The notes beneath the pieces were generated by a model. The model made no database searches. It saw only the letters and a program-made list of their open reading frames with translations, and was not told the origin of the DNA. A stretch of 64,000 bases of DNA, from the sequence record OL744216.1; one strand, given 5' to 3'. The first letter of the stretch is position 1; the number at the start of each line of letters is the position of its first letter. Positions 1 through 64,000 of the stretch are shown in pieces. A program made the translations under genes and the position numbers. The DNA comes from Enterobacter phage vB_ExiM_F4M1E.

Positions 1-6
1 CCAACC

Positions 7-765
7 TTGGCTTTCCCTGAGAAGGTCAAAGACATCTATTCCCAAGTCTCTGGTCCAGCGGTCCGTGTTGATTTGGATGGTACGCTGAAATACACAGGTG
101 TCAATGGTAACGCTGCCGTTGTTTCCACGTCTGCTGCACAGAATACCAACTACACTTGGGCCACTGTAGGGACCCCGGGCGTTGTTTATGAGAGAGCCAA
201 AGCTGTCAACGGACAGATTAGAGATCCAAACAGTGCGGGTGCTCTTCAGGTTGCTGCCTTGGTTGCACAAACCGCCGACGGAAAATGGTGGGGTAGTGGT
301 TCTCTCTCTATGCTGGGCGCTAGTAGTTCTGATGCTGCCGGACCTTCACTGCAACCGTTGGATAGTATCCCGGTCGGTTGTGAATTGTACGTCTCTCAGA
401 TGGTCAGTCAGAACATCCCTGGCATTAGTTGGCGTAGAGGTTTGCAGTCGTTCATTGTAGACAAACAGGCGGGAATTTACAAGTCAGCGGGAACTCAAGG
501 AGGGGCATACTCTCTGTTCAGGAATTTGGCAACCTCTTCCAGTTCTACTGTTTATACGGATGTTGACCAAGCGATCCTTGATGATGGCGGTATTGATTAC
601 GTTGTCGAGGGATATGGGGACCAATTCACTGCCTTGGTTACAAACGGCGGGCACATCTTCTGGTGTGGTCGTGGATACACAGGCACTCAGTGGCCTGTGC
701 CATTCCGTGTTGCAAGTGCATACAATGGTCGTCTGGACGATGAAAAACTCCTTCCACCGGAGTAA
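7..765 (+). CDS. tail fibre / receptor-binding protein, C-terminal fragment (gene starts upstream of window)
   Basis: ORF open to the window edge; Gly/Ser/Thr-rich sequence typical of fibre distal domains; followed by a strong terminator. Confidence 0.45.
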   Translation: MAFPEKVKDIYSQVSGPAVRVDLDGTLKYTGVNGNAAVVSTSAAQNTNYTWATVGTPGVVYERAKAVNGQIRDPNSAGALQVAALVAQTADGKWWGSGSLSMLGASSSDAAGPSLQPLDSIPVGCELYVSQMVSQNIPGISWRRGLQSFIVDKQAGIYKSAGTQGGAYSLFRNLATSSSSTVYTDVDQAILDDGGIDYVVEGYGDQFTALVTNGGHIFWCGRGYTGTQWPVPFRVASAYNGRLDDEKLLPPE

Positions 766-766
766 T

Positions 767-800
767 AAAAAAGGCACCCGATTGGGTGCCTTTTCTTTTA
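767..800. terminator. bidirectional rho-independent terminator between late (+) and replication (-) blocks
   Basis: AAGGCACCC-gatt-GGGTGCCTT stem flanked by an A-run and TTTTCTTTT. Confidence 0.7.
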
Positions 801-807
801 TCACAAC

Positions 808-2034
808 TTAAAACGGAATATCGTCATCGAAATCAACGTCCGGAGGGGTCATGTCAATGTGACCATTGTTGACCACCGGAGCCTGCGGGGTTTCAACTTT
901 AGGTTGCGGATCAGGTGCAGTCTGAGACTGAGTCGTCTGAACCGTGTTATTACCAGAAGGTTGTTCGCCCTTGACGTATGCGGATACCCCGGGAACAACT
1001 TCACTCATCAGTCCACGGGCATAAGCCAGCAGCTTACCAGTAATCTCTTCTGGGTTGTCATTCTCGCCAACCTGAATATCACGAGTGGCGTTCAGAACCG
1101 CATGGCCTACCATCGCACCCAGATCGTAATCAGACATACCTTTGTTAGCCGGATCATTCGCAGCATCCAGTTTCAGATGCTTGGTAACATCATGAACAAC
1201 CTTGGCTACTTCCACAACCGGAGGGATAGTCAGACCGCTACGGCGCAGGTTCAGGGCACCGTTCAGTGCATGGCCCGTTTCCATACCGGAGTTGTCCTTC
1301 TTGAAACCCCCTTTGGAACCACCCGCGCCTGAACCCGCAGAACCTTTTGGCCCGTAGGCTTTGAAACCGGACAGCGTACCGTCTTCAGCACGTTGGCCCG
1401 CCAAGCGACCACCGACCTGAACCTGAGCAATCTGCTCTTTGTTCAGAACAACAGAGACTTCATTACCGTTCTCATCCTTCACCACAGCGCCTGTATCGCC
1501 CAGGGAGAGGATTTCTCCGTAAACCTTAGTGGTTTTGCCACCTGAAGCGTTGGACGTCGCAGAGGACGTCTGAGAGCCTCCTGCATTGCCTGCCGGGGCA
1601 GCATCACGGGCACCGGACTTGTCGGTAATAACGATCTTGGATTTCTTACCTTCTGGTGCAGATCGCTCGTTTCCGTCAGCGTCGGTCCACTTACGGATCT
1701 GAACAGGAACACGAATAGCCATACCCGGCTTCAGATCAATCCACACGTCACCTTCTTTCACCTGATACTGATTTTCGTACTTCGGATTCTTAACTTCGTG
1801 GGTTCCGAAGCTGATCCACACTTGATCTTCCCCGTTTTTAACGAGCAGGGACGCCTTGTGTGTTGCCACGATAGTTTTACCCTTGTTAGGACCCTTGTTG
1901 ATAGGGGTAATTTTAGGGCTACCGTCCTCGTTCAGGCGTTTAATGTTGATACGCTCAATAGTACCAACAGCCAGGCTTACCGTAGAGTTGTCGATCGGGT
2001 TAACTACTTCGGTAATTACTTTAACATCAGACAT
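808..2034 (-). CDS. ssb: single-stranded DNA-binding protein with acidic C-terminal tail
   Basis: Gly-rich linkers; C-terminus DVDFDDDIPF, the last six residues identical to the E. coli SSB tail tip DDDIPF. Confidence 0.6.
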   Translation of the reverse strand: MSDVKVITEVVNPIDNSTVSLAVGTIERINIKRLNEDGSPKITPINKGPNKGKTIVATHKASLLVKNGEDQVWISFGTHEVKNPKYENQYQVKEGDVWIDLKPGMAIRVPVQIRKWTDADGNERSAPEGKKSKIVITDKSGARDAAPAGNAGGSQTSSATSNASGGKTTKVYGEILSLGDTGAVVKDENGNEVSVVLNKEQIAQVQVGGRLAGQRAEDGTLSGFKAYGPKGSAGSGAGGSKGGFKKDNSGMETGHALNGALNLRRSGLTIPPVVEVAKVVHDVTKHLKLDAANDPANKGMSDYDLGAMVGHAVLNATRDIQVGENDNPEEITGKLLAYARGLMSEVVPGVSAYVKGEQPSGNNTVQTTQSQTAPDPQPKVETPQAPVVNNGHIDMTPPDVDFDDDIPF

Positions 2035-2119
2035 TCACTTCTCCTTCGAGGATAAACAAGGCCCCAGAATTGAGGCCAGAACAACAGGTTACCACATTTA
2101 CTCAGAGTTGCAAGGTGCC

Positions 2120-2305
2120 TTACCAGACACCGAACCAAACACCAATGCCGTGGACAACACCGATCGGGGCGAAGATAGCGCCAGCAATCAGGAACAGCCA
2201 AGATGCAGTTTTGATACACACCACAACGTGGGTGAACCATGCAACGATGGATGCGATTACCAGTGCCAGCCAACCCAGACCTAAACCTGCCAGTAGCTTG
2301 TTCAT
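2120..2305 (-). CDS. small membrane protein (2 TM helices)
   Basis: hydrophobic 61 aa; AGGAGAGG RBS 6 nt upstream. Confidence 0.5.
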   Translation of the reverse strand: MNKLLAGLGLGWLALVIASIVAWFTHVVVCIKTASWLFLIAGAIFAPIGVVHGIGVWFGVW

Positions 2306-2317
2306 TTCCTCTCCTTT

Positions 2318-2695
2318 TTACAAATAAACGCGCTGCACCTCTTTGTCTGCTTGATCAAACATCAAGTTTGCAGCATTAATGTCCTTAATCATCTCCTCCG
2401 TCATCTGATCCGGGCGGAAGGCCCGCAGTGAACGTTTGAAGAGGACTTTCGGATCTTCAGTTACATCTCCCGACACATCGAACATCTTGATGATCATCTT
2501 CACCGGAACCTCACGAGAAATCTGCCCGCCGACGTTGATGGCATATGTCGCCCCTACTTCAACTTGACGGTGGTCCAGTTCGTACATCAGGTTCAGGTTA
2601 ACGTATTTGTATTCGTCGCAGCGAGTAATGTTCTTCTGTGCCTGAACACAAACCCAGCCCGGCTCAACAAAAGTGTTATCGAAAATGCTCATCAT
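2318..2695 (-). CDS. hypothetical protein
   Basis: 125 aa ORF with GAGGAAG RBS. Confidence 0.5.
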   Translation of the reverse strand: MMSIFDNTFVEPGWVCVQAQKNITRCDEYKYVNLNLMYELDHRQVEVGATYAINVGGQISREVPVKMIIKMFDVSGDVTEDPKVLFKRSLRAFRPDQMTEEMIKDINAANLMFDQADKEVQRVYL

Positions 2696-2747
2696 GTCTT
2701 CCTCATCAGTTAATGTTGTGACCAGTATACCTACATTCCCGCAGAAG

Positions 2748-3401
2748 TCAACTTACTTTTGAAATTACCAGTTTTTGAACGTAGCCCTGCAACAGGGCGT
2801 AAGTTACACCACCTACATAACTACCGCCGACAGAGAGTCTCTCCCCGGCACCGAACCAATTGGGCACAGAAAAGTTCTGAACTTCCCCGCTCACCATATT
2901 TCTCACACGGATCTGCCGAGAGTCCGGGTAAGTTTCGATTCGCAGATTAAAAACTTGGCCCTGATTACCATTGATCGAGCAACGAACATAATTTCCGCTG
3001 TTGTCTGTTGGGAACAATTGGTGCCCTCCAACCCCGACCATTCCATAATGCGCCAGTCCGGCGACGATCCTTGTGGCGTAGTCGCCAGAACACCACACCA
3101 TCTGGGTTGCAGAAGGACTAAGGCTTTGGAAAACAACCTCAATCACCATAGGATCTGTGGACAGATCCACTGAAGACTGAGTTTGGAAATACCCTTGGCC
3201 TTGGGCAGGTATGAACTGCATGACCCTTCCAATCCCTGCAACATCGACTATCCTTGGGCCTGTGCCGACCAAAGAGAAGGTGTGGTTTTCAGACCAGTCC
3301 TTCAAGACAGTCTCGCCGAGAGATTGCCGTGTGGCATCCACATAGAGAATGGCGTCCTCTTTGCGAGATGACTTCCCTATAATCATTATCTCGTTCATCA
3401 A
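2748..3401 (-). CDS. hypothetical protein
   Basis: 217 aa ORF, GGAGAAA RBS, stop overlaps next start. Confidence 0.5.
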   Translation of the reverse strand: MMNEIMIIGKSSRKEDAILYVDATRQSLGETVLKDWSENHTFSLVGTGPRIVDVAGIGRVMQFIPAQGQGYFQTQSSVDLSTDPMVIEVVFQSLSPSATQMVWCSGDYATRIVAGLAHYGMVGVGGHQLFPTDNSGNYVRCSINGNQGQVFNLRIETYPDSRQIRVRNMVSGEVQNFSVPNWFGAGERLSVGGSYVGGVTYALLQGYVQKLVISKVS

Positions 3402-3769
3402 TTTCTCCGAGGTTTTAAAACACCTGATTTTGAAAGAGGAATCTCATCGGCATCTCTGCCTTTCTCTCCATCTTTCCCATCCTTTCCGGCCTTTCCTGGT
3501 TTGCCCTCCGGGCCTGCCGGACCCGCTGGACCTGGCACATAAACATACTGCGGTTCAGTCAACGCTGCAATAAACAGTAGTATTGCCCAAGCAACACCAT
3601 TGACCCACAATGCAGGCCACATCGAAAAGAATACAGACAGGGCCAAGATCAATGTCGCATTGCGATGATCTCTTCGCCGAGCGATCAAGTACGGGGCCAT
3701 CCAGAACAACACGAACAGCCATGCAGAACCTGTGAACAAAGACCACATCAGATCAACAAACTCTGTCAT
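3398..3769 (-). CDS. membrane protein with collagen-like G-X-Y repeat (GPAGPAGPEGKPGKAGKDGKDGEKG)
   Basis: 3 hydrophobic helices N-terminal, collagen-like tract C-terminal. Confidence 0.5.
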   Translation of the reverse strand: MTEFVDLMWSLFTGSAWLFVLFWMAPYLIARRRDHRNATLILALSVFFSMWPALWVNGVAWAILLFIAALTEPQYVYVPGPAGPAGPEGKPGKAGKDGKDGEKGRDADEIPLSKSGVLKPRRN

Positions 3770-4062
3770 TTCAGACCCTCCTGAATCTTAATGCGGAGTA
3801 CCTCTGCGTCAACAGCGTATGTGTTCTTTACCACTGCGTCCGAATCCCGGTATCGGCACATAACGCCCTTGGCCTCTCCGTTACGAGAAATAACCCAACT
3901 CATGTCATAATTGGGTTGGCTCCTGCATACCTTGTGCAACTCAACAACCTCTGTGGGAAAGAGGGACTTCTTCATACTGTAATGGTCAGGCTTTCCGTCA
4001 TCGAACAGGTCACAACCGCTAACCAAAAGCGCTGCCAGTAGAATTAATTTCTTCACATCCAC
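3766..4062 (-). CDS. lipoprotein
   Basis: signal peptide ending in lipobox LVSGC. Confidence 0.55.
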   Translation of the reverse strand: MDVKKLILLAALLVSGCDLFDDGKPDHYSMKKSLFPTEVVELHKVCRSQPNYDMSWVISRNGEAKGVMCRYRDSDAVVKNTYAVDAEVLRIKIQEGLK

Positions 4063-4198
4063 CCCGCAAATTTAGAAATTTCTGTGGAGATCATGATCCC
4101 CAAGATATACGTCATAGAGAAGGCGACAGTCCAGTACATAAATCGGGTTCCCGCCATCGCTACCAGAATGAACAATATAACAAAAGTTTCAGGCGATA

Positions 4199-4621
4199 TC
4201 AACATTTTGTTGCCCCCATGCGGAGTTTCTCCTCTTCCTCATCAACCTCATCCTCTGCCCGGGCCATGATTTGATAAATCGTCTCGGGATTGTCGAGAAA
4301 CTCGGTATACTTCTTGATCCTGACTGCCAGTTTGCCGCGAACCTTACGCTCTCGCATCTGCTGGTTTTGCATGAAGCCTTTTTGGAACAGGATGAAGTAG
4401 TAGACCTGTTTTGCCCTGTTACGATCACAACCGAGTGCGATGGCGAAGTCATTGAAGCAGTCACTCTCGTGTTTGACCATAAAAATGTCCCAGAACACCT
4501 CACGAGCCTTCGCAAGCTCTTCCGGGGTAACTCGGGGCCACTCAGGACTACCGTACTTAACACCTTTTGACACCCCGGTGCGGTTCGGCGCTTTAGGGTA
4601 AACTTTTCTTGTATTGCTCAT
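4199..4621 (-). CDS. hypothetical protein (start reassigned to MSNTRKVY)
   Basis: GAGGAGTGA RBS before internal ATG; upstream part of track ORF lacks RBS. Confidence 0.45.
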   Translation of the reverse strand: MSNTRKVYPKAPNRTGVSKGVKYGSPEWPRVTPEELAKAREVFWDIFMVKHESDCFNDFAIALGCDRNRAKQVYYFILFQKGFMQNQQMRERKVRGKLAVRIKKYTEFLDNPETIYQIMARAEDEVDEEEEKLRMGATKC

Positions 4622-4649
4622 TTCATCACTCCTCAAGGTAAAACGTTAT

Positions 4650-4682
4650 TCCACTGGATGGGGGCCGAAGCCCCCGGATATT
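4650..4682. repeat. intergenic GGGGGC-cgaa-GCCCCC hairpin (palindrome family, no -35/-10)
   Basis: 6-bp GC stem with tetraloop between two minus-strand genes. Confidence 0.4.
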
Positions 4683-4684
4683 AC

Positions 4685-5353
4685 TTAGTCGCAGGACGAG
4701 GAACTTGAACCACTGTCATACGAACTGGAGTCGTAAGAACTGCTGGAAGAAGAACCATAGCTCGAACTGCTGTAGCTGTCGTCAGAAGACGAGTAGCTTG
4801 AACTGTACGTTGAGGTCGCAGCGGAACTGCGGCACTCTTCCACCGGGGCAGGCTGCGCCGCCGGGGTGTCATCACTCAGGATCGCTCCGGCTGCATAGCC
4901 ATACAGCGCTGCGTTTACCGGATCAATACCGTGAGAAACGACATGACCACCTGTGCTGTGCGGAGTATCGTCCAGTCGGCGGGCAGGTGCCGGAGAACCG
5001 GACACTTTAGCCTGCTTAATGAACTGACGCTTCGCTTTTGGCGGCAAGGTTTTACCCTTCGCATAGCTTGGAAGTTCCACACCTTTAAGCTGCTCGTTCA
5101 GAGGCTTAGGTGGGGTCTTTTCCACCGGGACTTTTACCCCAGCGGCCTTCAGGTCTGCTTCAACCTGCGCCACGCTCTCCTGAGTAGACGGCTCAACGGT
5201 CACATTAACAACGGGACGTTCATAGCTGCGAGACTCCACAGTCACAACACGTTTAGTCTGTGATTGCTTGGCGATGTATTCGTCAACCTTCACGTCATCA
5301 ATCTTCGCCGGGGCGAACAGGGCTTTTACCCACGCTACAAACCTCTTGATCAT
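4685..5353 (-). CDS. protein with Ser/Tyr/Asp low-complexity C-terminal tail
   Basis: 222 aa; C-terminal about 45 residues almost exclusively S/Y/D. Confidence 0.5.
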   Translation of the reverse strand: MIKRFVAWVKALFAPAKIDDVKVDEYIAKQSQTKRVVTVESRSYERPVVNVTVEPSTQESVAQVEADLKAAGVKVPVEKTPPKPLNEQLKGVELPSYAKGKTLPPKAKRQFIKQAKVSGSPAPARRLDDTPHSTGGHVVSHGIDPVNAALYGYAAGAILSDDTPAAQPAPVEECRSSAATSTYSSSYSSSDDSYSSSSYGSSSSSSYDSSSYDSGSSSSSCD

Positions 5354-5565
5354 ACTTCCTCTCCTTCTTCGTTGAGAACAGTCAGCAAATTGGTGCCCAG
5401 CAGGCCAGCGGAGATCAGATCATCAATACCTGCCTGCCCGGTGAGTCCATCTTCAAAACAGTCAGCCAGATTTTCGTTCTCCAGCATCCAGTTATTAGCG
5501 GCCTTTTCGGAGGTGAACAACAAGCCTTCATGACCGATGTCCCACTCACAGAAAATCTCAAACAT
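5350..5565 (-). CDS. acidic hypothetical protein
   Basis: 71 aa ORF, ATGA-type overlap with neighbours. Confidence 0.45.
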   Translation of the reverse strand: MFEIFCEWDIGHEGLLFTSEKAANNWMLENENLADCFEDGLTGQAGIDDLISAGLLGTNLLTVLNEEGEEV

Positions 5566-5894
5566 TATCCTCTCCTCTTATTGTAAACTTCCCTCGCCCA
5601 TTTCACAGCCGCTTCAAGTACGTCTCCGTGACATGGATGGGGATGACAGAAGCATACCAGATCTTTACCTTCCAAAGCAAGAAGATCTTCAATGGTAATT
5701 TTCCCGGACCTGATCTGTTCCCACAACCAAACACGGTATCGTTCAATTGTGGCCCCTCTCGGCTCTTCTTTCGACAGCTTAAAGGGGTTGGCGAACTTAG
5801 ACTGCTTTAGCCCGAAGTGGGGCATGGCGCGGCCTATGTACACAGCATTATCCGGGATTACTTTACTCAGGTGGTAAAAGTTAAGGACCGCCAT
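5565..5894 (-). CDS. DUF4326-like protein
   Basis: VYIGR...NPF...C.C.P.PCHGDVL pattern reminiscent of DUF4326. Confidence 0.4.
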   Translation of the reverse strand: MAVLNFYHLSKVIPDNAVYIGRAMPHFGLKQSKFANPFKLSKEEPRGATIERYRVWLWEQIRSGKITIEDLLALEGKDLVCFCHPHPCHGDVLEAAVKWAREVYNKRRG

Positions 5895-6184
5895 TATCGG
5901 TCGGCCTTTAACTTCTTGTCAACCTCCGCCACCATACGGTTCAGTTCAGCCATTTCTTCGTCCAGCTTCTTGTTGATAGGTTTCCCAAACAACCAGAATT
6001 TATCCTTCGCAAAGTCCACCTTGTCGGCTGTCCACTGGCAAAGGTCTTCCAACTTTCCCGCCAGGAAACTGCCAAAGGCAGCGAGCAGGCTGAACGGGAT
6101 CAGTACGGCACGATGTGGGTTAAGCACAATGAGCACTGTCAGCAGAAGAATGACTTTACCAAACTTCGTTAGCACCTTCAACAT
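5894..6184 (-). CDS. membrane protein
   Basis: two hydrophobic helices. Confidence 0.5.
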   Translation of the reverse strand: MLKVLTKFGKVILLLTVLIVLNPHRAVLIPFSLLAAFGSFLAGKLEDLCQWTADKVDFAKDKFWLFGKPINKKLDEEMAELNRMVAEVDKKLKADR

Positions 6185-6586
6185 TTAATTCCCCTCCAAA
6201 CGAACATGTGGGTCAGCAAGATCATCCAACCCGTAATCCCAGAGGTCCATCCCAAAGTGACGAACACCATCCTCTGGCTCGTAGCCCGGTCGGGTGCATG
6301 GAGACACCCAAATACCTTCGACATTTGCTTCGACAAGCCCCTCTACACCAATACGGCTGTATGTCAGATAAGGGACCAACACCGGATCTTTTTCGCCGCA
6401 ACCGCAGTCACAGACCCATGCTTTTCCTTCCCCGACATACGGAAGTTTCTCTGCCGGGATGAAATTTAACTGCGCCAGAGGGAATCTTTGGATCATCGCC
6501 GCTTGGTAGTCCGGGCCTACCAACCCGGATACGAAAGCATTGACTTCTTCAGATTGCTTCTCAACGAGTTCGCCGTTATTTAGCAT
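6185..6586 (-). CDS. hypothetical protein
   Basis: 133 aa ORF with CDCGCGE Cys cluster. Confidence 0.5.
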   Translation of the reverse strand: MLNNGELVEKQSEEVNAFVSGLVGPDYQAAMIQRFPLAQLNFIPAEKLPYVGEGKAWVCDCGCGEKDPVLVPYLTYSRIGVEGLVEANVEGIWVSPCTRPGYEPEDGVRHFGMDLWDYGLDDLADPHVRLEGN

Positions 6587-6923
6587 CCAAAAGCTCCTTC
6601 TTGGTTTTGATTTCCTGATTAACTTTCACGTAAACATCCTTGGCGATCGGCTTGTAACAACGATCGTCAGAGAAGATGTACCCGGCCTGCTTGGCTTCAT
6701 ACTTCTCGCATGTCGCATAGTGGCGCTTATAGTCGCCGTAGTCCATACGGATAATCAGCGGAGACAAAATGAATCCCCAGAAGATAACACCGACCCCAAC
6801 ACCCGCCAGTTTATACTTCCATGACTCACCAAGACCCTGTACAAACCCAAAAAGCGCGCCCGCAATCACAAACACCAGAACCATGTCTGCATTTTTAAAC
6901 AAAAACTCAAAGAAACCGATCAT
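6576..6923 (-). CDS. membrane protein
   Basis: hydrophobic N-terminal half. Confidence 0.5.
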   Translation of the reverse strand: MIGFFEFLFKNADMVLVFVIAGALFGFVQGLGESWKYKLAGVGVGVIFWGFILSPLIIRMDYGDYKRHYATCEKYEAKQAGYIFSDDRCYKPIAKDVYVKVNQEIKTKKELLDAK

Positions 6924-6934
6924 ATGTACTTCCC

Positions 6935-7120
6935 CTATTTTAAATTTTTCTGAAGGTTGTCAACTTGATTTTCAAGTTCCTTGGCAAGGGCCAGTGCCTT
7001 GTTGTGGTACTTGTCTTTGAACGCCTGCTTGGTCGTCCATTTCAGCCCGGGAGTTGTGATAATCGCCATCATCAGCGAAATACCAAATAACTTAACGGCT
7101 TTTGAAAATAAACCTTTCAT
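6935..7120 (-). CDS. small membrane/secreted protein
   Basis: 61 aa with hydrophobic core. Confidence 0.35.
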   Translation of the reverse strand: MKGLFSKAVKLFGISLMMAIITTPGLKWTTKQAFKDKYHNKALALAKELENQVDNLQKNLK

Positions 7121-7128
7121 GATCCTCC

Positions 7129-7350
7129 TTAAAAATCAAACTGTTTAGTTAACTTTTTCATCGTGCCTTGATATGACGGGTGCAGTTTGTAATTGCACCC
7201 CTTCTCAACACACCAATCCGAAGCCGGGTTACGAAGCGCCACCAAACCACACCAGGCACAGACTTGCTTGCCTGCGTGTTTGTCCAGATAGAAGTGGTGA
7301 CGCTCATAATGATACTCTTCTTTCTGCCCCTTGTCTACCTTTTTCACCAT
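7129..7350 (-). CDS. Cys/His-rich putative zinc-binding protein
   Basis: CAWCG...C..C/H pattern. Confidence 0.45.
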   Translation of the reverse strand: MVKKVDKGQKEEYHYERHHFYLDKHAGKQVCAWCGLVALRNPASDWCVEKGCNYKLHPSYQGTMKKLTKQFDF

Positions 7351-8018
7351 CCGAATTTCTCCGTTGGAAGATAAACTTGCTGCTGGTTACGAAGTACCAG
7401 TCGCAGATCTTTTTGTGGCTCAAGATAGTCAGTCTCGGTCACACGAATAAGGTATCGCCAGCCCGGCGCACGGGCCTGTTGTGCGGTGTGCAGTTCCCAC
7501 CAGTCCCATTCAACCACCTGACCGTCCGGCGCGTCGTAGGTGTCAAGGAGGCCCTTGTTATCCATCTCACAAACCTGGCTGGAGATCCCGGCGTACAGAT
7601 TCGGGAGGTTCTCCGTGACCAAGTTGATATTGCGTGAGGCAATGAACTTCGTCGGGCAATCCCCACCGACAACCAGCAGATGGTAGCGAGGGGACTCAGT
7701 GCCTTCCTGCATGTGGATGTGCGGAGCGCCAGAGGCTGGGGACAGAGACTTCCCACCACGAGGAACGCCATCCGTGTGCCAACCAGGGATCGCAGGGATC
7801 ATGCCCGACATCAGCATGTGGGTTTTCACATCAACCACGATATGCTTTTTATCGCCACGCAGGTTAATAGCCTGGAGGGCCGCACGGGTTACGTCCCCGC
7901 CGAAGCGGAAAGCATCATCGAACGATGCGTTCCACAGACCCTGTGTGTTCTTGATGTCGTCCTGAGACGGCTTCTCGATCTTATTGCCAAACTGTACTTC
8001 GCCACGGTTAAATTTCAT
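7344..8018 (-). CDS. 2OG-Fe(II) oxygenase superfamily protein (PhyH-like)
   Basis: PGWHTDG (WHxD) facial-triad motif plus downstream HIHM histidine. Confidence 0.45.
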   Translation of the reverse strand: MKFNRGEVQFGNKIEKPSQDDIKNTQGLWNASFDDAFRFGGDVTRAALQAINLRGDKKHIVVDVKTHMLMSGMIPAIPGWHTDGVPRGGKSLSPASGAPHIHMQEGTESPRYHLLVVGGDCPTKFIASRNINLVTENLPNLYAGISSQVCEMDNKGLLDTYDAPDGQVVEWDWWELHTAQQARAPGWRYLIRVTETDYLEPQKDLRLVLRNQQQVYLPTEKFGW

Positions 8019-8027
8019 TTCGTCACC

Positions 8028-8273
8028 TCATTGATATTGGGCTTTCCAGGTAATTCGTCCGGTCTTGCACACAAACTTATCTTCAACCACCAATCCGCTG
8101 AACGCCCCGTCCGGGGCATTGACAACGGAGTTGACCATTCTCTGCTCCCCGGTCTTTACGCAACCGTCTTGGTAGTCCTGATACTCTTGCATTCCGTAAC
8201 TGACAAGAGAGATTATAATCAAACAGCCGATTAAAGTAAACCACAATTTGAACCAAATGCTGCTGTTTTTCAT
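8028..8273 (-). CDS. secreted/membrane-anchored protein
   Basis: N-terminal signal/TM (LIGCLIIISLVSYG). Confidence 0.45.
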   Translation of the reverse strand: MKNSSIWFKLWFTLIGCLIIISLVSYGMQEYQDYQDGCVKTGEQRMVNSVVNAPDGAFSGLVVEDKFVCKTGRITWKAQYQ

Positions 8274-8536
8274 GATAATACCCCTGCATAAATGTCGATA
8301 GCTTCCTCTTTCGAGATGTGCCCATTTACCGTGTGTACTTCCTGTTTCAGGCAGTATTTACACACCCTCGACACCTGAGTTTCATGGCTCTGTGGGACCA
8401 CATATGTCGGGGTGTCGTGATGCCGGGTGATCTGAAGGGCCTCTGTTACTCTCCAGTTGTGCATGACACATTCGTCTTTCTTTTTTGTCGTGAACCAACC
8501 CATGTTACACCTCCGGTGGTAAGGTAACGCCGCCAA
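8270..8536 (-). CDS. hypothetical Cys-containing protein
   Basis: 88 aa ORF. Confidence 0.45.
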   Translation of the reverse strand: MAALPYHRRCNMGWFTTKKKDECVMHNWRVTEALQITRHHDTPTYVVPQSHETQVSRVCKYCLKQEVHTVNGHISKEEAIDIYAGVLS

Positions 8537-8720
8537 CGCTGCGGCAACGTGACAGGTATGCGGTGTTGGCCCGAGTAGCCTGATCCCTAAGCTCGTCGTT
8601 CTCTTTGGCCTGGTATTCGATGAACTTTAGCATTTCCCACAACTTGTCAATAAGTACATCCTTCTTCAAGGATTTCCAGTGTTTACGGAAGGCGATCTCG
8701 TCTTCACTCATCAGCCTTTT
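8505..8720 (-). CDS. hypothetical protein (start at MKRLMSEDE)
   Basis: GAGGAAA RBS before internal ATG. Confidence 0.4.
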   Translation of the reverse strand, partial: KRLMSEDEIAFRKHWKSLKKDVLIDKLWEMLKFIEYQAKENDELRDQATRANTAYLSRCRSVGGVTLPPEV

Positions 8721-8722
8721 CA

Positions 8723-9091
8723 TTACAGTTTCCTCATTTTCTTGATGTTTTTTGGGGACACGTAAGAGATATTGTTGAAAATCTTCATCTCTTCTGTGGT
8801 TACGCATACATTATCTGTTTCTGCACAGAACGTGCTGCCAAGCCATACGTACATGCAGCGTACATCACCGATGCCGAAGCATGGCTTATCCCGGAGGTCA
8901 CCGAAGATAAAGTTTTCATCCTTGCCCATCGGTTTTCCGTCGATAAAGATAATATACCCCTCGTCCTTGAGTTGCTGAATCTCAAAGGCCCGGTCAAAAC
9001 CCTTCATGAAGCGACGGTATGAAGACTTATTCATGAAATCACTTTCGTGAATGATTGCAGAACTTACCTGCGTGATTTTGGTGTTGTTCAT
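8723..9091 (-). CDS. hypothetical protein
   Basis: 122 aa ORF. Confidence 0.5.
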   Translation of the reverse strand: MNNTKITQVSSAIIHESDFMNKSSYRRFMKGFDRAFEIQQLKDEGYIIFIDGKPMGKDENFIFGDLRDKPCFGIGDVRCMYVWLGSTFCAETDNVCVTTEEMKIFNNISYVSPKNIKKMRKL

Positions 9092-9160
9092 GTCTTTTCC
9101 TCTTTGTTGTCGATGAGAGGATTATGCGGGAAATCAGGAGGGAAGTCAACAATTTTGTGC

Positions 9161-9187
9161 AAATAAAAAGGCCACCCGAAGGTGGCC
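9161..9187 (-). terminator. rho-independent terminator
   Basis: GGCCACC-cgaa-GGTGGCC stem followed by a T-run on the minus strand. Confidence 0.65.
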
Positions 9188-9193
9188 TCAATC

Positions 9194-9592
9194 TTATTCA
9201 GCGTCCAGCGCCGCCAGTTCCGCACGAAGCTCTTCTGGGGTCTTGGACTGAACTTCACGCTGCTCGGCTTCCGCCAGAGCGTTGATCAGTTTCTGACGCT
9301 GCGCCGCCTTGGTCTGTGCAGCCACGCGCTCTGCCGCTTCGGTCTCTTTCACGCCGATCACGTGCTTAACGATCTCCAGCTTCAGTTCCAGATCTTTACG
9401 CACAGCGTTTTTGTTCTGGGACAGGAAGGACTCTTCCTTCTCTGCATTGATCTGGCGGTTGATACCCTTCGCCACTTCGTCCAGTTGGGTCAGAGACAGA
9501 TCGAACAGGTCTTCAGTCGCCAGTGACGCGAAGCGTGGGGAAGCGAAACGGATTTTGGAACGTGCTGCGATTTCAAAAATGTTGGTAGACAT
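9194..9592 (-). CDS. Ala/Glu/Lys-rich coiled-coil protein (start MSTNIFEIA), monocistronic unit
   Basis: GAGGAGAA RBS; flanked by its own family promoter and a terminator. Confidence 0.55.
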   Translation of the reverse strand: MSTNIFEIAARSKIRFASPRFASLATEDLFDLSLTQLDEVAKGINRQINAEKEESFLSQNKNAVRKDLELKLEIVKHVIGVKETEAAERVAAQTKAAQRQKLINALAEAEQREVQSKTPEELRAELAALDAE

Positions 9593-9623
9593 TGTATTCT
9601 CCTCAGTAATTAAGTTCGGGTTC

Positions 9624-9652
9624 ATTATGGGGCCTTCCGGCCCCGTTGTCAA
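9624..9652 (-). promoter_or_regulatory. sigma70-type promoter of the palindromic-spacer family
   Basis: minus strand reads TTGACA-acGGGGCCggaaGGCCCC-ATAAT with a 17-nt spacer. Confidence 0.6.
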
Positions 9653-11656
9653 TCAGAAAATCACTTTCAGTGTGCGGGTGAATGCACCAGTCACTTTCAC
9701 CGTCAGTTCGTTGCGCTGGGTATCAGAGAAGCCCAGGCCAGACAGTTGTTCGTCAGAGGCCGGAACCTTCATCTTACCTGCCAGATGCTCGAACACTTTA
9801 CGGTGCTCGTTCAGTTCGTTACGCAGATACTCGTTGTAGAAACCGCGAGTAGTGCCCGGCTGTTTTGCGCCTTCCAGCATGAAGAAGTAATGCTTGTTAC
9901 CAATCGCCTGACCGTCCCAGTGGTTCGGAGAGTTCATGATCACAGACACCTTCTGGAACTGCTCAGTCGCAACACCCCACACATCTTTGGACTGCTTGGT
10001 GTGCGGCAGTGATTCGATGACTTCCACGCCACCTTTACGGGTGTAACGGAAGGTGATCACATCCACATTGCTACCACGAGCCATCGCCTGTGGGCGGTTG
10101 AACTCCAGCGTTGTATTGCCATGTTCCAGTTGCAGGGTAAAGCCGATACGGTCACGAGATCGGACATTGTACTGATTCACCCACACCTTGTAAATACCTT
10201 CCTGAATCTGATCTTCACGTTCGAAGATGATGTTCTCAACCGGGTTCAGATCGTCATGTTTGTCCATGCCGTTCATATCCAGGTCCAGATACGCACCTGA
10301 CCCGCGACGGTTTCCGTAGTACAGATGGTCACCACGAGGTGTACGCATGTGGAGGTCGAGATCATCACCGTTGCTCCACGCAAGAGAGATACGCAGCGCA
10401 CCCTCCACCTTACCACCTGCCGCTTTCACACGCTCTTTGATGGAGTCAGTAACTTCACCGTTGTAAGACCAAGAGAAGTTGTTGTCCCACTTCAGCATGT
10501 TCGGAGCGTCCGGATATACCGGGGCCACCAGAGAAACCAGGTTACCAGTGTGGCGGTTTTCAACCATCGCTTCGATGCTTGTCGCCGTCGGCAGAACTTC
10601 ACGGATGAATTTCTCGATGGAGATCTCTTCCACGTTAGCCGGGCCTTTGACAGGTTTCTTCGCGCCTTTCAGCAGGTCACCGAACACATCTGTGGCCTTC
10701 TGGGTGTTACGGTCAGCAAACAGCACGTTGTTAACGGTCAGGTCTTCCAGTACAGCGTAGCGGCGAGGCAGAGAGTCCATCAGACCCAGTTCCTGAACCT
10801 TCTCCTGTGCCTTCTTGATCATCGCTTCGGTAACCAGCGCGGTTGGGCGCTTGTAGTTTGCCGGGGCCATAACCTTTTCCCAACGCTTAACCGCAGATTC
10901 AATATCCATACCACCGGACAGATCTTCCAGCAGGGTGCCGATCGCAGTATTACGGAACTTACCGCGCTCACCCAGCTTCAGGCCGTTTGTCCACACGAAC
11001 GCTTCTTTACCTGCGGCATCCAGAGCATCGTATTTGTTCTTCAGATCGAGGAACAGGTTGACGCTGGCGATCTGCTCGTTCCCACGGTACAGGGAACCCT
11101 GTGCGTTCAGTTCGATGATCGTTTCTGCTGCGTCGGCAGTCAGTTCGATCAGGCTGCGCTCCAGAACCTGCACGTTGCTACGAGAGCGGCTCAGGGCAGT
11201 TGCGATGTCTGAGTTTGGCTTCACGAAGTTCTGTGGCAGAACGGCGTGGAAGTGGTTATACGTCACGACCTGATCGTTTTCCAGAACGTTGCTTTGCGCC
11301 GTACCCACCTTAGTGGTGAAGTGCAGGAACTCGTCAGCGATCGGTGCTGCATGGATCATTTTGGACAGTGCGTCAACAACGGTCTGGTAGTAACCCGGCA
11401 CTTTGATGTCCCAGATAGAGACACGTTTACCATCCACAAAGGTCACCACACGACCCACATCACGGATGAACTGCTTGCAGCAGTTGCAGTCGTACTCACG
11501 GCGCTCACGGAACACGAGGTTGGTGCCCGCCGGGAATGAATCCAGATAGTGGTTCCACACCGCATCTTTGTCAGCAGCCACTTCAAACAGGCCAGTTTTA
11601 GCCATTTTGGTCAGTTGTTTCTGGATAGCCAGTACGAAGTTATGATAGTTGTTCAT
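9653..11656 (-). CDS. large protein of unknown function (667 aa)
   Basis: long ORF with good RBS; no catalytic motif recognised; C-terminal SLAWSNGDDLDLH...YYGN...LDLDMNG region. Confidence 0.6.
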   Translation of the reverse strand: MNNYHNFVLAIQKQLTKMAKTGLFEVAADKDAVWNHYLDSFPAGTNLVFRERREYDCNCCKQFIRDVGRVVTFVDGKRVSIWDIKVPGYYQTVVDALSKMIHAAPIADEFLHFTTKVGTAQSNVLENDQVVTYNHFHAVLPQNFVKPNSDIATALSRSRSNVQVLERSLIELTADAAETIIELNAQGSLYRGNEQIASVNLFLDLKNKYDALDAAGKEAFVWTNGLKLGERGKFRNTAIGTLLEDLSGGMDIESAVKRWEKVMAPANYKRPTALVTEAMIKKAQEKVQELGLMDSLPRRYAVLEDLTVNNVLFADRNTQKATDVFGDLLKGAKKPVKGPANVEEISIEKFIREVLPTATSIEAMVENRHTGNLVSLVAPVYPDAPNMLKWDNNFSWSYNGEVTDSIKERVKAAGGKVEGALRISLAWSNGDDLDLHMRTPRGDHLYYGNRRGSGAYLDLDMNGMDKHDDLNPVENIIFEREDQIQEGIYKVWVNQYNVRSRDRIGFTLQLEHGNTTLEFNRPQAMARGSNVDVITFRYTRKGGVEVIESLPHTKQSKDVWGVATEQFQKVSVIMNSPNHWDGQAIGNKHYFFMLEGAKQPGTTRGFYNEYLRNELNEHRKVFEHLAGKMKVPASDEQLSGLGFSDTQRNELTVKVTGAFTRTLKVIF

Positions 11657-11665
11657 TTAAATCTC

Positions 11666-12352
11666 CTATTTGGAATTAATCAGGTTAGTTAAACATTTTT
11701 TAACAGAATGCGGCAGTTGTTGATGAACCTTGGGTATATCACTATCCTTTACTACCCTGATGGTTTTCACGTCAGCGCCGGATGACATAAGAGTATCCTC
11801 TATAATACTTTCAGTCAACTCCTTTATTACATTGTCCGTAGGATTTATACCCATAGAGGAGAAAACTTTCAAAATGTCTTCTTTCTTTATCACCAAGGAG
11901 AGGTCCCTCCGTCTTTCTGCGGCAGGTGTAACCTCCAAGACGGGCTTTTGAGGTGAAGTGAAAACCTGCCCCGATTGCCCCCTTATCATATCCTTGGCAA
12001 GATCGTCAAAATGTTTTGCAGACCGCAAGAGAAAATCTGAAACACCTTTTGAGTTCAGGAAGGTTTTATCTCTCTGAGCAAAAGACCGTATATCATCAAC
12101 CTTTGAAAACAAAGAGTTGGTTGGGATGTTCTTCCAGACAATATTAAAATAACTTGCCTTCCGACAGATCATCGCTGATCTGAACCCAAGCCCGGAGAAT
12201 AGGTTAGCCGCGCAACTCTTACCTCGGCTCTTGAGGGCAGAAAATACATCTGCATTCCTAACCCACACCTTACCACCACTCACAACAAATGTGAAAATAA
12301 CCCCGTTGAAATCCTTCTTGAAACAAAGGTCTCTTCCGATATTGTCATTCAT
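11666..12352 (-). CDS. KilA-N/Bro-N-like DNA-binding domain protein, in an AT-rich island
   Basis: N-terminal FTFVVSGGKVWVRNADVFSAL pattern resembling KilA-N/Bro-N; local AT-rich composition. Confidence 0.35.
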   Translation of the reverse strand: MNDNIGRDLCFKKDFNGVIFTFVVSGGKVWVRNADVFSALKSRGKSCAANLFSGLGFRSAMICRKASYFNIVWKNIPTNSLFSKVDDIRSFAQRDKTFLNSKGVSDFLLRSAKHFDDLAKDMIRGQSGQVFTSPQKPVLEVTPAAERRRDLSLVIKKEDILKVFSSMGINPTDNVIKELTESIIEDTLMSSGADVKTIRVVKDSDIPKVHQQLPHSVKKCLTNLINSK

Positions 12353-12368
12353 TTTTCAGCCTCATTGC

Positions 12369-12680
12369 TTAGTTAACTGTTACGAAGTCTACACCAGCTT
12401 GCTCAAGGATGTCAATACGTAATTGACGCTCTTTTTTACGGTAGTCGTTTTTCAGAGACTCCCGCTGTCTGTTAAGGGTATTGTACTGATCATCCGGGAA
12501 AATACGGATTACCGACTCGGCGGAGAAAATGCCAAGACCTTCAGCCCGGACCCCTCCATTATTGAGCAGTTTGCCCTTGGCGACAACATAGTATGGGAAT
12601 ACATCATACTTCACAATTGCCGTCACTGACGGCAGCAGGTCATCAGGATTCATCAGACTTGCCCTCCACTTTTCCAACAT
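12369..12680 (-). CDS. hypothetical protein
   Basis: 103 aa ORF in AT-rich island. Confidence 0.45.
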   Translation of the reverse strand: MLEKWRASLMNPDDLLPSVTAIVKYDVFPYYVVAKGKLLNNGGVRAEGLGIFSAESVIRIFPDDQYNTLNRQRESLKNDYRKKERQLRIDILEQAGVDFVTVN

Positions 12681-12834
12681 ATGTCATATCCAGCTTGCTG
12701 CTGAATGTTTCGAGTCCGAGTTCATAAACCCCGTTCTCAACCAGACCAACACCCGGGATTTCGTGATTAATAACTTTTCCAGTGATGGTCCCGTCAGGGT
12801 GAATAGTCACTTGGGCCAGTGCTTTAAATGACAT
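12643..12834 (-). CDS. small hypothetical protein
   Basis: 63 aa ORF. Confidence 0.35.
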   Translation of the reverse strand: MSFKALAQVTIHPDGTITGKVINHEIPGVGLVENGVYELGLETFSSKLDMTYVGKVEGKSDES

Positions 12835-13060
12835 AATCCGTCTCCTTTATCTTCGTCAGATCTTTTATCAGTTGTGCCAGCGAATAGTTCTTTGCCACCC
12901 ACGTGTTGTCTTTGCCAACTCGTTCCGGGTCACCAAGATATTGCACTATTTCTTCCAGCGTGTCAAACGATTTGTTGTCACGGGTTTTCATTTTTCCACT
13001 CCTGAAACTCTTCCCATTCATCGAACCAGCGACGGTACTTGGCAATAGCCTTGTCCGCAC
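12824..13060 (-). CDS. small hypothetical protein
   Basis: 78 aa ORF; start uncertain (overlaps upstream gene). Confidence 0.3.
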   Translation of the reverse strand: MRTRLLPSTVAGSMNGKSFRSGKMKTRDNKSFDTLEEIVQYLGDPERVGKDNTWVAKNYSLAQLIKDLTKIKETDYVI

Positions 13061-13274
13061 GGTCCTTTGACTTAATTTTTCCCTTTACAGGATAGATGTC
13101 TGTTGCCATCACAAGGCTCGGATCAATACTTCCCGGCCCGACCACCCAGATCTTGTAGTGGAGATCGTAATAGTCGTTGTAATATTCCAGGCGCAGACCT
13201 GCCGGGGAATAATTCTTCTTGGCGAAAAGATCCTTGGCCCGGTCCAAGAGGTCGAAGAAGTCTTCCTTATTCAC
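12978..13274 (-). CDS. hypothetical protein, GTG start (replaces TTG-started 133-aa track ORF)
   Basis: GAGGAG RBS 7 nt before GTG; N-terminal part of the track ORF is occupied by a better small gene in another frame. Confidence 0.4.
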   Translation of the reverse strand: MNKEDFFDLLDRAKDLFAKKNYSPAGLRLEYYNDYYDLHYKIWVVGPGSIDPSLVMATDIYPVKGKIKSKDRADKAIAKYRRWFDEWEEFQEWKNENP

Positions 13275-13434
13275 GGATGAACTCCTCAATAAGTCCCAGA
13301 AGCTGTTTAGCTTGTTCCTTGTCGAGGATGACAGAGTCTTCTCCGTGGTAAATCTCAATAGTGTCGGAGAACAGGACAACTTCTTTTTCGTCCCAGTCCT
13401 CTGTCCCCTTCAAGAATTTTTTGGTCTCTTTCAT
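13267..13434 (-). CDS. small acidic protein (55 aa), absent from ORF track
   Basis: TAAGGAG RBS; its stop overlaps the GTG start of the downstream gene. Confidence 0.4.
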   Translation of the reverse strand: MKETKKFLKGTEDWDEKEVVLFSDTIEIYHGEDSVILDKEQAKQLLGLIEEFIRE

Positions 13435-13443
13435 GATTGCTCC

Positions 13444-13665
13444 TTAATGACCGTAGTTGCAGCCGATGATGTACTTGACACCCTTGTACTCAAACTTATG
13501 GTCGAACTGACCGCAGCAGCCGCGCTGTACCAGACGGGCATACTCCGCCATTTCTTCTTCGTTATCCACACGGGCATAACGGAAGTTGTCTGCATAATCC
13601 AGACCACAACGTGCGATATGGTAGGACAACTCTTCGTGCAGGAACATTTTAATTTCAGGTATCAT
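13444..13665 (-). CDS. Cys-rich hypothetical protein (start MIPEIKMF)
   Basis: CGLDY...GCCGQFDHK...GCNYGH motif. Confidence 0.4.
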   Translation of the reverse strand: MIPEIKMFLHEELSYHIARCGLDYADNFRYARVDNEEEMAEYARLVQRGCCGQFDHKFEYKGVKYIIGCNYGH

Positions 13666-13732
13666 ATGACCTCCTTTGTTTCGATGGGTGCATATTACCA
13701 GAATGAATCTGGAAGTCAACACTTTTCTTCAG

Positions 13733-13760
13733 ATAATAAAAAACCGCCCCGAAGGGCGGT
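13733..13760 (-). terminator. rho-independent terminator after DNA polymerase gene
   Basis: ACCGCCC-cgaa-GGGCGGT stem followed by a T-run on the minus strand. Confidence 0.65.
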
Positions 13761-13765
13761 TCTGA

Positions 13766-16402
13766 TCAGTGACAATCTCCCCAACTTGTCCCTGTCAGGT
13801 ATTCACCTGTGATGTGGACTGGTGACTTCATCATCTTGGCTGCCTGCTCTACGCATTTGACCACCATCTGCCCCACCGGGCAATGAATAATCGTGTACAC
13901 GCCGTTCTCGTCCGGATCACACTTGAACTTACCTTCTTTCACACAGTGACCATCCAGAACCAGACCTTTCGCCAGGCACTGTTCAACAAAGGCTTTTGCA
14001 GTCGCCTCGTCGTTGAACTTCCATTCCTTCTTGAACTTGTGCGGCACCTCAAGCTGGTATTCATCGTGGTAGTAGATGATACGGCGGACGCCTTCATCAT
14101 ACCAGCCTCGTTTAACCAACTGCCAGTGCAACAGGATACCAACCAAGTCGAACAGTGCGGCACCGCCGTTCTGCTGGTATGCGTTCAGCAGGGAGTGTTT
14201 GGATCGGGTGTAGATCTTACGACCATCAAGACCGTAGATAAACCGTTTCCCAGTCAACTCCCAGAACTTCTCAAGGGCTTCTTTACGACCTTTCAAGCCG
14301 ATGTTGCTATCCCAGAATGCGTCGATTACCGCCTGTGCTTTGTCGAGGGAAATACCCAACATAGAGGCGATCTTCGCCGCTTGGGCACCGTACATGATGC
14401 CATATGTTACACCCTTACCTTCGCCACGGGAAACCTTCTTGCCCGCCGCCTTGGTATACGCCTCGGCGTTTCGGCTGTGGGCGTCACCAGACTCCATGAT
14501 GCGGAGATAAGCGCCACCATCGAACTCATAAGCACCCCATGCCGCGATCATACCTTCGAGGTTTGACCCGTCAATACCCACCTGATACTTCCCTTCCGAC
14601 GCCTTGAACAGCGCTCGCATTTCCTTGCCCAGCAGAACCTTCTCGTCTGGTTTAGGAACGTTAGCCACGATCGTGTGCTTACGGCGTCCGGTGTTGGTAA
14701 TACCAGAATAACGCGCCGGGAGCTTCCCGTCAATACGCAGTCGTGGATGGTTCAACCACCCCGTGTCAACCTTGTCTTCCTTGAGTGGGTCAAGTACAGA
14801 ACGGCGGTTTCGCAGGGAGAGCCATTTCACGATCTGCTTCGCCATATGACCATCAACCTTCTCAAGGTTAGGGCACAGGCCGCTCATATCCTTCAGCTGA
14901 GGCGATGTTGGCAGACCACGGGCTTTACGGCGGAGGAGTTTATACATCTTCTCCTTATCCTGCCACGCCTTCAGGGTGATCCCGAGGTACTCCAAGATCA
15001 GATCCCGGTACTCAACCTGGTCCAACTGCTCGATGTACTCACGCACAAGGCCGTCAACCTCGTTGTCAGGACGCTGTTTCTTAAACTGGTCCTTGGTAAC
15101 ATCTTTGCTGCGCCACAGCGTAGGCTTCCATCCTGCATCACGGATCAGGAACTTCTTCACGTCGTCCTGGTTACCGATTCGCATCGGGATCATGATGTCC
15201 GGCATCGTCTGATTCTTCAGGTCCAACATTGCTCGTGCCATGTCCTCTGGTGAGAGAGGGATCAGGGTCGTTTGCTTGTTGTTCTGGTCCCGGATAAACT
15301 GTGGCATCGCTGCCTCATCCTCGACACCATGCTCATTGCAATACTTGATTGCTGCCGCCGTCAGGCTACCGTCTGCCTTGAAAGACTTCGCCGGAGGGCC
15401 TTTGAAATCAAGGGCCTCCCAGTTGATGTTATATCCCAACTTCTCAAGCCACTTCCACCCGGTCCCGGACAGAGATCCGTCACCCTTGAAAGGTTTAGAT
15501 GGGAACGTGGGCTGTGCCGACTTAGCCATCTCTTTCTTGGGCAGGTGTGGTTCAACATCGCCCTCGATGTCCCGCATCATTGTGTCGATACGGTCACGAA
15601 GTTTCAGCGCCGCCTCTTCGTCGAAGGTTACGCCTTGGATCTCTTGCTCGATCATCAGGTAGTCGGTGAGCATCCCCCGGCGCAGGCCATTCTTCCAGTT
15701 GATCAGTTTGTACTTTTTGGCGTCCTTATCCTTATCTTCATCCTTGTACATGAAGCGTTTGTCATCTACCAGCTTGCCGTCGCAGGCGATCTCCTCCATG
15801 AGGGCCGTCCACACCATTTCGTTGATGATGACGTCTTCGATGATACGATCGCAATACTTCCACAGCGGCAATCCGCGCCAGTCCTCGATTGCCACCTTCT
15901 GGTTGGCAACACGCATACCCCAGGCTTCCAAACCGTGAGGGCCGACAGGTTTCATCTTCCCGGTCACCGGGTTCTTCACCATCTCAGGACAGCCACGGGG
16001 CAGCGGGCGGTCCGGGTAAAGAGTTCGAGACATTGATAAAGTGTCGAACAGGTTAACCTGTTTGCCGTTCAGGGTGCCCATGCACTTGGGATCACCGAAC
16101 ATATCATACTGAGTCCCCAGCATCTTTTTGAACAGACGCAGGTCGTAGCCGAACAGGTTGTGGATCGCAATTGAGCGAGGCTCAGTCTTGAACCAATCGT
16201 TCAACTCCTCAAAGGTGCGGATCTTGAAGTTCTTCCCCTTCGACTCGATGAATTTGATGGCCTGATCGTACCCTTCCCGATTGGGATCGAGGAAGATATT
16301 CCAGTTATCGACCTTATACTCCTTGAACAGGATCACGTGAAGCTGGTCTACCTCATCGAGCAGACCGTTGGCTTCAGCATCTCCTACAAACAACCCTTTC
16401 AT
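13766..16402 (-). CDS. DNA polymerase, family A, with 3'-5' exonuclease domain
   Basis: exo motif FVGDAEANG; pol motifs GKGVTYGIMYG (B-like) and YYHDEYQLEV (C); AAGGAGAG RBS before second ATG (MKGLF). Confidence 0.85.
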   Translation of the reverse strand: MKGLFVGDAEANGLLDEVDQLHVILFKEYKVDNWNIFLDPNREGYDQAIKFIESKGKNFKIRTFEELNDWFKTEPRSIAIHNLFGYDLRLFKKMLGTQYDMFGDPKCMGTLNGKQVNLFDTLSMSRTLYPDRPLPRGCPEMVKNPVTGKMKPVGPHGLEAWGMRVANQKVAIEDWRGLPLWKYCDRIIEDVIINEMVWTALMEEIACDGKLVDDKRFMYKDEDKDKDAKKYKLINWKNGLRRGMLTDYLMIEQEIQGVTFDEEAALKLRDRIDTMMRDIEGDVEPHLPKKEMAKSAQPTFPSKPFKGDGSLSGTGWKWLEKLGYNINWEALDFKGPPAKSFKADGSLTAAAIKYCNEHGVEDEAAMPQFIRDQNNKQTTLIPLSPEDMARAMLDLKNQTMPDIMIPMRIGNQDDVKKFLIRDAGWKPTLWRSKDVTKDQFKKQRPDNEVDGLVREYIEQLDQVEYRDLILEYLGITLKAWQDKEKMYKLLRRKARGLPTSPQLKDMSGLCPNLEKVDGHMAKQIVKWLSLRNRRSVLDPLKEDKVDTGWLNHPRLRIDGKLPARYSGITNTGRRKHTIVANVPKPDEKVLLGKEMRALFKASEGKYQVGIDGSNLEGMIAAWGAYEFDGGAYLRIMESGDAHSRNAEAYTKAAGKKVSRGEGKGVTYGIMYGAQAAKIASMLGISLDKAQAVIDAFWDSNIGLKGRKEALEKFWELTGKRFIYGLDGRKIYTRSKHSLLNAYQQNGGAALFDLVGILLHWQLVKRGWYDEGVRRIIYYHDEYQLEVPHKFKKEWKFNDEATAKAFVEQCLAKGLVLDGHCVKEGKFKCDPDENGVYTIIHCPVGQMVVKCVEQAAKMMKSPVHITGEYLTGTSWGDCH

Positions 16403-16464
16403 ACTCTCTCCTTTTTGGCATACCTCCACTCAGGATATCCCAATGCCTCGTAAAGATCAACCTA

Positions 16465-16644
16465 TCAATCCGGCAGCTTGACCATGCAATTCCCATCTTT
16501 CCACTTGCTGATGGTGCCCAAGACCTCGACCTTGGCCTTCCTGCCTTTTATTTGGCGGATAATTCCGCCCTGAAGCTCATTGTAGCCCCAATAAATAGCC
16601 ACCTTGTCGCCCTCTTTAAGAGGGGTCCCGCGATAATCAGTCAT
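16465..16644 (-). CDS. small protein (59 aa), absent from ORF track
   Basis: ORF MTDYRGTPLKEGDKVAIYW... in the gap between pol and the next gene. Confidence 0.3.
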   Translation of the reverse strand: MTDYRGTPLKEGDKVAIYWGYNELQGGIIRQIKGRKAKVEVLGTISKWKDGNCMVKLPD

Positions 16645-16728
16645 TGTGATTCCTTATGTCCAGAATGTACATGACAACACAGAGGAGGCCCACGGCCCCC
16701 AAGAACGCCAATCCAACCCAATCCGGCA

Positions 16729-17196
16729 TTAGTTCACCTCGACAGGCTCAATGAAGTAGTTCTGTCCCTTCTTAACCTGCATGAAGGTCCCCTCTACCCA
16801 AGTCCCTGAACCTTGAATACGGGTTTCAGAGATGTCATACTTCGTGTTTGGATCACGTTTTCGGTGAAGCAGTTGGAGAATCAACTCCAGACTGTTGAAG
16901 GAGATTTTATACTCAAACCCCTCTTTGTCTTCAAACACGGCTACCGCAGAACTTCTTCCTTTTTCAGTGTGCGAGAATTGGAGAGACATTTTACGAACTT
17001 CGTGCTCAATCTCCTCAACACGTTTGCTTTCCCCACCTGGCCGAAACAGATGATCAAAATCGCAGAGGGGAAATCGGGCAGCATATGCCGCCTCCGCCTT
17101 TTCTGTAAAGGCAAAACCTTCCCAGCCTGTGAACCACTTCCCGCCTGATCCGGCTTCTGCCAAGGCAGGGTATGAACGCTTTTTCAGCTTCCTCAT
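16729..17196 (-). CDS. hypothetical protein
   Basis: 155 aa ORF. Confidence 0.5.
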   Translation of the reverse strand: MRKLKKRSYPALAEAGSGGKWFTGWEGFAFTEKAEAAYAARFPLCDFDHLFRPGGESKRVEEIEHEVRKMSLQFSHTEKGRSSAVAVFEDKEGFEYKISFNSLELILQLLHRKRDPNTKYDISETRIQGSGTWVEGTFMQVKKGQNYFIEPVEVN

Positions 17197-17398
17197 TGGG
17201 GAACCTCCCGATAATCCAGTAGTGGGTATCGTTTAGGGTAAATCTCCATCCGGGCGCACACATTGCAATAGTGCGGATACTTCGGAGGGGAGGTTAAGAA
17301 AGCCTCCCCGTTGTTCATCATTTCCCCGGTGCAACCGTTAAACCCGCAATCCATGTGGACTCTGACCTGGACTACCGGAACGACACGCTCAGTCATCT
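17193..17398 (-). CDS. zinc-ribbon protein (start MTERVV)
   Basis: CGFNGC...CNVC; AAGGAGTGG RBS; ATGA overlap with upstream stop. Confidence 0.45.
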
Positions 17399-17763
17399 GT
17401 CCACTCCTTTTCATAACCCGCTTGTTGCTGGGTGATGGCAATATGCGGCGCATCGCAGCCGTCGTACCAGTTATCGACAAACATTTTCTCGGACCCTTCT
17501 ACGATGAACAGTCCCGCCAGCCGTAATTCCTCTTGCAGGTTGCCAAACATATTATCGTTCTGGTCGAAGATCACCAAGCCTGCATCATACGACGGGCCGT
17601 CCTCGTGGCGGTAAACGACCATATCACCGCCGTAAGTGATCTTCAGCTTGGAATCGATCTCGTCAAGCCTGTCGGAAACCTCTTGCCAAGAATCCGTGTG
17701 TAGATTGCCCAGTGGTGGGTCTAACAGTGCAATAACGCCTACAGTTACACGTTGTTCGCTCAT
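17389..17763 (-). CDS. hypothetical protein (start MSEQRVTV)
   Basis: GGGGAGTGGAGAA RBS. Confidence 0.5.
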   Translation of the reverse strand: MSEQRVTVGVIALLDPPLGNLHTDSWQEVSDRLDEIDSKLKITYGGDMVVYRHEDGPSYDAGLVIFDQNDNMFGNLQEELRLAGLFIVEGSEKMFVDNWYDGCDAPHIAITQQQAGYEKEWTDD

Positions 17764-18038
17764 TTCTCCACTCCCCATATCTCGTAGCTTGGCTCGAAGC
17801 ACAATGCCACTTTACATTTGAAGACGACTTCTCCGTTTGCCGGGTTGAACAGTTCAAGCTCTGCATCTCCCCGGTTCCAAGTCTCCCAGCCATCGTGATT
17901 ATCACGGAAATCCGCACATGCTTCTTCCGCTGCTATCTCAAGGTCCCATTCGTCACTTACGTCAAACAACGGATGACTTGGCTTGAAAGTGTACTCGTAA
18001 GGCCCGCAAGGCCCAATACTTATCCGATAACCGATCAT
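17760..18038 (-). CDS. hypothetical protein
   Basis: 92 aa ORF, ATGA coupling. Confidence 0.5.
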   Translation of the reverse strand: MIGYRISIGPCGPYEYTFKPSHPLFDVSDEWDLEIAAEEACADFRDNHDGWETWNRGDAELELFNPANGEVVFKCKVALCFEPSYEIWGVEK

Positions 18039-18141
18039 TCTTACTCCTTACTTGCTGCAATATACAGCATGTGAATAGTTTTCTTTAACTCACGAACGGG
18101 CCAGTGCCTTCGTAAATTGGGGGAGTGCTCCCCCGTCATAG

Positions 18142-18795
18142 TTAGTCAAGAACAAATGGTGCCGTCGGCACCGAGAAATTACCGTCGTAACGGGCTACTT
18201 TGCTGATACGGAATTGGTCAAGCCCACCAAACATCGTTTGTTCGCCGAACCCGATCCTTGCGAAACGGCTTACGTCACTCCACCCTCCAGAAACAAAGGA
18301 TGTGGTGGTTGGTGCCACTTTACCGTTAATATATAACTTCGTGACCCCTCCTTTGCTCACAATGGCGATATGTGCCCAGTTGGAAAGAGGCCAGTAGTTG
18401 GTACTAAAGCTCAAATAATTCTTCTGGTCCTGAAGATAAACCACGCTTTGGTAAACCTTGAGGCAACTCTGCGTACCTGTTCCAAAGTACATCCACCAAG
18501 AAGAGGCAACTGAAGAGTTTCTTGACCAAAATTCAATAGTGAACTCGTCCTCTGGTTTGAAGACGAGATCTGTTTTCTCTGTCGCCACCATCTCAAAATA
18601 GCTGGTAGCGGTAGTACAGTCAAAGTATTTGTTGTTGAATTTTCCGTAACTTCCGGTGCCTACTGTGGCTACCTTGGAAAATTGCCGGGTAGGCTTGGCA
18701 ACATCAATACCACCCTTGTCTGCTTGCAGGAGAAGGAGAGTCTTATCTCCCTTCACGCCGCCGCTTGCACCAGCCGCCAAAAGAATTTCCTGCAC
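18142..18795 (-). CDS. concanavalin-A-like lectin/glucanase (LamG-like) domain protein
   Basis: beta-sandwich signature ...FGGLDQFRISKVARY... at C-terminus. Confidence 0.4.
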   Translation of the reverse strand: MQEILLAAGASGGVKGDKTLLLLQADKGGIDVAKPTRQFSKVATVGTGSYGKFNNKYFDCTTATSYFEMVATEKTDLVFKPEDEFTIEFWSRNSSVASSWWMYFGTGTQSCLKVYQSVVYLQDQKNYLSFSTNYWPLSNWAHIAIVSKGGVTKLYINGKVAPTTTSFVSGGWSDVSRFARIGFGEQTMFGGLDQFRISKVARYDGNFSVPTAPFVLD

Positions 18796-18805
18796 TTTTT
18801 ACTCC

Positions 18806-19477
18806 TTAATGATTGAAGTGGTAAACAGCCCGGGCAAACCCTTCGGGGGTCAGCGATCGTAACTGTTTGGTCCTCTCCGACTTACCGCCTAAAAACTTCC
18901 ACCCCCAGAAGCAGCCTATATGAGGTACAGGCTTCTTGTCGGGCATCACAAAGCCATTCCCTACCCAGAGGCAAGTTTTCTTTGTGTAGGCGTTCCTGTA
19001 CGGCATTTTTGGGTGATACGAGCCTTCAATCTGGCTCAGGTATCCGCCATACTCGTAAGGGTCGAAGTAATGGTCCGGCTTACGCCAGAGCGTACTCATT
19101 TTCCCAACCGGATTTTCAACCATCCACGGGCAGTCGAAAACGTTGGCAACACGCTCTACCATTTTAGCATTATCTATCGACTCCATCAACTCTGATTTTG
19201 TCCGGGTGTGTTTGGCCCCGGCAACTGACAGGTTGGTGCAGCTTGGGAATGCGAAGATGATGTCCGGCTTAGGGATGCCCGCACCCATCGCAAAGGCCAA
19301 GAAATCTTCGTCGATCCAGCAATTAACATACTGGATGTTTGGATGCTCCCGGCGCAGTTCATACTGCCCATGATCGGCGGTGTCTGCATTGAAGCAGAAC
19401 ACCTTCCAACCATTGAGGGCGTACTCGTACCCCATGAAGCCGGAGCCATCAAAGAGGCTCCAGACGACTTTAGACAT
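18806..19477 (-). CDS. DNA (cytosine-5)-methyltransferase
   Basis: motif I LFDGSG, motif IV FPSCTNLSVAG (PC), motif VI WMVENP (ENV); GAGGAA RBS at MSKVVW. Confidence 0.7.
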   Translation of the reverse strand: MSKVVWSLFDGSGFMGYEYALNGWKVFCFNADTADHGQYELRREHPNIQYVNCWIDEDFLAFAMGAGIPKPDIIFAFPSCTNLSVAGAKHTRTKSELMESIDNAKMVERVANVFDCPWMVENPVGKMSTLWRKPDHYFDPYEYGGYLSQIEGSYHPKMPYRNAYTKKTCLWVGNGFVMPDKKPVPHIGCFWGWKFLGGKSERTKQLRSLTPEGFARAVYHFNH

Positions 19478-19478
19478 A

Positions 19479-19733
19479 TTATTCCTCACAAACAGGGGCG
19501 ATGATGATACACGGGGTGTATACGGATCGGCCCTGACTATCTGTCAGGTTTACCTGACTCTGCCCATGAAGGATGTCTTCTTCATCCGCTGAGAAAGTAC
19601 CTGCACCATACTGAATCAGAAAACGAAGTTGAAGGATCAGGTAGATCGAATCCATACCGGAAGAGTCCAGCAGATCTTCCATATCGAAATCCACCATGAT
19701 TCGCTCTTTGTCCAAACGTACCCAATATTTCAT
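19479..19733 (-). CDS. hypothetical protein (start MKYWVRL)
   Basis: internal ATG with GAAGGGGA RBS. Confidence 0.4.
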   Translation of the reverse strand: MKYWVRLDKERIMVDFDMEDLLDSSGMDSIYLILQLRFLIQYGAGTFSADEEDILHGQSQVNLTDSQGRSVYTPCIIIAPVCEE

Positions 19734-19963
19734 AAATTTTCCCCTTCGATGTTTACGACCCGATCGTGATGAGATACTACGTACCCTGATGCCCGGCAGT
19801 TCCACGCCTCCAGGGCAGACATCGGTTTATATGTCCCCTCTATTTCTGCGAAGCACTCAAGGCACATAACCCGATCATTCATCCGAGTCTCTTTATTCCC
19901 CTTCGTCCAAGTCGCCGGGCTGGCGCAGAACGGACAGCCTTTGAGGATCATCTTCTTAGCCAT
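19730..19963 (-). CDS. zinc-ribbon protein (start MAKKMILKGCPFC)
   Basis: CPFC...CLEC; GGAGAG RBS. Confidence 0.45.
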   Translation of the reverse strand: MAKKMILKGCPFCASPATWTKGNKETRMNDRVMCLECFAEIEGTYKPMSALEAWNCRASGYVVSHHDRVVNIEGENL

Positions 19964-20138
19964 GAAGTCTCTCCAGTACGATCCCTGCTTCTTTTGCCTC
20001 TTTGACCGGAACATAACCGCCGTACCAATCGAGGATGAACTCTTTCCCACCACGGACGAACACTTGGTATCGCCCGTTCACCGTCAGCGCCGGGACCTTG
20101 CGGGTGGTGCTTACCACCCTTACTGTACCGCCCATCAT
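19956..20138 (-). CDS. hypothetical protein
   Basis: 60 aa, GAGGGG RBS. Confidence 0.4.
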   Translation of the reverse strand: MMGGTVRVVSTTRKVPALTVNGRYQVFVRGGKEFILDWYGGYVPVKEAKEAGIVLERLHG

Positions 20139-20303
20139 AGCACACCCCTCGACACCAGTCCACCAAAAGTCATCATGACCGCGATGAAGTTGACAGTGAA
20201 CACTATCCGGCTCCAGATCCCATCCCCGAACACTTGGGGCCAGTACACTGCAATCAGCATAAAGGCACCATTGGTGACGAGGGCAAGCATATCGAAATGG
20301 TCT
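20127..20303 (-). CDS. small membrane protein (about 58 aa, GTG start), absent from ORF track
   Basis: GGAAGGAG RBS then GTG; hydrophobic; stop overlaps downstream ATG (ATGA). Confidence 0.3.
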
Positions 20304-20660
20304 TTACTCACGGTTAACTCCTTCCACAGAAATGACTACCAACACCCTCAAAGCACACAAAAGTAGTGCCAGGCCAAAGGTGGATACTACGGCAACAACC
20401 AACACAGGAAGCATGTATAAGCAGCCTGTCATTATTGCACCTGCAAGCGCGGCAATCACAAGCTCAGGACCTTCCAGTTCAAAAGCTGCATCCCCGTACT
20501 TTTTGTAGTCATTCCTCAGCATTAAGAACAGGAAAATAAACGACCAAACCACAATACTGGTAACAACCCAATTGGCGTTGCAAACTGGCTCGATAAATGC
20601 CATCCACTTATCAAAGACGACACCAAAATTGTGGGCAATCCATTCAAACATAGCGATCAT
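20304..20660 (-). CDS. membrane protein (3-4 TM)
   Basis: very hydrophobic 118 aa. Confidence 0.5.
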   Translation of the reverse strand: MIAMFEWIAHNFGVVFDKWMAFIEPVCNANWVVTSIVVWSFIFLFLMLRNDYKKYGDAAFELEGPELVIAALAGAIMTGCLYMLPVLVVAVVSTFGLALLLCALRVLVVISVEGVNRE

Positions 20661-20956
20661 GATCCGTACCTCACCTCATATAAAAACGTATCCAAGTCGG
20701 TCTTATCGTCCCAACCTTCAATTGACAGTGGCATCAGGCAGTTGGCATCAACAACCAACATGTCTCCGGCCCGGTCAATGCTCTCCCACCACCCGAACTT
20801 ATCTTTCTCGACAAGGAACACCACCTTGCCTAAGAACTCCGGCTGACCGCCGTGAATAAGGGCGTACCCACCCGAGAAGAGTTCACCTTCCGGGGGCAGG
20901 CACTTGTCCTTCCGTCCCAAATCACTCATTCTCGTCAACCTCTGTAAAAGTTCCAA
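20657..20956 (-). CDS. hypothetical protein
   Basis: 99 aa ORF. Confidence 0.45.
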   Translation of the reverse strand: MELLQRLTRMSDLGRKDKCLPPEGELFSGGYALIHGGQPEFLGKVVFLVEKDKFGWWESIDRAGDMLVVDANCLMPLSIEGWDDKTDLDTFLYEVRYGS

Positions 20957-21116
20957 AGATCGAGTGCTTCGCCCCTACGAACGTCACGTCCCCGGGGAAA
21001 CGCTCAACGTTCCAAGCCTTGCCATTTGGAGCCGTGGCGAGGATTTTGTATTTCTTACCCGAGGTAAATACTTCCTCAAACCCCTTGTTTACCCGGCAGC
21101 ACATCAGCATTTTCAT
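20922..21116 (-). CDS. hypothetical protein
   Basis: 64 aa ORF. Confidence 0.4.
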   Translation of the reverse strand: MKMLMCCRVNKGFEEVFTSGKKYKILATAPNGKAWNVERFPGDVTFVGAKHSIFGTFTEVDENE

Positions 21117-21322
21117 TTCTTTGCTTTCCTCTTTGATTGTGGCTCACATACCCGCGCCCGATAAGCATTGTACTCAACATAGCGCCAAGTCTTCTTTAAG
21201 TGCTCTACCAGTTCCTTCAGGTTCTCTTCATCCCTTGCCCAGCCGCAGACGTAATAACAGTCGCCAACTGACATTCGACACTTAACACTGTAATGGGTTT
21301 CAAAATCCTTGTCAAGCATCAT
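21113..21322 (-). CDS. hypothetical protein
   Basis: 69 aa ORF. Confidence 0.45.
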   Translation of the reverse strand: MMLDKDFETHYSVKCRMSVGDCYYVCGWARDEENLKELVEHLKKTWRYVEYNAYRARVCEPQSKRKAKK

Positions 21323-21494
21323 ATCTCCCCACTATCTCATCCCCAAGCCGGGCAGTCTGCTTAATCTCTTCGAGAATGTAAGAGGCATGTTCCTTACTGA
21401 TCGCCATAATGCTGAAGGAGAACTTCCGGCCCTCTACATCGTTCCACTCGATCGAGTATTCTTTCCACTCCCGTCCCTCCACGATAACACTCAT
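21312..21494 (-). CDS. hypothetical protein
   Basis: 60 aa ORF. Confidence 0.4.
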   Translation of the reverse strand: MSVIVEGREWKEYSIEWNDVEGRKFSFSIMAISKEHASYILEEIKQTARLGDEIVGRYDA

Positions 21495-21630
21495 TTGAGC
21501 ATCTCTCCGATCATTAGTCCTGTTATCATGATCTCTAATGCACCGAGCATCATCACAATGATCCAGATAACCTCGTCAACAGGTCGTCTTCCGAAGCAAT
21601 GGGCCATCAATGTCGTCAAGAAAGTGATCA
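21491..21630 (-). CDS. small membrane protein (46 aa), absent from ORF track
   Basis: GGCGGAGGAA RBS; hydrophobic; ATGA overlaps on both sides. Confidence 0.35.
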
Positions 21631-21924
21631 TAATCCCAGTTCCTCCGCCGAGTAGATGTCGTTTCCGGCGTAGCCTTGGAACAGTACCATCACTGGGTCA
21701 CAGCGACCCTTGGTGGACATGAAACGGGACTTCTCGGCATTCACCAGATAGACATCTTTGTTCACCGGGAAGGTCTTTGGCTGACCCATGCCGGGCGTTG
21801 ACACCGTGATACGGCTGTGCTTAGGGATCTTTTTGACGACTTCTACCTGCTTTCCGACCAGCGATTCGATCCCTTCACGTTCTGCTACCATATCCCGCAC
21901 TACAGGGACCATTAATTTTACCAT
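21628..21924 (-). CDS. hypothetical protein
   Basis: 98 aa ORF. Confidence 0.45.
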   Translation of the reverse strand: MVKLMVPVVRDMVAEREGIESLVGKQVEVVKKIPKHSRITVSTPGMGQPKTFPVNKDVYLVNAEKSRFMSTKGRCDPVMVLFQGYAGNDIYSAEELGL

Positions 21925-21984
21925 GATATCCTCCTCCTCTTGGGTAATACTTGAAGTCTACAGAAGTTATTGCGGGGTGTCAAA

Positions 21985-22012
21985 CGAAAAAAGGCCCCCG
22001 AAGGGACCTTTT
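21985..22012 (-). terminator. rho-independent terminator (possibly bidirectional)
   Basis: AAGGcCCC-cgaa-GGGaCCTT stem with T-runs on both sides. Confidence 0.55.
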
Positions 22013-22013
22013 A

Positions 22014-22538
22014 TTATTCTGCCGCTGCTTCCGGCATTGCTTCAGCAACTTCCGGCTCCGGAGTGAATACACGGAAAGAGGTTTCTGTCTCGATAGAGAA
22101 ACGGTCATTGTGCCGACGCAGGAATGCGTATACCGAACGGGCCTGCGTGTTTGCGTACATGATCATATCTGCCGGATGGAACTCCAAACAGGAGTGGCCT
22201 GACGCCTGCACACGCTGAATAACGTTATTCGCCTGCACGGTGATCACTTGGGCGATAAAGTTACGCAGTTCGGTAGATGCTGTTCCGGTACGAACAAACT
22301 CCGACAGATGCGGATAGAGATATTGTGGCACATTCCGATCCAGCGGGTAGAACTGCGAGTCGTTCGGCACAGACGTCGAGAAGGTCACCTTCACCGAGTT
22401 ACCAAGATTCTGCAAGATCGCATTCTCAAAAGCGGTTGTCACAATGTCAGTGATGTCCACAACCGCACCATTTTTCATCGGTGGGATGTCAAAATCGTTA
22501 CGTTCGCCACCACGTTGACGTTCAATAATCATAAACAC
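22014..22538 (-). CDS. hypothetical protein
   Basis: 174 aa ORF after primase-helicase. Confidence 0.55.
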   Translation of the reverse strand: MFMIIERQRGGERNDFDIPPMKNGAVVDITDIVTTAFENAILQNLGNSVKVTFSTSVPNDSQFYPLDRNVPQYLYPHLSEFVRTGTASTELRNFIAQVITVQANNVIQRVQASGHSCLEFHPADMIMYANTQARSVYAFLRRHNDRFSIETETSFRVFTPEPEVAEAMPEAAAE

Positions 22539-22540
22539 CT

Positions 22541-22566
22541 CAAGTTAAATGGGGCCGAAGCCCCGT
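22541..22566. repeat. intergenic GGGGC-cgaa-GCCCC hairpin (palindrome family)
   Basis: GC hairpin immediately after primase-helicase stop, no strong T-run. Confidence 0.4.
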
Positions 22567-22568
22567 TA

Positions 22569-24641
22569 TCAGAACGGACACTCATCATCCATGTCATCTT
22601 CAGGCATGTCCGGAACATCCGGGATGTCTGGTATTGCAGAAGTTACTGGCTGAATAGGTTCAGGGGTTTCCTCCTTTACCTCTTCAACGGGTTCGTCCAG
22701 GTTCAGGTCTTGCTGCTCAACCTGCTGTTCCTTGGCCTCTTCCTGTGCTGCCAAGAACTGCTCGTCCGCCGGAGGGATGTCATCATCCGTCAGGTCAGAT
22801 CCGGTCTTATCTTGGTTCTCCGGAGAGAGCGGTTGTGCTGCACTTCCCGTCGGCTCCTGATAAGAAGCGTTGCTCGGATCATGTTCCGGGTGGACCGCAT
22901 ACCACTCACGGAGAGTTTCGTATGGACTGTCCAAGAACCCTTCAGGCGGCTCCAGATAATCTCCCGTATCAATGTCATAAAACACCGGGAACTTACCAGC
23001 ACGACCGTGTTTACGGTCATCCAGGATAACGAACCACGACGTGTTACGCTGCTTCATCGGCAACTCTGGGTCTTTGTTACGCTCGATGCCCCACATGTAG
23101 TAGGTGTTACGCATCATTGCACGGGACCCGGCGAACTGTGCCGACTGCACCTGACCGCCGAACTCGTGCGGCTTACCCGCTTCCGGTTTGTTCAGGTGAC
23201 AGAAGCAATAATACGTGAAGCCCAGTTCTTTTGCAAGTTTGGAGATCTCATCCGAGAAACGCTCCAGTTCCTGGTTTGCCTCAGATGCCGACATACCCTG
23301 TACCAGACGGGTGATCGGGTCGATGAAGATGTCCTCACAACCTTCCACGATGACGGCATGTCGGATTGCACCTTTCAGTTCATCCCATACTGCACGACCG
23401 TAGTTGTTGTAGTAGATGACAGAATCACCAACTTCATCCGTTGCTGCGATCAGTTCTTCCTGTTTGAAGTAACCGCGCTGGCCCTCGAACACCTCGTTGC
23501 CCCAGATGTCACGATAGGTTCCATCTTCCTGCGGGATCATCACCTTCTCTGCGTTAACAAAGTCCTTGTGATAACGCTTCCCGGCAATCTTCTTACAAGT
23601 GATCTCGTTCTCTTCCTCGAACTTGAACACTGCGGCCTTGGCCTTCTCCACCCCGGTGATGTATTCGACCATCTGGTTGAGGAGTTCACTCTTACCCATC
23701 TTAACGCCTGCGCCGATGAAGTAACCTTCACCTTTACGACGGCCCAGTGTCAGGCGGGTCATAGTAGGCCACGGGAATTTCTTCCCGAGCTTAGGGATCT
23801 CGTGGGCCTTATCTCGGAACTGGCTGTACGTAGAGAACCCGTCCGGCACATATTCCTTCGGCTTCATCGCGGCCCAGAAAAGCTGCTGCGCCAGGCCCTT
23901 GTTGTACATGTCACAAGGGTCCATGTCTTCAGGGATATCGACCACTTTCATCTGCGGGATAACGGAATACACCGCTGCCACAGCGTCTTTACCCTTCATG
24001 ATCCCCTTGGCTTTCTCAGTTTCGTTCGCCCGGTCGGCGTCGAAAGCCACAATGATCTCTTCGAACTTACTCAGGAGCTTATAGTTGTTCTTCTGAGACA
24101 GGTTCTGTACTGCGTTGGATGTGCCGTTGGAGATTGACACAACCGTGAAGTTAGGCTTACGGGAATTGCCGTCCTTCGATTTGTAGTTCTCGCGGAGAAC
24201 TTGCCACAGAATCGCTGCATCGTACTCACCTTCGGTGATGAAGATCATACGCTTGGACGACTTGTTGGCACCCTCCAGGCCAAACAGATCACAGGCTACC
24301 GATTGGAAGCCGATGGTGCTGAAATGGCCCTTCTGCTGCTTAGGGATGGTCAGATCGCGCTTCTTAAAGCCAACGATCTTTCCTTCCAAAGTATATGGAA
24401 AATAATGCGCTTCCGGCGTCATACCGTCCTTAGCAGACAGTTTTGTGCGAATACCGAAGCGTTCAGCCGTCTTCTCATCAATCCCGCGCTCCGGGATCGC
24501 CTTGAAGGGATACGTCTTTACATCTTCAACTGTCTCTTCAACTCGCTGCACTCCGCCTCCAAAACCCCGTGTGGTTGACGCCTTCGGGTTGGTGTACCCC
24601 GTCTTGTAGCCACCGAACAATCCTTCACCAAATGTGCTCAC
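22569..24641 (-). CDS. bifunctional primase-helicase (TOPRIM primase + DnaB-like helicase, T7 gp4-like)
   Basis: TOPRIM ITEGEYDA and AFDADRANE; Walker A GAGVKMGKSELLN; C-terminal acidic tail. Confidence 0.85.
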   Translation of the reverse strand: MSTFGEGLFGGYKTGYTNPKASTTRGFGGGVQRVEETVEDVKTYPFKAIPERGIDEKTAERFGIRTKLSAKDGMTPEAHYFPYTLEGKIVGFKKRDLTIPKQQKGHFSTIGFQSVACDLFGLEGANKSSKRMIFITEGEYDAAILWQVLRENYKSKDGNSRKPNFTVVSISNGTSNAVQNLSQKNNYKLLSKFEEIIVAFDADRANETEKAKGIMKGKDAVAAVYSVIPQMKVVDIPEDMDPCDMYNKGLAQQLFWAAMKPKEYVPDGFSTYSQFRDKAHEIPKLGKKFPWPTMTRLTLGRRKGEGYFIGAGVKMGKSELLNQMVEYITGVEKAKAAVFKFEEENEITCKKIAGKRYHKDFVNAEKVMIPQEDGTYRDIWGNEVFEGQRGYFKQEELIAATDEVGDSVIYYNNYGRAVWDELKGAIRHAVIVEGCEDIFIDPITRLVQGMSASEANQELERFSDEISKLAKELGFTYYCFCHLNKPEAGKPHEFGGQVQSAQFAGSRAMMRNTYYMWGIERNKDPELPMKQRNTSWFVILDDRKHGRAGKFPVFYDIDTGDYLEPPEGFLDSPYETLREWYAVHPEHDPSNASYQEPTGSAAQPLSPENQDKTGSDLTDDDIPPADEQFLAAQEEAKEQQVEQQDLNLDEPVEEVKEETPEPIQPVTSAIPDIPDVPDMPEDDMDDECPF

Positions 24642-24651
24642 ACTTCCCCCT

Positions 24652-24805
24652 TAGTCAACGTTGCAACGTAAATCGTATTGCCGTGCATGTTGACACCAAC
24701 AGTGACCGGGCCTTTGAGTGAATAATCAAACTCATTGACCCACTTCTTGATGTTGGTTTGCAACTCAATCGGGTTTGTGTAAACCAGAATCTTAACTTCC
24801 ATCAA
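24652..24805 (-). CDS. small protein (50 aa), absent from ORF track
   Basis: MEVKILVYTNPIELQ... ORF between primase gene and next gene; weak G-run RBS. Confidence 0.3.
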
Positions 24806-25077
24806 AAACCCCCGTCTTCTTCCAAAAACGCACGTGACATTTCGGCATCACGAATTTGAGCCGAGATCTCAGCATAAATCACTTGACGGGGAATGTCAAT
24901 GTCCAGCACATCACCTTCGAAGTAGACGGCAACCGAAATGATGTCGAGGTAATCCTCAGCATCCCAGTCGCTTGCGGCATTAGGAATGCCCTTATACAGC
25001 ATCACTTCGGCTTCGACTACAACTTCCTGACCGAAATCCTTGTGAAAATATGGGAACTCTACAGTTGTGCTACGCAT
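24802..25077 (-). CDS. hypothetical acidic protein
   Basis: 91 aa ORF. Confidence 0.45.
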   Translation of the reverse strand: MRSTTVEFPYFHKDFGQEVVVEAEVMLYKGIPNAASDWDAEDYLDIISVAVYFEGDVLDIDIPRQVIYAEISAQIRDAEMSRAFLEEDGGF

Positions 25078-25112
25078 GATAACTCCTTATTGATGATTTC
25101 TTAACTGATCTG

Positions 25113-25304
25113 TTACTTCTTGCCGGAAATTTGGTCTTCTCTGACCTGTGTTTTAACTCCATCCGGCATTTCGACCAGATAAGCATTGCAGGTCAGGTAT
25201 TCCTGTTGAAGCAGGACCTTACCTTCCCCGCGATAATCCCAGCGCTGATTGCCCTGGTCAAAGAGAACAACGTCGTTGATCTCATACGCAAAAACAGGTT
25301 TCAC
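25113..25304 (-). CDS. hypothetical protein (GTG start MKPVFAYE)
   Basis: TGGGAGC RBS then GTG. Confidence 0.4.
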   Translation of the reverse strand: MKPVFAYEINDVVLFDQGNQRWDYRGEGKVLLQQEYLTCNAYLVEMPDGVKTQVREDQISGKK

Positions 25305-25480
25305 CAGATATGCTCCCAATACCTACCATCGTTAGTAACGATGTGTGAATAACCAACCCGGACACACACCACCCGGCGAGCGTCGATATTCTTGGCAGTG
25401 ATCACCCTGATGTACGGCAAACCGACAATAAGAATGAACAAGGATACCATGAATATTGCCAAAGGAATAAGCATAATCAT
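25301..25480 (-). CDS. small membrane protein (59 aa), absent from ORF track
   Basis: GGTGGAG RBS; MIMLIPLAIFMVSLFILIVGLPYI... TM helix; stop overlaps downstream GTG. Confidence 0.3.
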   Translation of the reverse strand: MIMLIPLAIFMVSLFILIVGLPYIRVITAKNIDARRVVCVRVGYSHIVTNDGRYWEHIW

Positions 25481-25692
25481 CGGAACTCCACCGCAGATAC
25501 CTTTTCGAAACCATCCTCTGCGAGGTGCTTTTCGAACAGCTTCAGTAAACGTTCAGGGGTCGTACAGGCGCTCCCCGGGTAAATCAACCACATATAACCC
25601 TCAGCACAGTTCAGGTTGATGGCGTACCCAAGGCCAGCGGCCCGATCAAAATCCCCTTCACCCTTCTTCACCAAACAACGGACATCTTTCAT
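25477..25692 (-). CDS. hypothetical protein
   Basis: 71 aa ORF. Confidence 0.4.
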   Translation of the reverse strand: MKDVRCLVKKGEGDFDRAAGLGYAINLNCAEGYMWLIYPGSACTTPERLLKLFEKHLAEDGFEKVSAVEFR

Positions 25693-25988
25693 GTTGGCCT
25701 CGTGTGTGGATGATCAGGGGCAACATACCCGGAGATAATCTGCACGAGGTGGGTACGCATCTGTTGCGTGGCCCCGTACTTATTCATCGCCGACATGATG
25801 TCGATGATCATTTGGTTGAACAAATGAGGCTTCAGTCGAGGAGTTTCACGCTCACGCTGTAAAAGCTCCTCAATCGCGCTCTCAGCGATTTCTGCCATTT
25901 GCTGGGCGTTTCCATGACATGCCTCGTCAAAACGCTCCCAGTGGCGATCTGCGGTCATTCTGACCCTATTCTGCTGCTCGCTTCCCAC
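25689..25988 (-). CDS. hypothetical protein
   Basis: 99 aa ORF. Confidence 0.45.
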   Translation of the reverse strand: MGSEQQNRVRMTADRHWERFDEACHGNAQQMAEIAESAIEELLQRERETPRLKPHLFNQMIIDIMSAMNKYGATQQMRTHLVQIISGYVAPDHPHTRPT

Positions 25989-26130
25989 GGATCTCGATCT
26001 CCAGCTTAATGTTGATCAACATCTGTTCCAAGTCTGCCTTTTGCTTCTCTACACGGCGAAGATCATCACGGCCCAGATCACGCAGGGCCAGAAGGTGACT
26101 CATGGACAGATTGCTCAGGTCTTTAGTCAT
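25966..26130 (-). CDS. small coiled-coil protein (start MTKDLSNLS)
   Basis: TGAGGAG RBS; ATGACTAA overlap with upstream stop. Confidence 0.4.
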   Translation of the reverse strand: MTKDLSNLSMSHLLALRDLGRDDLRRVEKQKADLEQMLINIKLEIEIRGKRAAE

Positions 26131-26551
26131 TGAGAGACTCCTCATATTTTTCCACCAAAGCATCAACAAAGTGGGCATGGTGAATACATGCAGATGCACA
26201 TCCGTCTTTGTGAAGCTCTTCAGAGATTTCTCTACGAAGTTCTGCCGCAGGACCAACAATATTGCGGACGTGTTTGTCAAACGACTCCCAAGCGTTGGCC
26301 CGGCCCTCTTTGCCGGGGTCTCGTTTCGCCGTGTCGATTACGAAACAACCCTCGCCCCGGCGAAGCTCGTCGGAAGAAGAACGGTACATGGACCCGGTTT
26401 TACCGGAGAAGAAAACGGATTTCTCCGTCATCTTCGTAATCACCGCCATCTCGAACGGCTTGGCTCCGGCGTTACCCCGGGAAAAGGCGATGTGGTCACC
26501 CACACGCGCCTCAATTCCGAAACAGTCCTTAATCACCACACACCTCGACAT
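26123..26551 (-). CDS. hypothetical protein (start MSRCVVIKD)
   Basis: 143 aa ORF. Confidence 0.45.
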   Translation of the reverse strand: MSRCVVIKDCFGIEARVGDHIAFSRGNAGAKPFEMAVITKMTEKSVFFSGKTGSMYRSSSDELRRGEGCFVIDTAKRDPGKEGRANAWESFDKHVRNIVGPAAELRREISEELHKDGCASACIHHAHFVDALVEKYEESLND

Positions 26552-26747
26552 CAGTTTCGAAACAGAAGAAGCCCTCGCATACCGTGCCGTCTTGGCGGGT
26601 AAAGTTGACGATGACCTCATCGTCGTCGGCGTCAATAGAGACTACGACGCCCTTATCCCCCGGATTAACCCCGTCGAGGCTGTAATCTTGCAGGTTTTCC
26701 GGATTGAAGATAACCTTTTCGCCTACCGCTACCAGTTTGTTGCTCAT
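26529..26747 (-). CDS. hypothetical acidic protein
   Basis: 72 aa ORF. Confidence 0.4.
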   Translation of the reverse strand: MSNKLVAVGEKVIFNPENLQDYSLDGVNPGDKGVVVSIDADDDEVIVNFTRQDGTVCEGFFCFETDVEVCGD

Positions 26748-28105
26748 ACCTCACCTCCAAAAATTTCAGGGAACGTTTCATGATAGAACTTACGGACACC
26801 CTGGTCAACAATAATGTCCTTCACACGCAGGCGCTTCATCAGGCGAAGACCTTCAGTGCTCGTTGCTCGGGACAGCATAACATAGGCTTGGCCCGGCGTG
26901 AAGGTGCCGAAACCTAAATCAATGTTCACTTTGCCCAGCGTCAGGCCCTGTGCTTTGTGTCCGGTGATAGCATAGCCCAATTTGAACGGGAATTGCAAGT
27001 ATTTCCCGATCTCTTTGTCAACCAGAACGGTTTGCTTCTCCATCACCTTGACAGTCTGCTTGGTGCCGTCTTCCAGTTCGATCTCTTTTTCAACCTGAAC
27101 CATCTTTTCTTCCGGGACCTGTGTCACGTTGGTCCACTCGTACTTGCCGATATGGATCGGCTTGCCGTCAATGTCCACGATGACGAAGGTCTTGGCGATT
27201 TTCTTGATGATCCCTACCGTACCGTTAACGTAATCTGGCTCCTTTTTCTTCTGGTCATTGTCGTTCACAACGATCATGACCTTCAGACCTTCTTTCAGGT
27301 TCAGAACTTCGTTGACCGGGCGCTCCGGGAACTCACCTGAGATCTTGGCTTCGAAAACATGAGGCTCGGCCTTGATCTTCTCAAACTCGCGCTGATTGAT
27401 TTGCTCTGCCAGTTTGTTGGTGGTTGTCAGAGTGACAGCACCTGGCAACGCCGGGCCGAAGCACTTCTCGTTGAAGTAATCAACTGCCGCACCAACATTA
27501 TTACCCACACGAATGTTGTTCAGGTGTTCAGCAAACACCGGGTCGGTCTGTCGGTGGACCTTCGGCAGATACGCATTCGTGAAATTCAGTTCGTTCCAGA
27601 TATCGCAGCCGAACGGGATTTCATTACCATGCAATTCACGGAACATCGCCGTTTCTTCACGCTTCAGCACAGGCTTGATCTGGAAGCCGTCGCCAAACAT
27701 GATGACCTGAAGACCACCAAAAGGCTTATTTACCTTACGATGATAGCGCAGTTTCATGTCGATCTCACGCAGCTTGTCACTACGGGTCATAGAGATCTCG
27801 TCAAAGACGATAGCATCTAACGCATCTGACGCCATCAGCATCGCAGGCTTCTTAGACTTCGCTTTGTAGTCTTCCTTGGTTGTAACACCAAAGGTAAGGC
27901 CAAATGCCTTATGGGTGGTAATGCCGTTAATATTCAGCGCCGCAATCCCGGTTGGTGCAACAAACAGGAAGCTGTCGGCAAAGAACTCACGCAGAGTGGC
28001 GATCATCAAACTCTTGCCCGAACCACCCGGGCCTGTGATGAACACGTTTTCACCTGCCATGATGGCTCGCATTGCTTCTTCGTTACCAATTACTGTCTTA
28101 CCCAT
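26744..28105 (-). CDS. SF1B DNA helicase (Dda/RecD/Pif1-like)
   Basis: Walker A GPGGSGKS, Walker B IVFDEISM, motif III FGDGFQIKPV. Confidence 0.8.
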   Translation of the reverse strand: MGKTVIGNEEAMRAIMAGENVFITGPGGSGKSLMIATLREFFADSFLFVAPTGIAALNINGITTHKAFGLTFGVTTKEDYKAKSKKPAMLMASDALDAIVFDEISMTRSDKLREIDMKLRYHRKVNKPFGGLQVIMFGDGFQIKPVLKREETAMFRELHGNEIPFGCDIWNELNFTNAYLPKVHRQTDPVFAEHLNNIRVGNNVGAAVDYFNEKCFGPALPGAVTLTTTNKLAEQINQREFEKIKAEPHVFEAKISGEFPERPVNEVLNLKEGLKVMIVVNDNDQKKKEPDYVNGTVGIIKKIAKTFVIVDIDGKPIHIGKYEWTNVTQVPEEKMVQVEKEIELEDGTKQTVKVMEKQTVLVDKEIGKYLQFPFKLGYAITGHKAQGLTLGKVNIDLGFGTFTPGQAYVMLSRATSTEGLRLMKRLRVKDIIVDQGVRKFYHETFPEIFGGEV

Positions 28106-28290
28106 TACGCCTCTGCCTCAAATTTTGTGGTACTGATGATTTTGGCCTCACTGATTTCAATATTCGTGTGACCTTTCTTCGCCAAACGGCTGGCCTTCAG
28201 TGTTGCCGCCTGCGGATCGTCAACCTTGGCGCGAACGCTTTGACCATAGCCCGCATCGGATGATACCAGAAAAACAGACTTCTCTTCCAT
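28105..28290 (-). CDS. hypothetical protein
   Basis: 61 aa ORF. Confidence 0.4.
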   Translation of the reverse strand: MEEKSVFLVSSDAGYGQSVRAKVDDPQAATLKASRLAKKGHTNIEISEAKIISTTKFEAEA

Positions 28291-28299
28291 AAAACCCCC

Positions 28300-28497
28300 T
28301 TATTCGTTACCCACGGTATGGATAAATAGGTTTAAAACTATTGCCACGCCAGTTAACAGCCCGCCGAAGAACATGACCAGCGGAACCTCATTGGCAAAAG
28401 GAGAGGCCATGAGTTCAGGGAACATCTTTTCAACACCCCATTTTCCCAAGCCGATCCAAATCAAGGCATTTACCACCACTGCAATAAGAAATCTCAT
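28300..28497 (-). CDS. small membrane protein
   Basis: two TM helices. Confidence 0.45.
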   Translation of the reverse strand: MRFLIAVVVNALIWIGLGKWGVEKMFPELMASPFANEVPLVMFFGGLLTGVAIVLNLFIHTVGNE

Positions 28498-29024
28498 GCT
28501 TTCATCTCCTTGGGTTTATAAAATACATGGTAGCCGATAGTGGCTGTCTTCGTAAAGAACTTTCTCCAGTATGGTTTGACCTTCTTCGTGTGGAAGTGAG
28601 TTGCGCCATGTGTTGGGTCCAGCTTGTTATACAATACATCATTGTTCCGGATCTTGTAAAGGAATTTCGCAATATCCTGTGCAACCATCCAAGACTCTTT
28701 ATCACGAACGGCGTACCCGCTACGGATCATCGTCCAAGAGAATTGAGAGGATTGATATACGACTTTCCTCACTGACTCCGGATAACCGTCATGTTTCAGC
28801 CTGTTCAGAGTAACAAATCCAACCGCCATCTGTCCACTGATATTTTCCCCACGCGACTCGAAATAAATATTGCAGGCCAAGGCATTGACCGACGAGTCAT
28901 TCTTTTTGCACACATGAACAACCGGGGCGAGCTTTTTCTTCGGTGTATTCTCTTTAGCTAAGGCGGATGCCGGGGCTAAAGAAAGTACGCTGGCTGCAAT
29001 GAGGGCAGCGGTGCTCTTTCTCAT
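28494..29024 (-). CDS. secreted cell-wall hydrolase, SleB/CwlJ (Hydrolase_2)-like
   Basis: signal peptide MRKSTAALIAASVLSLAPASALA; NIYFESRGE...GQMAVGFVTLNR motif; TAGGAG RBS. Confidence 0.55.
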   Translation of the reverse strand: MRKSTAALIAASVLSLAPASALAKENTPKKKLAPVVHVCKKNDSSVNALACNIYFESRGENISGQMAVGFVTLNRLKHDGYPESVRKVVYQSSQFSWTMIRSGYAVRDKESWMVAQDIAKFLYKIRNNDVLYNKLDPTHGATHFHTKKVKPYWRKFFTKTATIGYHVFYKPKEMKA

Positions 29025-29073
29025 ACAAACTCCTAAATAAGAAAGGCCCAGTTTATCACTGAGCCTTTGGAAG

Positions 29074-29475
29074 TCAAGCCTTTTTGGAGGCTTGAGCGAG
29101 GACGCCCTTCTTAACATCTTCCCAAAGGGAATTGAGGAAAGGGTCGTTCTTGATCACATCCGGATACCAAGGCCCGTAGATACGGTATACGGAATCCACA
29201 GTGATCGCATACAACTGCCCGCCATTAACTGCGAGGCCAGTTACGTAGCCCGTTCGGACTTGGGTGCCATCTTTGCCAGTCTTCCGGCGCTTCGCCTCAT
29301 TGAACTCGATATAGCCCGTCAATGTAACGATCTTCTCGGGGACTTGCAGGTCGGGCAGCTTTTCATGATTGATTAGCTGATTACCGGACTTGCTGCCCTC
29401 CAGGCAAAGATTACCCCCGTACTTCTTGCCGTACTTCCTGGCAAACTCAGCCATTTTAGTCGTGGACAATTTCAC
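29074..29475 (-). CDS. hypothetical protein
   Basis: 133 aa ORF. Confidence 0.5.
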   Translation of the reverse strand: MKLSTTKMAEFARKYGKKYGGNLCLEGSKSGNQLINHEKLPDLQVPEKIVTLTGYIEFNEAKRRKTGKDGTQVRTGYVTGLAVNGGQLYAITVDSVYRIYGPWYPDVIKNDPFLNSLWEDVKKGVLAQASKKA

Positions 29476-29977
29476 TCTCCTTCAGAACATAGATGGTCAC
29501 ATCGAAGTCTCGCAGGCGACCCTCGATCATCCGGGAGATGATACCCCAATCACCCCCGGCAAGTCCAGCCCCGATTTTAGGCAGACCGATCTTCAGATCG
29601 TGGGTTGGCATGTCAAGAATACGACACTTGGCATGAAGAGACACCGCCATCGCTGACAGCGCCGAACGCAGTGCCCAGTAATCGAGGTCCATCTTACCCT
29701 CTTTGCGACCCGTGAAGGTGTACTGGCTGTACAGGTTGTACACCAGCAGACCATTCTCGGAGAACGCGCAGGATAATGTCCCCAACTTTGCCTTATCTCC
29801 CCGTACTGTCATCTGGTCCGCCGTCCATGCCTCTGGGAACGCCTCGGCTATCTTCGGGGCAATACCAGACTTCATTGTATTCATGCAGTTGCAGCCGTGG
29901 GCGATGACATTCACCTCCCCGGCCTTTGCAGCCGTGATCAGGTTGCCTACCTTGTACCGTATTTTACCACATGGCAT
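29456..29977 (-). CDS. macro-domain (ADP-ribose binding/processing) protein
   Basis: VNVIAHGCNCMNTMKSGIAPKI and LPKIGAGLAGGDWGI segments matching macro-domain motifs; GAGGTGAA RBS at MPCGKIRY. Confidence 0.5.
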   Translation of the reverse strand: MPCGKIRYKVGNLITAAKAGEVNVIAHGCNCMNTMKSGIAPKIAEAFPEAWTADQMTVRGDKAKLGTLSCAFSENGLLVYNLYSQYTFTGRKEGKMDLDYWALRSALSAMAVSLHAKCRILDMPTHDLKIGLPKIGAGLAGGDWGIISRMIEGRLRDFDVTIYVLKESEIVHD

Positions 29978-29978
29978 C

Positions 29979-30191
29979 TTAAAGTTCACCTCGCTTCGCT
30001 CTCTGGCAGATCTGGAGAACATCGTAGCACGACTGCTTCACAATCCAAGGCTCCCCACGATACAGGGTGATGAGGGTCCCTTTACGATCTGTCCCCTCGA
30101 TCTGTGTCACTTGTGGGTGAAACTCCCGGATATTTGCAACATCGAGGCAGATCGATTCCTCAGAAGCCAGTTGATTGAGATATACAAACAT
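29979..30191 (-). CDS. hypothetical protein
   Basis: 70 aa ORF. Confidence 0.4.
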   Translation of the reverse strand: MFVYLNQLASEESICLDVANIREFHPQVTQIEGTDRKGTLITLYRGEPWIVKQSCYDVLQICQRAKRGEL

Positions 30192-30199
30192 GAACCCTC

Positions 30200-30466
30200 C
30201 TACAGGTATTGGCTTTCAAGCCACTGCGCCGCCTCGTCAGGTGACTTACAGTCTCGCTTTTCGTTGATGGTAAACCAGCCGTCGATGCAATTACACGCCC
30301 AGTCTTCCTCGTCCTCTTCCTCCGCACGTTCTTGAACCTCAACATGCCAAGTGCCGTCCCAGCTCTGGTCGATAATTACCTGAACCTCATTGTGGAGTTC
30401 TTTTTCCACACGGTCAGCAACCTCATTGAACTGGTCCATAATATCAATTTCATTTTCCACTTTCAA
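30200..30466 (-). CDS. acidic hypothetical protein
   Basis: 88 aa, EEEDEED tract. Confidence 0.45.
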   Translation of the reverse strand: MKVENEIDIMDQFNEVADRVEKELHNEVQVIIDQSWDGTWHVEVQERAEEEDEEDWACNCIDGWFTINEKRDCKSPDEAAQWLESQYL

Positions 30467-30827
30467 TCTCCTTCAGTTTGAGAGACAGAGCCTCAACCTC
30501 ACGCTTGAGGTCTTCAGCCTTCAACACTGTTCGGGACCACTCTTGGGCTTTATCCATGAGTTGCCTACCAATAGCGATCGCCTCTGTAGCGCACACAATT
30601 TCGCCTTTACTATAGCGAACCTTGACAGTCCTGTTGTATGGCACAGCACACCAACCCACCGCACCAAGGTTAGTGTAGTGGCTGAATTTGTACGGCCCCC
30701 AAACTTTACCCGTCTTTTGGTTGAAGACCCAAAAGTCATCACCCCATTTCAGTTGTGGGTTCCAACTTTTATCGATCTCGTCCTGATATCGGTAGTCACT
30801 CGGTTTGTATTCCGGTCGTCTGCTCAT
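30450..30827 (-). CDS. hypothetical protein
   Basis: 125 aa ORF. Confidence 0.5.
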   Translation of the reverse strand: MSRRPEYKPSDYRYQDEIDKSWNPQLKWGDDFWVFNQKTGKVWGPYKFSHYTNLGAVGWCAVPYNRTVKVRYSKGEIVCATEAIAIGRQLMDKAQEWSRTVLKAEDLKREVEALSLKLKEIESGK

Positions 30828-31270
30828 TCTTCAGACCCCATCATGTTGAGTTTACGGCCCGCCCGCATCTCTAAAAATGCTTTCAGGTCCCCAAACTTCC
30901 CTGTCGCCACCGCTCCCGCTGGCGCTCGGTTGTAGTCCCAGGCTTCCTTCGCCTCCTCGATATCACCAACACGGGCTTCGATCTGCTTTCTCAGAGAATA
31001 CGCAGAATAGCCAGAACGGATGACTCTGGGCGGAACATAGCGAATAATACCTGCATCAATTGCACGTTGGGACATTGCGACCTTGTTCCTGTGCATCTTG
31101 ATACATTTCACTACGTACTCCTCGAACTCTTTCTTGAACGCCGGATGGATCAGTGCCTCCGGGGCATAGAAATGCACCACACGATATTGACCATCCTCAC
31201 CTTTGAGGTACTGAATCTCTGGACGACCAAATTGCACTGTCACATCAAAATCTTCAATCGTAAATTTCAT
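30824..31270 (-). CDS. hypothetical protein
   Basis: 148 aa ORF. Confidence 0.5.
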   Translation of the reverse strand: MKFTIEDFDVTVQFGRPEIQYLKGEDGQYRVVHFYAPEALIHPAFKKEFEEYVVKCIKMHRNKVAMSQRAIDAGIIRYVPPRVIRSGYSAYSLRKQIEARVGDIEEAKEAWDYNRAPAGAVATGKFGDLKAFLEMRAGRKLNMMGSEE

Positions 31271-31313
31271 CTAAAAAGCCCTCTCTGTTTCCAATGAGGG
31301 CAGATTACATGAC

Positions 31314-31505
31314 TTACTCTTCGGTGTCAACCTTTTCGACGAACACAATGTCGCCATATTTCAGCTTACGACGAGAGTCATCGTCATTTTCAACACGGTT
31401 CACGTTGAAAGAACCCTTGGCATTAGAGCGTCGCCAGCCGGACGCGCCGCCAAACTGAGTGCATAAAGCACGAAAGTCTTCGCTGGACACTTCGATCTTG
31501 TGCAT
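31314..31505 (-). CDS. hypothetical protein
   Basis: 63 aa ORF. Confidence 0.4.
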   Translation of the reverse strand: MHKIEVSSEDFRALCTQFGGASGWRRSNAKGSFNVNRVENDDDSRRKLKYGDIVFVEKVDTEE

Positions 31506-31828
31506 TACAGGCTCCCCGGCAGTACCAGTTTAGGACCTTCACCTTTCTTCGACTCACGGATACGTTCACGGACGTAAACCTCGATGTCGGTAGGACGCCA
31601 CAGTTCAACCGCAACAACCTGGAAGCGACCAATGTGGGCACCCGGCTGCTTGTCCATGTGACTCGCCATCAGCTTCGCACTGTCTTCATCAGCGAAGACT
31701 GCCTTGACCGTGATCGCATGACCGTCATCCGTCTGACCGAGGCTCATGGAGGGCACATTGTGCCCGGCGGCAGTATCATCAATCGCAAACATGAGGGTAG
31801 TCCCGCAAACGGTATTAGTCAGTTCCAT
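31505..31828 (-). CDS. hypothetical protein (start MELTNTV)
   Basis: GGAGAAAA RBS. Confidence 0.45.
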   Translation of the reverse strand: MELTNTVCGTTLMFAIDDTAAGHNVPSMSLGQTDDGHAITVKAVFADEDSAKLMASHMDKQPGAHIGRFQVVAVELWRPTDIEVYVRERIRESKKGEGPKLVLPGSL

Positions 31829-32075
31829 CAATTTTCTCCACTTTGTCGCCAAAACAGGCCATGAAAGTACGGCCTTCATCACCACCGAACGGGATCATTA
31901 CCTGAGTCCCGATCACAATTGCATCATCGCTTGCCAAAATAGGCTGGCTCATGATGGCTTTTCCGAGTATATCCCAGTCACATGCGTACCGGAAAGTGTC
32001 TCCACACTTTATATCATGTGCATATACAAACATAATCACCCCACGCAGACTTCGTACCAGCCGCATTTTGTGCAT
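31815..32075 (-). CDS. hypothetical protein
   Basis: 86 aa ORF. Confidence 0.4.
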   Translation of the reverse strand: MHKMRLVRSLRGVIMFVYAHDIKCGDTFRYACDWDILGKAIMSQPILASDDAIVIGTQVMIPFGGDEGRTFMACFGDKVEKIDGTD

Positions 32076-32155
32076 TCACGAACGAAAGCGTGAACGCTAC
32101 CAGTGGTTACGAACTTGTGTTGACAATTCTGTTGTTTCACGGACTTTACTGTCAT
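32036..32155 (-). CDS. small zinc-ribbon protein (39 aa, start MTVKSVKQQNC)
   Basis: CQHK...CTKCGWYEVC; AAGGGGTG RBS; ATGA overlap. Confidence 0.35.
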   Translation of the reverse strand: MTVKSVKQQNCQHKFVTTGSVHAFVRECTKCGWYEVCVG

Positions 32156-32496
32156 ACCACACCCCTTGGTTTTACCAGTTCCAGATCCGACTGCGGGATG
32201 AAATAGAACCCGCTGCGATAGAACCACTCGTACCCATCGCTGCCTTCCTGCACCTCGGCATCGCTCACATAAAACGACTTCCCGTTGAACTTATCACGTA
32301 CAAAGTCCCCACGGGTAAAGCCCGGGATACCGCATTTACGGACGTGATAAAGCTCATGACGAACTCCCTCAAACGCCCCACGGAGATCCATAACCTCACG
32401 AAGTTCGAACTCCACGTCCTCTTCGTCGTTACCGATCCCGTGGATCTTGGCATCAATCCGGGTCAGCAGGTCCTCTACTGTATCCCAATCTGTCAT
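32152..32496 (-). CDS. hypothetical protein
   Basis: 114 aa ORF. Confidence 0.45.
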   Translation of the reverse strand: MTDWDTVEDLLTRIDAKIHGIGNDEEDVEFELREVMDLRGAFEGVRHELYHVRKCGIPGFTRGDFVRDKFNGKSFYVSDAEVQEGSDGYEWFYRSGFYFIPQSDLELVKPRGVV

Positions 32497-33224
32497 CCTT
32501 TGTCCTCCAACTCCAGAGGCTTCATACCCAGAGCCTTGATCCCGGTACGCTGGATCAGGCTGTTCAGGGACGCTTCAATCTCTGCGTTGGCACGAGCCAT
32601 CACCGTCTCTGAATGCTCAGTGAAGGTATGGAGTGCATAGGCCGTTACTTCTGGCAGCTTGGCATGAATGGTCTGGAACTTCTCCATCGCCGCCTGCAAC
32701 TCACCCTTATTGGCTTTACCTTTGGCAATCAACGCCGACAGGGCTTCAAGGCCCTCTGCATGGCGTTTCATCATGATTTTGAGGGATGCCTCAATCTCAC
32801 GATTAGCCTGCTCGGTACTGGTGTTCTGCCCATCGATCAGAGGAAGGTTGCCCTGCCCATGAGGGGTAATGTAACGCAAGGTACACGGTACACCATTCCC
32901 GCTGTGGGATGCAACCAAACCTGCCCACTGGTAAGCTGTCAGTTCCAGTTCCAGCACACGCCCTCCACGGCTCTGTGGCTGGCTGCGGTAATTAGGAATA
33001 CCGTAGGCCGTCTCTTCATACGCCAGGTCAATACGAAGCGCTATGCGCTCATTATGGACGATGTCTGAACCAAACATCTCAGTATTGCCACCTGACGGAT
33101 GGGTCAGTGTGATTCGACCATATGCCGGGTGTTCCTGAATAATACGATCACAACCTGAACCCGTCATTTCGGAACGGATCGTTGGTCGCTCCTTCGGATA
33201 CGGTTTGCCTTCTTCTCTGCTCAT
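32493..33224 (-). CDS. hypothetical protein
   Basis: 243 aa ORF. Confidence 0.5.
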   Translation of the reverse strand: MSREEGKPYPKERPTIRSEMTGSGCDRIIQEHPAYGRITLTHPSGGNTEMFGSDIVHNERIALRIDLAYEETAYGIPNYRSQPQSRGGRVLELELTAYQWAGLVASHSGNGVPCTLRYITPHGQGNLPLIDGQNTSTEQANREIEASLKIMMKRHAEGLEALSALIAKGKANKGELQAAMEKFQTIHAKLPEVTAYALHTFTEHSETVMARANAEIEASLNSLIQRTGIKALGMKPLELEDKG

Positions 33225-33445
33225 TTCACCACCTTCACTACATAGCCCGAAGTTTTCTTTGTCTTGCGAACAGAACCACCATCTGTGGTGTACTCAATGC
33301 TCGCCATATTCAAAGCCTTCGAGAAGCCAATAATCTTGCCACGAGACATCCCGTGACGGTTGTACTCAGTAAACACCACTTCATCACCGATTGCAAGTGC
33401 GTTTCCGACAAAATCATTCATTTCCATTCGCTCGCTGCTCCTCAA
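33221..33445 (-). CDS. hypothetical protein
   Basis: 74 aa ORF. Confidence 0.45.
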   Translation of the reverse strand: MRSSERMEMNDFVGNALAIGDEVVFTEYNRHGMSRGKIIGFSKALNMASIEYTTDGGSVRKTKKTSGYVVKVVK

Positions 33446-33650
33446 AAAACAGTTCGTCTGCCATGTCGTTTAAGACTTGGGCCAGTTCCCGTGCCTTCTC
33501 CCGAGAAAGGTACATAAACTCCTCTCCGAGGCAACAAGGCCCACCAGTCCGGCGGACAGCCAAAACTATTTGGCGATACCCTCGTGGTTCAACCACCGCC
33601 GTGGTCGAAGAGTATTTATCCTCACGATCACCATCAATATACTTTCTCAT
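33414..33650 (-). CDS. hypothetical protein
   Basis: 78 aa ORF. Confidence 0.4.
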   Translation of the reverse strand: MRKYIDGDREDKYSSTTAVVEPRGYRQIVLAVRRTGGPCCLGEEFMYLSREKARELAQVLNDMADELFFEEQRANGNE

Positions 33651-34681
33651 TTCTTCCCCTTACGCTTAAATTTGTTGTGACCCTTACCACGGCGGAGCTT
33701 AGTGTGCTCCCAATCACGTGCTGGTTTCTCGACCTTAGCGATAGCTGCAAGCTCGTTAAGGTTCCACGTATCGAAAGAATGACCAATTACAGCCAACTCT
33801 TCTTTTCGGAACCCGGTAAGTGCAGCGGCGAGAGAAGCACCAATCCCAGTGCCGCCAACTATAGCTACTTTACGCTGCTTGTCAAGAAATTCTTTGGCCT
33901 TTTCCACAGAGATCTCTTCCACCTCTGAAAGGTCGAGATCCTTTTTACGTGCGCCGTACATCCACGCCCACATAACAGGTTTCAAAGCCTGCTTGGTGCC
34001 AAAGTAAACATCCACATTGAACTCCCGGCAGAGCTTCATCAGTTCCCTCATGGTTTCATCGGCAGTGCGGACCAAGATGTTTGCATCTGGGATGGCCTCC
34101 ACAAAGATCGGATGTTTACGAACACCCATGAACTGATAAACCTCGTCAGATCGTTCCAATCGGGCGCGGAGTCGCTTGAACTCTTCCGGGTCCTCCACCA
34201 AGTCCGTGATTTTGAACATCAGCGGATGCTTCGGTTTCGGAACGTCCTGTAAACACATCTCCTCCAGCTTGGCAAAGTCCCCTTCCAATTGGAGGGTGAA
34301 CTCAGTATTCTTGTCGATGGGGCGCATCTTTCCTCCCGGCATCTGCCATTCCATAACCAGACGGGCTGGAATACGGCGTCCTGTTGGGCTGGTCACAACC
34401 TTCAAATCGTGTTTACGGACGAGTTCACGAACCTCTTCCACGACCTTGGCGATTGCCGGATCGTCACCGGAGAAATTAATATCCGGGCGAGCCGCCAGAA
34501 ATTGATCCATATCTACCATTACCGTGCGGGCCTTTTCCATGTCGATTTCAAATCCCTCTGCACGTTGCTTTCTGAGGTTTTTCAAGTGGTCCTTGAAGAA
34601 CGGGTCTTCGATAAAAATACCTTCGTCCAAAGTTACACGGGCTTCTTCGAAAGTCTGACCTTGGGATTTGAAATTGTTCAT
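33647..34681 (-). CDS. hypothetical protein (344 aa, basic C-terminus)
   Basis: long ORF; Gly-rich IVGGTGIGASLAAALTG segment; function not recognised. Confidence 0.55.
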   Translation of the reverse strand: MNNFKSQGQTFEEARVTLDEGIFIEDPFFKDHLKNLRKQRAEGFEIDMEKARTVMVDMDQFLAARPDINFSGDDPAIAKVVEEVRELVRKHDLKVVTSPTGRRIPARLVMEWQMPGGKMRPIDKNTEFTLQLEGDFAKLEEMCLQDVPKPKHPLMFKITDLVEDPEEFKRLRARLERSDEVYQFMGVRKHPIFVEAIPDANILVRTADETMRELMKLCREFNVDVYFGTKQALKPVMWAWMYGARKKDLDLSEVEEISVEKAKEFLDKQRKVAIVGGTGIGASLAAALTGFRKEELAVIGHSFDTWNLNELAAIAKVEKPARDWEHTKLRRGKGHNKFKRKGKK

Positions 34682-34738
34682 GTTTACTTCCTCATTTGTG
34701 TTGGTATGGGGCCATATTACAGGCCCCGATCTCTACTG

Positions 34739-35002
34739 TCAACCGAATTTTAATACTTCAGTGAAAAACTGGAAGAGAACCTGCGGAAGGATGATGATGA
34801 CGAACAGGCGCACAGGCATCCAGACCGCAGTGTGCCAGGTGAACAGGCCACGGGTAGCCGGGCTGAACAGGTAGCGAATACGACGAGCGGTCGCAAACAC
34901 TTCGTTAACCCAACCATAGATGATCCAGAACACACCAAAGAACAGCACAAAAATCAGAGCTTCCGGTGGGGTTACGGTGAAGAAATTAATTAGCGCTTGC
35001 AT
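34739..35002 (-). CDS. membrane protein
   Basis: two TM helices. Confidence 0.45.
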   Translation of the reverse strand: MQALINFFTVTPPEALIFVLFFGVFWIIYGWVNEVFATARRIRYLFSPATRGLFTWHTAVWMPVRLFVIIILPQVLFQFFTEVLKFG

Positions 35003-35267
35003 AAGTCTCCCTTAAATCAGATTCACATTGATAGAAATTATATGTCGGGACATAGTACACCCAAGAGTGCAATAAATCCGACCAGAACATCCCTTGCACT
35101 ACAAACTCATGACCCTCTGTCGAAGAGTCCCCGCCACAGATAGCCACTGGCGTACCGCAACGGTATTTCGGCATCCCGAAATTCTTTATCGCCCAACGGT
35201 CATGCTGGCACAAATCTTTACCGAAGTAAAGTCCCAGTGTGTCCAGTTCAACTTCATTAGTACCCAT
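34986..35267 (-). CDS. hypothetical protein (start MGTNEVELD)
   Basis: GAGGGGG RBS. Confidence 0.4.
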   Translation of the reverse strand: MGTNEVELDTLGLYFGKDLCQHDRWAIKNFGMPKYRCGTPVAICGGDSSTEGHEFVVQGMFWSDLLHSWVYYVPTYNFYQCESDLRETYASAN

Positions 35268-35529
35268 AATCAACCCCCTCGTCAATCGTGGTGACTGTTC
35301 TCGACTGTTTCCCACTTCTATATTCTGAGGTGACGGTCGCCCCTGGGCAGTAAACCACGTTCAAAGTGCTGGCGTTTTTCCCCTCCATGTAATAGATTTT
35401 ACAACCCTTTTCTGCCAACTCTTTCGGCAGAATGTAGCTGTCTGTGGATTCAGTTGTACTGGCATCACAACCAACCAAGACCCCGGCGGTAAGAACTGCC
35501 GCCACCAACATCCAAATTTTAGCCTTCAT
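35257..35529 (-). CDS. lipoprotein
   Basis: signal peptide with lipobox LVGC; GGAGAGC RBS. Confidence 0.5.
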   Translation of the reverse strand: MKAKIWMLVAAVLTAGVLVGCDASTTESTDSYILPKELAEKGCKIYYMEGKNASTLNVVYCPGATVTSEYRSGKQSRTVTTIDEGVDYGY

Positions 35530-35758
35530 ATTTGCTCTCCAAAGTTAAACGATCGTTCACTTCTTTCTTTTCGACCTTGTAGCCACGGGACTGTAGCAGC
35601 AACACACAGTATTGCTCCAATGTTTCAGAGAACCACCCCATACTTGGGAGTTCGTCCTTGTCAATCACAAAGCCGATAAGGCGTTTGTCCGGCTCGTTGG
35701 TTTTTGGCGCATTGGACAGGCGCAGATTGATACGTTCTGGCTCGTTAATTTTCATCAT
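35519..35758 (-). CDS. hypothetical protein
   Basis: 79 aa ORF. Confidence 0.4.
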   Translation of the reverse strand: MMKINEPERINLRLSNAPKTNEPDKRLIGFVIDKDELPSMGWFSETLEQYCVLLLQSRGYKVEKKEVNDRLTLESKYEG

Positions 35759-36081
35759 ACCTCCGAGTATGAATAAAAGGCCCTTATAATCACGATCTCC
35801 AGTTTAAGACCGGGATTATCTCTTGTCAATGAATTTTTCTTTCTCTGTGCATTCTCCAAATCACAAAAGACTTGAAATTTTTTATTAATGTCGGGAAGAG
35901 TATCGCACCCTTTTATTTTTACAGCATAGTAAACGTCACCGCCCTTCAGTTGCTGCCCCAGCTTATGCTGGAACCAAGCGTTAAAGTGGTCGGGTGTTGT
36001 GTCAATTGGTTCCGGGAACAGCCTCAGCCACCAACCTTTTAGCATCTTCTTCATCCGTGGCACTCCACGCGATAGTGCCAT
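35755..36081 (-). CDS. hypothetical protein (AT-rich local composition)
   Basis: 108 aa ORF. Confidence 0.4.
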   Translation of the reverse strand: MALSRGVPRMKKMLKGWWLRLFPEPIDTTPDHFNAWFQHKLGQQLKGGDVYYAVKIKGCDTLPDINKKFQVFCDLENAQRKKNSLTRDNPGLKLEIVIIRAFYSYSEV

Positions 36082-36281
36082 TCTTCAGACCAATGGCGTG
36101 TCTCGTCCGAAGAGTACACATACAAAACCGAATTTTTGCTCGTCGAAAAGAACTTCTGGATCGATTTTTCATTTACCGGGGTCCCATCTTCAAGAAAGAA
36201 ACCATCCAGAAGAATTGCCAAGCCTTTTCTGGTCTTGGATACAGAAACGTTGTAACCTTCATCAACGGTGGTGTAGATCAT
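36051..36281 (-). CDS. hypothetical protein
   Basis: 76 aa ORF. Confidence 0.4.
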   Translation of the reverse strand: MIYTTVDEGYNVSVSKTRKGLAILLDGFFLEDGTPVNEKSIQKFFSTSKNSVLYVYSSDETRHWSEEWHYRVECHG

Positions 36282-36808
36282 TATTCGTCATCCTCATTTT
36301 TGTATCGGCTTCCCTTGACATTAAAACCAACATCAGCCAAGGCATGAGCAGGCAGTCTGCCATCATCTGTCCAGAAACTCAAGGACTTTTTCTTCTCTTC
36401 CAATTCCTTATCCATCAGGGCCAATAAGACTGCCGGATTAGTCTTCGGCATAGCCTGCTGGCATTTAGAAAGCGCGGCATTGAACTGGCGGGTAATGATA
36501 TCGATCTGGTCCACCATGTCAAGTTCATCCATCGCTTCTTTACACACACAGCAGTGACCAATGTTTTTGTATTCATCCTGCCCGGTGCGGTGGCTGTACT
36601 GCTTCTTCTGGATAGGGAGCGCCCGGCGACCACAGTAAGCACACGCCCGCATTCGATCACCCTTGCCGAGGGTGGCTGTTGGGCGGAGACCTTCTTTGGT
36701 GCTGTCCCAACCTTTATGGTTTCCATTACGCCCGTACATCCAAGAGAAGAACTTTTGTGCTCTCTCATCGACATGATCTTCGCCTGCGTGTTCTGTGTGT
36801 TCAAACAT
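36281..36808 (-). CDS. HNH-type endonuclease-like protein
   Basis: CAYCG...H...N.GHCCVC arrangement consistent with HNH/zinc-finger nuclease fold. Confidence 0.4.
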   Translation of the reverse strand: MFEHTEHAGEDHVDERAQKFFSWMYGRNGNHKGWDSTKEGLRPTATLGKGDRMRACAYCGRRALPIQKKQYSHRTGQDEYKNIGHCCVCKEAMDELDMVDQIDIITRQFNAALSKCQQAMPKTNPAVLLALMDKELEEKKKSLSFWTDDGRLPAHALADVGFNVKGSRYKNEDDE

Positions 36809-37007
36809 TCCCCTCTCCTTTCATAAATTGAGCGAATGCCAACAAGTCCGCCGGAGACATGTGCTTTACATACGCCCCGTACTCACCATACAAGTTCTCC
36901 AAGACTTCCGGGCATTTGCCGGGGTGGAAGCCGAGGTTCTGGAGATTCTCGATAGTGGTGGCGATCAGCAGTAATTTTTTGAAGTCTTCTTCTTTCATTC
37001 TTAACAT
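36801..37007 (-). CDS. hypothetical protein, first gene of the leftward block
   Basis: 68 aa ORF directly downstream of leftward promoter. Confidence 0.45.
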   Translation of the reverse strand: MLRMKEEDFKKLLLIATTIENLQNLGFHPGKCPEVLENLYGEYGAYVKHMSPADLLAFAQFMKGEGNV

Positions 37008-37038
37008 TTATCGTTCCTCGTCTGTGTTTGATGAGAGT

Positions 37039-37067
37039 AATATACAGGGTCTCGATCGAGAAATCAA
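37039..37067 (-). promoter_or_regulatory. leftward sigma70-type promoter TTGATT-N17-TATATT with operator-like palindrome in spacer
   Basis: perfect 12-bp palindrome TCTCGATCGAGA (37050-37061) sits in the spacer; it shares the GGTCTCGATCG word with iterons at 48.4 kb. Confidence 0.5.
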
Positions 37068-37130
37068 TACTTGAATCGTATTTTTGTTCATGCTACCTTA
37101 TTGTTCACTAAACATGAACAGGAGAGCACC

Positions 37131-37694
37131 ATGAACAAAGTCTTATCCCCGGCAGAGCAGCTTGCCATGATGATCAAGCTGGCAGCAACCCACCATATGA
37201 AGCAATTCGATAAGGGTGGTCGCCCTTACGTCCTGCACGTCCTGAAGGTGATGCATTACCTTAAAGACAAGGATGATGACGAACTAAACTGTATCGCAGT
37301 TGGTCACGATCTGATCGAAGACACTCCGGTTCAACAGTGCGACCTGGAACGCTTAGGTATCTCCGATCGTGTCATCGACGGGATCACCCGCTTAACCAAG
37401 GTCCAGTTCCAGTCTCATGATGAATATCTGAAGGATATTCTGAAGAGCCATGACGCCTGCCGTGTTAAGCTGGCTGACCTGCGCCACAACACAGATATCC
37501 GCCGTCTGAAAGGTTTGCGTCAAAAAGACTTGCAGAGAATCCAAAAGTACCATAAAATGCACATGCAGATTAAGGACATGATTGCATGGTACGAAGACAA
37601 CCATTTGAGCATGTTCTCTTTCCCGGGTGATTACTTTGATGCCCGCAACGAGCAGGTAAAATCAATCATGGAGAAAGAATACGATGCGAATTAA
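37131..37694 (+). CDS. small alarmone hydrolase ((p)ppGpp/(p)ppApp hydrolase, HD domain, Mesh1/SpoT-hydrolase-like)
   Basis: HD-domain motif GGRPYVLHVLKVM...AVGHDLIEDT; AGGAGAG RBS; first gene of rightward block. Confidence 0.65.
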   Translation: MNKVLSPAEQLAMMIKLAATHHMKQFDKGGRPYVLHVLKVMHYLKDKDDDELNCIAVGHDLIEDTPVQQCDLERLGISDRVIDGITRLTKVQFQSHDEYLKDILKSHDACRVKLADLRHNTDIRRLKGLRQKDLQRIQKYHKMHMQIKDMIAWYEDNHLSMFSFPGDYFDARNEQVKSIMEKEYDAN

Positions 37695-37851
37695 AGTTTT
37701 AGATGCCCCGCTGGGGCATAAGTTTGACCCGGACACTCACTATCGGGTGTTCCGTCCGACAGAACCGGGCAAGGCTTTCGTTGTTGATGATGACTGCGAG
37801 GCTTGCTTCTTGAATGATATGGAGTGGGAGGAGGTGACAAGTGAAATTTGA
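37684..37851 (+). CDS. small protein (55 aa), absent from ORF track
   Basis: MRIKVLDAPLGHKFDPDTHYRV...; ATG overlaps upstream stop. Confidence 0.3.
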   Translation: MRIKVLDAPLGHKFDPDTHYRVFRPTEPGKAFVVDDDCEACFLNDMEWEEVTSEI

Positions 37852-38029
37852 GATCGTAAAAGGTATTAATGAAATCCAGCTATACACTGGGCGAGTCAAT
37901 GCAACCTTCGTATGCCCTCGCAAAAATGAAACGGTTGTGGTCAATGGAAAACGACACTTTGTCAGGGAAGTTGTTCACCAGTACGATCGTATTGAGGATG
38001 TCCTGAAGATTTTTGTGGAGGAAGAATGA
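37841..38029 (+). CDS. hypothetical protein (GTG start)
   Basis: GGAGGAGG RBS then GTG. Confidence 0.4.
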   Translation: MKFEIVKGINEIQLYTGRVNATFVCPRKNETVVVNGKRHFVREVVHQYDRIEDVLKIFVEEE

Positions 38030-38556
38030 AAAAGACCCTGAGCATTGAACCAGTTGTTTCTACGTACCTCGGTCGCCCCTATGGTATGGGTGACGATTCT
38101 GTACTTGACGATGGTGACTGGCTGGATCTGGAGGATGACAAGCAGTATACGATCACCCGACTCGGATGCCGGATCAACAAGGTGGAACCGTCGGAAACGT
38201 ACTGCATGTATTACTTCCTTCACGCCATGAAGCCTGGCTGGAAGGGTGATTACCAGAAAGGTTGGACGTGGGATTCTTTCTTCACCTGTTCCTGTGGACA
38301 CGGCGGCTGTGCCGGGTATCACGAGAACGTCCGTATCCATCGCAAGAAGGCCACTGTCCGGGTAATGGGTAAGGTATCAGACGGGTACAAGGACGGAGTT
38401 GTCGGGACCGGGCAGGATGTTGTATACTTCGACAAGAAGCAGTGGGACGGTGTACGGGAATATTATCTCGACCTGTTCCGCAAGAACCCGGAAGGTATCT
38501 TCCAGGATAACGAAATGTTCTTCACCGGGCGATTTGGCCTGGCAACATGGGGTTGA
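38026..38556 (+). CDS. hypothetical protein
   Basis: 176 aa ORF, ATGA overlap. Confidence 0.5.
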   Translation: MKKTLSIEPVVSTYLGRPYGMGDDSVLDDGDWLDLEDDKQYTITRLGCRINKVEPSETYCMYYFLHAMKPGWKGDYQKGWTWDSFFTCSCGHGGCAGYHENVRIHRKKATVRVMGKVSDGYKDGVVGTGQDVVYFDKKQWDGVREYYLDLFRKNPEGIFQDNEMFFTGRFGLATWG

Positions 38557-38558
38557 GA

Positions 38559-39173
38559 ATGAAGCGTACCAAAGTAATGAACAAAGCGCGATTCCGCAAA
38601 TCCTTTTTGGGCTTTGCTGTCGCGGCTGTTGTAACCTTCACCCTGTCCGGCTGTGAGCAGGCTGACGAAACGGTGAAGCTGTACATGAACTCTGAGCAGT
38701 GTGCCAAAGAAAGTGGCAATACTCTCGAACAGTGCCAAACTGCGGAGAAAGAAGCCCAAAAGGTTGCCGCAGAAACGGCACCGAAGTTTGGGACGTATGC
38801 GGAGTGCTACGAAGAGTTTGGCAGTATGTGTCAGCACAACACAGCGGCTGCTGCCAGCACGGGCGGAGAATCGCCTTGGATGCCCCTGATGATGGGCTAC
38901 ATGCTGGGCAATATGATGGGGTCAAGTAACTCTTATCATGCGGCACCGATGTATCAGAGCCGTTCTGGTAAGTGGGTGGATAACAAGGCCCGGTCTTACG
39001 ATGTGAAGCCGGGCAAATCGTTCAAAGTAACGAAGTCTGCCATTAAGCCAAAGGTTGAGGCACCGCGATCCACTTGGTCCGGTTCCAAATCCAGCTTCTC
39101 CTCGTCAAAGACAACCACCCGTGGCGGGTTCGGTTCCTCTGTGGGGCGTAGTAGCAGTTCTTTTGGTGGATAA
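38559..39173 (+). CDS. lipoprotein with Gly/Ser-rich C-terminus
   Basis: signal peptide with lipobox LSGC. Confidence 0.5.
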   Translation: MKRTKVMNKARFRKSFLGFAVAAVVTFTLSGCEQADETVKLYMNSEQCAKESGNTLEQCQTAEKEAQKVAAETAPKFGTYAECYEEFGSMCQHNTAAAASTGGESPWMPLMMGYMLGNMMGSSNSYHAAPMYQSRSGKWVDNKARSYDVKPGKSFKVTKSAIKPKVEAPRSTWSGSKSSFSSSKTTTRGGFGSSVGRSSSSFGG

Positions 39174-39178
39174 AAGTA

Positions 39179-39206
39179 TTGACTTATCAGATGGCCCATA
39201 TATAAT
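39179..39206 (+). promoter_or_regulatory. sigma70-type promoter TTGACT-N16-TATAAT with -10 embedded in GGCCC...GGGCC palindrome
   Basis: GGCCCATATATAATGGGCC spans the -10 element upstream of the MoxR gene. Confidence 0.5.
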
Positions 39207-39238
39207 GGGCCTTATTGACAACAAAGAGGAGAAATTCA

Positions 39239-40477
39239 ATGCAGCAGACTTACAAACGTACTGACCAGACGATGTTCAAGAAACGTATTTCCATTCGTCA
39301 AATGGAAGATCTGATCCGTCTCGGTGCCCGTATCGGTAAAACCACCTTCTTCTTCGGCGGCGCGGGCCTCGGTAAGTCCCAGAAAGTGTTGCAGATTGCA
39401 AATAGTATGTTCCCCCATCGTGTTGGGGACAATCTTTGTGACGTGCGTCTGTCTGACAAAGAACCACAGGATATCGCAGGTATCCCGGTCCCGGTAACCT
39501 ATTTCGATCCGGTTCAAGGCAAAGAAGTTACCCGTACTGTGTACGCATGTCCGAGTTTCTGGCCTACTGACCCAAACTGGGAAGGTATCGTGTTCTTGGA
39601 TGAACTGCCGAACGCAATGCTGGGCACTCAGCACTCTGCGTATCAGGTCATTCTGGATCACGTTGCAGGTGACCACCGATTCCCGAAAGGCTGTGTGTTC
39701 GTTGGCGCAGGCAACCGTGACACAGACAACGCAGGCACTACCGAGATGCCGGGGCCGCTGGTTAACCGTATGATCATGGCGGAGGTTGAGTACAACTTGG
39801 ATGTTTGGATCGAGGACTATGCTGTTCCGTTCAAACTTCACCCGCACGTGATCGGTTTCCTGAAACAGTTCCCTGAGCATTTTTACACAGGTGACGTAGA
39901 GAAGCGCTCTACCCCTGTGTTTGCATCACCTCGCCAGTGGAAAACTGTTTCTGATATCCTGTACGATTACGAAGTAGAGAAGAACGAGTACATCACTGAG
40001 ATCGCGATCGCGGGTTCTGTCGGTGAAGGTCTGGAAACCGCTGTTCTGGCGTACCATTTACGTGCCGCCGAACTGCCGAAAGTAGAAGACATCTTCTCCG
40101 GTAAAGTTAAGAAGCACGAACTATCTCGTGAGAAGAACGACCTGGTTTACGTACTGGCGCAGACCTGCTTACGTCAACTGGAAAAAGAAGTGATGGATAA
40201 TAACATGAACGATGAAGATTTCATCGAACGTGCCAGCAATTTCCTGAACTTCATGTTCAATAACTACTACAAGGCGAATAAAGATACCATGATCGCACTC
40301 ATGATTGGCATCTTCCGTGCATCCAATACGGATCAGCAGGCGATTCTGAGCATGAACCCGAAACGTACCAAGATGATCCCGGCCCTGCGTAAAAATTGCG
40401 AAGCAGTCATGACTATCGTAATGGAATACCAGACCCGTTACGGTAAAATCATGGAAGATTTCAACGCGAAGGCTTGA
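39239..40477 (+). CDS. MoxR-family AAA+ ATPase
   Basis: Walker A GGAGLGKS, Walker B VFLDELPNA; AGAGGAGAAA RBS at MQQTYKRT. Confidence 0.75.
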   Translation: MQQTYKRTDQTMFKKRISIRQMEDLIRLGARIGKTTFFFGGAGLGKSQKVLQIANSMFPHRVGDNLCDVRLSDKEPQDIAGIPVPVTYFDPVQGKEVTRTVYACPSFWPTDPNWEGIVFLDELPNAMLGTQHSAYQVILDHVAGDHRFPKGCVFVGAGNRDTDNAGTTEMPGPLVNRMIMAEVEYNLDVWIEDYAVPFKLHPHVIGFLKQFPEHFYTGDVEKRSTPVFASPRQWKTVSDILYDYEVEKNEYITEIAIAGSVGEGLETAVLAYHLRAAELPKVEDIFSGKVKKHELSREKNDLVYVLAQTCLRQLEKEVMDNNMNDEDFIERASNFLNFMFNNYYKANKDTMIALMIGIFRASNTDQQAILSMNPKRTKMIPALRKNCEAVMTIVMEYQTRYGKIMEDFNAKA

Positions 40478-40543
40478 CATCACAACCTGAACTGATAAAA
40501 TTGGGTCATCTTTCGAGATGGCCCTTTTTCTTTTGGAGGAAAT

Positions 40544-42100
40544 ATGTTCGACAATATTATGAGTGCCGAGGAGCTTGAACTTGCCAACGCAAATACCGAA
40601 GAGGCAGAGAAACTCCTTGAGGCGGCAAGTCTTCAATTGATGCGCTACAAGCCCTTCTATGGGGTAATGCTGGCATCAATGCCGATCACCCGTGCCACAG
40701 AGACCATCAATACGATGGCTACCAACGGGCGTGACCTGTTTTATTCTCCGGAGTTCGTCGCCGGGATGTGTGACAAGCGCAAGGCGCTGGTAAAACAGCG
40801 TATTGACCAGCAGATCACGGACAAGAAAAAGAACGCAGAGATGAAGTTGATGATCGATGTGTTTTATCGTCGCAAGACTGCCCGTGAGGTGGCCTTGGTG
40901 CTGGAGCACGAATGCGATCACGTCGTTTCTGAGCACATGTACCGTGGGAAAGGATACAACTTCGCGCTGTTCAACATTGCAGCCGACCACCGTATCAATA
41001 CGAACGCTGTTCTCAACCACACGACGAATAATGAGATGGGTACAGCTTGGTTCCCTATGGGTGCCAAAACGGTGTTCGACCCAGACAAAGAATTTGGCTT
41101 CATGAAGTGGGCATACTGTGATTTCCAGTACGCAGATATGTATGCGGAACAGATCTATGAGCTTCTCGTTAAGCAGACCCCTCCCCCTCCGCCGAGCGGT
41201 GGTGGCGGTGGTGCATCGGGAAGCGGAGAGGAAGGTCAAGGTGATTCCGGTGGTCAGGGTAATGGCCCGATGGGTACTGACCAACACCCAAATGCAGACG
41301 GGACCTTCAGTGAGCAGGATGGGGAAGACGATCTGTCCAAAGCAATGGGCACTGACCCGGGGGCTATGAAGCCGCTGACCCAGGATCAAAAGAACTATAA
41401 CGACACGGTAATGCGCCGGGCCATCGAAAACGCTGTTCAGGCAGCGGGCAAGGGAGCGCCAGCAGATGCCCGTAAGTTTGTGGAAGAGGCCGGAAAGCCG
41501 AAGGTTAACTACCTGCGCCTGTTACGTCGGACAATTGAGCGTCTGTTCAAAGACAACGTTTCATACCGCCGTTTAAACCGCCGCAGTTACTCCCTGACGC
41601 GATCTTTACGCCAGGCGGGGTATCTGACCTCTCGACAGACGATCGGCCTTCCTTCGTACACCAAGGCCAAGACAATCCGTGCCCACGTGTTCTTCGACGT
41701 GTCTGGATCGTTCACCGATGATCTTCTGGGGCCGACCAAACGGGAAATCAAGGGGCTGTGCAATCAGTATGAGGACTTTGAGGTCACAATGGCGGCTTGG
41801 TCCACAAAGGTTGGTAACATTTGCACGTACACGAAGAAGAACCTGAAGGAGATTGATAACTATAAGATCAAGACGACTTACGGGACGGATGTGAAGTGCG
41901 TGTTCGAATGTCTTGATGAACTTGACAAAGAGCCGGACCAGATTGTAATCTATACAGATGGTTACTTCTCCGATGTATCTCAGACCAAAAACTGGGCAGA
42001 GAAGTATGGCAAGAAGACTCTGTGGATCATTTTGGGCCGTCATGGGCCGGAATGGACGCCACCGTTTGGAACTGCAATTGACTTTGACAAATACCTGTAA
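40544..42100 (+). CDS. VWA-domain protein with N-terminal HExxH putative metallopeptidase module (DUF2201-like partner of MoxR)
   Basis: MIDAS-like FDVSGSF...YTDGYF; HECDH zinc-peptidase-type motif; immediately downstream of the MoxR ATPase. Confidence 0.6.
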   Translation: MFDNIMSAEELELANANTEEAEKLLEAASLQLMRYKPFYGVMLASMPITRATETINTMATNGRDLFYSPEFVAGMCDKRKALVKQRIDQQITDKKKNAEMKLMIDVFYRRKTAREVALVLEHECDHVVSEHMYRGKGYNFALFNIAADHRINTNAVLNHTTNNEMGTAWFPMGAKTVFDPDKEFGFMKWAYCDFQYADMYAEQIYELLVKQTPPPPPSGGGGGASGSGEEGQGDSGGQGNGPMGTDQHPNADGTFSEQDGEDDLSKAMGTDPGAMKPLTQDQKNYNDTVMRRAIENAVQAAGKGAPADARKFVEEAGKPKVNYLRLLRRTIERLFKDNVSYRRLNRRSYSLTRSLRQAGYLTSRQTIGLPSYTKAKTIRAHVFFDVSGSFTDDLLGPTKREIKGLCNQYEDFEVTMAAWSTKVGNICTYTKKNLKEIDNYKIKTTYGTDVKCVFECLDELDKEPDQIVIYTDGYFSDVSQTKNWAEKYGKKTLWIILGRHGPEWTPPFGTAIDFDKYL

Positions 42101-42108
42101 GGAGAATT

Positions 42109-42486
42109 ATGTCACAGTACGGTTATCAATTGGAGTGTGGTCGCCGGGGGGCGACTCTCTCTGTCTTCCGCCTGGATGCATCCGGCGGCGTGGAGTACAC
42201 TTGGAAAGCGATTTTTAACAGCCGGGGCATGGAAGTGGTAAGGTCCACAGGGGAGGGTATTGAAACTCAACTGGCGCACTTTGAGACATTCCTGTACCCA
42301 GATCGTGTTGAAGAGGATGAACTGGCATTCGTGGATCTTCTTTCGATGTCTCCTGTGGAGGAGGATCATGATTTTATCCGGTTGTGTTCCTTCTTGGTTG
42401 CCAAGTGGGCAGCGGGCCACAATGAAGAGATGTTGCACGATGTGATCCGATCCACAATCAAAAGGTGGTCAGAAAAGACAACATGA
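42109..42486 (+). CDS. hypothetical protein, third gene of MoxR operon
   Basis: 125 aa ORF, GGAGAA RBS. Confidence 0.5.
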   Translation: MSQYGYQLECGRRGATLSVFRLDASGGVEYTWKAIFNSRGMEVVRSTGEGIETQLAHFETFLYPDRVEEDELAFVDLLSMSPVEEDHDFIRLCSFLVAKWAAGHNEEMLHDVIRSTIKRWSEKTT

Positions 42487-42492
42487 CCCTAT

Positions 42493-42521
42493 GTGCCCCG
42501 GAAGGCACACAAAACAATAAT
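42493..42521 (+). terminator. weak terminator-like hairpin
   Basis: TGTGCC-ccggaa-GGCACA followed by an A/T-rich stretch. Confidence 0.3.
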
Positions 42522-42645
42522 AGATCTAACACCTTCGCTACGCTCACCCATCCGGGCCTACGGGGTGTTGATCTGATCTTATAATAAAACTTCCCCACTC
42601 ACATTCGTTCGGGGTCAGTTTTATTAAATTTCTTCGAAATTGTCA

Positions 42646-42674
42646 TTGACAACAACATTCCCTTCATGTATCTT
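42646..42674 (+). promoter_or_regulatory. candidate sigma70 promoter TTGACA-N17-TATCTT
   Basis: consensus -35 with weak -10 upstream of the 42728 gene. Confidence 0.3.
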
Positions 42675-42727
42675 TATGTTTAAGGGAGATTACTCCCACA
42701 CAACAAATAACATGAAGGAGAGACAAT

Positions 42728-42970
42728 ATGAGAGTACGTCAGCATCGTGGTTCATTGGTGGAAAGCCTGAAGACAGTTAAGCAGATCCCTGCCACCAAAG
42801 AAGCATTGGCAGATCACATCAACATGGTGATGGATTTCCCTGTTAAGTTTGGACCTGGCTCCATCAGTCTGATTCATCAGGGTATGGATGATCGAATCGG
42901 TTGGGATACTTATCTCATCACGGTTTCAGGTTTGGGTGTGTTTGGTTATTGTGATGAGGAGGTCAAATGA
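42728..42970 (+). CDS. hypothetical protein
   Basis: 80 aa, AAGGAGAGA RBS. Confidence 0.45.
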   Translation: MRVRQHRGSLVESLKTVKQIPATKEALADHINMVMDFPVKFGPGSISLIHQGMDDRIGWDTYLITVSGLGVFGYCDEEVK

Positions 42971-43059
42971 ACATCCTGTTTGCAGGTATTGTATTGATCC
43001 TCGTTGTGGATTTCTTCTATTCAAAATATCGAAGGAATCCGTATGGAACTTGGGGATAA
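42967..43059 (+). CDS. micro membrane peptide (30 aa)
   Basis: ATGA overlap; single TM helix. Confidence 0.25.
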   Translation: MNILFAGIVLILVVDFFYSKYRRNPYGTWG

Positions 43060-43165
43060 GATCTCAATAGGTCTTGTGCTCCTTGGTGGATCTATGCTAC
43101 TGTTTGGACTGATCGGAAAGATCATTATGTTCTTCATAACACTCTGTGGAGGTTTCAGTGGGTAA
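43043..43165 (+). CDS. micro membrane peptide (40 aa)
   Basis: single TM helix; overlaps previous peptide. Confidence 0.25.
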   Translation: MELGDKISIGLVLLGGSMLLFGLIGKIIMFFITLCGGFSG

Positions 43166-43279
43166 TATCAAATGGTGGGCACTAATGCCTGCGGCAAATG
43201 AGAACGAAGGTGGCGACGGGAAACGTGCTGTGGCACAACAGTATTTTTGGTGGCCTTCTAACATTAATCCGGGGGCGTA

Positions 43280-43630
43280 ATGGAAAACATCGTATTTTAT
43301 TCCCTTTGGGCACTGTCCTCAGTTGTCGGGGTATGGCGTATGATCAACCTGATGTCCATGTCAGGTCGCGTGGGTAACGACGATCGTGTGATGGTCCTCT
43401 TCATCCTCACGCCAGCCAGTTTACTGATGACTCCGGTCATACTGGTTGTGGAACTTCTGTTCTGGGCGGGGAAGAAGATTGACAATTTCCGAGAATCTCC
43501 CGGCTACGTGACTTGGAAGATCCAACGTCAGATCCGTAAACGTCGCCGGGGGCCTCTGGTTCGTGTTGTTGAGCATTTGTACAATAAGCGTAAGGAGAGG
43601 GCACGTGAAAAAGACGTATCTGAAGTATAA
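43280..43630 (+). CDS. membrane protein
   Basis: three TM helices, basic C-terminus. Confidence 0.5.
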   Translation: MENIVFYSLWALSSVVGVWRMINLMSMSGRVGNDDRVMVLFILTPASLLMTPVILVVELLFWAGKKIDNFRESPGYVTWKIQRQIRKRRRGPLVRVVEHLYNKRKERAREKDVSEV

Positions 43631-43763
43631 ATGGCGCTTCTGGGAGCATACTCTGGTCTTTACTGGGTGGCTCTTCGGATACGGTCATGATGTCTACTAC
43701 GGCGTCAAGGATAGCCGCAACAAGGCATACTTCGCCTATACTTTCCACAAGGAGCGAGTATGA
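43605..43763 (+). CDS. small hypothetical protein (GTG start)
   Basis: GGAGAGGG RBS then GTG. Confidence 0.3.
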   Translation: MKKTYLKYKWRFWEHTLVFTGWLFGYGHDVYYGVKDSRNKAYFAYTFHKERV

Positions 43764-44017
43764 AGCTCGGAAGTGTTCAAATCAGTGTGTTGCATGTCTT
43801 GGCAACCCGGGATCGTGGGTGGGTTGACCACCCCTACGGACCAGGGTGGGTTTGGGATAGTGTTGGCGGGACCCGGAGAACCTTGGAAGCCTTGGTTAAA
43901 CGCGGACTGGTTGACAAAGGGGAGTATGTTTCACCAGACACCGGGCATAAGTGTCCCCAGTATAGAATCTCACAGGCCGGAAAGGTATTCCTTCTGGGGC
44001 GTCCCTACGGGAAATAG
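43760..44017 (+). CDS. hypothetical protein
   Basis: 85 aa ORF. Confidence 0.45.
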   Translation: MKLGSVQISVLHVLATRDRGWVDHPYGPGWVWDSVGGTRRTLEALVKRGLVDKGEYVSPDTGHKCPQYRISQAGKVFLLGRPYGK

Positions 44018-44059
44018 TGGGAAGACCCTCCGAGAATCCTATTGATAAAGAGGTAAATA

Positions 44060-44257
44060 ATGGCTAAACTAACTAAACCCCAGCAAAAGTTTCTGCTGGC
44101 TGCACTGGGCGGCGACCACAACCGTGACCTAAAGGGCAAAGTTCAGGACAACCTTGCTTCGCAAGGGCTGATTCGTTATCTTCCGCCGTTTGGCTGGGTT
44201 CTCACTTCAGAAGGTGGGGAAATTGCCCGTGAACTGGAGGCCCGCCGTGCAGATTAA
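44060..44257 (+). CDS. hypothetical protein
   Basis: 65 aa, AGAGGTAAATA RBS. Confidence 0.45.
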   Translation: MAKLTKPQQKFLLAALGGDHNRDLKGKVQDNLASQGLIRYLPPFGWVLTSEGGEIARELEARRAD

Positions 44258-44786
44258 GCGTTCCACAATCGAAAAGATCCGTATCGAAGACATTCAGGAT
44301 TCACATCGCCTTGACCCGGTTGAGGTTATTGTGGAGAACTTTGAACCCGGCGCAGGCAAGATTACCATCTCTTGCTACGGTCAGGTCTGGACAGGCTTCT
44401 GGGGAAGCATGGGCGGCACAGTGGAGGAGTTCTTCCAGCGTGTCTCTAATGACTACCTGATCGATAAGATGTCTGACTACCGGGCAACGGAGCCGGACCC
44501 AGATAAGGACCCGGAGTATCTGAAGTCTTTGATCCTGAAACACCGCCGTTCCCGAGACATCACCAAAGACCAAGCGAAGCAGGCGTGGTACTACGTTGAT
44601 AGCTACGGGCCGGATCGTAACTCTCTTTGTTACGGCTACGTTCCGGAGGAGTTGCAGGTTATCGAGGGTATGTGTGAACCTTGGTACTTTGACTGGCCTC
44701 AAATTCCAAGCACTAACTACGCATATCTGGAGCGTATTCTTGATCTCGTTCGTGAAGTTATAAAACCCGGAGGAAACAATGAATAA
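44247..44786 (+). CDS. hypothetical protein (GTG start VQIKRSTIEK)
   Basis: GGAGG RBS then GTG. Confidence 0.5.
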   Translation: MQIKRSTIEKIRIEDIQDSHRLDPVEVIVENFEPGAGKITISCYGQVWTGFWGSMGGTVEEFFQRVSNDYLIDKMSDYRATEPDPDKDPEYLKSLILKHRRSRDITKDQAKQAWYYVDSYGPDRNSLCYGYVPEELQVIEGMCEPWYFDWPQIPSTNYAYLERILDLVREVIKPGGNNE

Positions 44787-44988
44787 GGTACGCTGTACGT
44801 ATGTCGAAGAGGATATGGAATGCCACTTCACCGTTGGTAAAGAATATGCCTGCAAGGTTGACGAATCGGCAGCAGATCCTAACTCGATGATTGTCATTGG
44901 GGAGGATAAGGAGCCGTGGTACGCCGAACGCTTAGATGACAATAACGTATCTCTGTTGGGCATTTTCGTAAAATTTGAATTTATTTAA
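44779..44988 (+). CDS. hypothetical protein
   Basis: 69 aa, GGAGGAAAC RBS. Confidence 0.4.
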   Translation: MNKVRCTYVEEDMECHFTVGKEYACKVDESAADPNSMIVIGEDKEPWYAERLDDNNVSLLGIFVKFEFI

Positions 44989-44994
44989 TGAAAA

Positions 44995-45024
44995 GGGGTT
45001 GACTTCGGTCAGCCCCTTTTGCTA
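44995..45024 (+). terminator. rho-independent terminator (with possible overlapping TTGACT promoter)
   Basis: GGGGTTGAC-ttcg-GTCAGCCCC stem followed by TTTTGCTATTCTT. Confidence 0.6.
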
Positions 45025-45066
45025 TTCTTACCTAATCGAAACGAAACAGACGAAAGGAACAACAAA

Positions 45067-45297
45067 ATGAGCATGAAGAAAAAAGCAAACGACCTGGCAC
45101 GTGTAGCAGTACAGAAAGGCCACATCGAAGCAGTTCGTCGCTTGCAGCAGGCTTTCGAACTTGAACTCCGCGCCGCTGGCGTGAAGGGAGAGGAAGTGAA
45201 CAAGGCTCTCGCAGTTATCAATGCCAACATCGGTTTCTACGAAGACAAGATTGGCGGTGAGTATGACAACGCACTGTTCGAGATGGAGGACCTGTAA
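45067..45297 (+). CDS. hypothetical protein
   Basis: 76 aa. Confidence 0.5.
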   Translation: MSMKKKANDLARVAVQKGHIEAVRRLQQAFELELRAAGVKGEEVNKALAVINANIGFYEDKIGGEYDNALFEMEDL

Positions 45298-45491
45298 TGG
45301 CTAAAGCAACTGTACGCCTGAGCCAAGGTGCTGAATGGGTGGTTGACAGGATGCCAAACGTTCTGTACCCTCAGTTTCAGAAAGACCTCGAAGAGGCCAT
45401 TACTGCAATAATGCACCAGTATGGCTACGACAACGGGATCGCAATGGCGTTCCATGAATCTACCCCGGTATACGTGGAGAGAAGCAAATGA
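45297..45491 (+). CDS. hypothetical protein
   Basis: 64 aa, ATGA coupling. Confidence 0.45.
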   Translation: MAKATVRLSQGAEWVVDRMPNVLYPQFQKDLEEAITAIMHQYGYDNGIAMAFHESTPVYVERSK

Positions 45492-45850
45492 ATATCAAAA
45501 CAATCGTCCCACAATACATGGTTCGCCAGGGTCTTGGTGACTGTGAGTGCCACATCAACGACTCCTGCGACTGTATGCCGGAGTTAGTCCTGACCAAAAA
45601 CGGTCTTGGCGGTCAGGGTGTGGCGTACTGGACATACACCGACGATACTTGCCCGGCGGATATCGACGATGCAGGAAAGGCGTATTGGTGTGAGTTCCTT
45701 GGTCTGCCGGGTTTCTGGGCAATGGGTGAGGACGATGCAGCAGAAACTTTGCTGGCACGTCTTGACTCTATGGGTCAGTGTGCTACAGTTAACTTCCGAA
45801 ACACGAAACAGGCGAGCGAAGTCATCGCCGAACTGGAGAAAAATAAATGA
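45488..45850 (+). CDS. Cys-rich hypothetical protein
   Basis: GDCECHINDSCDCMPE motif. Confidence 0.5.
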   Translation: MNIKTIVPQYMVRQGLGDCECHINDSCDCMPELVLTKNGLGGQGVAYWTYTDDTCPADIDDAGKAYWCEFLGLPGFWAMGEDDAAETLLARLDSMGQCATVNFRNTKQASEVIAELEKNK

Positions 45851-46188
45851 GCATCTTTGAAAATATCCGCACACTCGAAGCATCAGCAGAAATTTGCGTG
45901 AAAGACACCCGTCAGTACATCGCTATGCGAGAAGGTGACGCTGAACGTTGGGAACTGGACGCTTTCATCCCACGCATGGATGACAACTGCTTCCACTTTA
46001 CTGAAGCGGTGGAGAAGCTGAACCTGGACAACCCAGTCAATATGCTTCGTTTCATCAAGGCTATCAAGGCGCTGGGTGCGGTTGAGACACTGGAACGTAT
46101 GCAGGAGAGCGAAGAGTTCTCCACCTTCGTAAACATCCGCCTTGAAGGCTGGGTAAACCGTATCACCTCGGAGGCCACAGATGACTAA
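45847..46188 (+). CDS. hypothetical protein
   Basis: 113 aa. Confidence 0.5.
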   Translation: MSIFENIRTLEASAEICVKDTRQYIAMREGDAERWELDAFIPRMDDNCFHFTEAVEKLNLDNPVNMLRFIKAIKALGAVETLERMQESEEFSTFVNIRLEGWVNRITSEATDD

Positions 46189-46408
46189 GTTGATCAGTCA
46201 CAAAGAAGCTGGTAAACTCATCAACCGTGCATATGAGTTGACCCGGGCGCACCCTCAGTTACGTGTGGGCCAGAATCTCTGGAACTACGTTAACGAGGAT
46301 TACCCGGACGTGGCAGCGTTGTTTCATGGTGGGGAGCATGACTTCTTCTATCAGCCAAATGCGGCAGTAGCCGTTGAAACATTCCTTATCTATTACGTGG
46401 AGAAATAA
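46181..46408 (+). CDS. hypothetical protein
   Basis: 75 aa. Confidence 0.45.
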   Translation: MTKLISHKEAGKLINRAYELTRAHPQLRVGQNLWNYVNEDYPDVAALFHGGEHDFFYQPNAAVAVETFLIYYVEK

Positions 46409-46409
46409 A

Positions 46410-46685
46410 ATGAGCATCGACCTGAAAATCACACGCACTATCAGTACCGGGGTAATGTTCTTCGTCCCCCATGACGAAGACCGTTATGACGAAATTGAAA
46501 CCACGATCCTGAATGAGTTTATCGATCTGGATTGCGGGTCTGTCGCGCTTCACGCCGATGATGCTGAGTTCTGTCAGTATTACCTAACTGCCGACATCGA
46601 GGATGAGGAAGAGTTCCACAAGGTGTGCCAGTGGCTCCTGAAGCGCATGGAAGAACTGGGCACCACACTGGATTTCGTATCATGA
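46410..46685 (+). CDS. hypothetical acidic protein
   Basis: start MSIDLKI. Confidence 0.45.
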   Translation: MSIDLKITRTISTGVMFFVPHDEDRYDEIETTILNEFIDLDCGSVALHADDAEFCQYYLTADIEDEEEFHKVCQWLLKRMEELGTTLDFVS

Positions 46686-46909
46686 CAAAGTACGTTTTCT
46701 TGTCCAACATCATGTACAACAGCATGGCTATCCGCCGGGTTCGTTGGTGGCATAAGCTGTTCGGTCATGCAGGAGAGGTTGTCCTTGATTACGTATATGT
46801 AAATCAGGTTGACAATGAGGACGGGTTCCGCAAGGCGGTCATCTACTTCCGTAATCGGGGCCTGGAGGCCCAAGTTATGGGTATGAAAATGCACGAGGGT
46901 ATCGTATGA
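46682..46909 (+). CDS. hypothetical protein
   Basis: start MTKYVFLSN; ATGA coupling. Confidence 0.45.
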   Translation: MTKYVFLSNIMYNSMAIRRVRWWHKLFGHAGEVVLDYVYVNQVDNEDGFRKAVIYFRNRGLEAQVMGMKMHEGIV

Positions 46910-47178
46910 TCTGCTACGACAAATATGGTAAGATGACGCCAGAGTTTCAGGCTTACCAACAAGAGGCTTGGGACAAGCTGCGGGCCATTGCCGGGCAACT
47001 GACGAAGCAAGCCATTGCCAGTGGTGTTTGTCCCAATGCAATGCGGGATACAATGGTCAAGGCTATCGAGTGCGGATGTGTTGTTGCCTGTGCAGAGGTC
47101 TTCGTTGAAGAGAACAAGAAGGATGTGCCCCAGAAAGGCTCTCCTGAGTGGCACATGGGGTTCGTGAACGGACTTTGA
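46906..47178 (+). CDS. hypothetical protein
   Basis: 90 aa. Confidence 0.45.
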   Translation: MICYDKYGKMTPEFQAYQQEAWDKLRAIAGQLTKQAIASGVCPNAMRDTMVKAIECGCVVACAEVFVEENKKDVPQKGSPEWHMGFVNGL

Positions 47179-47236
47179 TAAATCATACCGGGAGAGGCTT
47201 GCGCCTCTCCTGATGCGTTACAGGAGCAAATAGAGC

Positions 47237-48097
47237 ATGTCCTCATTTGATGCGGTTTTCTTACACGGTGTTGCTGACTATTCCAAAGGCACCAGCCCAA
47301 CACCCGAGATCCCGGACTGGAAAAATTTACAGCGCCGCCTGTCCGACGTGGAGAGCACCGCCAGGTCAGAGTGGCAGAATAATGATTCAATAGCATCTGA
47401 CATTAAAGATATCGCCAGCGACTTTGATTTCGACTCCTCGCTTGAGGATTTCGTAATCAGGGCAAATGACAAGATAGATCATCTCCACCAAGGTATCCGC
47501 GATGCCAGCTATGATCTCGATACCAACTGGGACCCTGACGCGATGACCCGTGATCAAATGGTGATTTTTGTCGAGAACCTTAAAGATCACCTCCAAGAAT
47601 ACCTTCCCAACTCCCGGCAAATGAAAGAGGTGGCTATGGGTTGGTATGGTTACAACGTTGCCCGGTTTGTTGAGGAGTATCATCCACTGGGCCAAGTGTG
47701 GCTCTGCTACACCCATGATGACACATACATGGGGGATTTGCACGACTCCAAGTTGGGCGACCTTACCATAAAGGCTTGTGCCAATGGTATCTTGAGATTC
47801 ACGACTCAGTGGGTCCCTGGGTATCTTCACTTTACCAGCGACAATAAGATTGTCATGGGTGAACGTGAAGGTAAAGGCAATATCGTCATTAAGGTGGATG
47901 AGTTCAAGACATACTTCGAAGACTGGAGGCGTCCAACAGAAGAGGAGATAGGCTTGTTTGATGTCCTCCACCCGGGGGCGAACTGGTCCGTATTCCGATA
48001 CTTGCGAGACTACGAAGGGAAGAACTACATCTCAAACAAGAAGGTCATCACCACCATACCGACCAGCAGTTTGATATCGGTGAGCACAGCACTGTGA
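47237..48097 (+). CDS. hypothetical protein (286 aa), last gene before non-coding region
   Basis: preceded by GGAGAGGC-ttgc-GCCTCTCC hairpin and CAGGAGCAAA RBS. Confidence 0.55.
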   Translation: MSSFDAVFLHGVADYSKGTSPTPEIPDWKNLQRRLSDVESTARSEWQNNDSIASDIKDIASDFDFDSSLEDFVIRANDKIDHLHQGIRDASYDLDTNWDPDAMTRDQMVIFVENLKDHLQEYLPNSRQMKEVAMGWYGYNVARFVEEYHPLGQVWLCYTHDDTYMGDLHDSKLGDLTIKACANGILRFTTQWVPGYLHFTSDNKIVMGEREGKGNIVIKVDEFKTYFEDWRRPTEEEIGLFDVLHPGANWSVFRYLRDYEGKNYISNKKVITTIPTSSLISVSTAL

Positions 48098-48127
48098 TAT
48101 TTGTGAGCTAAGGACGGCTCAGATTTC

Positions 48128-48290
48128 AGATCGGTTTTCGATTTGATATTTTCGCCTGATATTTGCGTAGATATTTGAAATCAGATTTCAATTCGAAATT
48201 CAATTTGAGATTTGATTTGGGATGGGGCTGCTGACCGGAACCCAGATCTGATTTCTTTTTCAGATTTACTGACCAGTGTATCAAACCGTC
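48128..48290. repeat. AT-rich degenerate short repeats (AGATTTCA / GATTTGA / GATATTT) - candidate DNA-unwinding element
   Basis: more than 10 copies of GATTT-based words in 160 bp, no ORF. Confidence 0.4.
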
Positions 48291-48402
48291 TGACCTGTGG
48301 TCAATACCTAATGCATCATAAATGTTACATTAAGGGACTTATGCACCACTAATGGTACATATATGTTACAATGCTGGAGTTATCCTCTATCAGAAAATTT
48401 GA

Positions 48403-48582
48403 GGGTCTCGATCGACTTTTCACTTTGCCAATCGTATTCTCTGCCCGGCGGGCGGGGCCGGAGTCTCGGTACAAAAACCGGGGTCTCGATCGGTTTTTCG
48501 ATTTCCAGATCGTATTCTCGATACAGGTACAGGTCTCGCGCCGGGGTCTCGATCGAAAATTCATTTTCGAAAACGTATTCTC
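48403..48582. repeat. iteron array: 3-4 units of GGGTCTCGATCG ... CGTATTCTC
   Basis: GGGTCTCGATCG at 48403, 48481, 48545 (variants 48460, 48531); CGTATTCTC at 48433, 48511, 48574. Confidence 0.5.
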
Positions 48583-48618
48583 AAAATCTATACAGAGGTT
48601 CAAATCGAAATGCAAATC

Positions 48619-48720
48619 GTTATCATTCTCACCTCTACCGGGTCGGAGTGAGAATCGTTCTCATTTGCAAATGCAACTAATAATCATTCGCATTCAGCTT
48701 GTTGAATGATAATCATTTTC
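48619..48720. promoter_or_regulatory. cluster of ATTCTCAT-core operator-like boxes including an exact Fur-box core
   Basis: TTGAATGATAATCATTTTC (48702-48720) contains AATGATAATCATT, the central 13-mer of the Fur consensus; also GAGAATCGTTCTCATT and ATAATCATTCGCAT. Confidence 0.4.
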
Positions 48721-48758
48721 ATCTCCAGAATAGCGGGCAGGTCCGGTGATTGTCTCCG

Positions 48759-48786
48759 GGTCAATTCTCCCCGCTATGTGTATAAT
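48759..48786 (+). promoter_or_regulatory. candidate promoter (GGTCAA-N-TGTGTATAAT) with no ORF downstream
   Basis: consensus TATAAT preceded by TGTG; -35 weak. Confidence 0.3.
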
Positions 48787-48792
48787 ATAACC

Positions 48793-48995
48793 CAAGCCCG
48801 GCCCGGTTGCAAGCGTCTTTACAGTTCTTTACAAAACTATTTTAGGCGAACTACCGGCGATCCACCTTCCGACCTGGCCCCGGTGCCCGGTACGTTAGCC
48901 CCGCCTTTTCGCCGTGGGGTGGCGTCTCCTCTCCTGTATGTGTACATTATGCACCAGGCCCGGCGGGCCGTCAATACAAAAATCAAAATAAATTT
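48793..48995 (+). ncRNA. candidate non-coding RNA between orphan promoter and GGCCCGgcGGGCC hairpin + A/T-rich end
   Basis: 200 nt GC-rich structured segment without ORF, bounded by promoter-like and terminator-like elements. Confidence 0.2.
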
Positions 48996-48998
48996 TTC

Positions 48999-49027
48999 TT
49001 GACCTGCCAGGCAAGCCGGGCCACAAT
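48999..49027 (+). promoter_or_regulatory. promoter of array gene 1: TTGACC-N17-CACAAT
   Basis: spacer contains GGCAAGCCGGGCC. Confidence 0.45.
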
Positions 49028-49057
49028 GCAGGCACACCAACAAAAGGAGATCGACCC

Positions 49058-49390
49058 ATGCAACAGACGAAATATTTTATTGAAGGAACAGCCGCCGCCC
49101 ACGCCGGGCAGATCCGCGCCTGCCGCTACAATAAAGAAGAGAACCGCCGCGAATGGTTCGCCGGGTTCGATAGTGTGGATCGTGGTTTCGCCGTGTTTAA
49201 GATCCTCCCTGGCCCCGGCGCTGTTAAGCTGGCTGACCTGGACCCCGTTTATATTGGTGGCGTTAAACAATGCCAGGATCGCGCCGTTACCCTGCAACAG
49301 ACAGACCGCGCCGGGCGCTATGTCATTTATGATATGGCAACGGGCAAGCCGTACCAGGAAAGCACAAAATTAAATTACAAAAATATTTAA
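49058..49390 (+). CDS. array gene 1, hypothetical (110 aa)
   Basis: AAAAGGAGA RBS; GC-rich codons. Confidence 0.55.
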   Translation: MQQTKYFIEGTAAAHAGQIRACRYNKEENRREWFAGFDSVDRGFAVFKILPGPGAVKLADLDPVYIGGVKQCQDRAVTLQQTDRAGRYVIYDMATGKPYQESTKLNYKNI

Positions 49391-49417
49391 AATAATGCTT
49401 GACGGGGCCGACGATAG
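49389..49417 (+). promoter_or_regulatory. family promoter TTGACG-GGGCCgacgataGGCCC-CATAAT
   Basis: 17-nt spacer with GGGGCC/GGCCCC inverted repeat; CACATAGCGACGCAC motif follows. Confidence 0.6.
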
Positions 49418-49479
49418 GCCCCATAATTCACCACATAGCGACGCACACCGCGCCGCACTAACAAAGAGAGACCGTCATC

Positions 49480-49917
49480 ATGTTACATTCAATCAATAAA
49501 GAGCAAAAACTGTACGTCCTGAAGTGTGGCAACGGCTTTACCTGCTATGGGTTCGAAGTGCTGGACACAAACGCCCGCAAGGTTAAGCAGTGGTTAGAAT
49601 CTGAAGGTGCAACAGTTGAGGATCTGCCATATCGCAAGGGCACAAAGAAGCATTATAAAGCCTGTCAAGATATGATCGCCGCTGGTTGTGCTTATCATGC
49701 CAGAACGGGCAAACGCTGCCTTGCTGGACTCACCAAACAATTAAAGGGCCTGGAGGGTCGCCGGGTAGAAGTGATCACAATGTACGGCGAAAAGCGCCGC
49801 TTTATTGTGGGTCGCTCTACTGGCTGGATGCCTGCCCACCTGGAGATCGCCCGCGCTAACAGTAGCGGCGGCATGAGTGCAGAGCAGCAATATAAATCTG
49901 TAACCATCGTAAAATAA
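49480..49917 (+). CDS. array gene 2, hypothetical (145 aa, Cys-containing)
   Basis: CA-rich leader CTAACAAAGAGAGACCGTCATC-ATG. Confidence 0.55.
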   Translation: MLHSINKEQKLYVLKCGNGFTCYGFEVLDTNARKVKQWLESEGATVEDLPYRKGTKKHYKACQDMIAAGCAYHARTGKRCLAGLTKQLKGLEGRRVEVITMYGEKRRFIVGRSTGWMPAHLEIARANSSGGMSAEQQYKSVTIVK

Positions 49918-49930
49918 TTTAAAAAGAGTA

Positions 49931-49959
49931 TTGACACCGGGGCCACCTGGCCCCATAAT
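49931..49959 (+). promoter_or_regulatory. family promoter TTGACA-ccGGGGCCAccTGGCCCC-ATAAT
   Basis: consensus -35/-10, palindromic spacer; GCCCGGCAAA direct repeat follows. Confidence 0.6.
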
Positions 49960-50007
49960 ACAAACAAGCCCGGCAAATGGTGCCCGGCAAAATCAGAGAG
50001 TAAAGAA

Positions 50008-50230
50008 AATGGCTAAAGTAACCTATAAAAAATCACGTGGCGTCTCCTCTGTTAACCTGGCGGCGGTTGTAACCCTGCCCGCATACCGTACCCGTGACGA
50101 GGCGCGCGCCGTTGCCAGTAAGATCCGCGCCGCTGGCGTGACTCCGACAACGCCAACCAAAACGGCGGACGGCTGGCGCGTTACCGCAAAGCATAACGGC
50201 GGCACACTTTCCCGCAACACTCACCGCTAA
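50008..50230 (+). CDS. array gene 3, hypothetical (73 aa, start MAKVTYKK)
   Basis: AGAGAGTAAAGAAA RBS. Confidence 0.5.
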
Positions 50231-50239
50231 CCAATTGCA

Positions 50240-50262
50240 GGCCCCGCCGGGGGCCTTTTGTG
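50240..50262 (+). terminator. terminator-like hairpin GGCCCC-gccg-GGGGCC + TTTTGTGT
   Basis: same palindrome as promoter spacers, here followed by a T-run. Confidence 0.45.
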
Positions 50263-50275
50263 TGGAGTCAGTACC

Positions 50276-50620
50276 ATGACCAAACAGATCTACCATGTAC
50301 CGATCACGCCGCTTTTCCGTTGTCATATCTTTTATGACTGTAATGATCTTGCGGGGCAATGGATCGGCGATACCGATCAACAATATGATTTCCCGGAATG
50401 GGACGAACTAAACCGCCGTGTAAGCAACGCCGCACACAATGCCGATCCTGATAGCCTGGCGGACGTGGAACACTTCCCCGGCGGGGCCGCTTGCTTTCCT
50501 TATATTGAGATCACCGCGCCAACGTGGGCGCTATGTAAAGCGATGGGCGACGCCGTGATCCGTTGCATCCTGGACAATGGCGGGATCGTCGAACCAAAAG
50601 ACAACGGAATAAATATTTAA
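50276..50620 (+). CDS. array gene 4, hypothetical (114 aa, start MTKQIYHV)
   Basis: GGAGTCAGTACC RBS. Confidence 0.5.
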   Translation: MTKQIYHVPITPLFRCHIFYDCNDLAGQWIGDTDQQYDFPEWDELNRRVSNAAHNADPDSLADVEHFPGGAACFPYIEITAPTWALCKAMGDAVIRCILDNGGIVEPKDNGINI

Positions 50621-50639
50621 ATTATTTTCGTTTTAGGGG

Positions 50640-50668
50640 TTGACGCCGCCCGGGGTTACCCTCATAAT
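50640..50668 (+). promoter_or_regulatory. family promoter TTGACG-N17-CATAAT
   Basis: followed by CACATAGGGCGACGG motif. Confidence 0.55.
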
Positions 50669-50720
50669 GTACCACATAGGGCGACGGAATAACCCGCCGC
50701 CAAAACCAAAAGGTAACAGT

Positions 50721-50960
50721 ATGCAAACCGTAATGATTAGCCACCCGGATCACGCTTCAGACTTCTACGCCCCGATCTACGCCCCGCTTGATTGGCAACG
50801 CCAGGGCCTGCAAAAAACCGCCACGGGCTATGGCACAAAGATCCCAACGTCCTATATGTTGGACTATCAAGGCAAGCGCCGTCGGATCTACGTTGACCAG
50901 TACAGCAACAGCGGCCACACTTACATCATGATCAAAGGCGAAAAAATTACGGTCTGCTAA
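50721..50960 (+). CDS. array gene 5, hypothetical (79 aa, start MQTVMISH)
   Basis: CA-rich leader + AAAAGGTAACAGT. Confidence 0.5.
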   Translation: MQTVMISHPDHASDFYAPIYAPLDWQRQGLQKTATGYGTKIPTSYMLDYQGKRRRIYVDQYSNSGHTYIMIKGEKITVC

Positions 50961-50969
50961 AAATAATTG

Positions 50970-50998
50970 TTGACCGGGGGCCGGAAAGGCCCCATAAT
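50970..50998 (+). promoter_or_regulatory. family promoter TTGACC-GGGGGCCggaaaGGCCCC-ATAAT
   Basis: 17-nt palindromic spacer. Confidence 0.6.
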
Positions 50999-51030
50999 AC
51001 CAGACATACCAAACAAACGAGGCTTTACAA

Positions 51031-51261
51031 ATGAATCTGACTACTATCGGCGCTAACCAAACTATGATCACCCTGGCAAATGGCGCACAGGTTTTCTTTT
51101 CCTACAATACCCCGGTTGCGGCATACCTGCCCGGAGAGGGCTACTTGGTGACCGCCACAAAGCACAGCGCCACCACCTCAAAGCATGTTAATGCTTGGGC
51201 TGGCAAAGGTTGCGAGACCCGCCCACAGGAATTTTTTGATAATCTTATCAAATCCGCTTGA
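51031..51261 (+). CDS. array gene 6, hypothetical (76 aa)
   Basis: leader ACCAAACAAACGAGGC. Confidence 0.5.
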   Translation: MNLTTIGANQTMITLANGAQVFFSYNTPVAAYLPGEGYLVTATKHSATTSKHVNAWAGKGCETRPQEFFDNLIKSA

Positions 51262-51287
51262 CGCTGGTTTCTGCCGGGGTATATAAT
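51258..51287 (+). promoter_or_regulatory. family promoter TTGACG-N18-TATAAT with CCGGGG-tatataat-CCCCGG palindrome spanning -10
   Basis: palindrome arms flank the -10 hexamer. Confidence 0.55.
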
Positions 51288-51339
51288 CCCCGGCATAGGC
51301 AAGCGAAAGCAAACAACCAAACCGAAAGGATACCAAACG

Positions 51340-51720
51340 ATGAATATTTTCAACACTGTAAACGCCGCCGACATCAAAGAAATTTCCGTAACTGGCAAAC
51401 GTTGGTTTCAGCGTAGCTATGGCAACACGTATCACAGCGTAAGCGTCGCCGCCGTGGTATCACGTGAGACAGCCGAAAACTTGGGGGCTAATCCATCCCC
51501 GGCGGGATCTGGCGACGTGTGGATCGACCTGGGTTATGTTGGGTTCGCTTATGGTTATGATCGCGGGTTCGAACAAACCGCCCTGGCTATCCTGATCGAG
51601 GCTGTAAGCGATGCGCCGCAGGACTGGAAACAAAATTCATACGCTTGCCAGGTGGCAACGGCTTTAAATGTGCCTTACTCCGAAAACGTTTATGATGTTA
51701 GCCGCAAAAAGGATTTATAA
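51340..51720 (+). CDS. array gene 7, hypothetical (126 aa)
   Basis: leader CAAACAACCAAACCGAAAGGATACC. Confidence 0.55.
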   Translation: MNIFNTVNAADIKEISVTGKRWFQRSYGNTYHSVSVAAVVSRETAENLGANPSPAGSGDVWIDLGYVGFAYGYDRGFEQTALAILIEAVSDAPQDWKQNSYACQVATALNVPYSENVYDVSRKKDL

Positions 51721-51726
51721 TTTAGG

Positions 51727-51756
51727 TTGACACGGGGCCGGGTTAGGCCCCATAAT
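51727..51756 (+). promoter_or_regulatory. family promoter TTGACA-cGGGGCCgggttaGGCCCC-ATAAT
   Basis: palindromic spacer. Confidence 0.6.
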
Positions 51757-51788
51757 ACCCACAGACCCAAACAAAAGAGTAAAACGCG

Positions 51789-51998
51789 ATGATTAACGAG
51801 CAGCAAGTAAACGACGTAAAACATGAGGCTTATCAGGTGGCGATCCGTAGTGGTTCCCGCGCCGCCTTCAATCTGGTTGTTGAGTTGTACCCTGAACAGG
51901 CGGAAAATATTTTAATGCAGGTTTCCGTATTACTGGAAGCAACAAAGCACACCAAATTAAGCGCCGGGATCGATAAGCTGGCAAAAAGTTTAAAATAG
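51789..51998 (+). CDS. array gene 8, hypothetical (69 aa)
   Basis: leader CCCAAACAAAAGAGTAAAACGCG. Confidence 0.5.
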   Translation: MINEQQVNDVKHEAYQVAIRSGSRAAFNLVVELYPEQAENILMQVSVLLEATKHTKLSAGIDKLAKSLK

Positions 51999-52002
51999 TT
52001 GT

Positions 52003-52031
52003 TGACTCTTACCCCGTCCCGCTGGCATAAT
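52003..52031 (+). promoter_or_regulatory. family promoter TTGACT-N17-CATAAT with GTCCCGCT...AGCGGGAC palindrome spanning -10
   Basis: 8-bp arms flank the -10. Confidence 0.55.
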
Positions 52032-52086
52032 AGCGGGACTGATTAAGAGAAACACCACACAAACCAAACTAAAGAGAGTAAACATT

Positions 52087-52476
52087 ATGAACGCTAATTA
52101 TGACTTTTCCCAAATGGTTGTCGCATCCTCTACCGATCTGCGTAACTTCCGCAAAGAAAATAACTTTTACAAGGCCGTTCACCTGGTCGGGCTGGTAGAC
52201 GGGGAGATCAAAGATCTGGCGGAGGTTTCATTCTACGGCACCGGGAAAACCAACACGGCTATTTTGTGGATTCACTCCCCGATCCTGTCTCTCTATGGTT
52301 CAAGCGCTGGCAAGGCTGGCGGCTACGGTTACAACCGTGAGGACGCCGCTTTTCAAAGCGCCTTGCGGGGAATGGGGATCAAAAGTACAGGTTACGAATT
52401 GCCACGTGATTTTTTCCCGGCGCTTGCAAAGCATTTAGGGGTTGATGTATACTCAATCATCGAATCACACGGTTAA
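52087..52476 (+). CDS. array gene 9, hypothetical (129 aa)
   Basis: leader ACCACACAAACCAAACTAAAGAGAGTAAAC. Confidence 0.55.
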   Translation: MNANYDFSQMVVASSTDLRNFRKENNFYKAVHLVGLVDGEIKDLAEVSFYGTGKTNTAILWIHSPILSLYGSSAGKAGGYGYNREDAAFQSALRGMGIKSTGYELPRDFFPALAKHLGVDVYSIIESHG

Positions 52477-52481
52477 TATGA

Positions 52482-52796
52482 ATGATAACTATTCTCACAA
52501 TGCTGGGACTTGCGGCGGCGGCGATTTACTGCGTCGCTACTTATAAAGCGTCTGTATGGCGAAAGGGTCAAAAAATGTACGGCTATTTTGAATATGAGTA
52601 CAAAGGGGAGAAGGGATCAAGCCGGGACTATGGCGCGATGTTAGAGATCGATATGGTTGGCGCGATGAACTACCGCCAGGAGTTGGGCGCGGTGATCACG
52701 TATGAAGTTTACAAGTCATCTGAGGATGAGATCGGGCAGATAATTGATCAACGTTACTATATGGAACAGCAACAAAACAAACGCCGGAGAAAATGA
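52482..52796 (+). CDS. array gene 10, membrane-anchored protein (104 aa)
   Basis: N-terminal TM helix ILTMLGLAAAAIYCVATY. Confidence 0.5.
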   Translation: MITILTMLGLAAAAIYCVATYKASVWRKGQKMYGYFEYEYKGEKGSSRDYGAMLEIDMVGAMNYRQELGAVITYEVYKSSEDEIGQIIDQRYYMEQQQNKRRRK

Positions 52797-52933
52797 GAAT
52801 GATTCACACTAACGAGAACCGCCAAAAGGCACGACCCCGCGCCCGCCTGTCATATGCTGAAGCCGAGGACCGCCTACAGCGTGAAAAGAGCAACAAACAA
52901 CAGCGCCGCAAAACGCGCTATAACTGGGAGTAA
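52793..52933 (+). CDS. array gene 11, basic micro-protein (46 aa, MRMIHTNEN...)
   Basis: ATGA overlap; its start codon context AAATGAGAATGATT is itself a Fur-like/ATTCTCAT box. Confidence 0.3.
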   Translation: MRMIHTNENRQKARPRARLSYAEAEDRLQREKSNKQQRRKTRYNWE

Positions 52934-52977
52934 GCGCCCCGGCAGGGAAACACTAGGCCAAACCGTTTAAACCGCAC

Positions 52978-53005
52978 AGGGGGCCTTACAGGCCCCTTAT
53001 TTTTG
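52978..53005 (+). terminator. rho-independent terminator GGGGCC-ttaca-GGCCCC + TTATTTTT
   Basis: family palindrome used as terminator stem with a T-run. Confidence 0.6.
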
Positions 53006-53009
53006 ATCT

Positions 53010-53249
53010 ATGGGGTACACAATGCAAAACCTTTACAGCATGACAGAATTTATCCGCCTCCTGGCGGGCCGTCCGATGGGCTTTACCTGCCTTTACTTGG
53101 TAAACGACGGCAAAGGCTACCGGATAACCTCAAAGTCATTAGCCGCCATTGCAGCGCGGGAAGGGGTGAAGATCTCCACCTCTCAGGCGCTCATTGTTGA
53201 CCCGGCGACCGTGGCGACGATTGAGGCGATCCGAGTCACCGTAAAATAA
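53010..53249 (+). CDS. array gene 12, hypothetical (79 aa; alternative start 53022)
   Basis: no dedicated promoter, may be read through. Confidence 0.4.
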   Translation: MGYTMQNLYSMTEFIRLLAGRPMGFTCLYLVNDGKGYRITSKSLAAIAAREGVKISTSQALIVDPATVATIEAIRVTVK

Positions 53250-53273
53250 TTCAAATATTTTCATTCCGGGGCT

Positions 53274-53301
53274 TGACGCCCGGCCCCGGTTCCCCCATAA
53301 T
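53274..53301 (+). promoter_or_regulatory. family promoter TTGACG-N16-CATAAT
   Basis: followed by CACATAGCGACGCACACCGCGACGCAC direct repeat. Confidence 0.55.
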
Positions 53302-53352
53302 ACACCACATAGCGACGCACACCGCGACGCACCAAACAAAAGAGAGTCCGTA

Positions 53353-53772
53353 ATGTCTACTAAAAATCCTTTCCGCATCAAATCAGGTTTATCCGTTTAC
53401 GCACTGGCTTGCGGCTACGTTCAGCAAATCGACACCGAAGTAACCGGGGAAAGTATCCGGGTACAATTGAGAATGGAACACGGCGCGTTTCACGTGCAGG
53501 CGTACAACTTCACCGAACACGGGCGGATCGAATGGGTAGTAGAGGACATGATCGGCGACGCTCGCACACAATGGCAACGCCTTGTAAATCAGATTTTTGG
53601 CGACACCATAAAGGCGACCAAAAAGGATCGCCGCTATACGGTAAATCGTGAGTATCGCGGGGAGAGTGACCCGGCGTATGTGACCCGCTTTTGTGGGGAG
53701 TATGTAGACTACAGCGACACCGCCGCCGCTGGCTGGATTAAGGCCGCAGAACACAAGGCCGGAAAACTTTAA
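53353..53772 (+). CDS. array gene 13, hypothetical (139 aa)
   Basis: leader CACCAAACAAAAGAGAGTCCGTA. Confidence 0.55.
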   Translation: MSTKNPFRIKSGLSVYALACGYVQQIDTEVTGESIRVQLRMEHGAFHVQAYNFTEHGRIEWVVEDMIGDARTQWQRLVNQIFGDTIKATKKDRRYTVNREYRGESDPAYVTRFCGEYVDYSDTAAAGWIKAAEHKAGKL

Positions 53773-53780
53773 AATAGTTG

Positions 53781-53810
53781 TTGACGCCGGGCACCGTCCC
53801 GGCTTACAAT
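53781..53810 (+). promoter_or_regulatory. family promoter TTGACG-CCGGGcaccgtCCCGG-cttACAAT
   Basis: variant palindrome CCGGG/CCCGG. Confidence 0.55.
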
Positions 53811-53841
53811 ACCCAAACACAAACAAAAGAGAGTCAACACC

Positions 53842-53994
53842 ATGAAACATTATTTAGTAAACATCCCTGGCGTGGCTGGCCCGCTGAAAGTTTACGGCTA
53901 CGACGAACAGGACGCAAGAAAGCGCCTACGTGATCGGGAAGGGTACGGATCACGCCTCCCACGTGGCACAAAACTTTATTTGCAAAACGCTTGA
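53842..53994 (+). CDS. array gene 14, micro-protein (50 aa)
   Basis: leader CACAAACAAAAGAGAGTCAACACC; 3' end overlaps the next promoter. Confidence 0.4.
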   Translation: MKHYLVNIPGVAGPLKVYGYDEQDARKRLRDREGYGSRLPRGTKLYLQNA

Positions 53995-54020
53995 CGTGTG
54001 GTTATGCCGTCGCCTACAAT
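53991..54020 (+). promoter_or_regulatory. family promoter TTGACG-N18-TACAAT with TATGCCGT...ACGGCATA palindrome spanning -10
   Basis: 8-bp arms flank the -10. Confidence 0.5.
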
Positions 54021-54066
54021 TACGGCATAGACAAACGAAAGCAGACAACCAAACGAGGGTTAAATT

Positions 54067-54360
54067 ATGTTTGAAGTATTCGCCGGAATGTGCTTTTATG
54101 CCGCCGCCGCTTTAAAGCAGTGTGATGATTTTGTTGTGGAGTCCTACGACGATCCGCTGACGTGTGAGATCGTGGCGACCGATTACCGCCAGGACACCCG
54201 CTGGATTAACCCGGCTTGTATTCCATCGCCAGAAGTCGAACCGATGCCAGAAGGCGAAGAGATTCAAGATCCTGCCGTGGCTGTTACCTCGTTTTTTGTG
54301 GATAATCTGGACGCCGCCGCGCTGGTCCAAATGTACGCAAGCCAGGAGGCCGCACAATGA
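54067..54360 (+). CDS. array gene 15, acidic hypothetical (97 aa)
   Basis: leader CAAACGAAAGCAGACAACCAAACGAGGG. Confidence 0.5.
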   Translation: MFEVFAGMCFYAAAALKQCDDFVVESYDDPLTCEIVATDYRQDTRWINPACIPSPEVEPMPEGEEIQDPAVAVTSFFVDNLDAAALVQMYASQEAAQ

Positions 54361-54500
54361 ACCACAGCCGCAACATTGCAAAGCGCCGCCGCCCTAATTC
54401 CAGCGCCGCCAATGATGAGCGCCGGATCGCTGGTTTCATCGCTTGCGGCTACACCGTACAGCAGGCCCGGCAAATGGTAAAAGCAAAAGGCAGAAAATAA
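54357..54500 (+). CDS. array gene 16, basic micro-protein (47 aa)
   Basis: ATGA overlap with gene 15. Confidence 0.35.
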   Translation: MNHSRNIAKRRRPNSSAANDERRIAGFIACGYTVQQARQMVKAKGRK

Positions 54501-54503
54501 TTG

Positions 54504-54533
54504 TTGACACCGGGCACCGTCCCGGCTTATAAT
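54504..54533 (+). promoter_or_regulatory. family promoter TTGACA-CCGGGcaccgtCCCGG-cttATAAT
   Basis: near-duplicate of promoters at 53781 and 54755. Confidence 0.55.
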
Positions 54534-54571
54534 TCAGCTACACCAAACAAAACAGGCAAACGAGGCCACAA

Positions 54572-54751
54572 ATGAAATCATCCTTACTTTTCGCCCTGGT
54601 AGACATAGTGATCGGCAATGGTTGCGGTCAACATACCTTCATTGCAAACCGTCCCTATCCGCTCAAATCGTTGCAGGCCGACGCCCGCCTAACCGCCGGG
54701 CAGATCCGCCGCTACTTTCGTGAACCACACCCGGCAAAAACTGCAAAATAA
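54572..54751 (+). CDS. array gene 17, micro-protein (59 aa)
   Basis: leader ACACCAAACAAAACAGGCAAACGAGGCC. Confidence 0.4.
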   Translation: MKSSLLFALVDIVIGNGCGQHTFIANRPYPLKSLQADARLTAGQIRRYFREPHPAKTAK

Positions 54752-54754
54752 TTG

Positions 54755-54784
54755 TTGACGCCGGGCACCGCCCCGGCTTATAAT
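54755..54784 (+). promoter_or_regulatory. family promoter TTGACG-CCGGGcaccgcCCCGG-cttATAAT
   Basis: near-duplicate. Confidence 0.55.
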
Positions 54785-54814
54785 TACCGAACACAAACAA
54801 ACGAGGCTACAAAA

Positions 54815-55114
54815 ATGCAACAGGCAAACACTCTTTTCATTCTGGCAAACGTAGCGGATCACGTTGTGGCGTCACTGTCCAACGTGGCGGGCACCGTGCA
54901 GATCATTTGCCGCCATATGGATGACACCGCGCCGAACCGCCTACAAATCAACGTAGACCGTAAAGGGGCCGACTTTGTGATCTCTTATGATGCCATTTAC
55001 AACGGGCGGCGCTTTATGCAGGCCAAAAGCGACCCGATCCCGGCTAACTACATTCAGGAGGCGATCGCCGTCCTGGTAAACGACACTATCCCGGCGGGGG
55101 CTATGTTACCATGA
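54815..55114 (+). CDS. array gene 18, hypothetical (99 aa, start MQQANTLF)
   Basis: leader ACACAAACAAACGAGGCTAC. Confidence 0.5.
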   Translation: MQQANTLFILANVADHVVASLSNVAGTVQIICRHMDDTAPNRLQINVDRKGADFVISYDAIYNGRRFMQAKSDPIPANYIQEAIAVLVNDTIPAGAMLP

Positions 55115-55266
55115 ATCCGCATAAACTTTTAATCACCGCCTACCCAAACAAGGCGGATCGCCGTGAAACTTTGGACCGCTTAACCCTGTATTATCAGGAG
55201 GCCGGGCACAGTAAAGCGACGGCCCGCGCCTTGGCTAAAAAACGTTTACGTTTTGGTAAAAATTAG
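55111..55266 (+). CDS. array gene 19, basic micro-protein (51 aa)
   Basis: ATGA overlap. Confidence 0.35.
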   Translation: MNPHKLLITAYPNKADRRETLDRLTLYYQEAGHSKATARALAKKRLRFGKN

Positions 55267-55267
55267 C

Positions 55268-55296
55268 TTGACGCCCGGCCCGAAAGGGCCGATAAT
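55268..55296 (+). promoter_or_regulatory. family promoter TTGACG-cCGGCCCgaaaGGGCCG-ATAAT
   Basis: followed by CACATAGGGCG + GCGGGGA-atggt-TCCCCGC hairpin. Confidence 0.6.
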
Positions 55297-55342
55297 CTCT
55301 CACATAGGGCGGGGAATGGTTCCCCGCATTATCTAAGAGGTT

Positions 55343-55501
55343 ATGAATATGTTTACTTTGATGACTTGGGAACACGAATCAAGCGCCCCTGTCCGCCGGA
55401 CCTTTGAAAACTTATGCGCCGCTTATCGCCTGGCGCAAGGCGGTTACTATAAAGCCCAAATCATCGACGAAAATAATATTGTAATGTACGAATTTAAATG
55501 A
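55343..55501 (+). CDS. array gene 20, micro-protein (about 51 aa)
   Basis: TAAGAGG RBS; two in-frame ATGs. Confidence 0.4.
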   Translation: MNMFTLMTWEHESSAPVRRTFENLCAAYRLAQGGYYKAQIIDENNIVMYEFK

Positions 55502-55530
55502 TTGACATCCGGCCCGAAAGGGCCGATAAT
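55502..55530 (+). promoter_or_regulatory. family promoter TTGACA-tCCGGCCCgaaaGGGCCG-ATAAT
   Basis: duplicate of 55268 promoter. Confidence 0.6.
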
Positions 55531-55566
55531 GACCCCACACCAAACAAAAGAGAGAGAGACCGTAAA

Positions 55567-55773
55567 ATGATTACTATGATTCTTCAAAAGTCCCGCCTGA
55601 TTGATGTTACCGTTACCCTGTCCGCTTGCGGTGACACGTCCCGCCGGGCCGATCATTACCAGGTGACCGCTGTTAGTGATCGCGGCGCTGTCCTGCTGTC
55701 TGAAGTAACAGAGCATTTGCACGAGGCTTTTAAAACCTATTCAAAGTGGAAAGGCGACGAAGAAATAAAATAA
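55567..55773 (+). CDS. array gene 21, hypothetical (68 aa, start MITMILQK)
   Basis: leader CACCAAACAAAAGAGAGAGAGACCG. Confidence 0.45.
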   Translation: MITMILQKSRLIDVTVTLSACGDTSRRADHYQVTAVSDRGAVLLSEVTEHLHEAFKTYSKWKGDEEIK

Positions 55774-55781
55774 AAATCCGC

Positions 55782-55811
55782 TTGACGCCGGGGCCACGTT
55801 GGCCCCATAAT
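55782..55811 (+). promoter_or_regulatory. family promoter TTGACG-ccGGGGCCAcgtTGGCCCC-ATAAT
   Basis: palindromic spacer. Confidence 0.6.
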
Positions 55812-55845
55812 GCCACCACACCAAACGAATAAAGAGAATCACAAA

Positions 55846-56100
55846 ATGTTAAAATTCATCAAATCACTTTTCACCCGCACCACCCCGGCTTGCAAGTTGC
55901 CACCCCTGGAGGCTAAAGGCGTGATCGCTCGCAAAGTCTCAGAATTGTTTATCATTTCATTGGTTCACAACGGCGGAGACTGTTACGAAATCATCGAAAT
56001 GGGCCGCTACACTAAAACAGGGTCAAGCCGTGTCCGTTACGGTGAACACCGCGCCCGGAATCATTTTGATTCTGTATGCTGTATGGTGGGTGCAAAATAA
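55846..56100 (+). CDS. array gene 22, hypothetical (84 aa, start MLKFIKSL)
   Basis: leader CACCAAACGAATAAAGAGAATCAC. Confidence 0.5.
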   Translation: MLKFIKSLFTRTTPACKLPPLEAKGVIARKVSELFIISLVHNGGDCYEIIEMGRYTKTGSSRVRYGEHRARNHFDSVCCMVGAK

Positions 56101-56103
56101 ACC

Positions 56104-56132
56104 TTGACGGGGCCAACGTTAGGCCCCATAAT
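56104..56132 (+). promoter_or_regulatory. family promoter TTGACG-GGGCCaacgttaGGCCC-CATAAT
   Basis: followed by CACATAGGGCGACAC motif. Confidence 0.6.
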
Positions 56133-56184
56133 GTAACACATAGGGCGACACAACGCCGCCCACAAACAGAAAAGAGATCGTAAA

Positions 56185-56544
56185 ATGAGCAAATACACCC
56201 CGTGGGAACCAATGTACAAAATCACCCTGTCCGAGTGCAGCAAAAACGAACTGGATGGAATTGTCCGCGCCGCTACTGCCGTGATCCGTGGGCTTAACTT
56301 CAAACGTTTAACCTTCAAAGAAGTAAAACAAATTTTTGAAATGCCGGATCACAAGGCCGCTTCCCGCTTGGGGCTTACTGTAACATCGCAAGGGCTTTAC
56401 AAAGATCACGACCTTAAAGGGCCGCACGTGTGGCTTTTAGCTTGCGCCGTGGGCCGCACCATTGCCGACACTATCAAAGAGATGAAAGCGCTACGCGATG
56501 ACGCAAAAGCCCGCCGGGCCGCGCTGGAAGTGGCACAAAAATAA
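56185..56544 (+). CDS. array gene 23, hypothetical (119 aa)
   Basis: leader CACAAACAGAAAAGAGATCG. Confidence 0.55.
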   Translation: MSKYTPWEPMYKITLSECSKNELDGIVRAATAVIRGLNFKRLTFKEVKQIFEMPDHKAASRLGLTVTSQGLYKDHDLKGPHVWLLACAVGRTIADTIKEMKALRDDAKARRAALEVAQK

Positions 56545-56557
56545 TTTAAAAATAAAG

Positions 56558-56587
56558 TTGACGCCGGGAAGCGTTACGGGCTATACT
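56558..56587 (+). promoter_or_regulatory. family promoter TTGACG-N18-TATACT
   Basis: degenerate palindrome CCGGGaagcgttaCGGG. Confidence 0.45.
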
Positions 56588-56635
56588 CTTTTCATCGGGT
56601 CACAACAGACCAAAACAAACAAAGAGAGAAACAAA

Positions 56636-56713
56636 ATGAGCGTAATCTTCCTGGTATCTGTTTTCGTAGCTATCGCATCTTCTACCGCAATTTGTATCAA
56701 ACTGGGATACTAA
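56636..56713 (+). CDS. array gene 24, 25-aa hydrophobic peptide (MSVIFLVSVFVAIASSTAICIKLGY)
   Basis: own promoter and leader ACCAAAACAAACAAAGAGAGAAAC; single TM helix. Confidence 0.4.
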   Translation: MSVIFLVSVFVAIASSTAICIKLGY

Positions 56714-56717
56714 TAAA

Positions 56718-57110
56718 ATGACTACTTTCAACGTTTTAAACTTAAACGCTTTTATCGCGGGTTACATTGAGGCAATGTTTTTTGCAGAGTCCGCCACCGA
56801 TAGCGACGGCGAAGAAATCGAAAGTTTAGCCGGGTATGAGTTAAGCGCTGAAGCCCTGGACGCTGCCCGCATGGATTGCGCCCGCTTTATGGATGTTGCG
56901 CCGCTGTTACTCAAAGGGGCAATGTTGGCAGGGGTTGACTACGACCACACCCAGGCAGGCCGGGATCTATGGTTTAGCCGTCAAGGTCACGGCGTAGGAT
57001 TCTGGGATCGCGGACTTGGGACGATCGGTGATAAACTTCACGACGTGGCGCAGACTTTCGGATCAAAAAATCTGTTTATCAATGATGCTGGATTTATTGA
57101 GGTAGAATAA
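56718..57110 (+). CDS. array gene 25, acidic hypothetical (130 aa)
   Basis: follows peptide gene. Confidence 0.5.
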   Translation: MTTFNVLNLNAFIAGYIEAMFFAESATDSDGEEIESLAGYELSAEALDAARMDCARFMDVAPLLLKGAMLAGVDYDHTQAGRDLWFSRQGHGVGFWDRGLGTIGDKLHDVAQTFGSKNLFINDAGFIEVE

Positions 57111-57571
57111 TGAACCTTACAGATCTGAAGTATTACGATGAATTAACCCCAGCGGCGCAAGCTGAAGCCCGGCGCAACGTTGCCGCCAGTGTGCAGACTC
57201 ACCACGGGCGGGAAATCGGAAAGGCGTTTTTTAAATTCCAGCGGGACCCAAACAAGGCGATCAATGACCCGCTACACATCCGCCGGATCGTCAACGGCGG
57301 CGAAGCGTGGCGCAAGATCCGCCAGGAGGGCGACGCCTATCTAATCCGCTTTATCCGGTCCAATAAAGTGATCTTTACTGATTGCGGTGCGTATGTGGCG
57401 TATGTGGACGCCTTCACAATGTTTATTGATGGGTTGGAATACATACCCACAGCCGAACAGCAAAAGACGCTTAGAACGCCTTACATCGACGTTAACGGGC
57501 GCGGCCCGGCGTTTCATAATTGGCTATACCGTATGCACCACAAAATAAAGTTTTTCATGATCCGGGGTTGA
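57110..57571 (+). CDS. array gene 26, hypothetical (153 aa)
   Basis: ATGA coupling. Confidence 0.5.
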   Translation: MNLTDLKYYDELTPAAQAEARRNVAASVQTHHGREIGKAFFKFQRDPNKAINDPLHIRRIVNGGEAWRKIRQEGDAYLIRFIRSNKVIFTDCGAYVAYVDAFTMFIDGLEYIPTAEQQKTLRTPYIDVNGRGPAFHNWLYRMHHKIKFFMIRG

Positions 57572-57596
57572 CACCCGGCGGAATAGGGCCGATAAT
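57568..57596 (+). promoter_or_regulatory. family promoter TTGACA-N17-GATAAT
   Basis: followed by CTCATAGGGCG + CGGGGA-atgg-TCCCCG hairpin; overlaps the end of gene 26. Confidence 0.55.
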
Positions 57597-57649
57597 GTCT
57601 CTCATAGGGCGGGGAATGGTCCCCGGCCCAATGACCTGGAGTCAGTACA

Positions 57650-57901
57650 ATGGAAATCAAACACGTAATTTCTGCAAACGTCGCCGTTTTAGGTTCTGTA
57701 AGTGAAACCCGTGTGAGTCTCGCTAAATGGTGCGCCGCTCAAACTTTCGGGAGTTACGGCGAAAAGGTAACAGAGGTTAAGCGCTTGCTTTCCTTTGGTA
57801 ACGTGGGCCGCAAGTTGTTAACAGAGGATATCGCCCGCCGGGTTGAGATCCATTATTCACTTGCTCAAATCATCGTAAAAGAGATCGAAAGCGTAATTTA
57901 A
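57650..57901 (+). CDS. array gene 27, hypothetical (83 aa)
   Basis: GGAGTCAGTACA RBS. Confidence 0.5.
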   Translation: MEIKHVISANVAVLGSVSETRVSLAKWCAAQTFGSYGEKVTEVKRLLSFGNVGRKLLTEDIARRVEIHYSLAQIIVKEIESVI

Positions 57902-57909
57902 CCCGGCCC

Positions 57910-57925
57910 GGCCCCGCAAGGGGCC
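57910..57925. repeat. promoterless GGCCCC-gcaa-GGGGCC hairpin
   Basis: family palindrome without -35/-10 or T-run. Confidence 0.35.
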
Positions 57926-57937
57926 AACAGAGGACAA

Positions 57938-58162
57938 ATGAGAATGATTATCAAAAACACTTTGGGCAAAACTGATTTTCTGCGCTCGCTGGAGATCGGC
58001 AAGCCGCAAGCCTGGTATTGTAAAAAGCTGGCGCATGATGAAATGAAAGATTTTACAGCCACGTTAACCCGCGTTAAAATCAGCATTACCCAAAAGAAAG
58101 CGCTTTTAGTGATTGAGGGGCAGATCCCGCAAACCGTGATCATTGTTGAGAGGACCGCATAA
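57938..58162 (+). CDS. array gene 28, hypothetical (74 aa, MRMIIKN)
   Basis: AGAGGACAA RBS; start context AAATGAGAATGATTATCA is a Fur-like box. Confidence 0.45.
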   Translation: MRMIIKNTLGKTDFLRSLEIGKPQAWYCKKLAHDEMKDFTATLTRVKISITQKKALLVIEGQIPQTVIIVERTA

Positions 58163-58163
58163 A

Positions 58164-58388
58164 ATGGGGGCCAATACTCGCAACCGCTACGGCATAACGC
58201 GCCGTTTCGGGGTCTGCTATATGCTGGCAGATGATCCACAATATCGGGCCTTGCTGGAGGCTTACCAGGTCACCAAACTGGACGCCCAAAAGGGCCGGGC
58301 CGAACACGACGCCCACACCGCCAACATTAAAGCGCTTCACGACTTTTTAGCCGTCGCGGAAAAGCGTCACGACATCCGCCACAATTGA
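58164..58388 (+). CDS. array gene 29, hypothetical (74 aa, start MGANTRNRYG)
   Basis: GAGAGGACC RBS. Confidence 0.45.
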   Translation: MGANTRNRYGITRRFGVCYMLADDPQYRALLEAYQVTKLDAQKGRAEHDAHTANIKALHDFLAVAEKRHDIRHN

Positions 58389-58398
58389 GGGCCGAACC

Positions 58399-58593
58399 AT
58401 GATCACAGCTTCAGAGATCCGCCAAACGTTAGCCGCCTTGCGTTACCTCCACGCCTTACGCCGGGAAAGTGATCCGACTTATGCCGGGTCATGCCTGGCT
58501 AACGATGCCGAAAACGGGATCGCCACACTGAAAGAATTAAATGATCGCATGAGCGACAGCGACCGATCCGACTTTATCGGGGGCGAAATATGA
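58399..58593 (+). CDS. array gene 30, hypothetical (64 aa)
   Basis: ORF. Confidence 0.45.
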   Translation: MITASEIRQTLAALRYLHALRRESDPTYAGSCLANDAENGIATLKELNDRMSDSDRSDFIGGEI

Positions 58594-58898
58594 TCGCCAT
58601 TACGCCAACCGTTTTAGATTGGTATCGCCAGCAGATCGCGCCGCCGCTGGCTATCTTCAAACAGGCCGAAAGCAAACAGCGCCGGATCTCCATTCATGAG
58701 ATCATTACGCTTAACGCTGGGCAGAAAATGAATGTTTCCCGGTCCCATATGGGCAACACGTTAGCGCTTTTAAGTTTACGCCGCAAGCGTCAACGGTTAA
58801 CCCTGGAATCACTCCGCATGATGGGACAGCCGCACCAGGTCACCGGGGACAGGATCGCCAGGGCATGGAACCGGGCAAACAGTCGAAAGGCTGGATGA
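58590..58898 (+). CDS. array gene 31, hypothetical (102 aa)
   Basis: ATGA coupling. Confidence 0.45.
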   Translation: MIAITPTVLDWYRQQIAPPLAIFKQAESKQRRISIHEIITLNAGQKMNVSRSHMGNTLALLSLRRKRQRLTLESLRMMGQPHQVTGDRIARAWNRANSRKAG

Positions 58899-59041
58899 AT
58901 TAACAGTGTTCACAGGGGTTGACTTGTTCGCCCCTTTTTTGTTATCCTTTTGTCATGCGATGGCACCTGATGCAGGGGGAGACAAACACCGGACCTGCCC
59001 GCTATTCAGGGAGGCGGACCGGACCTGGGCCGCGCCGGGCA

Positions 59042-59063
59042 AATGAGAATGGTTATCATTCCC
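59042..59063. promoter_or_regulatory. Fur-like / ATTCTCAT box AATGAGAATGGTTATCATTCCC in intergenic region
   Basis: 14/19 match to Fur consensus. Confidence 0.35.
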
Positions 59064-59317
59064 AACAAAATCAAATACATACTTTAAAACCGTTGTCAAA
59101 TTTATTTCTTACCCCTGTATAAATGTACATGCCCGCCAAACGCTCTAAAACGCGTTTTAAGCCGTTTTGCCCTTCCCCGGTATCCTACACCATAAAAATA
59201 TAGATCGCCCGAAATCGGACTTTCGCACTTTTTGTCCTTGCAAACGTGAAATTTTTATGTTAGGCCTGAAGGGCTGAAAGCCGGGTGTACGTTGACAAAA
59301 CTTTACAAAACTCCCTA

Positions 59318-59346
59318 TTGACGCCCGGCCCGTTATCCCTGATAAT
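59318..59346 (+). promoter_or_regulatory. family promoter TTGACG-N17-GATAAT (second TTGACA 26 nt upstream)
   Basis: followed by CTCGTAGGGCGGC motif. Confidence 0.55.
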
Positions 59347-59398
59347 GTATCTCGTAGGGCGGCAATGATGCGACGGCCCACAAAGAGGGGACAGTAAA

Positions 59399-59638
59399 AT
59401 GAAAGAAATCATGACCTTGGTAAAATCCCGTATGTTACGTGGCGGATTCAACGCATACGCCGACGGCAATATCATTGCCACGGTCGCAAAAGTTACAAAA
59501 AATGATAATGATTCTCAGTTCGCCGGGCAGTATCGGATCTGTTTTACCCGTGGAAAGTTGCAAGGTAAAACGGCATACGCACCAGATTTTCAAGAGCTTA
59601 ATGATCGTATTTGCGCCGTTTTAGATTTTGCAAAATAA
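59399..59638 (+). CDS. array gene 32, hypothetical (79 aa)
   Basis: AAAGAGGGGACAGTAAA RBS. Confidence 0.5.
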   Translation: MKEIMTLVKSRMLRGGFNAYADGNIIATVAKVTKNDNDSQFAGQYRICFTRGKLQGKTAYAPDFQELNDRICAVLDFAK

Positions 59639-59641
59639 ATG

Positions 59642-59670
59642 TTGACGCTGGGGCCGAAAGGCCCCATAAT
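59642..59670 (+). promoter_or_regulatory. family promoter TTGACG-ctGGGGCCgaaaGGCCCC-ATAAT
   Basis: palindromic spacer. Confidence 0.6.
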
Positions 59671-59715
59671 ACCCACTCAAGCAACAAACCACTAAAAACA
59701 CTGGAGACCGTAAAA

Positions 59716-60030
59716 ATGACCAAATCTAAATTTTTCGAAATGCTGGATCGCTACCTGTCAAGCCATAACGAGTGGGCCAAACTGGGCAACGGGTACGACT
59801 CATACAAGGCCGAACAGTTAAAACCTTATGTTTTCCATGAGGACCCGGCGAACCTGGAGAAGTGGAAAGCGAAAGATCCGTCCTATCCTTGGACCGCTCA
59901 CGCTTCAGGCTTTACCCTGGCTGATTGTTGGCATGTTGAGGTAATGCAACATAAAACCGCTGAAGCCGCCGAAAAACAGCACGTAATTTTCACCCGCTGG
60001 ATCGCAGACTATCAAAAGGCCCGCGCTTAA
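59716..60030 (+). CDS. array gene 33, hypothetical (104 aa, start MTKSKFFEML)
   Basis: CTGGAGACCGTAAAA RBS. Confidence 0.5.
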   Translation: MTKSKFFEMLDRYLSSHNEWAKLGNGYDSYKAEQLKPYVFHEDPANLEKWKAKDPSYPWTAHASGFTLADCWHVEVMQHKTAEAAEKQHVIFTRWIADYQKARA

Positions 60031-60275
60031 TGTCCCGGCTTTTTAAAATCAATCTTCCATTGTGGGCCGCTTTAGCGGTCCTCATTGCCTTTTCTGGCGA
60101 TACGGTCAACAATTGGATTTTGTCCGCTGTACTTGGACCCGATCAAATGGTCACAACATTTTTAAACGCTTTCGGCGCTACACTGGCAACGGCCCGCCTT
60201 GCCTATCGTGGCAAATCAATAAACCGTTATGATCTGGCGCTATCACTGCCCGCCCTGGTTACCTGCCTAAACTGA
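60030..60275 (+). CDS. array gene 34, membrane protein (81 aa)
   Basis: two TM helices; ATGA overlap. Confidence 0.5.
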   Translation: MSRLFKINLPLWAALAVLIAFSGDTVNNWILSAVLGPDQMVTTFLNAFGATLATARLAYRGKSINRYDLALSLPALVTCLN

Positions 60276-60279
60276 AGAG

Positions 60280-60308
60280 GCCCGCCACCCCGGCGGGCTT
60301 TTCTTTTG
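60280..60308 (+). terminator. rho-independent terminator ending the plus-strand block
   Basis: GCCCGCC-acccc-GGCGGGC + TTTTCTTTT. Confidence 0.7.
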
Positions 60309-60547
60309 TCCCAAACGTGGCAAGCCTGGAGGCCCGGCCCGGTATCGGTCCGACTCCCCCAGTCAATCCCCTTATCACTTCCATTTGTGGAAATCAACAC
60401 TTAATTTTATTCACTTTAAAGCGCATAATTGAATAAACGAGGAGCTAACCCACTAACCAGGGTTGAGAGTAGCGGCCCGCATAGGGCCTTACAGCGCGTT
60501 TTAGCCCCTATTGACTTCTATCTGCAAACGTGTATCAAGCCGGATCG

Positions 60548-60623
60548 GTGAATCATCCATTTTCTTTACATAACTTGACACTATTTATTCATTTATCTGC
60601 ATAATGCTAGAATGATTCTCATT
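60548..60623. promoter_or_regulatory. promoter-like TTGACA...CATAAT overlapped by ATTCTCAT/Fur-like box GAATGATTCTCATT
   Basis: TTGACA 60575, CATAAT 60596, box 60610-60623: classic repressor-over-promoter layout. Confidence 0.3.
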
Positions 60624-60672
60624 TACTATCAATAACTTAACTTTTTATTGACTTCTGACAAAACACGGTTTT

Positions 60673-60818
60673 ACGTTCCCACGGATCAAGGGAGGGCGCG
60701 CCGTAGGCGCGACCAATAGAAAACAGGTAACGGATCACCCCCTTTGCTAACTCGCAAAGGATTGTGCTCACGTTCCCACGGTCAAGGGATGACCGCTATC
60801 ACCTGTTTTCTATTGGTC
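60673..60818. repeat. composite repeat: 21-bp direct repeat ACGTTCCCACGG(A)TCAAGGGA x2, perfect 18-bp inverted repeat GACCAATAGAAAACAGGT, two internal hairpins
   Basis: DR 60673/60770; IR 60711-60728 vs 60801-60818; hairpins CCTTTGC-taactc-GCAAAGG (60741-60760) and GCGCGCC-gta-GGCGCG (60696-60711). Confidence 0.5.
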
Positions 60819-61082
60819 ATTACGTAGTAATAAAACCGCTATTGTCAAGGGCTTTTTAGTGCCTACAGGCACAAATACGAATTATTCTCATCTGCATAAA
60901 GATTGGTTTTATCTGCATAAGTACGTAAACAGGCGGACCCGTACAGCGTAGCGGGGGCCGCATAGGCCCTACCGGGCAAGGGCCTTTATTGCTCACAAAA
61001 CAGCCGAAAGCGTAGTATTTGCCTGGCAAAATTCGCTCTTCGTGTCAAGCGAAAAATAATTTTTTTTTCTTTTTGCGTAAAC

Positions 61083-61226
61083 GATAATGATTCTCATCCG
61101 AGAACCATTCTCAAAGGGCTAATGCGAATCATTCTCATTATCATGCCACAAGGTGAGTGAGACTCATTCTCATCCAGGCCAGTGCTGGCGGGCCTCTCCA
61201 CGTGTTGGGAATGATTATCATTCACG
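61083..61226. promoter_or_regulatory. dense cluster of six ATTCTCAT / Fur-like boxes
   Basis: GATAATGATTCTCATC, GAGAACCATTCTCA, AATGCGAATCATTCTCATTATCATG, GAGACTCATTCTCATC, GGAATGATTATCATTCACG (AATGATTATCATT is 12/13 to the Fur core). Confidence 0.4.
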
Positions 61227-61589
61227 TCAGTGCGTATAAGGTGTATTATGTTAAATGGGGAAATGTTGGGGGAGGCACACCACGGCCCGGCTGTCAATAA
61301 GAGAAGTGTAAAGATGGGCAAGATGGTAGACATTTTGTGACTTTGATCGCGTAAAGTTAGGGGCTACCGATCTGGATTCAAGATTGAGAGGGAGAGGCTA
61401 AGTGATTGATTATTAAGGATATTTGGGAAAAATAACAGGTGCCCCTCCCCACCCCTGTTCGCCATGCCTGGCAGCTATATCCACACACTGAGATATTTTT
61501 CTGGTTTCTGGGCAAGAAGGGCCACCCCTGATCGCGTTCTAAAAATTTTGGCGGGAGGGTATTTTGACATAAAAAGAGGGCACAGCGCC

Positions 61590-61800
61590 TTACAGGTGAG
61601 CCTCTTCAGGCGTCCCTTGATATTTGGGCAATGTGGGAATACAGACGGGTACGTCTCTGTGGGAACAGGTATACCCGGCGGGAGAGGGCCTCCCGGACGG
61701 GGTATGGCGCTCGCAGAGTTATCAACAGGTCTGCCTCTTTAGGCAGTGGGTACAAGACAGGTTAGGCTCTTCAGGTCTACCAGTGTGGGAAACAAAATTG
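61590..61800. repeat. direct repeats CTCTTCAGG...GTGGGAA(C/T)A x3-4
   Basis: 61591, 61650, 61731, 61762; GTGGGAA at 61632, 61654, 61783. Confidence 0.35.
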
Positions 61801-61810
61801 TGGAGGGAGA

Positions 61811-61835
61811 TACAAAAATACCGCCCGAAGGCGGT
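61811..61835 (-). terminator. rho-independent terminator ending the right minus-strand block
   Basis: ACCGCC-cgaa-GGCGGT stem, T-run on minus strand. Confidence 0.7.
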
Positions 61836-62207
61836 TTATGGTTGGTATGGATCGTGGTAGTAATCCAGGTGGGACAGAGAGTTTCTGAGCACGGTCATAT
61901 GGATACCTGTCCATTCCGACTGTGTGGTGGGGTAATTGGCAACCCAATCCTGAAGACGTGCTTTCAGGACCGGATACTCAACACCGACCTTACCGTGTTT
62001 GGTTCGACACATCACAATACTGTGGCACAGTTGTCGATAGGCGGTCTCCCGCTCCAACCTGGCGACATACTCCTCGTTGCCTCTCTTCATACGGGCAATC
62101 TCCGCATTGAGTTTACGGCGCTCCCGGAGGTCAGCGCTCCACAGGTGAGCCACGGTAGGCGCAGTTTGGATGTAAGTGATGTGCCTCTTTGGCGTGGGTC
62201 CGTACAT
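61836..62207 (-). CDS. hypothetical protein (start MYGPTPKR)
   Basis: AGAGGAACACC RBS. Confidence 0.5.
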   Translation of the reverse strand: MYGPTPKRHITYIQTAPTVAHLWSADLRERRKLNAEIARMKRGNEEYVARLERETAYRQLCHSIVMCRTKHGKVGVEYPVLKARLQDWVANYPTTQSEWTGIHMTVLRNSLSHLDYYHDPYQP

Positions 62208-62289
62208 AGGTGTTCCTCTTTGGTATGTTTTGGAATATGTGGGGAGTATACGGGAGTTTTGGGAAGAGGTCAAGGGCCTTTCGGCCCTT

Positions 62290-62595
62290 TTATACGATTT
62301 CGAAGGATTTTCGGAACAGGTTCATGTGGTCATTGAGGAATACCCATGTGGCACTGTCTCCCTGCTCATAATCGTCGTTGTACACAACCACGACATCATA
62401 TGGTGGGAATTTCTCAGCGTATGTGGTGGTCCGGAACCTGTAGACCTGCCCAACCTGGAATCCATGCCCGTTGTGCTCAAGGCACCGGGCAACCCCGAAC
62501 TCCGGCACCGGGAAGTAGAGTTGCCTCCACTCGGGCCTCCTGGGCCGGGCCTTCAGGTTCCACCGGGTAGCAAGTTTGCACGGGATTCGACTCAT
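62290..62595 (-). CDS. hypothetical protein (start MSRIPCKL)
   Basis: GAGGACTACC RBS. Confidence 0.45.
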   Translation of the reverse strand: MSRIPCKLATRWNLKARPRRPEWRQLYFPVPEFGVARCLEHNGHGFQVGQVYRFRTTTYAEKFPPYDVVVVYNDDYEQGDSATWVFLNDHMNLFRKSFEIV

Positions 62596-62849
62596 AGGTA
62601 GTCCTCTAAAATTTGGAGATACCATCCAGACAGGTCCGGGCGTAACGGGTTTATTGGGCCATCATCGTGGATAAGGTAGATGACACCATCTGTGCCCTCG
62701 AAGATACGTAGGCCACAGTCTACCGCCAGATAGCGGATCTCCTTTTGGGTGTACCCATATTGTGGATAGAGCACACCAGTTTTTGGGCAGACCTCCTTAC
62801 TCATTGGATTCGGCCCCCGCCTGATAAGCGTCCCACAAATCCTCGACAT
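62592..62849 (-). CDS. hypothetical protein
   Basis: 85 aa, ATGA coupling. Confidence 0.45.
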   Translation of the reverse strand: MSRICGTLIRRGPNPMSKEVCPKTGVLYPQYGYTQKEIRYLAVDCGLRIFEGTDGVIYLIHDDGPINPLRPDLSGWYLQILEDYL

Positions 62850-62973
62850 ACTGCTTGTCCGGGTGGTCAGACGGCTCGTACCCGGTAAGGTCCTCGAAGA
62901 AGTCGTTGAACTTGTCTCGCAGGGTCCGGGGCGACCAATCAGGAACCCCGGTATAGTCTAAATCATAAGACAT
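62797..62973 (-). CDS. hypothetical acidic protein (start MSYDLDYT)
   Basis: TAGGAG RBS. Confidence 0.4.
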   Translation of the reverse strand: MSYDLDYTGVPDWSPRTLRDKFNDFFEDLTGYEPSDHPDKQYVEDLWDAYQAGAESNE

Positions 62974-62981
62974 AAAAACTC

Positions 62982-63302
62982 CTATAGGTTTCGGAAACCG
63001 TTGATGACGTGATCTCCCAATGCCCCGCCAACCCACAGTCGATAGAGGTTGTGCTCTCGACGCAGGACCTTTCCGTACACCGACATTCCCGGTTTGAACT
63101 CGTCGTACTTGTAGCCGTCCTCATCCTGATACCAGACACGGATAGTCAGACCCTTTTCCCAGCAGCGGTCCAAGAGGGCCATCTGGTAGGTATGAACATC
63201 ATTGAGGCCCTCCTTGAAGATGAGGTAATCGGTATACGAAAACGACGAATGCACGTTGAACCGGGTCGGCGCATCCGACGGATGAAAGTTTACAATATTC
63301 AC
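62982..63302 (-). CDS. hypothetical protein (GTG start)
   Basis: AAGGAG RBS then GTG. Confidence 0.45.
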   Translation of the reverse strand: MNIVNFHPSDAPTRFNVHSSFSYTDYLIFKEGLNDVHTYQMALLDRCWEKGLTIRVWYQDEDGYKYDEFKPGMSVYGKVLRREHNLYRLWVGGALGDHVINGFRNL

Positions 63303-63338
63303 AGGAACTCCTTAGTTATCAACAGGTTCGCCACATTT

Positions 63339-63530
63339 CTACAACACCGACGGGGGTGTGTAGTCGCATTCCAGCAAGGCCAAAAGCTGGTTCAGCTTCA
63401 GGTGCCCAGTGATTACGTGTTTCTCTTCCGACAAATCTTCTTTTGAAGTCAGGAAGACAACGGTGATCGGCAGCGAACGCTCACAGGACTGATAGAAGTG
63501 AGTCAGCACTTTGTCATTTCTCATCAGCAA
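63339..63530 (-). CDS. hypothetical protein
   Basis: 63 aa. Confidence 0.4.
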   Translation of the reverse strand: MLMRNDKVLTHFYQSCERSLPITVVFLTSKEDLSEEKHVITGHLKLNQLLALLECDYTPPSVL

Positions 63531-63730
63531 TCCCCCAGACGACGCATGAAGCTGGCTACATCATCTTCGTCCGCCGGGCGGACCGTGCAGGTCACCGGAA
63601 GGCTGCGGTTCCAGAAGCGAGCCGCCAGTGCCGCCGTGCGGTGGTTAAATGACAGCAACATAACGTCGCCATTACTGTCAACAACCACGTGGGGTAAGTT
63701 GAAAGTTTCTTCGCTTGGTGTGTAACTCAT
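63524..63730 (-). CDS. hypothetical protein
   Basis: 68 aa. Confidence 0.4.
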   Translation of the reverse strand: MSYTPSEETFNLPHVVVDSNGDVMLLSFNHRTAALAARFWNRSLPVTCTVRPADEDDVASFMRRLGDC

Positions 63731-63999
63731 TGTTTATCCTCCAATTCCGCCAATCGGGCGGTGTCTCGTGCGATACGTTCTTTGAGCAGGGCAATCTCCC
63801 GATCGCGGTGCTCCTCGTCTGTTGCCAGAGGGTACTCCACAACCAGTCCGGTAGACAGGATCTTCAGTTCGGTACGGTGCCCGTTAGCGTAGTGAATGAT
63901 GCGGGTCCCAGCCTTGTACATCTTCTCTAAATCCTTCATAGACCCTCCACAATGGTGCAGTACCCGGCGAAGATGAAGATCGACGCCAGCAGTGCCCAA
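63727..63999 (-). CDS. hypothetical protein, 5' end beyond window
   Basis: ORF open to window edge, coiled-coil-like. Confidence 0.4.
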   Translation of the reverse strand: MGTAGVDLHLRRVLHHCGGSMKDLEKMYKAGTRIIHYANGHRTELKILSTGLVVEYPLATDEEHRDREIALLKERIARDTARLAELEDKQ

Positions 64000-64000
64000 G

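Follow-up and report, generated by a model that had tools for sequence, protein, structure and literature searches.

From its sequence, the 187-aa protein encoded at 37131-37694 on the + strand of a 64,000-nucleotide stretch of Enterobacter phage vB_ExiM_F4M1E (OL744216.1; this 64-kb stretch is called the window) is a phage-borne, single-domain HD hydrolase of the RelA/SpoT superfamily, that is, a small alarmone hydrolase (SAH). We think it probable that the protein is an adenosine 3'-pyrophosphohydrolase with (p)ppApp and pyrophosphorylated tRNA CCA ends as its substrates, and that the phage uses it in counter-defence. This proposal is based on the fold, the catalytic residues, the signature residues of the Aph family, homology to gp220 of Salmonella phage PVP-SE1, the stand-alone context, and the position of the gene. 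The source phage is a Certrevirus (Vequintavirinae), and the Klebsiella phage KaOmega is 97% identical to it in the hydrolase region. The open reading frame is the only long + frame that ends at 37694 in the ORF list. The gene and its ribosome-binding site are located as follows.

37131-37694 (stop codon included), + strand: coding sequence of the SAH, with an Aph1-like/PbcSpo-type HD domain, assigned from the ORF and from family and fold matches.
37120-37124, + strand: Shine-Dalgarno sequence AGGAG, 6 nt 5' of the in-frame ATG at 37131 and invariant among relatives.

The NCBIfam spoT_relA profile matched the protein with an E-value of 2.4e-11 through its hydrolase portion alone, and the TIGR00691 match was restricted to positions 3-135. 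The protein contains a single RSH-type HD domain, and SYNTH, TGS and ACT domains are absent. Because it is 187 aa long and its matches are confined to the HD region, we conclude that it has no synthetase domain. Among proteins of known structure, the sequence matched PDB 7SMG, a '(p)ppApp hydrolase', with E 5.4e-18 and RelSeq (1VJ7) with E 1.1e-11. The 7SMG structure is that of Aph1 (adenosine 3'-pyrophosphohydrolase 1) from Bacteroides caccae, which hydrolyses pApp, ppApp and pppApp and does not hydrolyse ppGpp (PMC10083569). A profile of the hydrolase family matched Aph1 with E 7e-34 and 120 bits; the runners-up were hydrolase domains of long RSH proteins at about 60 bits, and matches to the hydrolase domains of SpoT/Rel and to Mesh1 had E-values from 1e-15 to 3e-8. 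PHROG 990, 'metal-dependent phosphohydrolase', matched with E 2e-60. Similarity of this order is well above chance level. The Pfam HD_4 match was below threshold (17 bits, cut-off 27.2), which accounts for the vague public annotations of the protein, and a PADLOC run reported nothing for it. Databases give such proteins imprecise or wrong names, among them 'metal-dependent phosphohydrolase', 'ppGpp pyrophosphohydrolase' and 'GTP pyrophosphokinase'.

The AlphaFold2 (AF2) model of the hydrolase has a mean pLDDT of 92.3 and forms one all-helical domain. When this model was searched with Foldseek, the best four matches were all chains of 7SMG (TMt 0.88-0.91, 0.90 for the best hit; rmsd 1.6-3.0 Å), and other SAHs and Mesh1 gave TM values of about 0.6-0.7. 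An earlier, sequence-only reading of this DNA had described a stand-alone HD-domain SAH with no synthetase, and the NCBIfam, PDB and PHROG matches, all to the HD region only, bear this out. The two sequence strings on which that description was based, RPYVLHVLKVM and AVGHDLIEDT, are found at residues 31-41 and 56-65. Its label 'SpoT/Mesh1-type' is imprecise: the HD fold and the catalytic residues are common to these enzymes, but the nearest characterised relative in sequence, profile and predicted fold is Aph1.

We located the residues of the predicted active site by alignment. The codons concerned are these.

37305-37322, + strand: H59-D60-L-I-E63-D64, with the HD pair that binds metal and the ED pair for catalysis, from alignment to Aph1 and RelSeq.
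37209-37217, + strand: D27-K28-G29, the base-recognition position; in the alignment D27 corresponds to Aph1 D24 and stands in place of RelSeq R44.
37494-37553, + strand: D122 to Y140, with the Aph signature residues D122, R125, K139 and Y140, from alignment to Aph1.

Residues H59, D60, E63 and D64 correspond to H53, D54, E57 and D58 of Aph1 and to H77, D78, E81 and D82 of RelSeq. Together with H36, D116 and N120 they align with the catalytic set of both enzymes, and all seven are invariant across 120 homologs. The predicted set of metal-binding and catalytic residues is complete. Of the six Aph signature residues the hydrolase retains five, among them D27 and R125, the specificity pair. The part of the signature close to the active site is complete, with D24, D116, R119, K133 and Y134 of Aph1 aligned with D27, D122, R125, K139 and Y140. 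Among the 120 homologs D122, R125 and Y140 are invariant, and position 139 is K in 115. The sixth signature residue, Aph1 R96, is D102 in the hydrolase. This position is G in 76 and R in 16 of the 120 phage homologs, and R96 lies outside the list of five active-site-near residues given by the authors of the Aph1 study (PMC10083569). The same authors took homology to Y90-E143, the C-terminal, non-HD portion of Aph1, as their search criterion for the Aph family (PMC10083569); by BLASTP, this segment matched residues 96-149 of the hydrolase with 37% identity (E 3e-8).

In (p)ppGpp hydrolases the guanine is contacted by a stacking Arg (R43 in TtRel) and a hydrogen-bonding Thr (T153 in TtRel) (PMC10083569). 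TtRel R43 corresponds to RelSeq R44, and TtRel T153, by our own alignment, to RelSeq T151. These two residues are replaced by D27 and R125 in the hydrolase, which thus lacks the guanine-recognising residues of (p)ppGpp hydrolases; Rel from B. subtilis has an Arg at the position aligned with D27. For the hydrolase, adenine specificity is predicted from only a few residues.

The hydrolase is 56% identical to gp220 of PVP-SE1 over 147 residues, which take in the entire catalytic domain (E 1e-57). There is no other homolog in the PVP-SE1 genome, and gp220 is therefore almost certainly the PVP-SE1 SAH tested by Jimmy et al. (PNAS 2020). When co-expressed in E. coli, that SAH, classed as PbcSpo, neutralised CapRel, PhRel, PhRel2, FaRel2 and FaRel (PMC7229694). 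Given the 56% identity, we infer that the hydrolase also belongs to PbcSpo in the Atkinson/Hauryliuk RSH classification. Rescue by the PVP-SE1 enzyme makes detoxification of alarmone-synthetase toxins, a role that had been raised from the sequence, the best-supported function. Four of these five toxins pyrophosphorylate the tRNA CCA end. Removal of the tRNA 3'-pyrophosphate in vitro is described for ATfaRel and MESH1, neither of them Aph-type. The earlier reading missed the pyrophosphorylated tRNA CCA end, which is likely to be a substrate. Another relative, phiTE_055, is 413 aa long. It resembles a fusion of domains, a reading that we rejected: the 230 aa at its N terminus have no Pfam match, are unrelated to PVP-SE1 gp219 and have no equivalent in the window. 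Because the SAH part of phiTE_055 has its own ribosome-binding site and ATG, we read the N-terminal portion as an upstream ORF that is in frame.

The hydrolase gene opens a rightward block and is preceded by a 123-bp divergent intergenic region. In both the ORF map and the KaOmega annotation, the genes up to 37007 run leftward on the - strand and those that start at 37131 or beyond run rightward on the + strand, in agreement with the earlier description of the gene as the first after a divergent regulatory region. Four features bear on its expression.

37071-37099, + strand: candidate rightward sigma-70-like promoter, with -35 element TTGAAT, a 17-nt spacer, an extended -10 TG at 37091-37092 and -10 element TACCTT.
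37102-37120, no strand assigned: perfect palindrome TGTTCA-N7-TGAACA between the -10 element and the ribosome-binding site, with one exact match in the window.
37039-37067, - strand: leftward site resembling a promoter, TTGATT-17-TATATT, that would serve the divergent block, from a consensus scan (9/12 matches).
37684-37851, + strand: next gene, 55 aa, PHROG 15304, of unknown function, whose start, ATG included, overlaps the 3' end of the hydrolase gene by 11 nt.

The rightward promoter candidate is conserved in CR3, CR8 and POP15, SSBI34 also has the TGn, and the pattern has one exact match in the whole window. It fell below the threshold of a generic promoter scanner, which did not report it, and was recognised solely by its conservation across phages. 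Among relatives, the arms of the palindrome are conserved and the loop is variable. It is possible that the palindrome is an operator or a 5'-UTR hairpin; as a hairpin it was rejected, the RNA fold energy being not significant (z -1.07). The 11-nt overlap with the 55-aa gene, which has the same layout in KaOmega, CR8, POP15 and SSBI34, suggests that the two genes are co-transcribed and translationally coupled. Early expression of the hydrolase gene, suggested in the earlier reading, is plausible from its position and the conserved candidate promoter. The literature that we searched contained no transcript-timing data for Vequintavirinae.

A type IV antitoxin or immunity gene would be expected next to an RSH synthetase toxin. 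When all ORFs of at least 95 aa in the 64-kb window, neighbours of the hydrolase gene included, were searched against Pfam as concatenated polyproteins, none had a RelA_SpoT synthetase domain; a further 85 kb or so of the phage genome is beyond this window. The closest short homologs had no toxin or synthetase neighbours in any of the three contexts that we inspected, all of them large contigs resembling lytic phages. Phage tRNA genes, which could be a parallel answer to tRNA-targeting toxins, were also absent from the window.

The hydrolase core superposes on 7SMG (TMt 0.90), and the AF2 model adds a confident C-terminal helix at residues 165-181. This helix is part of one further feature.

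37578-37691, + strand: acidic, clade-specific C-terminal extension (residues 150-187), in which helix 8 is prolonged and the additional helix at 165-181 follows.

The extension is the sole new element of this SAH. It occurs in about 45 clusters of proteins 173-199 aa long, with W153 and R172 conserved, and is absent from Aph1 and from PVP-SE1 gp220. The pLDDT is 96-98 over residues 141-180. Aph1 is the compact eight-helix protomer of a tetramer and has no C-terminal helix 9 (PMC10083569). Following the argument of those authors on other SAHs (PMC10083569), the extra helix in the model may be incompatible with an Aph1-type tetramer. The extension could alter the oligomeric or regulated state of the enzyme. 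It could also dock on a host toxSAS or another defence protein, so that hydrolysis of the product is combined with direct inhibition or sensing of the toxin.

The earlier reading had led with ppGpp hydrolysis that would blunt the host stringent response. As a (p)ppGpp hydrolase, the enzyme would degrade host ppGpp and pppGpp early in infection, so that the stringent response is averted or undone and rRNA, tRNA and ribosomes continue to be made at a high rate for the phage. Membership in the RelA/SpoT HD superfamily with a complete catalytic set is consistent with this, as is the ability of ATfaRel, PaSAH and Mesh1 to hydrolyse both ppGpp and ppApp. PbcSpo membership alone is no guarantee of adenine specificity, because ATfaRel, which degrades both, is itself a PbcSpo enzyme. 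Several relatives carry the name guanosine-3',5'-bis(diphosphate) 3'-pyrophosphohydrolase in public annotation, but this is name transfer. All 12 Aph homologs tested by Ahmad et al. (2023) hydrolysed ppApp, and two of them had modest ppGpp activity (PMC10083569). By contrast, Aph1, the nearest characterised enzyme, had no detectable ppGpp hydrolysis and gained it only when the same two positions were reversed in a D24R+R119A variant (PMC10083569). With the guanine-stacking Arg changed to Asp, the hydrogen-bonding Thr changed to Arg, and both thereby swapped for the Aph specificity residues, we consider ppGpp hydrolysis the less likely reading and, taken by itself, unlikely.

Aph1 also provides the model for another role, since it gives immunity against the MuF-fused Apk2, a (p)ppApp synthetase of a Bacteroides prophage (PMC10083569), and ATfaRel from Cellulomonas marina, a PbcSpo SAH, is the type IV antitoxin of FaRel in the same operon and neutralises all toxSASs (PMC7229694). 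An antidote to a (p)ppApp-synthesising toxin of the phage itself would fit these precedents, but the synthetase scan of the window argues against it, as do the gene neighbourhoods of close homologs in further large lytic phages. In addition, Jimmy et al. call the PVP-SE1 enzyme 'stand-alone' (PMC7229694), and MuF or portal genes are found close to only about 0.4-1.5% of Aph homologs (PMC10083569). We regard this role as very unlikely. RSH hydrolases are catalytically versatile, MESH1 being an NADPH phosphatase that was crystallised with PAPS, and the clade-specific extension could change the function. The main substrate might then be another nucleotide (NADPH, PAPS/pAp, or a defence-generated signal), with alarmone-type substrates incidental. 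The Aph signature near the active site, complete and invariant through the phage clade, and the rescue of cells from toxSAS toxins by the PVP-SE1 homolog (PMC7229694) weigh against such a substrate, and nothing positive indicates one; we give it only a slim chance. Slightly less improbable, though still doubtful, is that the Certrevirus-clade extension gives the Aph core a new function or that the substrate is an undescribed adenosine 3'-pyrophosphorylated molecule made by a defence system.

For the preferred adenosine 3'-pyrophosphohydrolase, we infer the substrate preference, tRNA repair, expression timing and counter-defence role as follows. Host RNA polymerase would probably transcribe the operon-leading gene from the sigma-70-like extended -10 promoter. 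In the enzyme, H36, H59, D60 and D116 would hold a divalent metal (Mn2+ or Mg2+), and E63-D64 would activate a water that cleaves the 3'-pyrophosphate off an adenosine nucleotide, with adenine chosen over guanine through D27 and R125. The expected substrates would be pApp, ppApp and pppApp and, as a chemically equivalent group, the 3'-pyrophosphorylated A76 of the tRNA CCA end. Made early, the enzyme would reverse the action of host toxic synthetases (CapRel, PhRel and FaRel-type systems) or of delivered (p)ppApp synthetases, and translation and the ATP pool would stay available to the phage. CapRel defences exist in Enterobacteriaceae, for example Enterobacter chengduensis CapRel and CapRel-SJ46.

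Alarmone synthetases that act as toxins (CapRel, PhRel, FaRel and (p)ppApp synthetases that are exported) are real antiphage and interbacterial weapons, and phage SAHs have been proposed as counter-defence. In the literature that we searched, the evidence for this is from co-expression, and no effect of a phage SAH during actual infection was found. The gene described here offers a tractable test case, a stand-alone, promoter-proximal SAH in a lytic phage of Klebsiella, Enterobacter and Cronobacter. It also leads to a sharper prediction, with adenosine 3'-pyrophosphates ((p)ppApp and tRNA-CCA-PP) and not ppGpp as substrate. Since the phage-SAH concept is already published, our finding extends knowledge without changing it.

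We compared the hydrolase with known systems. The hydrolase domain of SpoT/Rel and Mesh1 share with it the HD fold and the catalytic H, HD, ED, D and N. They differ in their far weaker profile and TM scores and in the guanine-contacting residues, which are replaced in the hydrolase; unlike SpoT and Rel, the hydrolase has no synthetase or regulatory domains. The SAH of Salmonella phage SSU5 is likewise a stand-alone phage SAH, but of the PaSpo subfamily. It neutralises all tested toxSASs (PMC7229694). The SSU5 enzyme is a routine detoxifier of CapRel and FaRel2 and is reported to strip the tRNA CCA pyrophosphate in cells. ATfaRel is a single-domain SAH of the same subfamily as the PVP-SE1 homolog, a likeness taken from descriptions and not from compared sequences; it shares an operon with its own toxin and cleaves ppGpp as well.

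The remaining two are Aph1 and PVP-SE1 gp220. Aph1 is also phage-borne and has identical metal-binding and catalytic residues, and its D24/R119 pair is kept in the hydrolase. Its identity to the hydrolase is just 31-32% or so, it has R96 in place of D102, and its eight helices compare with an additional C-terminal helix in our model. The Aph1 gene adjoins a MuF-fused synthetase in a temperate phage, whereas no synthetase accompanies the hydrolase gene among the window ORFs of at least 95 aa. PVP-SE1 gp220 lacks the conserved 38-residue acidic C-terminal extension with its extra helix. Its gene is the second of its block, after a 342-aa gene whose annotation reads thymidylate kinase (no Pfam match at E<=0.01), in contrast to the hydrolase gene, which is first. 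Like the hydrolase, gp220 comes from a Vequintavirinae myophage, has identical catalytic and Aph-signature residues, and is encoded by a stand-alone gene close to the beginning of a rightward block, past a divergent promoter region and with a MoxR-like ATPase downstream.

On the + strand of the window there is a single long ORF that ends at 37694. An in-frame ATG at 37131, located 6 nt 3' of an AGGAG sequence (37120-37124), gives a product of 187 aa. Both amino acid strings quoted in the sequence-only reading are present in this protein (RPYVLHVLKVM, residues 31-41; AVGHDLIEDT, residues 56-65). As that reading also held, the gene opens the rightward block: genes lie on the - strand as far as 37007 and on the + strand from 37131, with a divergent intergenic region of 123 bp between them. 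The phage is a Certrevirus (Vequintavirinae) myophage, and the DNA of the hydrolase stretch is 97% identical to Klebsiella phage vB_KaeM_KaOmega and 83-85% identical to Cronobacter phages CR3, CR9, and PBES02. KaOmega gp118, with which the protein shares 98.9% identity, is annotated as a "putative metal dependent phosphohydrolase" and starts at a TTG (KaOmega locus, 5941-6564) that corresponds to window position 37071, adding 20 residues. This TTG coincides with the -35 hexamer TTGAAT of a conserved promoter candidate. The ATG start is used in CR3, CR8, and POP15 and in 187-aa database homologs. The true start is likely this ATG at 37131, preceded by the AGGAG ribosome-binding site, which corrects the KaOmega-type start.

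Similarity of the protein to RelA/SpoT-type HD hydrolases is far above chance. It matched NCBIfam spoT_relA over the hydrolase part only (E 2.4e-11), PHROG 990 (E 2e-60), and RelSeq (1VJ7, E 1e-11). The Pfam HD_4 match scored 17 bits, below the gathering score of 27.2 bits, which explains the vague public names. The homolog set spans 279 phage records, with 2,948 database clusters matching at E<=1e-5. Some phage genomes, such as MW367417 PcCB7V and MN184887 pEp_SNUABM_01, list a hydrolase-only homolog under the heading "GTP pyrophosphokinase" or "putative (p)ppGpp synthase", a synthetase name for a protein that lacks a synthetase domain. Among solved structures the closest is that of Aph1 from Bacteroides caccae, a "(p)ppApp hydrolase" (7SMG; single-sequence E 5.4e-18). 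A profile of 64 homologs matched 7SMG with 120 bits (E 7e-34); hydrolase domains of long RSH enzymes came next at ~60 bits. From this profile alignment AlphaFold2 gave a confident model (mean pLDDT 92.3, pTM 0.89). When the model was searched against the PDB with Foldseek, the best four matches were the four chains of 7SMG (target-normalised TM 0.88-0.91, rmsd 1.6-3.0 A, 31-32% identity), followed by PaSAH, Mesh1, RelH, and SpoT at TM of about 0.6-0.7. The best solved relative by sequence, profile, and predicted fold is therefore Aph1 and not an enzyme of the "SpoT/Mesh1-type", as the protein had been labeled.

We aligned the protein with 120 homologs, gp220 of phage PVP-SE1, Aph1 residues 9-143, and RelSeq residues 33-165. 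The metal-binding and catalytic set (H36, H59-D60, E63-D64, D116, N120) is complete and invariant in this alignment. Six Aph1 residues are conserved in Aph-type enzymes and not in (p)ppGpp-hydrolysing small alarmone hydrolases (SAHs): D24, R96, D116, R119, K133, and Y134 (PMC10083569). Five of the six positions are kept in the window protein as D27, D122, R125, K139, and Y140; among the 120 homologs four are invariant and K139 is a lysine in 115. At the remaining position the protein has D102 instead of Aph1 R96, and R96 is the only one of the six not counted by the authors among the residues close to the active site (PMC10083569). The non-HD C-terminal part of Aph1, Y90-E143, which served as the family-defining query of Ahmad et al. 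(PMC10083569), matches residues 96-149 of the protein (E 3e-8). D27 stands at the position of RelSeq R44 and R125 at that of RelSeq T151. From the alignment and the published numbering, these would be the guanine-contacting TtRel R43 and T153, the T153 match being our own reckoning. Aph1 cleaves pApp, ppApp, and pppApp and does not cleave ppGpp, and the D24R+R119A variant gains ppGpp activity (PMC10083569). On sequence and predicted fold the window protein is an Aph1-like enzyme, and its active-site residues predict a preference for adenine.

These residues bear on the earlier lead idea that the protein hydrolyses ppGpp and so blunts the stringent response. The guanine-contact positions are D27 and R125, and these substitutions weaken the case for ppGpp. 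Bifunctional enzymes occur among PbcSpo and other SAHs, and modest ppGpp activity was found in two Aph homologs where ppApp was hydrolysed by 12/12 tested (PMC10083569). We consider ppGpp hydrolysis an unlikely but appreciable alternative. It is more doubtful still that the real substrate is another phosphorylated nucleotide. Least probable is immunity to a toxin of the phage's own: Pfam scans found no RelA_SpoT synthetase domain in any ORF of at least 95 aa in the 64-kb window, beyond which the genome extends for another ~85 kb. Synthetase neighbours were also looked up for the three closest short-form homologs and none were found; these homologs lie in small-gene arrays on large contigs resembling those of lytic phages. 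We lean towards reading the protein as an adenosine 3'-pyrophosphohydrolase that the phage encodes as a stand-alone enzyme and directs at toxSAS-type toxins. Fold, residues, homology, and context are shown here, and from these we infer its substrate preference, the repair of tRNA, its timing, and its role during infection.

Residues 150-187 form a C-terminal extension that occurs in about 45 clusters (173-199 aa), including Certrevirus phages, SSBI34, and FBKp34, and is missing from Aph1 (149 aa) and PVP-SE1 gp220. Conserved in it are W153, aromatic character at 162, R172-D/N173, and hydrophobic side chains in a 176/179/180 pattern. In the AlphaFold2 model helix 8 runs on to residue 156 and a helix is added at 165-181, with pLDDT of 96-98 over residues 141-180. 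By direct count the extension contains 8 Asp/Glu and 3 Arg/Lys, and this acidity disfavours direct RNA binding. According to Ahmad et al. (PMC10083569), the Aph1 tetramer is possible since the C-terminal helix of other SAHs is missing. The added helix may thus change the oligomeric state.

The genes flanking the hydrolase, and those of the leftward block at 9653-29117 (- strand), where the polymerase and the two helicases make up a replication module, are as follows.

9653-11656, - strand, 667-aa protein with no Pfam match
13766-16429, - strand, family A DNA polymerase
22569-24641, - strand, DnaB-like helicase
26744-28105, - strand, PIF1-like helicase
28494-29117, - strand, cell-wall hydrolase domain protein
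36281-36808, - strand, 175-aa Cys-rich, zinc-finger-like protein (CAYCGRR...HCCVCKE), PHROG 13698
36801-37007, - strand, 68-aa protein with no family match
37684-37694, + strand, final 11 nt of the hydrolase gene, overlapped by the ATG of its downstream neighbour (55 aa, PHROG 15304)
38547-39173, same rightward block, DUF1190 lipoprotein-like protein with an LSGC lipobox
39215-40477, MoxR-like AAA ATPase, PHROG 1297
40544-42100, DUF2201 putative metallopeptidase and VWA-like protein

The genes at 36281-36808 and 36801-37007 are the first two of the leftward block and, like the hydrolase gene, are promoter-proximal. The 11-nt overlap is likewise annotated in KaOmega, CR8, POP15, and SSBI34, and this recurrence suggests that the hydrolase is translationally coupled to the small 55-aa protein. 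Further downstream are small genes of no assigned function, the DUF1190 lipoprotein, and the MoxR-like ATPase with its DUF2201 VWA/metallopeptidase partner. The MoxR-VWA pair is kept in PVP-SE1, rV5, and phiTE; the PHROGs label "HNH endonuclease" on the protein at 40544-42100 is apparently wrong.

The intergenic region is conserved in CR3, CR8, and POP15, with partial conservation in SSBI34. It contains the following.

37071-76, + strand, -35 TTGAAT of the rightward promoter candidate (cross-phage conservation), with a 17-nt spacer, extended -10 TG at 37091-92, and -10 TACCTT at 37094-99
37102-37120, perfect palindrome TGTTCA-N7-TGAACA between the -10 element and the ribosome-binding site
37067 to 37039, - strand, leftward promoter-like site (promoter scan)

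The rightward pattern has no other exact match within the window, and a generic promoter scanner was silent on it, the -10 hexamer being too weak. The palindrome also occurs once in the window; in relatives its arms are conserved and its loop is variable. As an RNA hairpin its fold energy was unremarkable and not significant. The TGTTCA/TGAACA hexamer occurs four times near the gene start (37085-90, 37102-07, 37115-20, 37132-37), the middle pair forming the palindrome, a possible operator site at which a regulator from the phage or the host would act. Given these promoter features, early expression by host polymerase is plausible. A literature search for transcript data on phages of this group returned none.

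PVP-SE1, a Seunavirus of the same subfamily, provides the closest precedent. Its gp220, the only homolog in that genome, is 56% identical to the window protein over 147 residues (E 1e-57) and shares its signature residues, and the general gene order downstream is similar. In PVP-SE1 the 342-aa gp219 (L002, the PVP-SE1 locus, 1479-2507) precedes and overlaps the hydrolase gene, as in many Seunavirus/Klebsiella relatives, whereas a gp219-type gene is missing 5' of the hydrolase in the window. RefSeq names gp219 "thymidylate kinase", and it has no Pfam match at E<=0.01. The annotation of Pectobacterium phage phiTE makes the hydrolase the C-terminal half of phiTE_055, a protein of 413 aa (phiTE locus, 811-2052). 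Its N-terminal 230 aa have no Pfam match, are unrelated to gp219, and have no window counterpart; the hydrolase part retains its own ribosome-binding site and ATG. Probably an ORF was inserted upstream and is read in frame with the hydrolase, an arrangement that underlies PHROG 30929.

Two "stand-alone phage-encoded SAHs", one of them the PVP-SE1 enzyme (almost certainly gp220), neutralised all five toxic small alarmone synthetases (toxSASs) tested in E. coli, CapRel, PhRel, PhRel2, FaRel2, and FaRel, leading Jimmy et al. to propose that hydrolase genes let incoming phages evade alarmone-mediated defence (PMC7229694). [quoted passage not shown] For the SSU5 SAH, removal of this modification inside cells has been reported. 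Chemically, A76 with a 3'-pyrophosphate is an adenosine 3'-pyrophosphate. We infer that an adenine-specific 3'-pyrophosphohydrolase would plausibly act on (p)ppApp and on modified tRNA alike. CapRel is a genuine antiphage defence in Enterobacteriaceae, Enterobacter included, and these bacteria are also the hosts of this phage group. Phage stand-alone SAHs, their neutralisation of toxSASs, and the Aph-type (p)ppApp signature are already published. To these we add an assignment to an Aph-like branch rather than the SpoT/Mesh1 type, the prediction that the enzyme acts mainly on something other than ppGpp, a correction of the start codon, and a clade-specific C-terminal extension.

Follow-up and report, generated by a model that had tools for sequence, protein, structure and literature searches.

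Positions 39179-42486 of the DNA analysed here, a stretch of 64,000 nucleotides from Enterobacter phage vB_ExiM_F4M1E (OL744216.1) that we refer to as the window, encode a 412-aa MoxR-like AAA+ ATPase, a 518-aa protein with DUF2201_N and DUF2201 domains, which joins a probable zinc protease to a VWA domain, and a 125-aa orphan protein. Transposon-insertion data for what are, by sequence, the orthologues of the first two genes in the sister phage Bas54 point to the possibility that this module, an accessory of a virulent Certrevirus, acts early against host defence as a remodeller or protease that is driven by ATP and guided by the MIDAS. We judge the case for and against this reading to be evenly balanced.

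The three proteins of the module

The phage belongs to the virulent Certrevirus (Vequintavirinae) and is 91-95% identical to CR8, KaOmega and SS-2025. All three open reading frames claimed in a previous sequence-only reading of this DNA were found on the + strand (Table 1), and the motifs it had named (GGAGLGKS, FLDELP, HECDH, DVSGS and YTDGYF) were all recovered on translation.

The ATPase open reading frame spans 39215-40477, and the ATG at 39239 is the start that is provided with a ribosome-binding site. From this start the protein is equal in length to its CR8 counterpart. Both the Walker A (GxxGxGK[ST]) and Walker B (hhhhDE) consensus motifs are present, with G40, G43, K46, S47, D121 and E122 invariant across 28 homologues. 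Among solved structures, CbbQ and NorQ, two members of the MoxR family, match it best, and the sequence profile matches midasin AAA units (E 4e-16), so that the MoxR assignment made from the sequence is supported. In the model, strands 66-70 and 117-121 flank a long beta-hairpin (residues 82-103), and strand 153-158 is preceded by short strands at ~142-147; by position only, these are candidates for the helix 2 and pre-sensor 1 beta-hairpin inserts. Database models recover the family poorly: no Pfam match was obtained at E <= 0.1 besides a chance one to MMS19_C, the AAA_5 and AAA_3 models having failed, and NCBIfam gave no match. Precomputed PF07728 (AAA_5) and PF00004 (AAA) annotations are carried by 1/74 and 2/74 homologues, respectively, all of them distant.

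For the 518-aa protein, both Pfam domains score above their curated gathering cut-offs (DUF2201_N, PF13203, E 3.1e-23, 83.2 bits against 23.2; DUF2201, PF09967, E 6.2e-8, 33.2 bits against 26.4) and both are present in 59/59 homologues, while NCBIfam contains no match. At the C-terminus, the MIDAS is complete (DxSxS...T...D), its residues D385, S387, S389, T448 and D472 being invariant in 49 sequences. Two fold searches of the model returned VWA (Rossmann-like) structures only, NorD included, in lists that were filled by VWA matches. At the N-terminus, HECDH sits on model helix 113-133, with H126 invariant. A second invariant residue, D148, lies 22 residues past H126 on the next helix, within the motif NxAxDxxIN, and is by inference a candidate third metal ligand. 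HExxH and D148 are retained together in 48/49 homologues, including those at 20-26% identity. When the profile of this domain was searched against the PDB, only M48 peptidases (HtpX, BepA) aligned, at the HExxH helix and with non-significant E values of 1.2-1.9. The N-terminal domain is a probable, still putative, zincin-like zinc protease. Together, the Pfam domains, the conserved HExxH and MIDAS residues and the VWA fold uphold the earlier description of a DUF2201 peptidase-like protein with a VWA/MIDAS domain. We found no literature report on any DUF2201 protein. PHROG 1314 and RefSeq label this family "HNH endonuclease", which is a mislabel, and correcting it has practical value.

The 125-aa gene starts 8 nt past the stop codon of the 518-aa gene, and the two are probably co-transcribed. 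Its product matches phrog_12385 (unknown function), 21 cluster representatives among 1.84 billion, and 30 phage records. Neither Pfam, NCBIfam nor the PDB contains anything similar, and relatives do not extend beyond this small phage family. Wherever both positions could be seen, the gene lies directly 3' of the DUF2201 gene, down to 28-37% identity. It is an accessory protein specific to its lineage. The 126-aa gene product that follows MoxR in rV5 and Bas54 was considered as its counterpart and rejected as unrelated. Within the module, single-sequence PDB searches returned nothing useful.

Transcription units and gene order

Table 1 Features of the module, with coordinates in the window
Feature	Position	Strand	Remark
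Promoter P1: TTGACT (39179-39184), 16-nt spacer, TATAAT (39201-39206)	39179..39206	+	upstream of ATPase gene
Palindrome/hairpin GGCCCAT-ATATA-ATGGGCC around P1 -10	39193..39211	+	
ATPase ribosome-binding site AAGAGGAG	39224-39231	+	
412-aa MoxR-like AAA+ ATPase gene	39239..40477	+	start with ribosome-binding site
ATPase Walker A GGAGLGKS	39356-39379	+	translation
ATPase Walker B FLDELP (VFLDELP)	39593-39610	+	translation
Promoter P2: TTGACA, 16-nt spacer, extended TG, TAAAAT	40474..40501	+	overlaps ATPase stop codon
Intrinsic terminator: 9-bp hairpin 40503-40524, then TTTTTCTTTT	40503..40534	+	terminator scan
518-aa DUF2201 protein gene	40544..42100	+	ORF, Pfam
HECDH of N-terminal HExxH domain	40907-40921	+	translation
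D148, candidate third metal ligand	40985-40987	+	
Disordered Pro/Gly linker of 518-aa protein	residues ~212-262		
C-terminal VWA domain	~41666-42097	+	
MIDAS DVSGS	41696-41710	+	translation
125-aa orphan protein gene	42109..42486	+	own AGGAG
Weak hairpin past 125-aa gene, without T-run on + strand	42492..42509	+	-8.8 kcal/mol, z -2.2

The promoter P1 matches 11/12 consensus positions, and its TTGAC and -10 are kept in CR8, KaOmega, PBES02, POP15, SSBI34 and W70. As had been noticed from the sequence, its -10 sits inside a GGCCC...GGGCC palindrome, which occurs once in the window against 0 occurrences expected by chance and folds at -12.5 kcal/mol. Across relatives, 95.8% of cells in this hairpin are paired and 3/7 pairs show compensatory changes. 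The palindrome is one instance of a promoter-hairpin theme that recurs across the window.

All three genes had been placed under this one promoter. P1 is real, but single control did not hold, as P2 and a terminator separate the first gene from the second. P2 also matches 11/12 consensus positions, and 8 phages from at least three genera all keep its TTGAC. The terminator hairpin begins 2 nt past the P2 -10 and folds at -14.2 kcal/mol (z -4.6). In its stem all cells are paired across relatives, with compensatory changes in 6/9 pairs in 7 distinct relatives, a level of covariation that was matched by 0/500 shuffles, and in phiTE a terminator is annotated at the same place. P2 and the terminator both recur in other genera, and with the two elements set between the ATPase and 518-aa genes, the three genes do not form a single simple operon. 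After the module, a strong promoter on the + strand is next encountered at 42646. No Rfam family matched in the region, and its opposite-strand ORFs are without family matches.

The module heads a rightward block of small genes with sigma70-type promoters, beside the replication block, and its genes are not within a structural module. This position fits early expression and supports the early-region placement proposed before; in the literature on this phage group we found no transcriptome, virion-proteome or timing data. Just upstream is a gene for a DUF1190 lipoprotein that weakly resembles entry-exclusion lipoproteins.

The order ATPase, DUF2201, 125-aa is constant in Certrevirus, SSBI34 and W70, and the adjacency of the first two genes extends to distant metagenomic phages. 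In rV5, Bas54 and Bas57 the ATPase and DUF2201 genes are instead divergent and ~3.6 kb apart, and at one further locus (L004) four genes lie between them. Each is single-copy per genome. By tblastn at one and the same threshold, 806 phage records contain the ATPase and 325 the DUF2201 protein. The jumbo phages 121Q, PA5oct and K64-1 are among the homologues, as are, for the ATPase, large myoviruses with complex tails. All distant homologues inspected are phage-borne in appearance.

Genetics in Bas54 and competing readings

Escherichia phage Bas54 (MaxBurger), an rV5-like Vequintavirus, encodes a MoxR protein (bas54_0063) and a "putative metallopeptidase" (bas54_0055). They align over their full lengths with the window's ATPase (35% identity over 392 residues, E 2e-88) and 518-aa protein (35% identity, E 2e-103), and each pair falls in one PHROG (1297 and 1314, respectively), on which grounds we treat them as orthologues. 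Both were covered by HIDEN-SEQ, a transposon-sequencing preprint that is not peer reviewed and whose sheet S6 duplicates S7 (10.1101/2025.11.20.689424, 2025). On K-12, insertions were tolerated at 60/64 TA sites of the MoxR gene and 81/86 of the metallopeptidase gene, and both genes were called non-essential. By contrast, bas54_0063 and bas54_0140 were reported as "specifically required to overcome DS-28", a cloned defence system. On host CFE311, which carries DS-28, the supplement gives a log2FC of -7.23 (q 0) for bas54_0063 and of -2.20 (q 0.00896) for bas54_0055; the latter depletion is absent from the main text. Disruption of the peptidase-VWA gene thus costs ~4.6-fold, versus an abolition of growth for the ATPase gene, and since these costs differ, the ATPase is not strictly dependent on the peptidase-VWA protein. 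For DS-28 itself, we found no description beyond "small uncharacterised, plasmid-borne". The second strong gene, bas54_0140, was examined as a VWA partner or a 125-aa homologue and is neither; a homologue was found neither in the window nor outside Vequintavirus.

These results lend genetic support to the anti-defence idea raised from the sequence. The accompanying statement that no experimentally characterised phage example was known is now outdated, the preprint providing the first. In the mechanism that we propose, host sigma70 RNA polymerase would transcribe the ATPase gene from P1 and the peptidase-VWA and 125-aa genes from P2, the terminator insulating the two units from each other. The ATPase may form a CbbQ/NorQ-like MoxR ring, onto which the VWA domain would dock the 518-aa protein. 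The intact MIDAS could then capture a target protein, most likely some component of host immunity, by one of its acidic residues, and this protein would be remodelled via ATP hydrolysis and then probably cleaved by the fused HExxH zincin-like domain. Early timing, and the transfer of the Bas54 phenotype to the present phage, are inferred. Against the counter-defence reading stand the only 35% identity of the Bas54 orthologues, their divergent arrangement, the unequal costs of disrupting them, the lack of a bas54_0140 homologue in the window and, for the protease step, the fold searches that recovered VWA structures only and the non-significant M48 matches.

The same data bear on the other roles that such a module could have. 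Because both Bas54 genes tolerate insertions on K-12, infective virions form without MoxR or the metallopeptidase, which speaks against a virion-assembly chaperone and processing protease, one that would help tail or capsid parts to fold or assemble and would trim structural proteins. For group 2.2 jumbo phages with the same architecture, this role was put forward by Iyer et al. 2021, who cite the precedent of Acidianus two-tailed virus, and the complex tails of the myoviruses with ATPase homologues would suit it. With the genes among small sigma70-driven genes rather than in a structural module, and with a requirement in Bas54 that depends on the host and was traced to a defence system that had been cloned, we regard virion assembly as highly improbable. 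The structural matches raise the case of an enzyme activase or metal-cofactor insertion machine (CbbQ-CbbO for Rubisco, NorQ-NorD for nitric oxide reductase, CoxD-CoxE, CobS-CobT) for the maturation or reactivation of a metalloenzyme of phage or host, in place of an attack on a defence protein: CbbQ and NorQ are the nearest solved structures, NorD is among the VWA matches and, as far as the available sources go, most MoxR systems studied to date are maturation factors. However, CbbO, NorD and CobT are without the HExxH domain that is conserved in the 518-aa family, no candidate client enzyme is conserved adjoining the module, and in Bas54 the phenotype depends specifically on a defence system, so we give this explanation little credence. 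A conflict module directed against other mobile elements or the infected cell (superinfection exclusion or regulated self-destruction), like the bacterial vWA-MoxR ternary systems, would be in line with the upstream lipoprotein and with Kaur et al. 2020 (eLife 9:e52696), who describe vWA-MoxR systems that have peptidase effectors as serving in conflicts. PADLOC defence models match none of the three proteins, the 125-aa protein resembles nothing outside its own family, and the Bas54 data favour counter-defence over exclusion, which makes this role very unlikely.

A different division of labour was also considered, in which the ATPase, alone or with other partners, is the anti-defence effector, the DUF2201 and 125-aa proteins are separate or auxiliary, and their adjacency in Certrevirus is historical. 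The divergent genes of rV5, Bas54 and Bas57, the four intervening genes in L004, the separate promoter per gene and intervening terminator in the window, the larger number of ATPase records, the gap in depletion on CFE311 and the unrelated nature of bas54_0140 all favour it. Yet a VWA partner is usual for MoxR ATPases in the sources available, the depletion of the peptidase-VWA gene on CFE311 is nonetheless significant (q 0.009), and several genera, besides the distant metagenomic phages, have the two genes side by side. We hold this version to be unlikely.

A wider form of the counter-defence reading, which we advance tentatively and hold to be less likely than not, is that the module represents a new mechanistic class, an ATP-driven and target-specific "anti-immune protease", in which a MoxR ring and a MIDAS adaptor would seize a host immune protein for the fused zincin to unfold and cut, the 125-aa protein would set specificity or restrain the protease, and hundreds of phages (Vequintavirinae, jumbo, N4-like) would carry relatives retargeted to different defence systems. 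Known anti-defence proteins are mostly small stoichiometric inhibitors or simple enzymes. If the reading is true, an ATP-driven remodeller with a protease would be a different, possibly retargetable, anti-defence strategy and, because the ATPase and DUF2201 proteins occur in so many phage records, one solved mechanism would annotate many genomes. The depletion of bas54_0055 on the DS-28 host makes the two-protein hypothesis directly testable.

Comparison with known systems

The pairing of MoxR with a peptidase-VWA protein in phages has already been described, and the module in this sense is not new: group 2.2 jumbo phages pair a MoxR AAA+ ATPase with a vWA protein that begins with a metallopeptidase domain at its N-terminus (Iyer et al. 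2021, Viruses 13:63). The two-protein architecture is the same as in the window, whereas identity to the window's proteins is 22-33%, no third gene is described, and the virion assembly or processing proposed there is not favoured by the Bas54 data for Vequintavirinae. Another virus-encoded pair, p618 (MoxR) and p892 (VWA) of Acidianus two-tailed virus, has experimental support as a chaperone; according to the available description, it is set apart by its archaeal virus, the lack of a peptidase domain and its part in extracellular tail development.

CbbQ-CbbO and NorQ-NorD likewise consist of a MoxR AAA+ hexamer and a VWA/MIDAS adaptor. Unlike the 518-aa protein, their adaptors are without HExxH, and these systems act on metabolic enzymes; at the sequence level identity is 15-17%, and neither Pfam model (AAA_5, AAA_3) recognises the phage ATPase. 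In the bacterial vWA-MoxR-VMAP systems, the vWA protein can carry a fused peptidase domain, in rare cases a metallopeptidase (Kaur, Burroughs, Iyer, Aravind 2020, eLife 9:e52696). Like the module, they have a MoxR ATPase together with a vWA protein and one further component, but they are host-side and have large VMAP effectors. As the 125-aa orphan has no similarity beyond its small family, nothing ties it to the large VMAP components, and with no VMAP-type third component and no PADLOC match, the module was rejected as such a ternary system. From the Bas54 MoxR and metallopeptidase, the only source of the DS-28 phenotype to date, the module differs in gene arrangement, in having the 125-aa gene, which has no homologue there, and in that bas54_0140 is also needed in Bas54. 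Both phages are Vequintavirinae, and their predicted orthologues share conserved Walker, HExxH and MIDAS motifs.

Genomic setting and transcription of the trio

The 3.3-kb stretch carrying the trio shares 95% nucleotide identity with Enterobacter phage SS-2025, 92% with Klebsiella phage KaOmega, 91% with Cronobacter phages CR8 and CR3, and 80% with Pectobacterium phage phiTE. Relatives with taxonomy records belong to Certrevirus (subfamily Vequintavirinae) and are virulent myoviruses of ~145-150 kb. Replication genes (DNA polymerase, primase/helicase, Dda-like helicase) form a minus-strand block up to ~37 kb of the window; there a plus-strand block starts, made up largely of small genes of unknown function, with the trio at its head. 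All three ORFs proposed by the sequence-only reading are present as described, and translation returned every motif quoted for the ATPase and the 518-aa protein. Searches of the opposite-strand ORFs across the trio gave no family matches, and no Rfam family was matched either.

Features of the trio and its surroundings
Feature	Coordinates	Strand	Description
HD-domain protein gene	37071-37694	+	phrog_990, metal-dependent phosphohydrolase
DUF1190 lipoprotein gene	38547-39173	+	lipobox LSGC; Pfam E 3.4e-35; directly upstream of ATPase gene
P1 (promoter before ATPase gene)	39179-39206		TTGACT-16-TATAAT; 11/12 consensus positions
P1 palindrome	39193-39211		19 nt, GGCCCAT-ATATA-ATGGGCC
ATPase gene	39239-40477	+	412 aa from the most likely start
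P2 (promoter before 518-aa gene)	40474-40501	+	TTGACA at 40474, 16-nt spacer, TG-TAAAAT ending at 40501; 11/12 matches; overlaps ATPase stop codon
Intrinsic terminator	40503-40534	+	9-bp hairpin starting 2 nt after P2 -10, then TTTTTCTTTT
DUF2201 protein gene	40544-42100	+	518 aa
125-aa protein gene	42109-42486	+	
Promoter-hairpin region	49399-59670	+	~20 sigma70-like promoters

Two upstream neighbours are of note. The HD-domain protein matches only the C-terminal half of a 413-aa phiTE/PcCB7V protein annotated 'GTP pyrophosphokinase'; it is a candidate stand-alone alarmone hydrolase at the front of the putative early block. The DUF1190 lipoprotein, found in CR8 and SSBI34 and missing from W70, weakly resembles EexN and TrbK, two entry-exclusion lipoproteins, with scores below threshold.

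As the sequence-only reading had claimed, the -10 of P1 lies inside a GGCCC...GGGCC palindrome, which occurs once in the window (0 expected by chance) and covaries across relatives. The same reading had placed the whole trio under this one promoter, and this does not hold: P2 and an intrinsic terminator separate the ATPase gene from the 518-aa gene. Eight phages from three or more genera share an invariant P2 -35. The terminator hairpin folds at -14.2 kcal/mol (z -4.6) and retains 100% pairing in seven distinct sequences, with compensatory changes at 6 of the 9 pairs, which none of 500 shuffles equalled; because the comparison covers few sequences, and related ones, this covariation supports the hairpin without proving it. 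P1 transcripts would end at the terminator, and P2 transcripts would start within its 5' arm, avoid being terminated there and carry the DUF2201 and 125-aa genes, separated by just 8 nt. The 40474-40534 segment has the layout of a compact insulator-plus-restart cassette, a promoter followed immediately by an intrinsic terminator, conserved across genera and with a covarying hairpin.

The P1 palindrome is one instance of a wider promoter-hairpin theme. Promoters in the 49399-59670 region are spaced 250-500 bp apart, and each has a GC-rich hairpin that either occupies the spacer or surrounds the -10; promoter-like sites number 52, against 22.9 +/- 4.5 in shuffles. Their common layout is an A/T-rich upstream stretch, TTGAC(G/A), and a hairpin-forming spacer of 70-85% GC whose 3' arm runs into (C/T)ATAAT. 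For 12 of these 20 promoters the hairpin reaches -12 kcal/mol or lower, a stability that no more than 1 of 200 shuffles equalled, and its arms vary between copies yet remain complementary. At 51258, 52002 and 53991 the -10 sits in the hairpin loop instead, as in P1.

The three proteins

The most likely start of the ATPase is the ATG at 39239, with AAGAGGAG just before it, as annotated in CR8. The protein matches no Pfam or NCBIfam model, curated sequence models do not recognise it as a MoxR-type AAA+ protein, and a precomputed Pfam AAA-type domain is found in only 3 of 74 homologues, all three distant. Because a profile built from 28 homologues nevertheless matches midasin AAA units (E 4e-16), we place it, as a divergent member, among the MoxR-type ATPases of the CbbQ/NorQ/dynein-midasin kind. 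The MoxR assignment of the sequence-only reading is thus borne out by motif, fold and pairing with a VWA protein, though not by curated models. In NCBI, the ATPase of SSBI34 goes under the name 'ribosomal protein uS19'.

Pfam confirmed the proposed combination of HExxH and VWA/MIDAS in the 518-aa protein: DUF2201_N (E 3.1e-23, 'putative metallopeptidase domain') and DUF2201 (E 6.2e-8, 'VWA-like domain') both score above curated cut-offs. Among 49 homologues, with identity down to 20%, HExxH is retained in 48, and H126, D148 (motif NxAxDxxIN) and the MIDAS residues D385, S387, S389, T448 and D472 are invariant. In the AF2 model (mean pLDDT 79) the N-domain is well predicted and the Pro/Gly linker (214-261) is disordered. 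Two fold searches with this model returned lists filled by VWA matches; the N-domain profile matches only M48 zinc peptidases (HtpX, BepA), on the HExxH helix and at non-significant E (1.2-1.9). Support for the putative peptidase assignment comes from the family match, the conserved motif and its position on a helix.

PHROG 1314 and RefSeq (CR3, CR8, PBES02) label this protein 'HNH endonuclease', which is wrong: it is a DUF2201 peptidase-VWA protein. Genuine HNH homing endonuclease genes adjoin the DUF2201 gene in PcCB7V and phiTE, and may be the source of the mislabel. In several Pectobacterium phages they lie exactly in the ATPase-DUF2201 intergenic region (4508-4783 of the PcCB7V locus, 4331-4843 of the phiTE locus), and PcCB7V has a further one upstream of the ATPase gene. 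Other records call the protein 'anti-sigma factor' or 'DNA repair ATPase'. The POP15 annotation (448-3309 of its locus) ties the ATPase-DUF2201 pair to Sll7029 and Sll7028, which we take to be locus tags of Synechocystis PCC 6803 plasmid pSYSA; if that holds, the pair has relatives in cells or on plasmids.

The 125-aa protein belongs to a small family (21 cluster representatives among 1.84 billion proteins; 30 phage records) and resembles no Pfam family and no PDB sequence. Its gene directly follows the DUF2201 gene in every record where both positions were seen, even at 28-37% identity; no homologue was found in rV5-like phages.

A candidate counter-defence module

The weightiest external evidence for the role of the trio comes from the HIDEN-SEQ transposon-sequencing preprint (10.1101/2025.11.20.689424), which includes Escherichia Vequintavirus Bas54. 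Our ATPase is 35% identical to Bas54 MoxR (bas54_0063) over its full length (E 2e-88) and the DUF2201 protein 35% identical to bas54_0055 (E 2e-103); the members of each pair fall in one PHROG, and each gene is single-copy per genome. According to the supplement, both genes are non-essential on K-12 (hit at 60/64 and 81/86 TA sites, respectively). On E. coli CFE311, which carries the predicted two-gene defence system DS-28, the MoxR gene was lost completely (log2FC -7.23, q 0) and bas54_0055, unmentioned in the main text, was significantly depleted (log2FC -2.20, p 0.0009, q 0.00896), figures that cover CFE311 only, sheet 'Data S6' (K-12 vs CFE303) repeating the run given in 'Data S7' (K-12 vs CFE311). 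The DNA helicase bas54_0068 was also strongly depleted on CFE311 (log2FC -6.32). The preprint reports that Bas54 needs both the MoxR gene and a further gene, bas54_0140, to overcome DS-28. bas54_0140 was detected in Vequintavirus records only, and tblastn of the window gave no match to it.

By analogy with the Bas54 orthologue, the best-supported reading, held with moderate confidence, is that the trio serves counter-defence, as a dispensable module probably expressed early. In this model, a MoxR ring of the CbbQ/NorQ type would partner a MIDAS adaptor bearing its own zincin-like domain; the complex would capture a host immune component through the MIDAS, remodel it and probably cleave it, and the Bas54 phenotype would extend to F4M1E. 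It is possible, if unlikely, that the ATPase works mainly alone in counter-defence, given that the peptidase-VWA gene is far less depleted on CFE311, and given its location in rV5-like phages, where the two genes are divergent and ~3.6 kb apart.

Virion assembly and processing were proposed for the MoxR/metallopeptidase-vWA pair of jumbo phages (Iyer et al. 2021, Viruses 13:63), and a Bacillus phage 0305phi8-36 deletion removing its MoxR/vWA pair is viable, with a growth defect. For Vequintavirinae, however, non-essentiality on K-12 and genomic position make an assembly role highly improbable, and on the same grounds we consider it very unlikely that the ATPase and VWA protein form an enzyme maturation machine.

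The interpretation given by the sequence-only reading is largely supported, although earlier publications had foreshadowed it. The ATPase itself is already annotated as MoxR in rV5, phiTE and BASEL phages.
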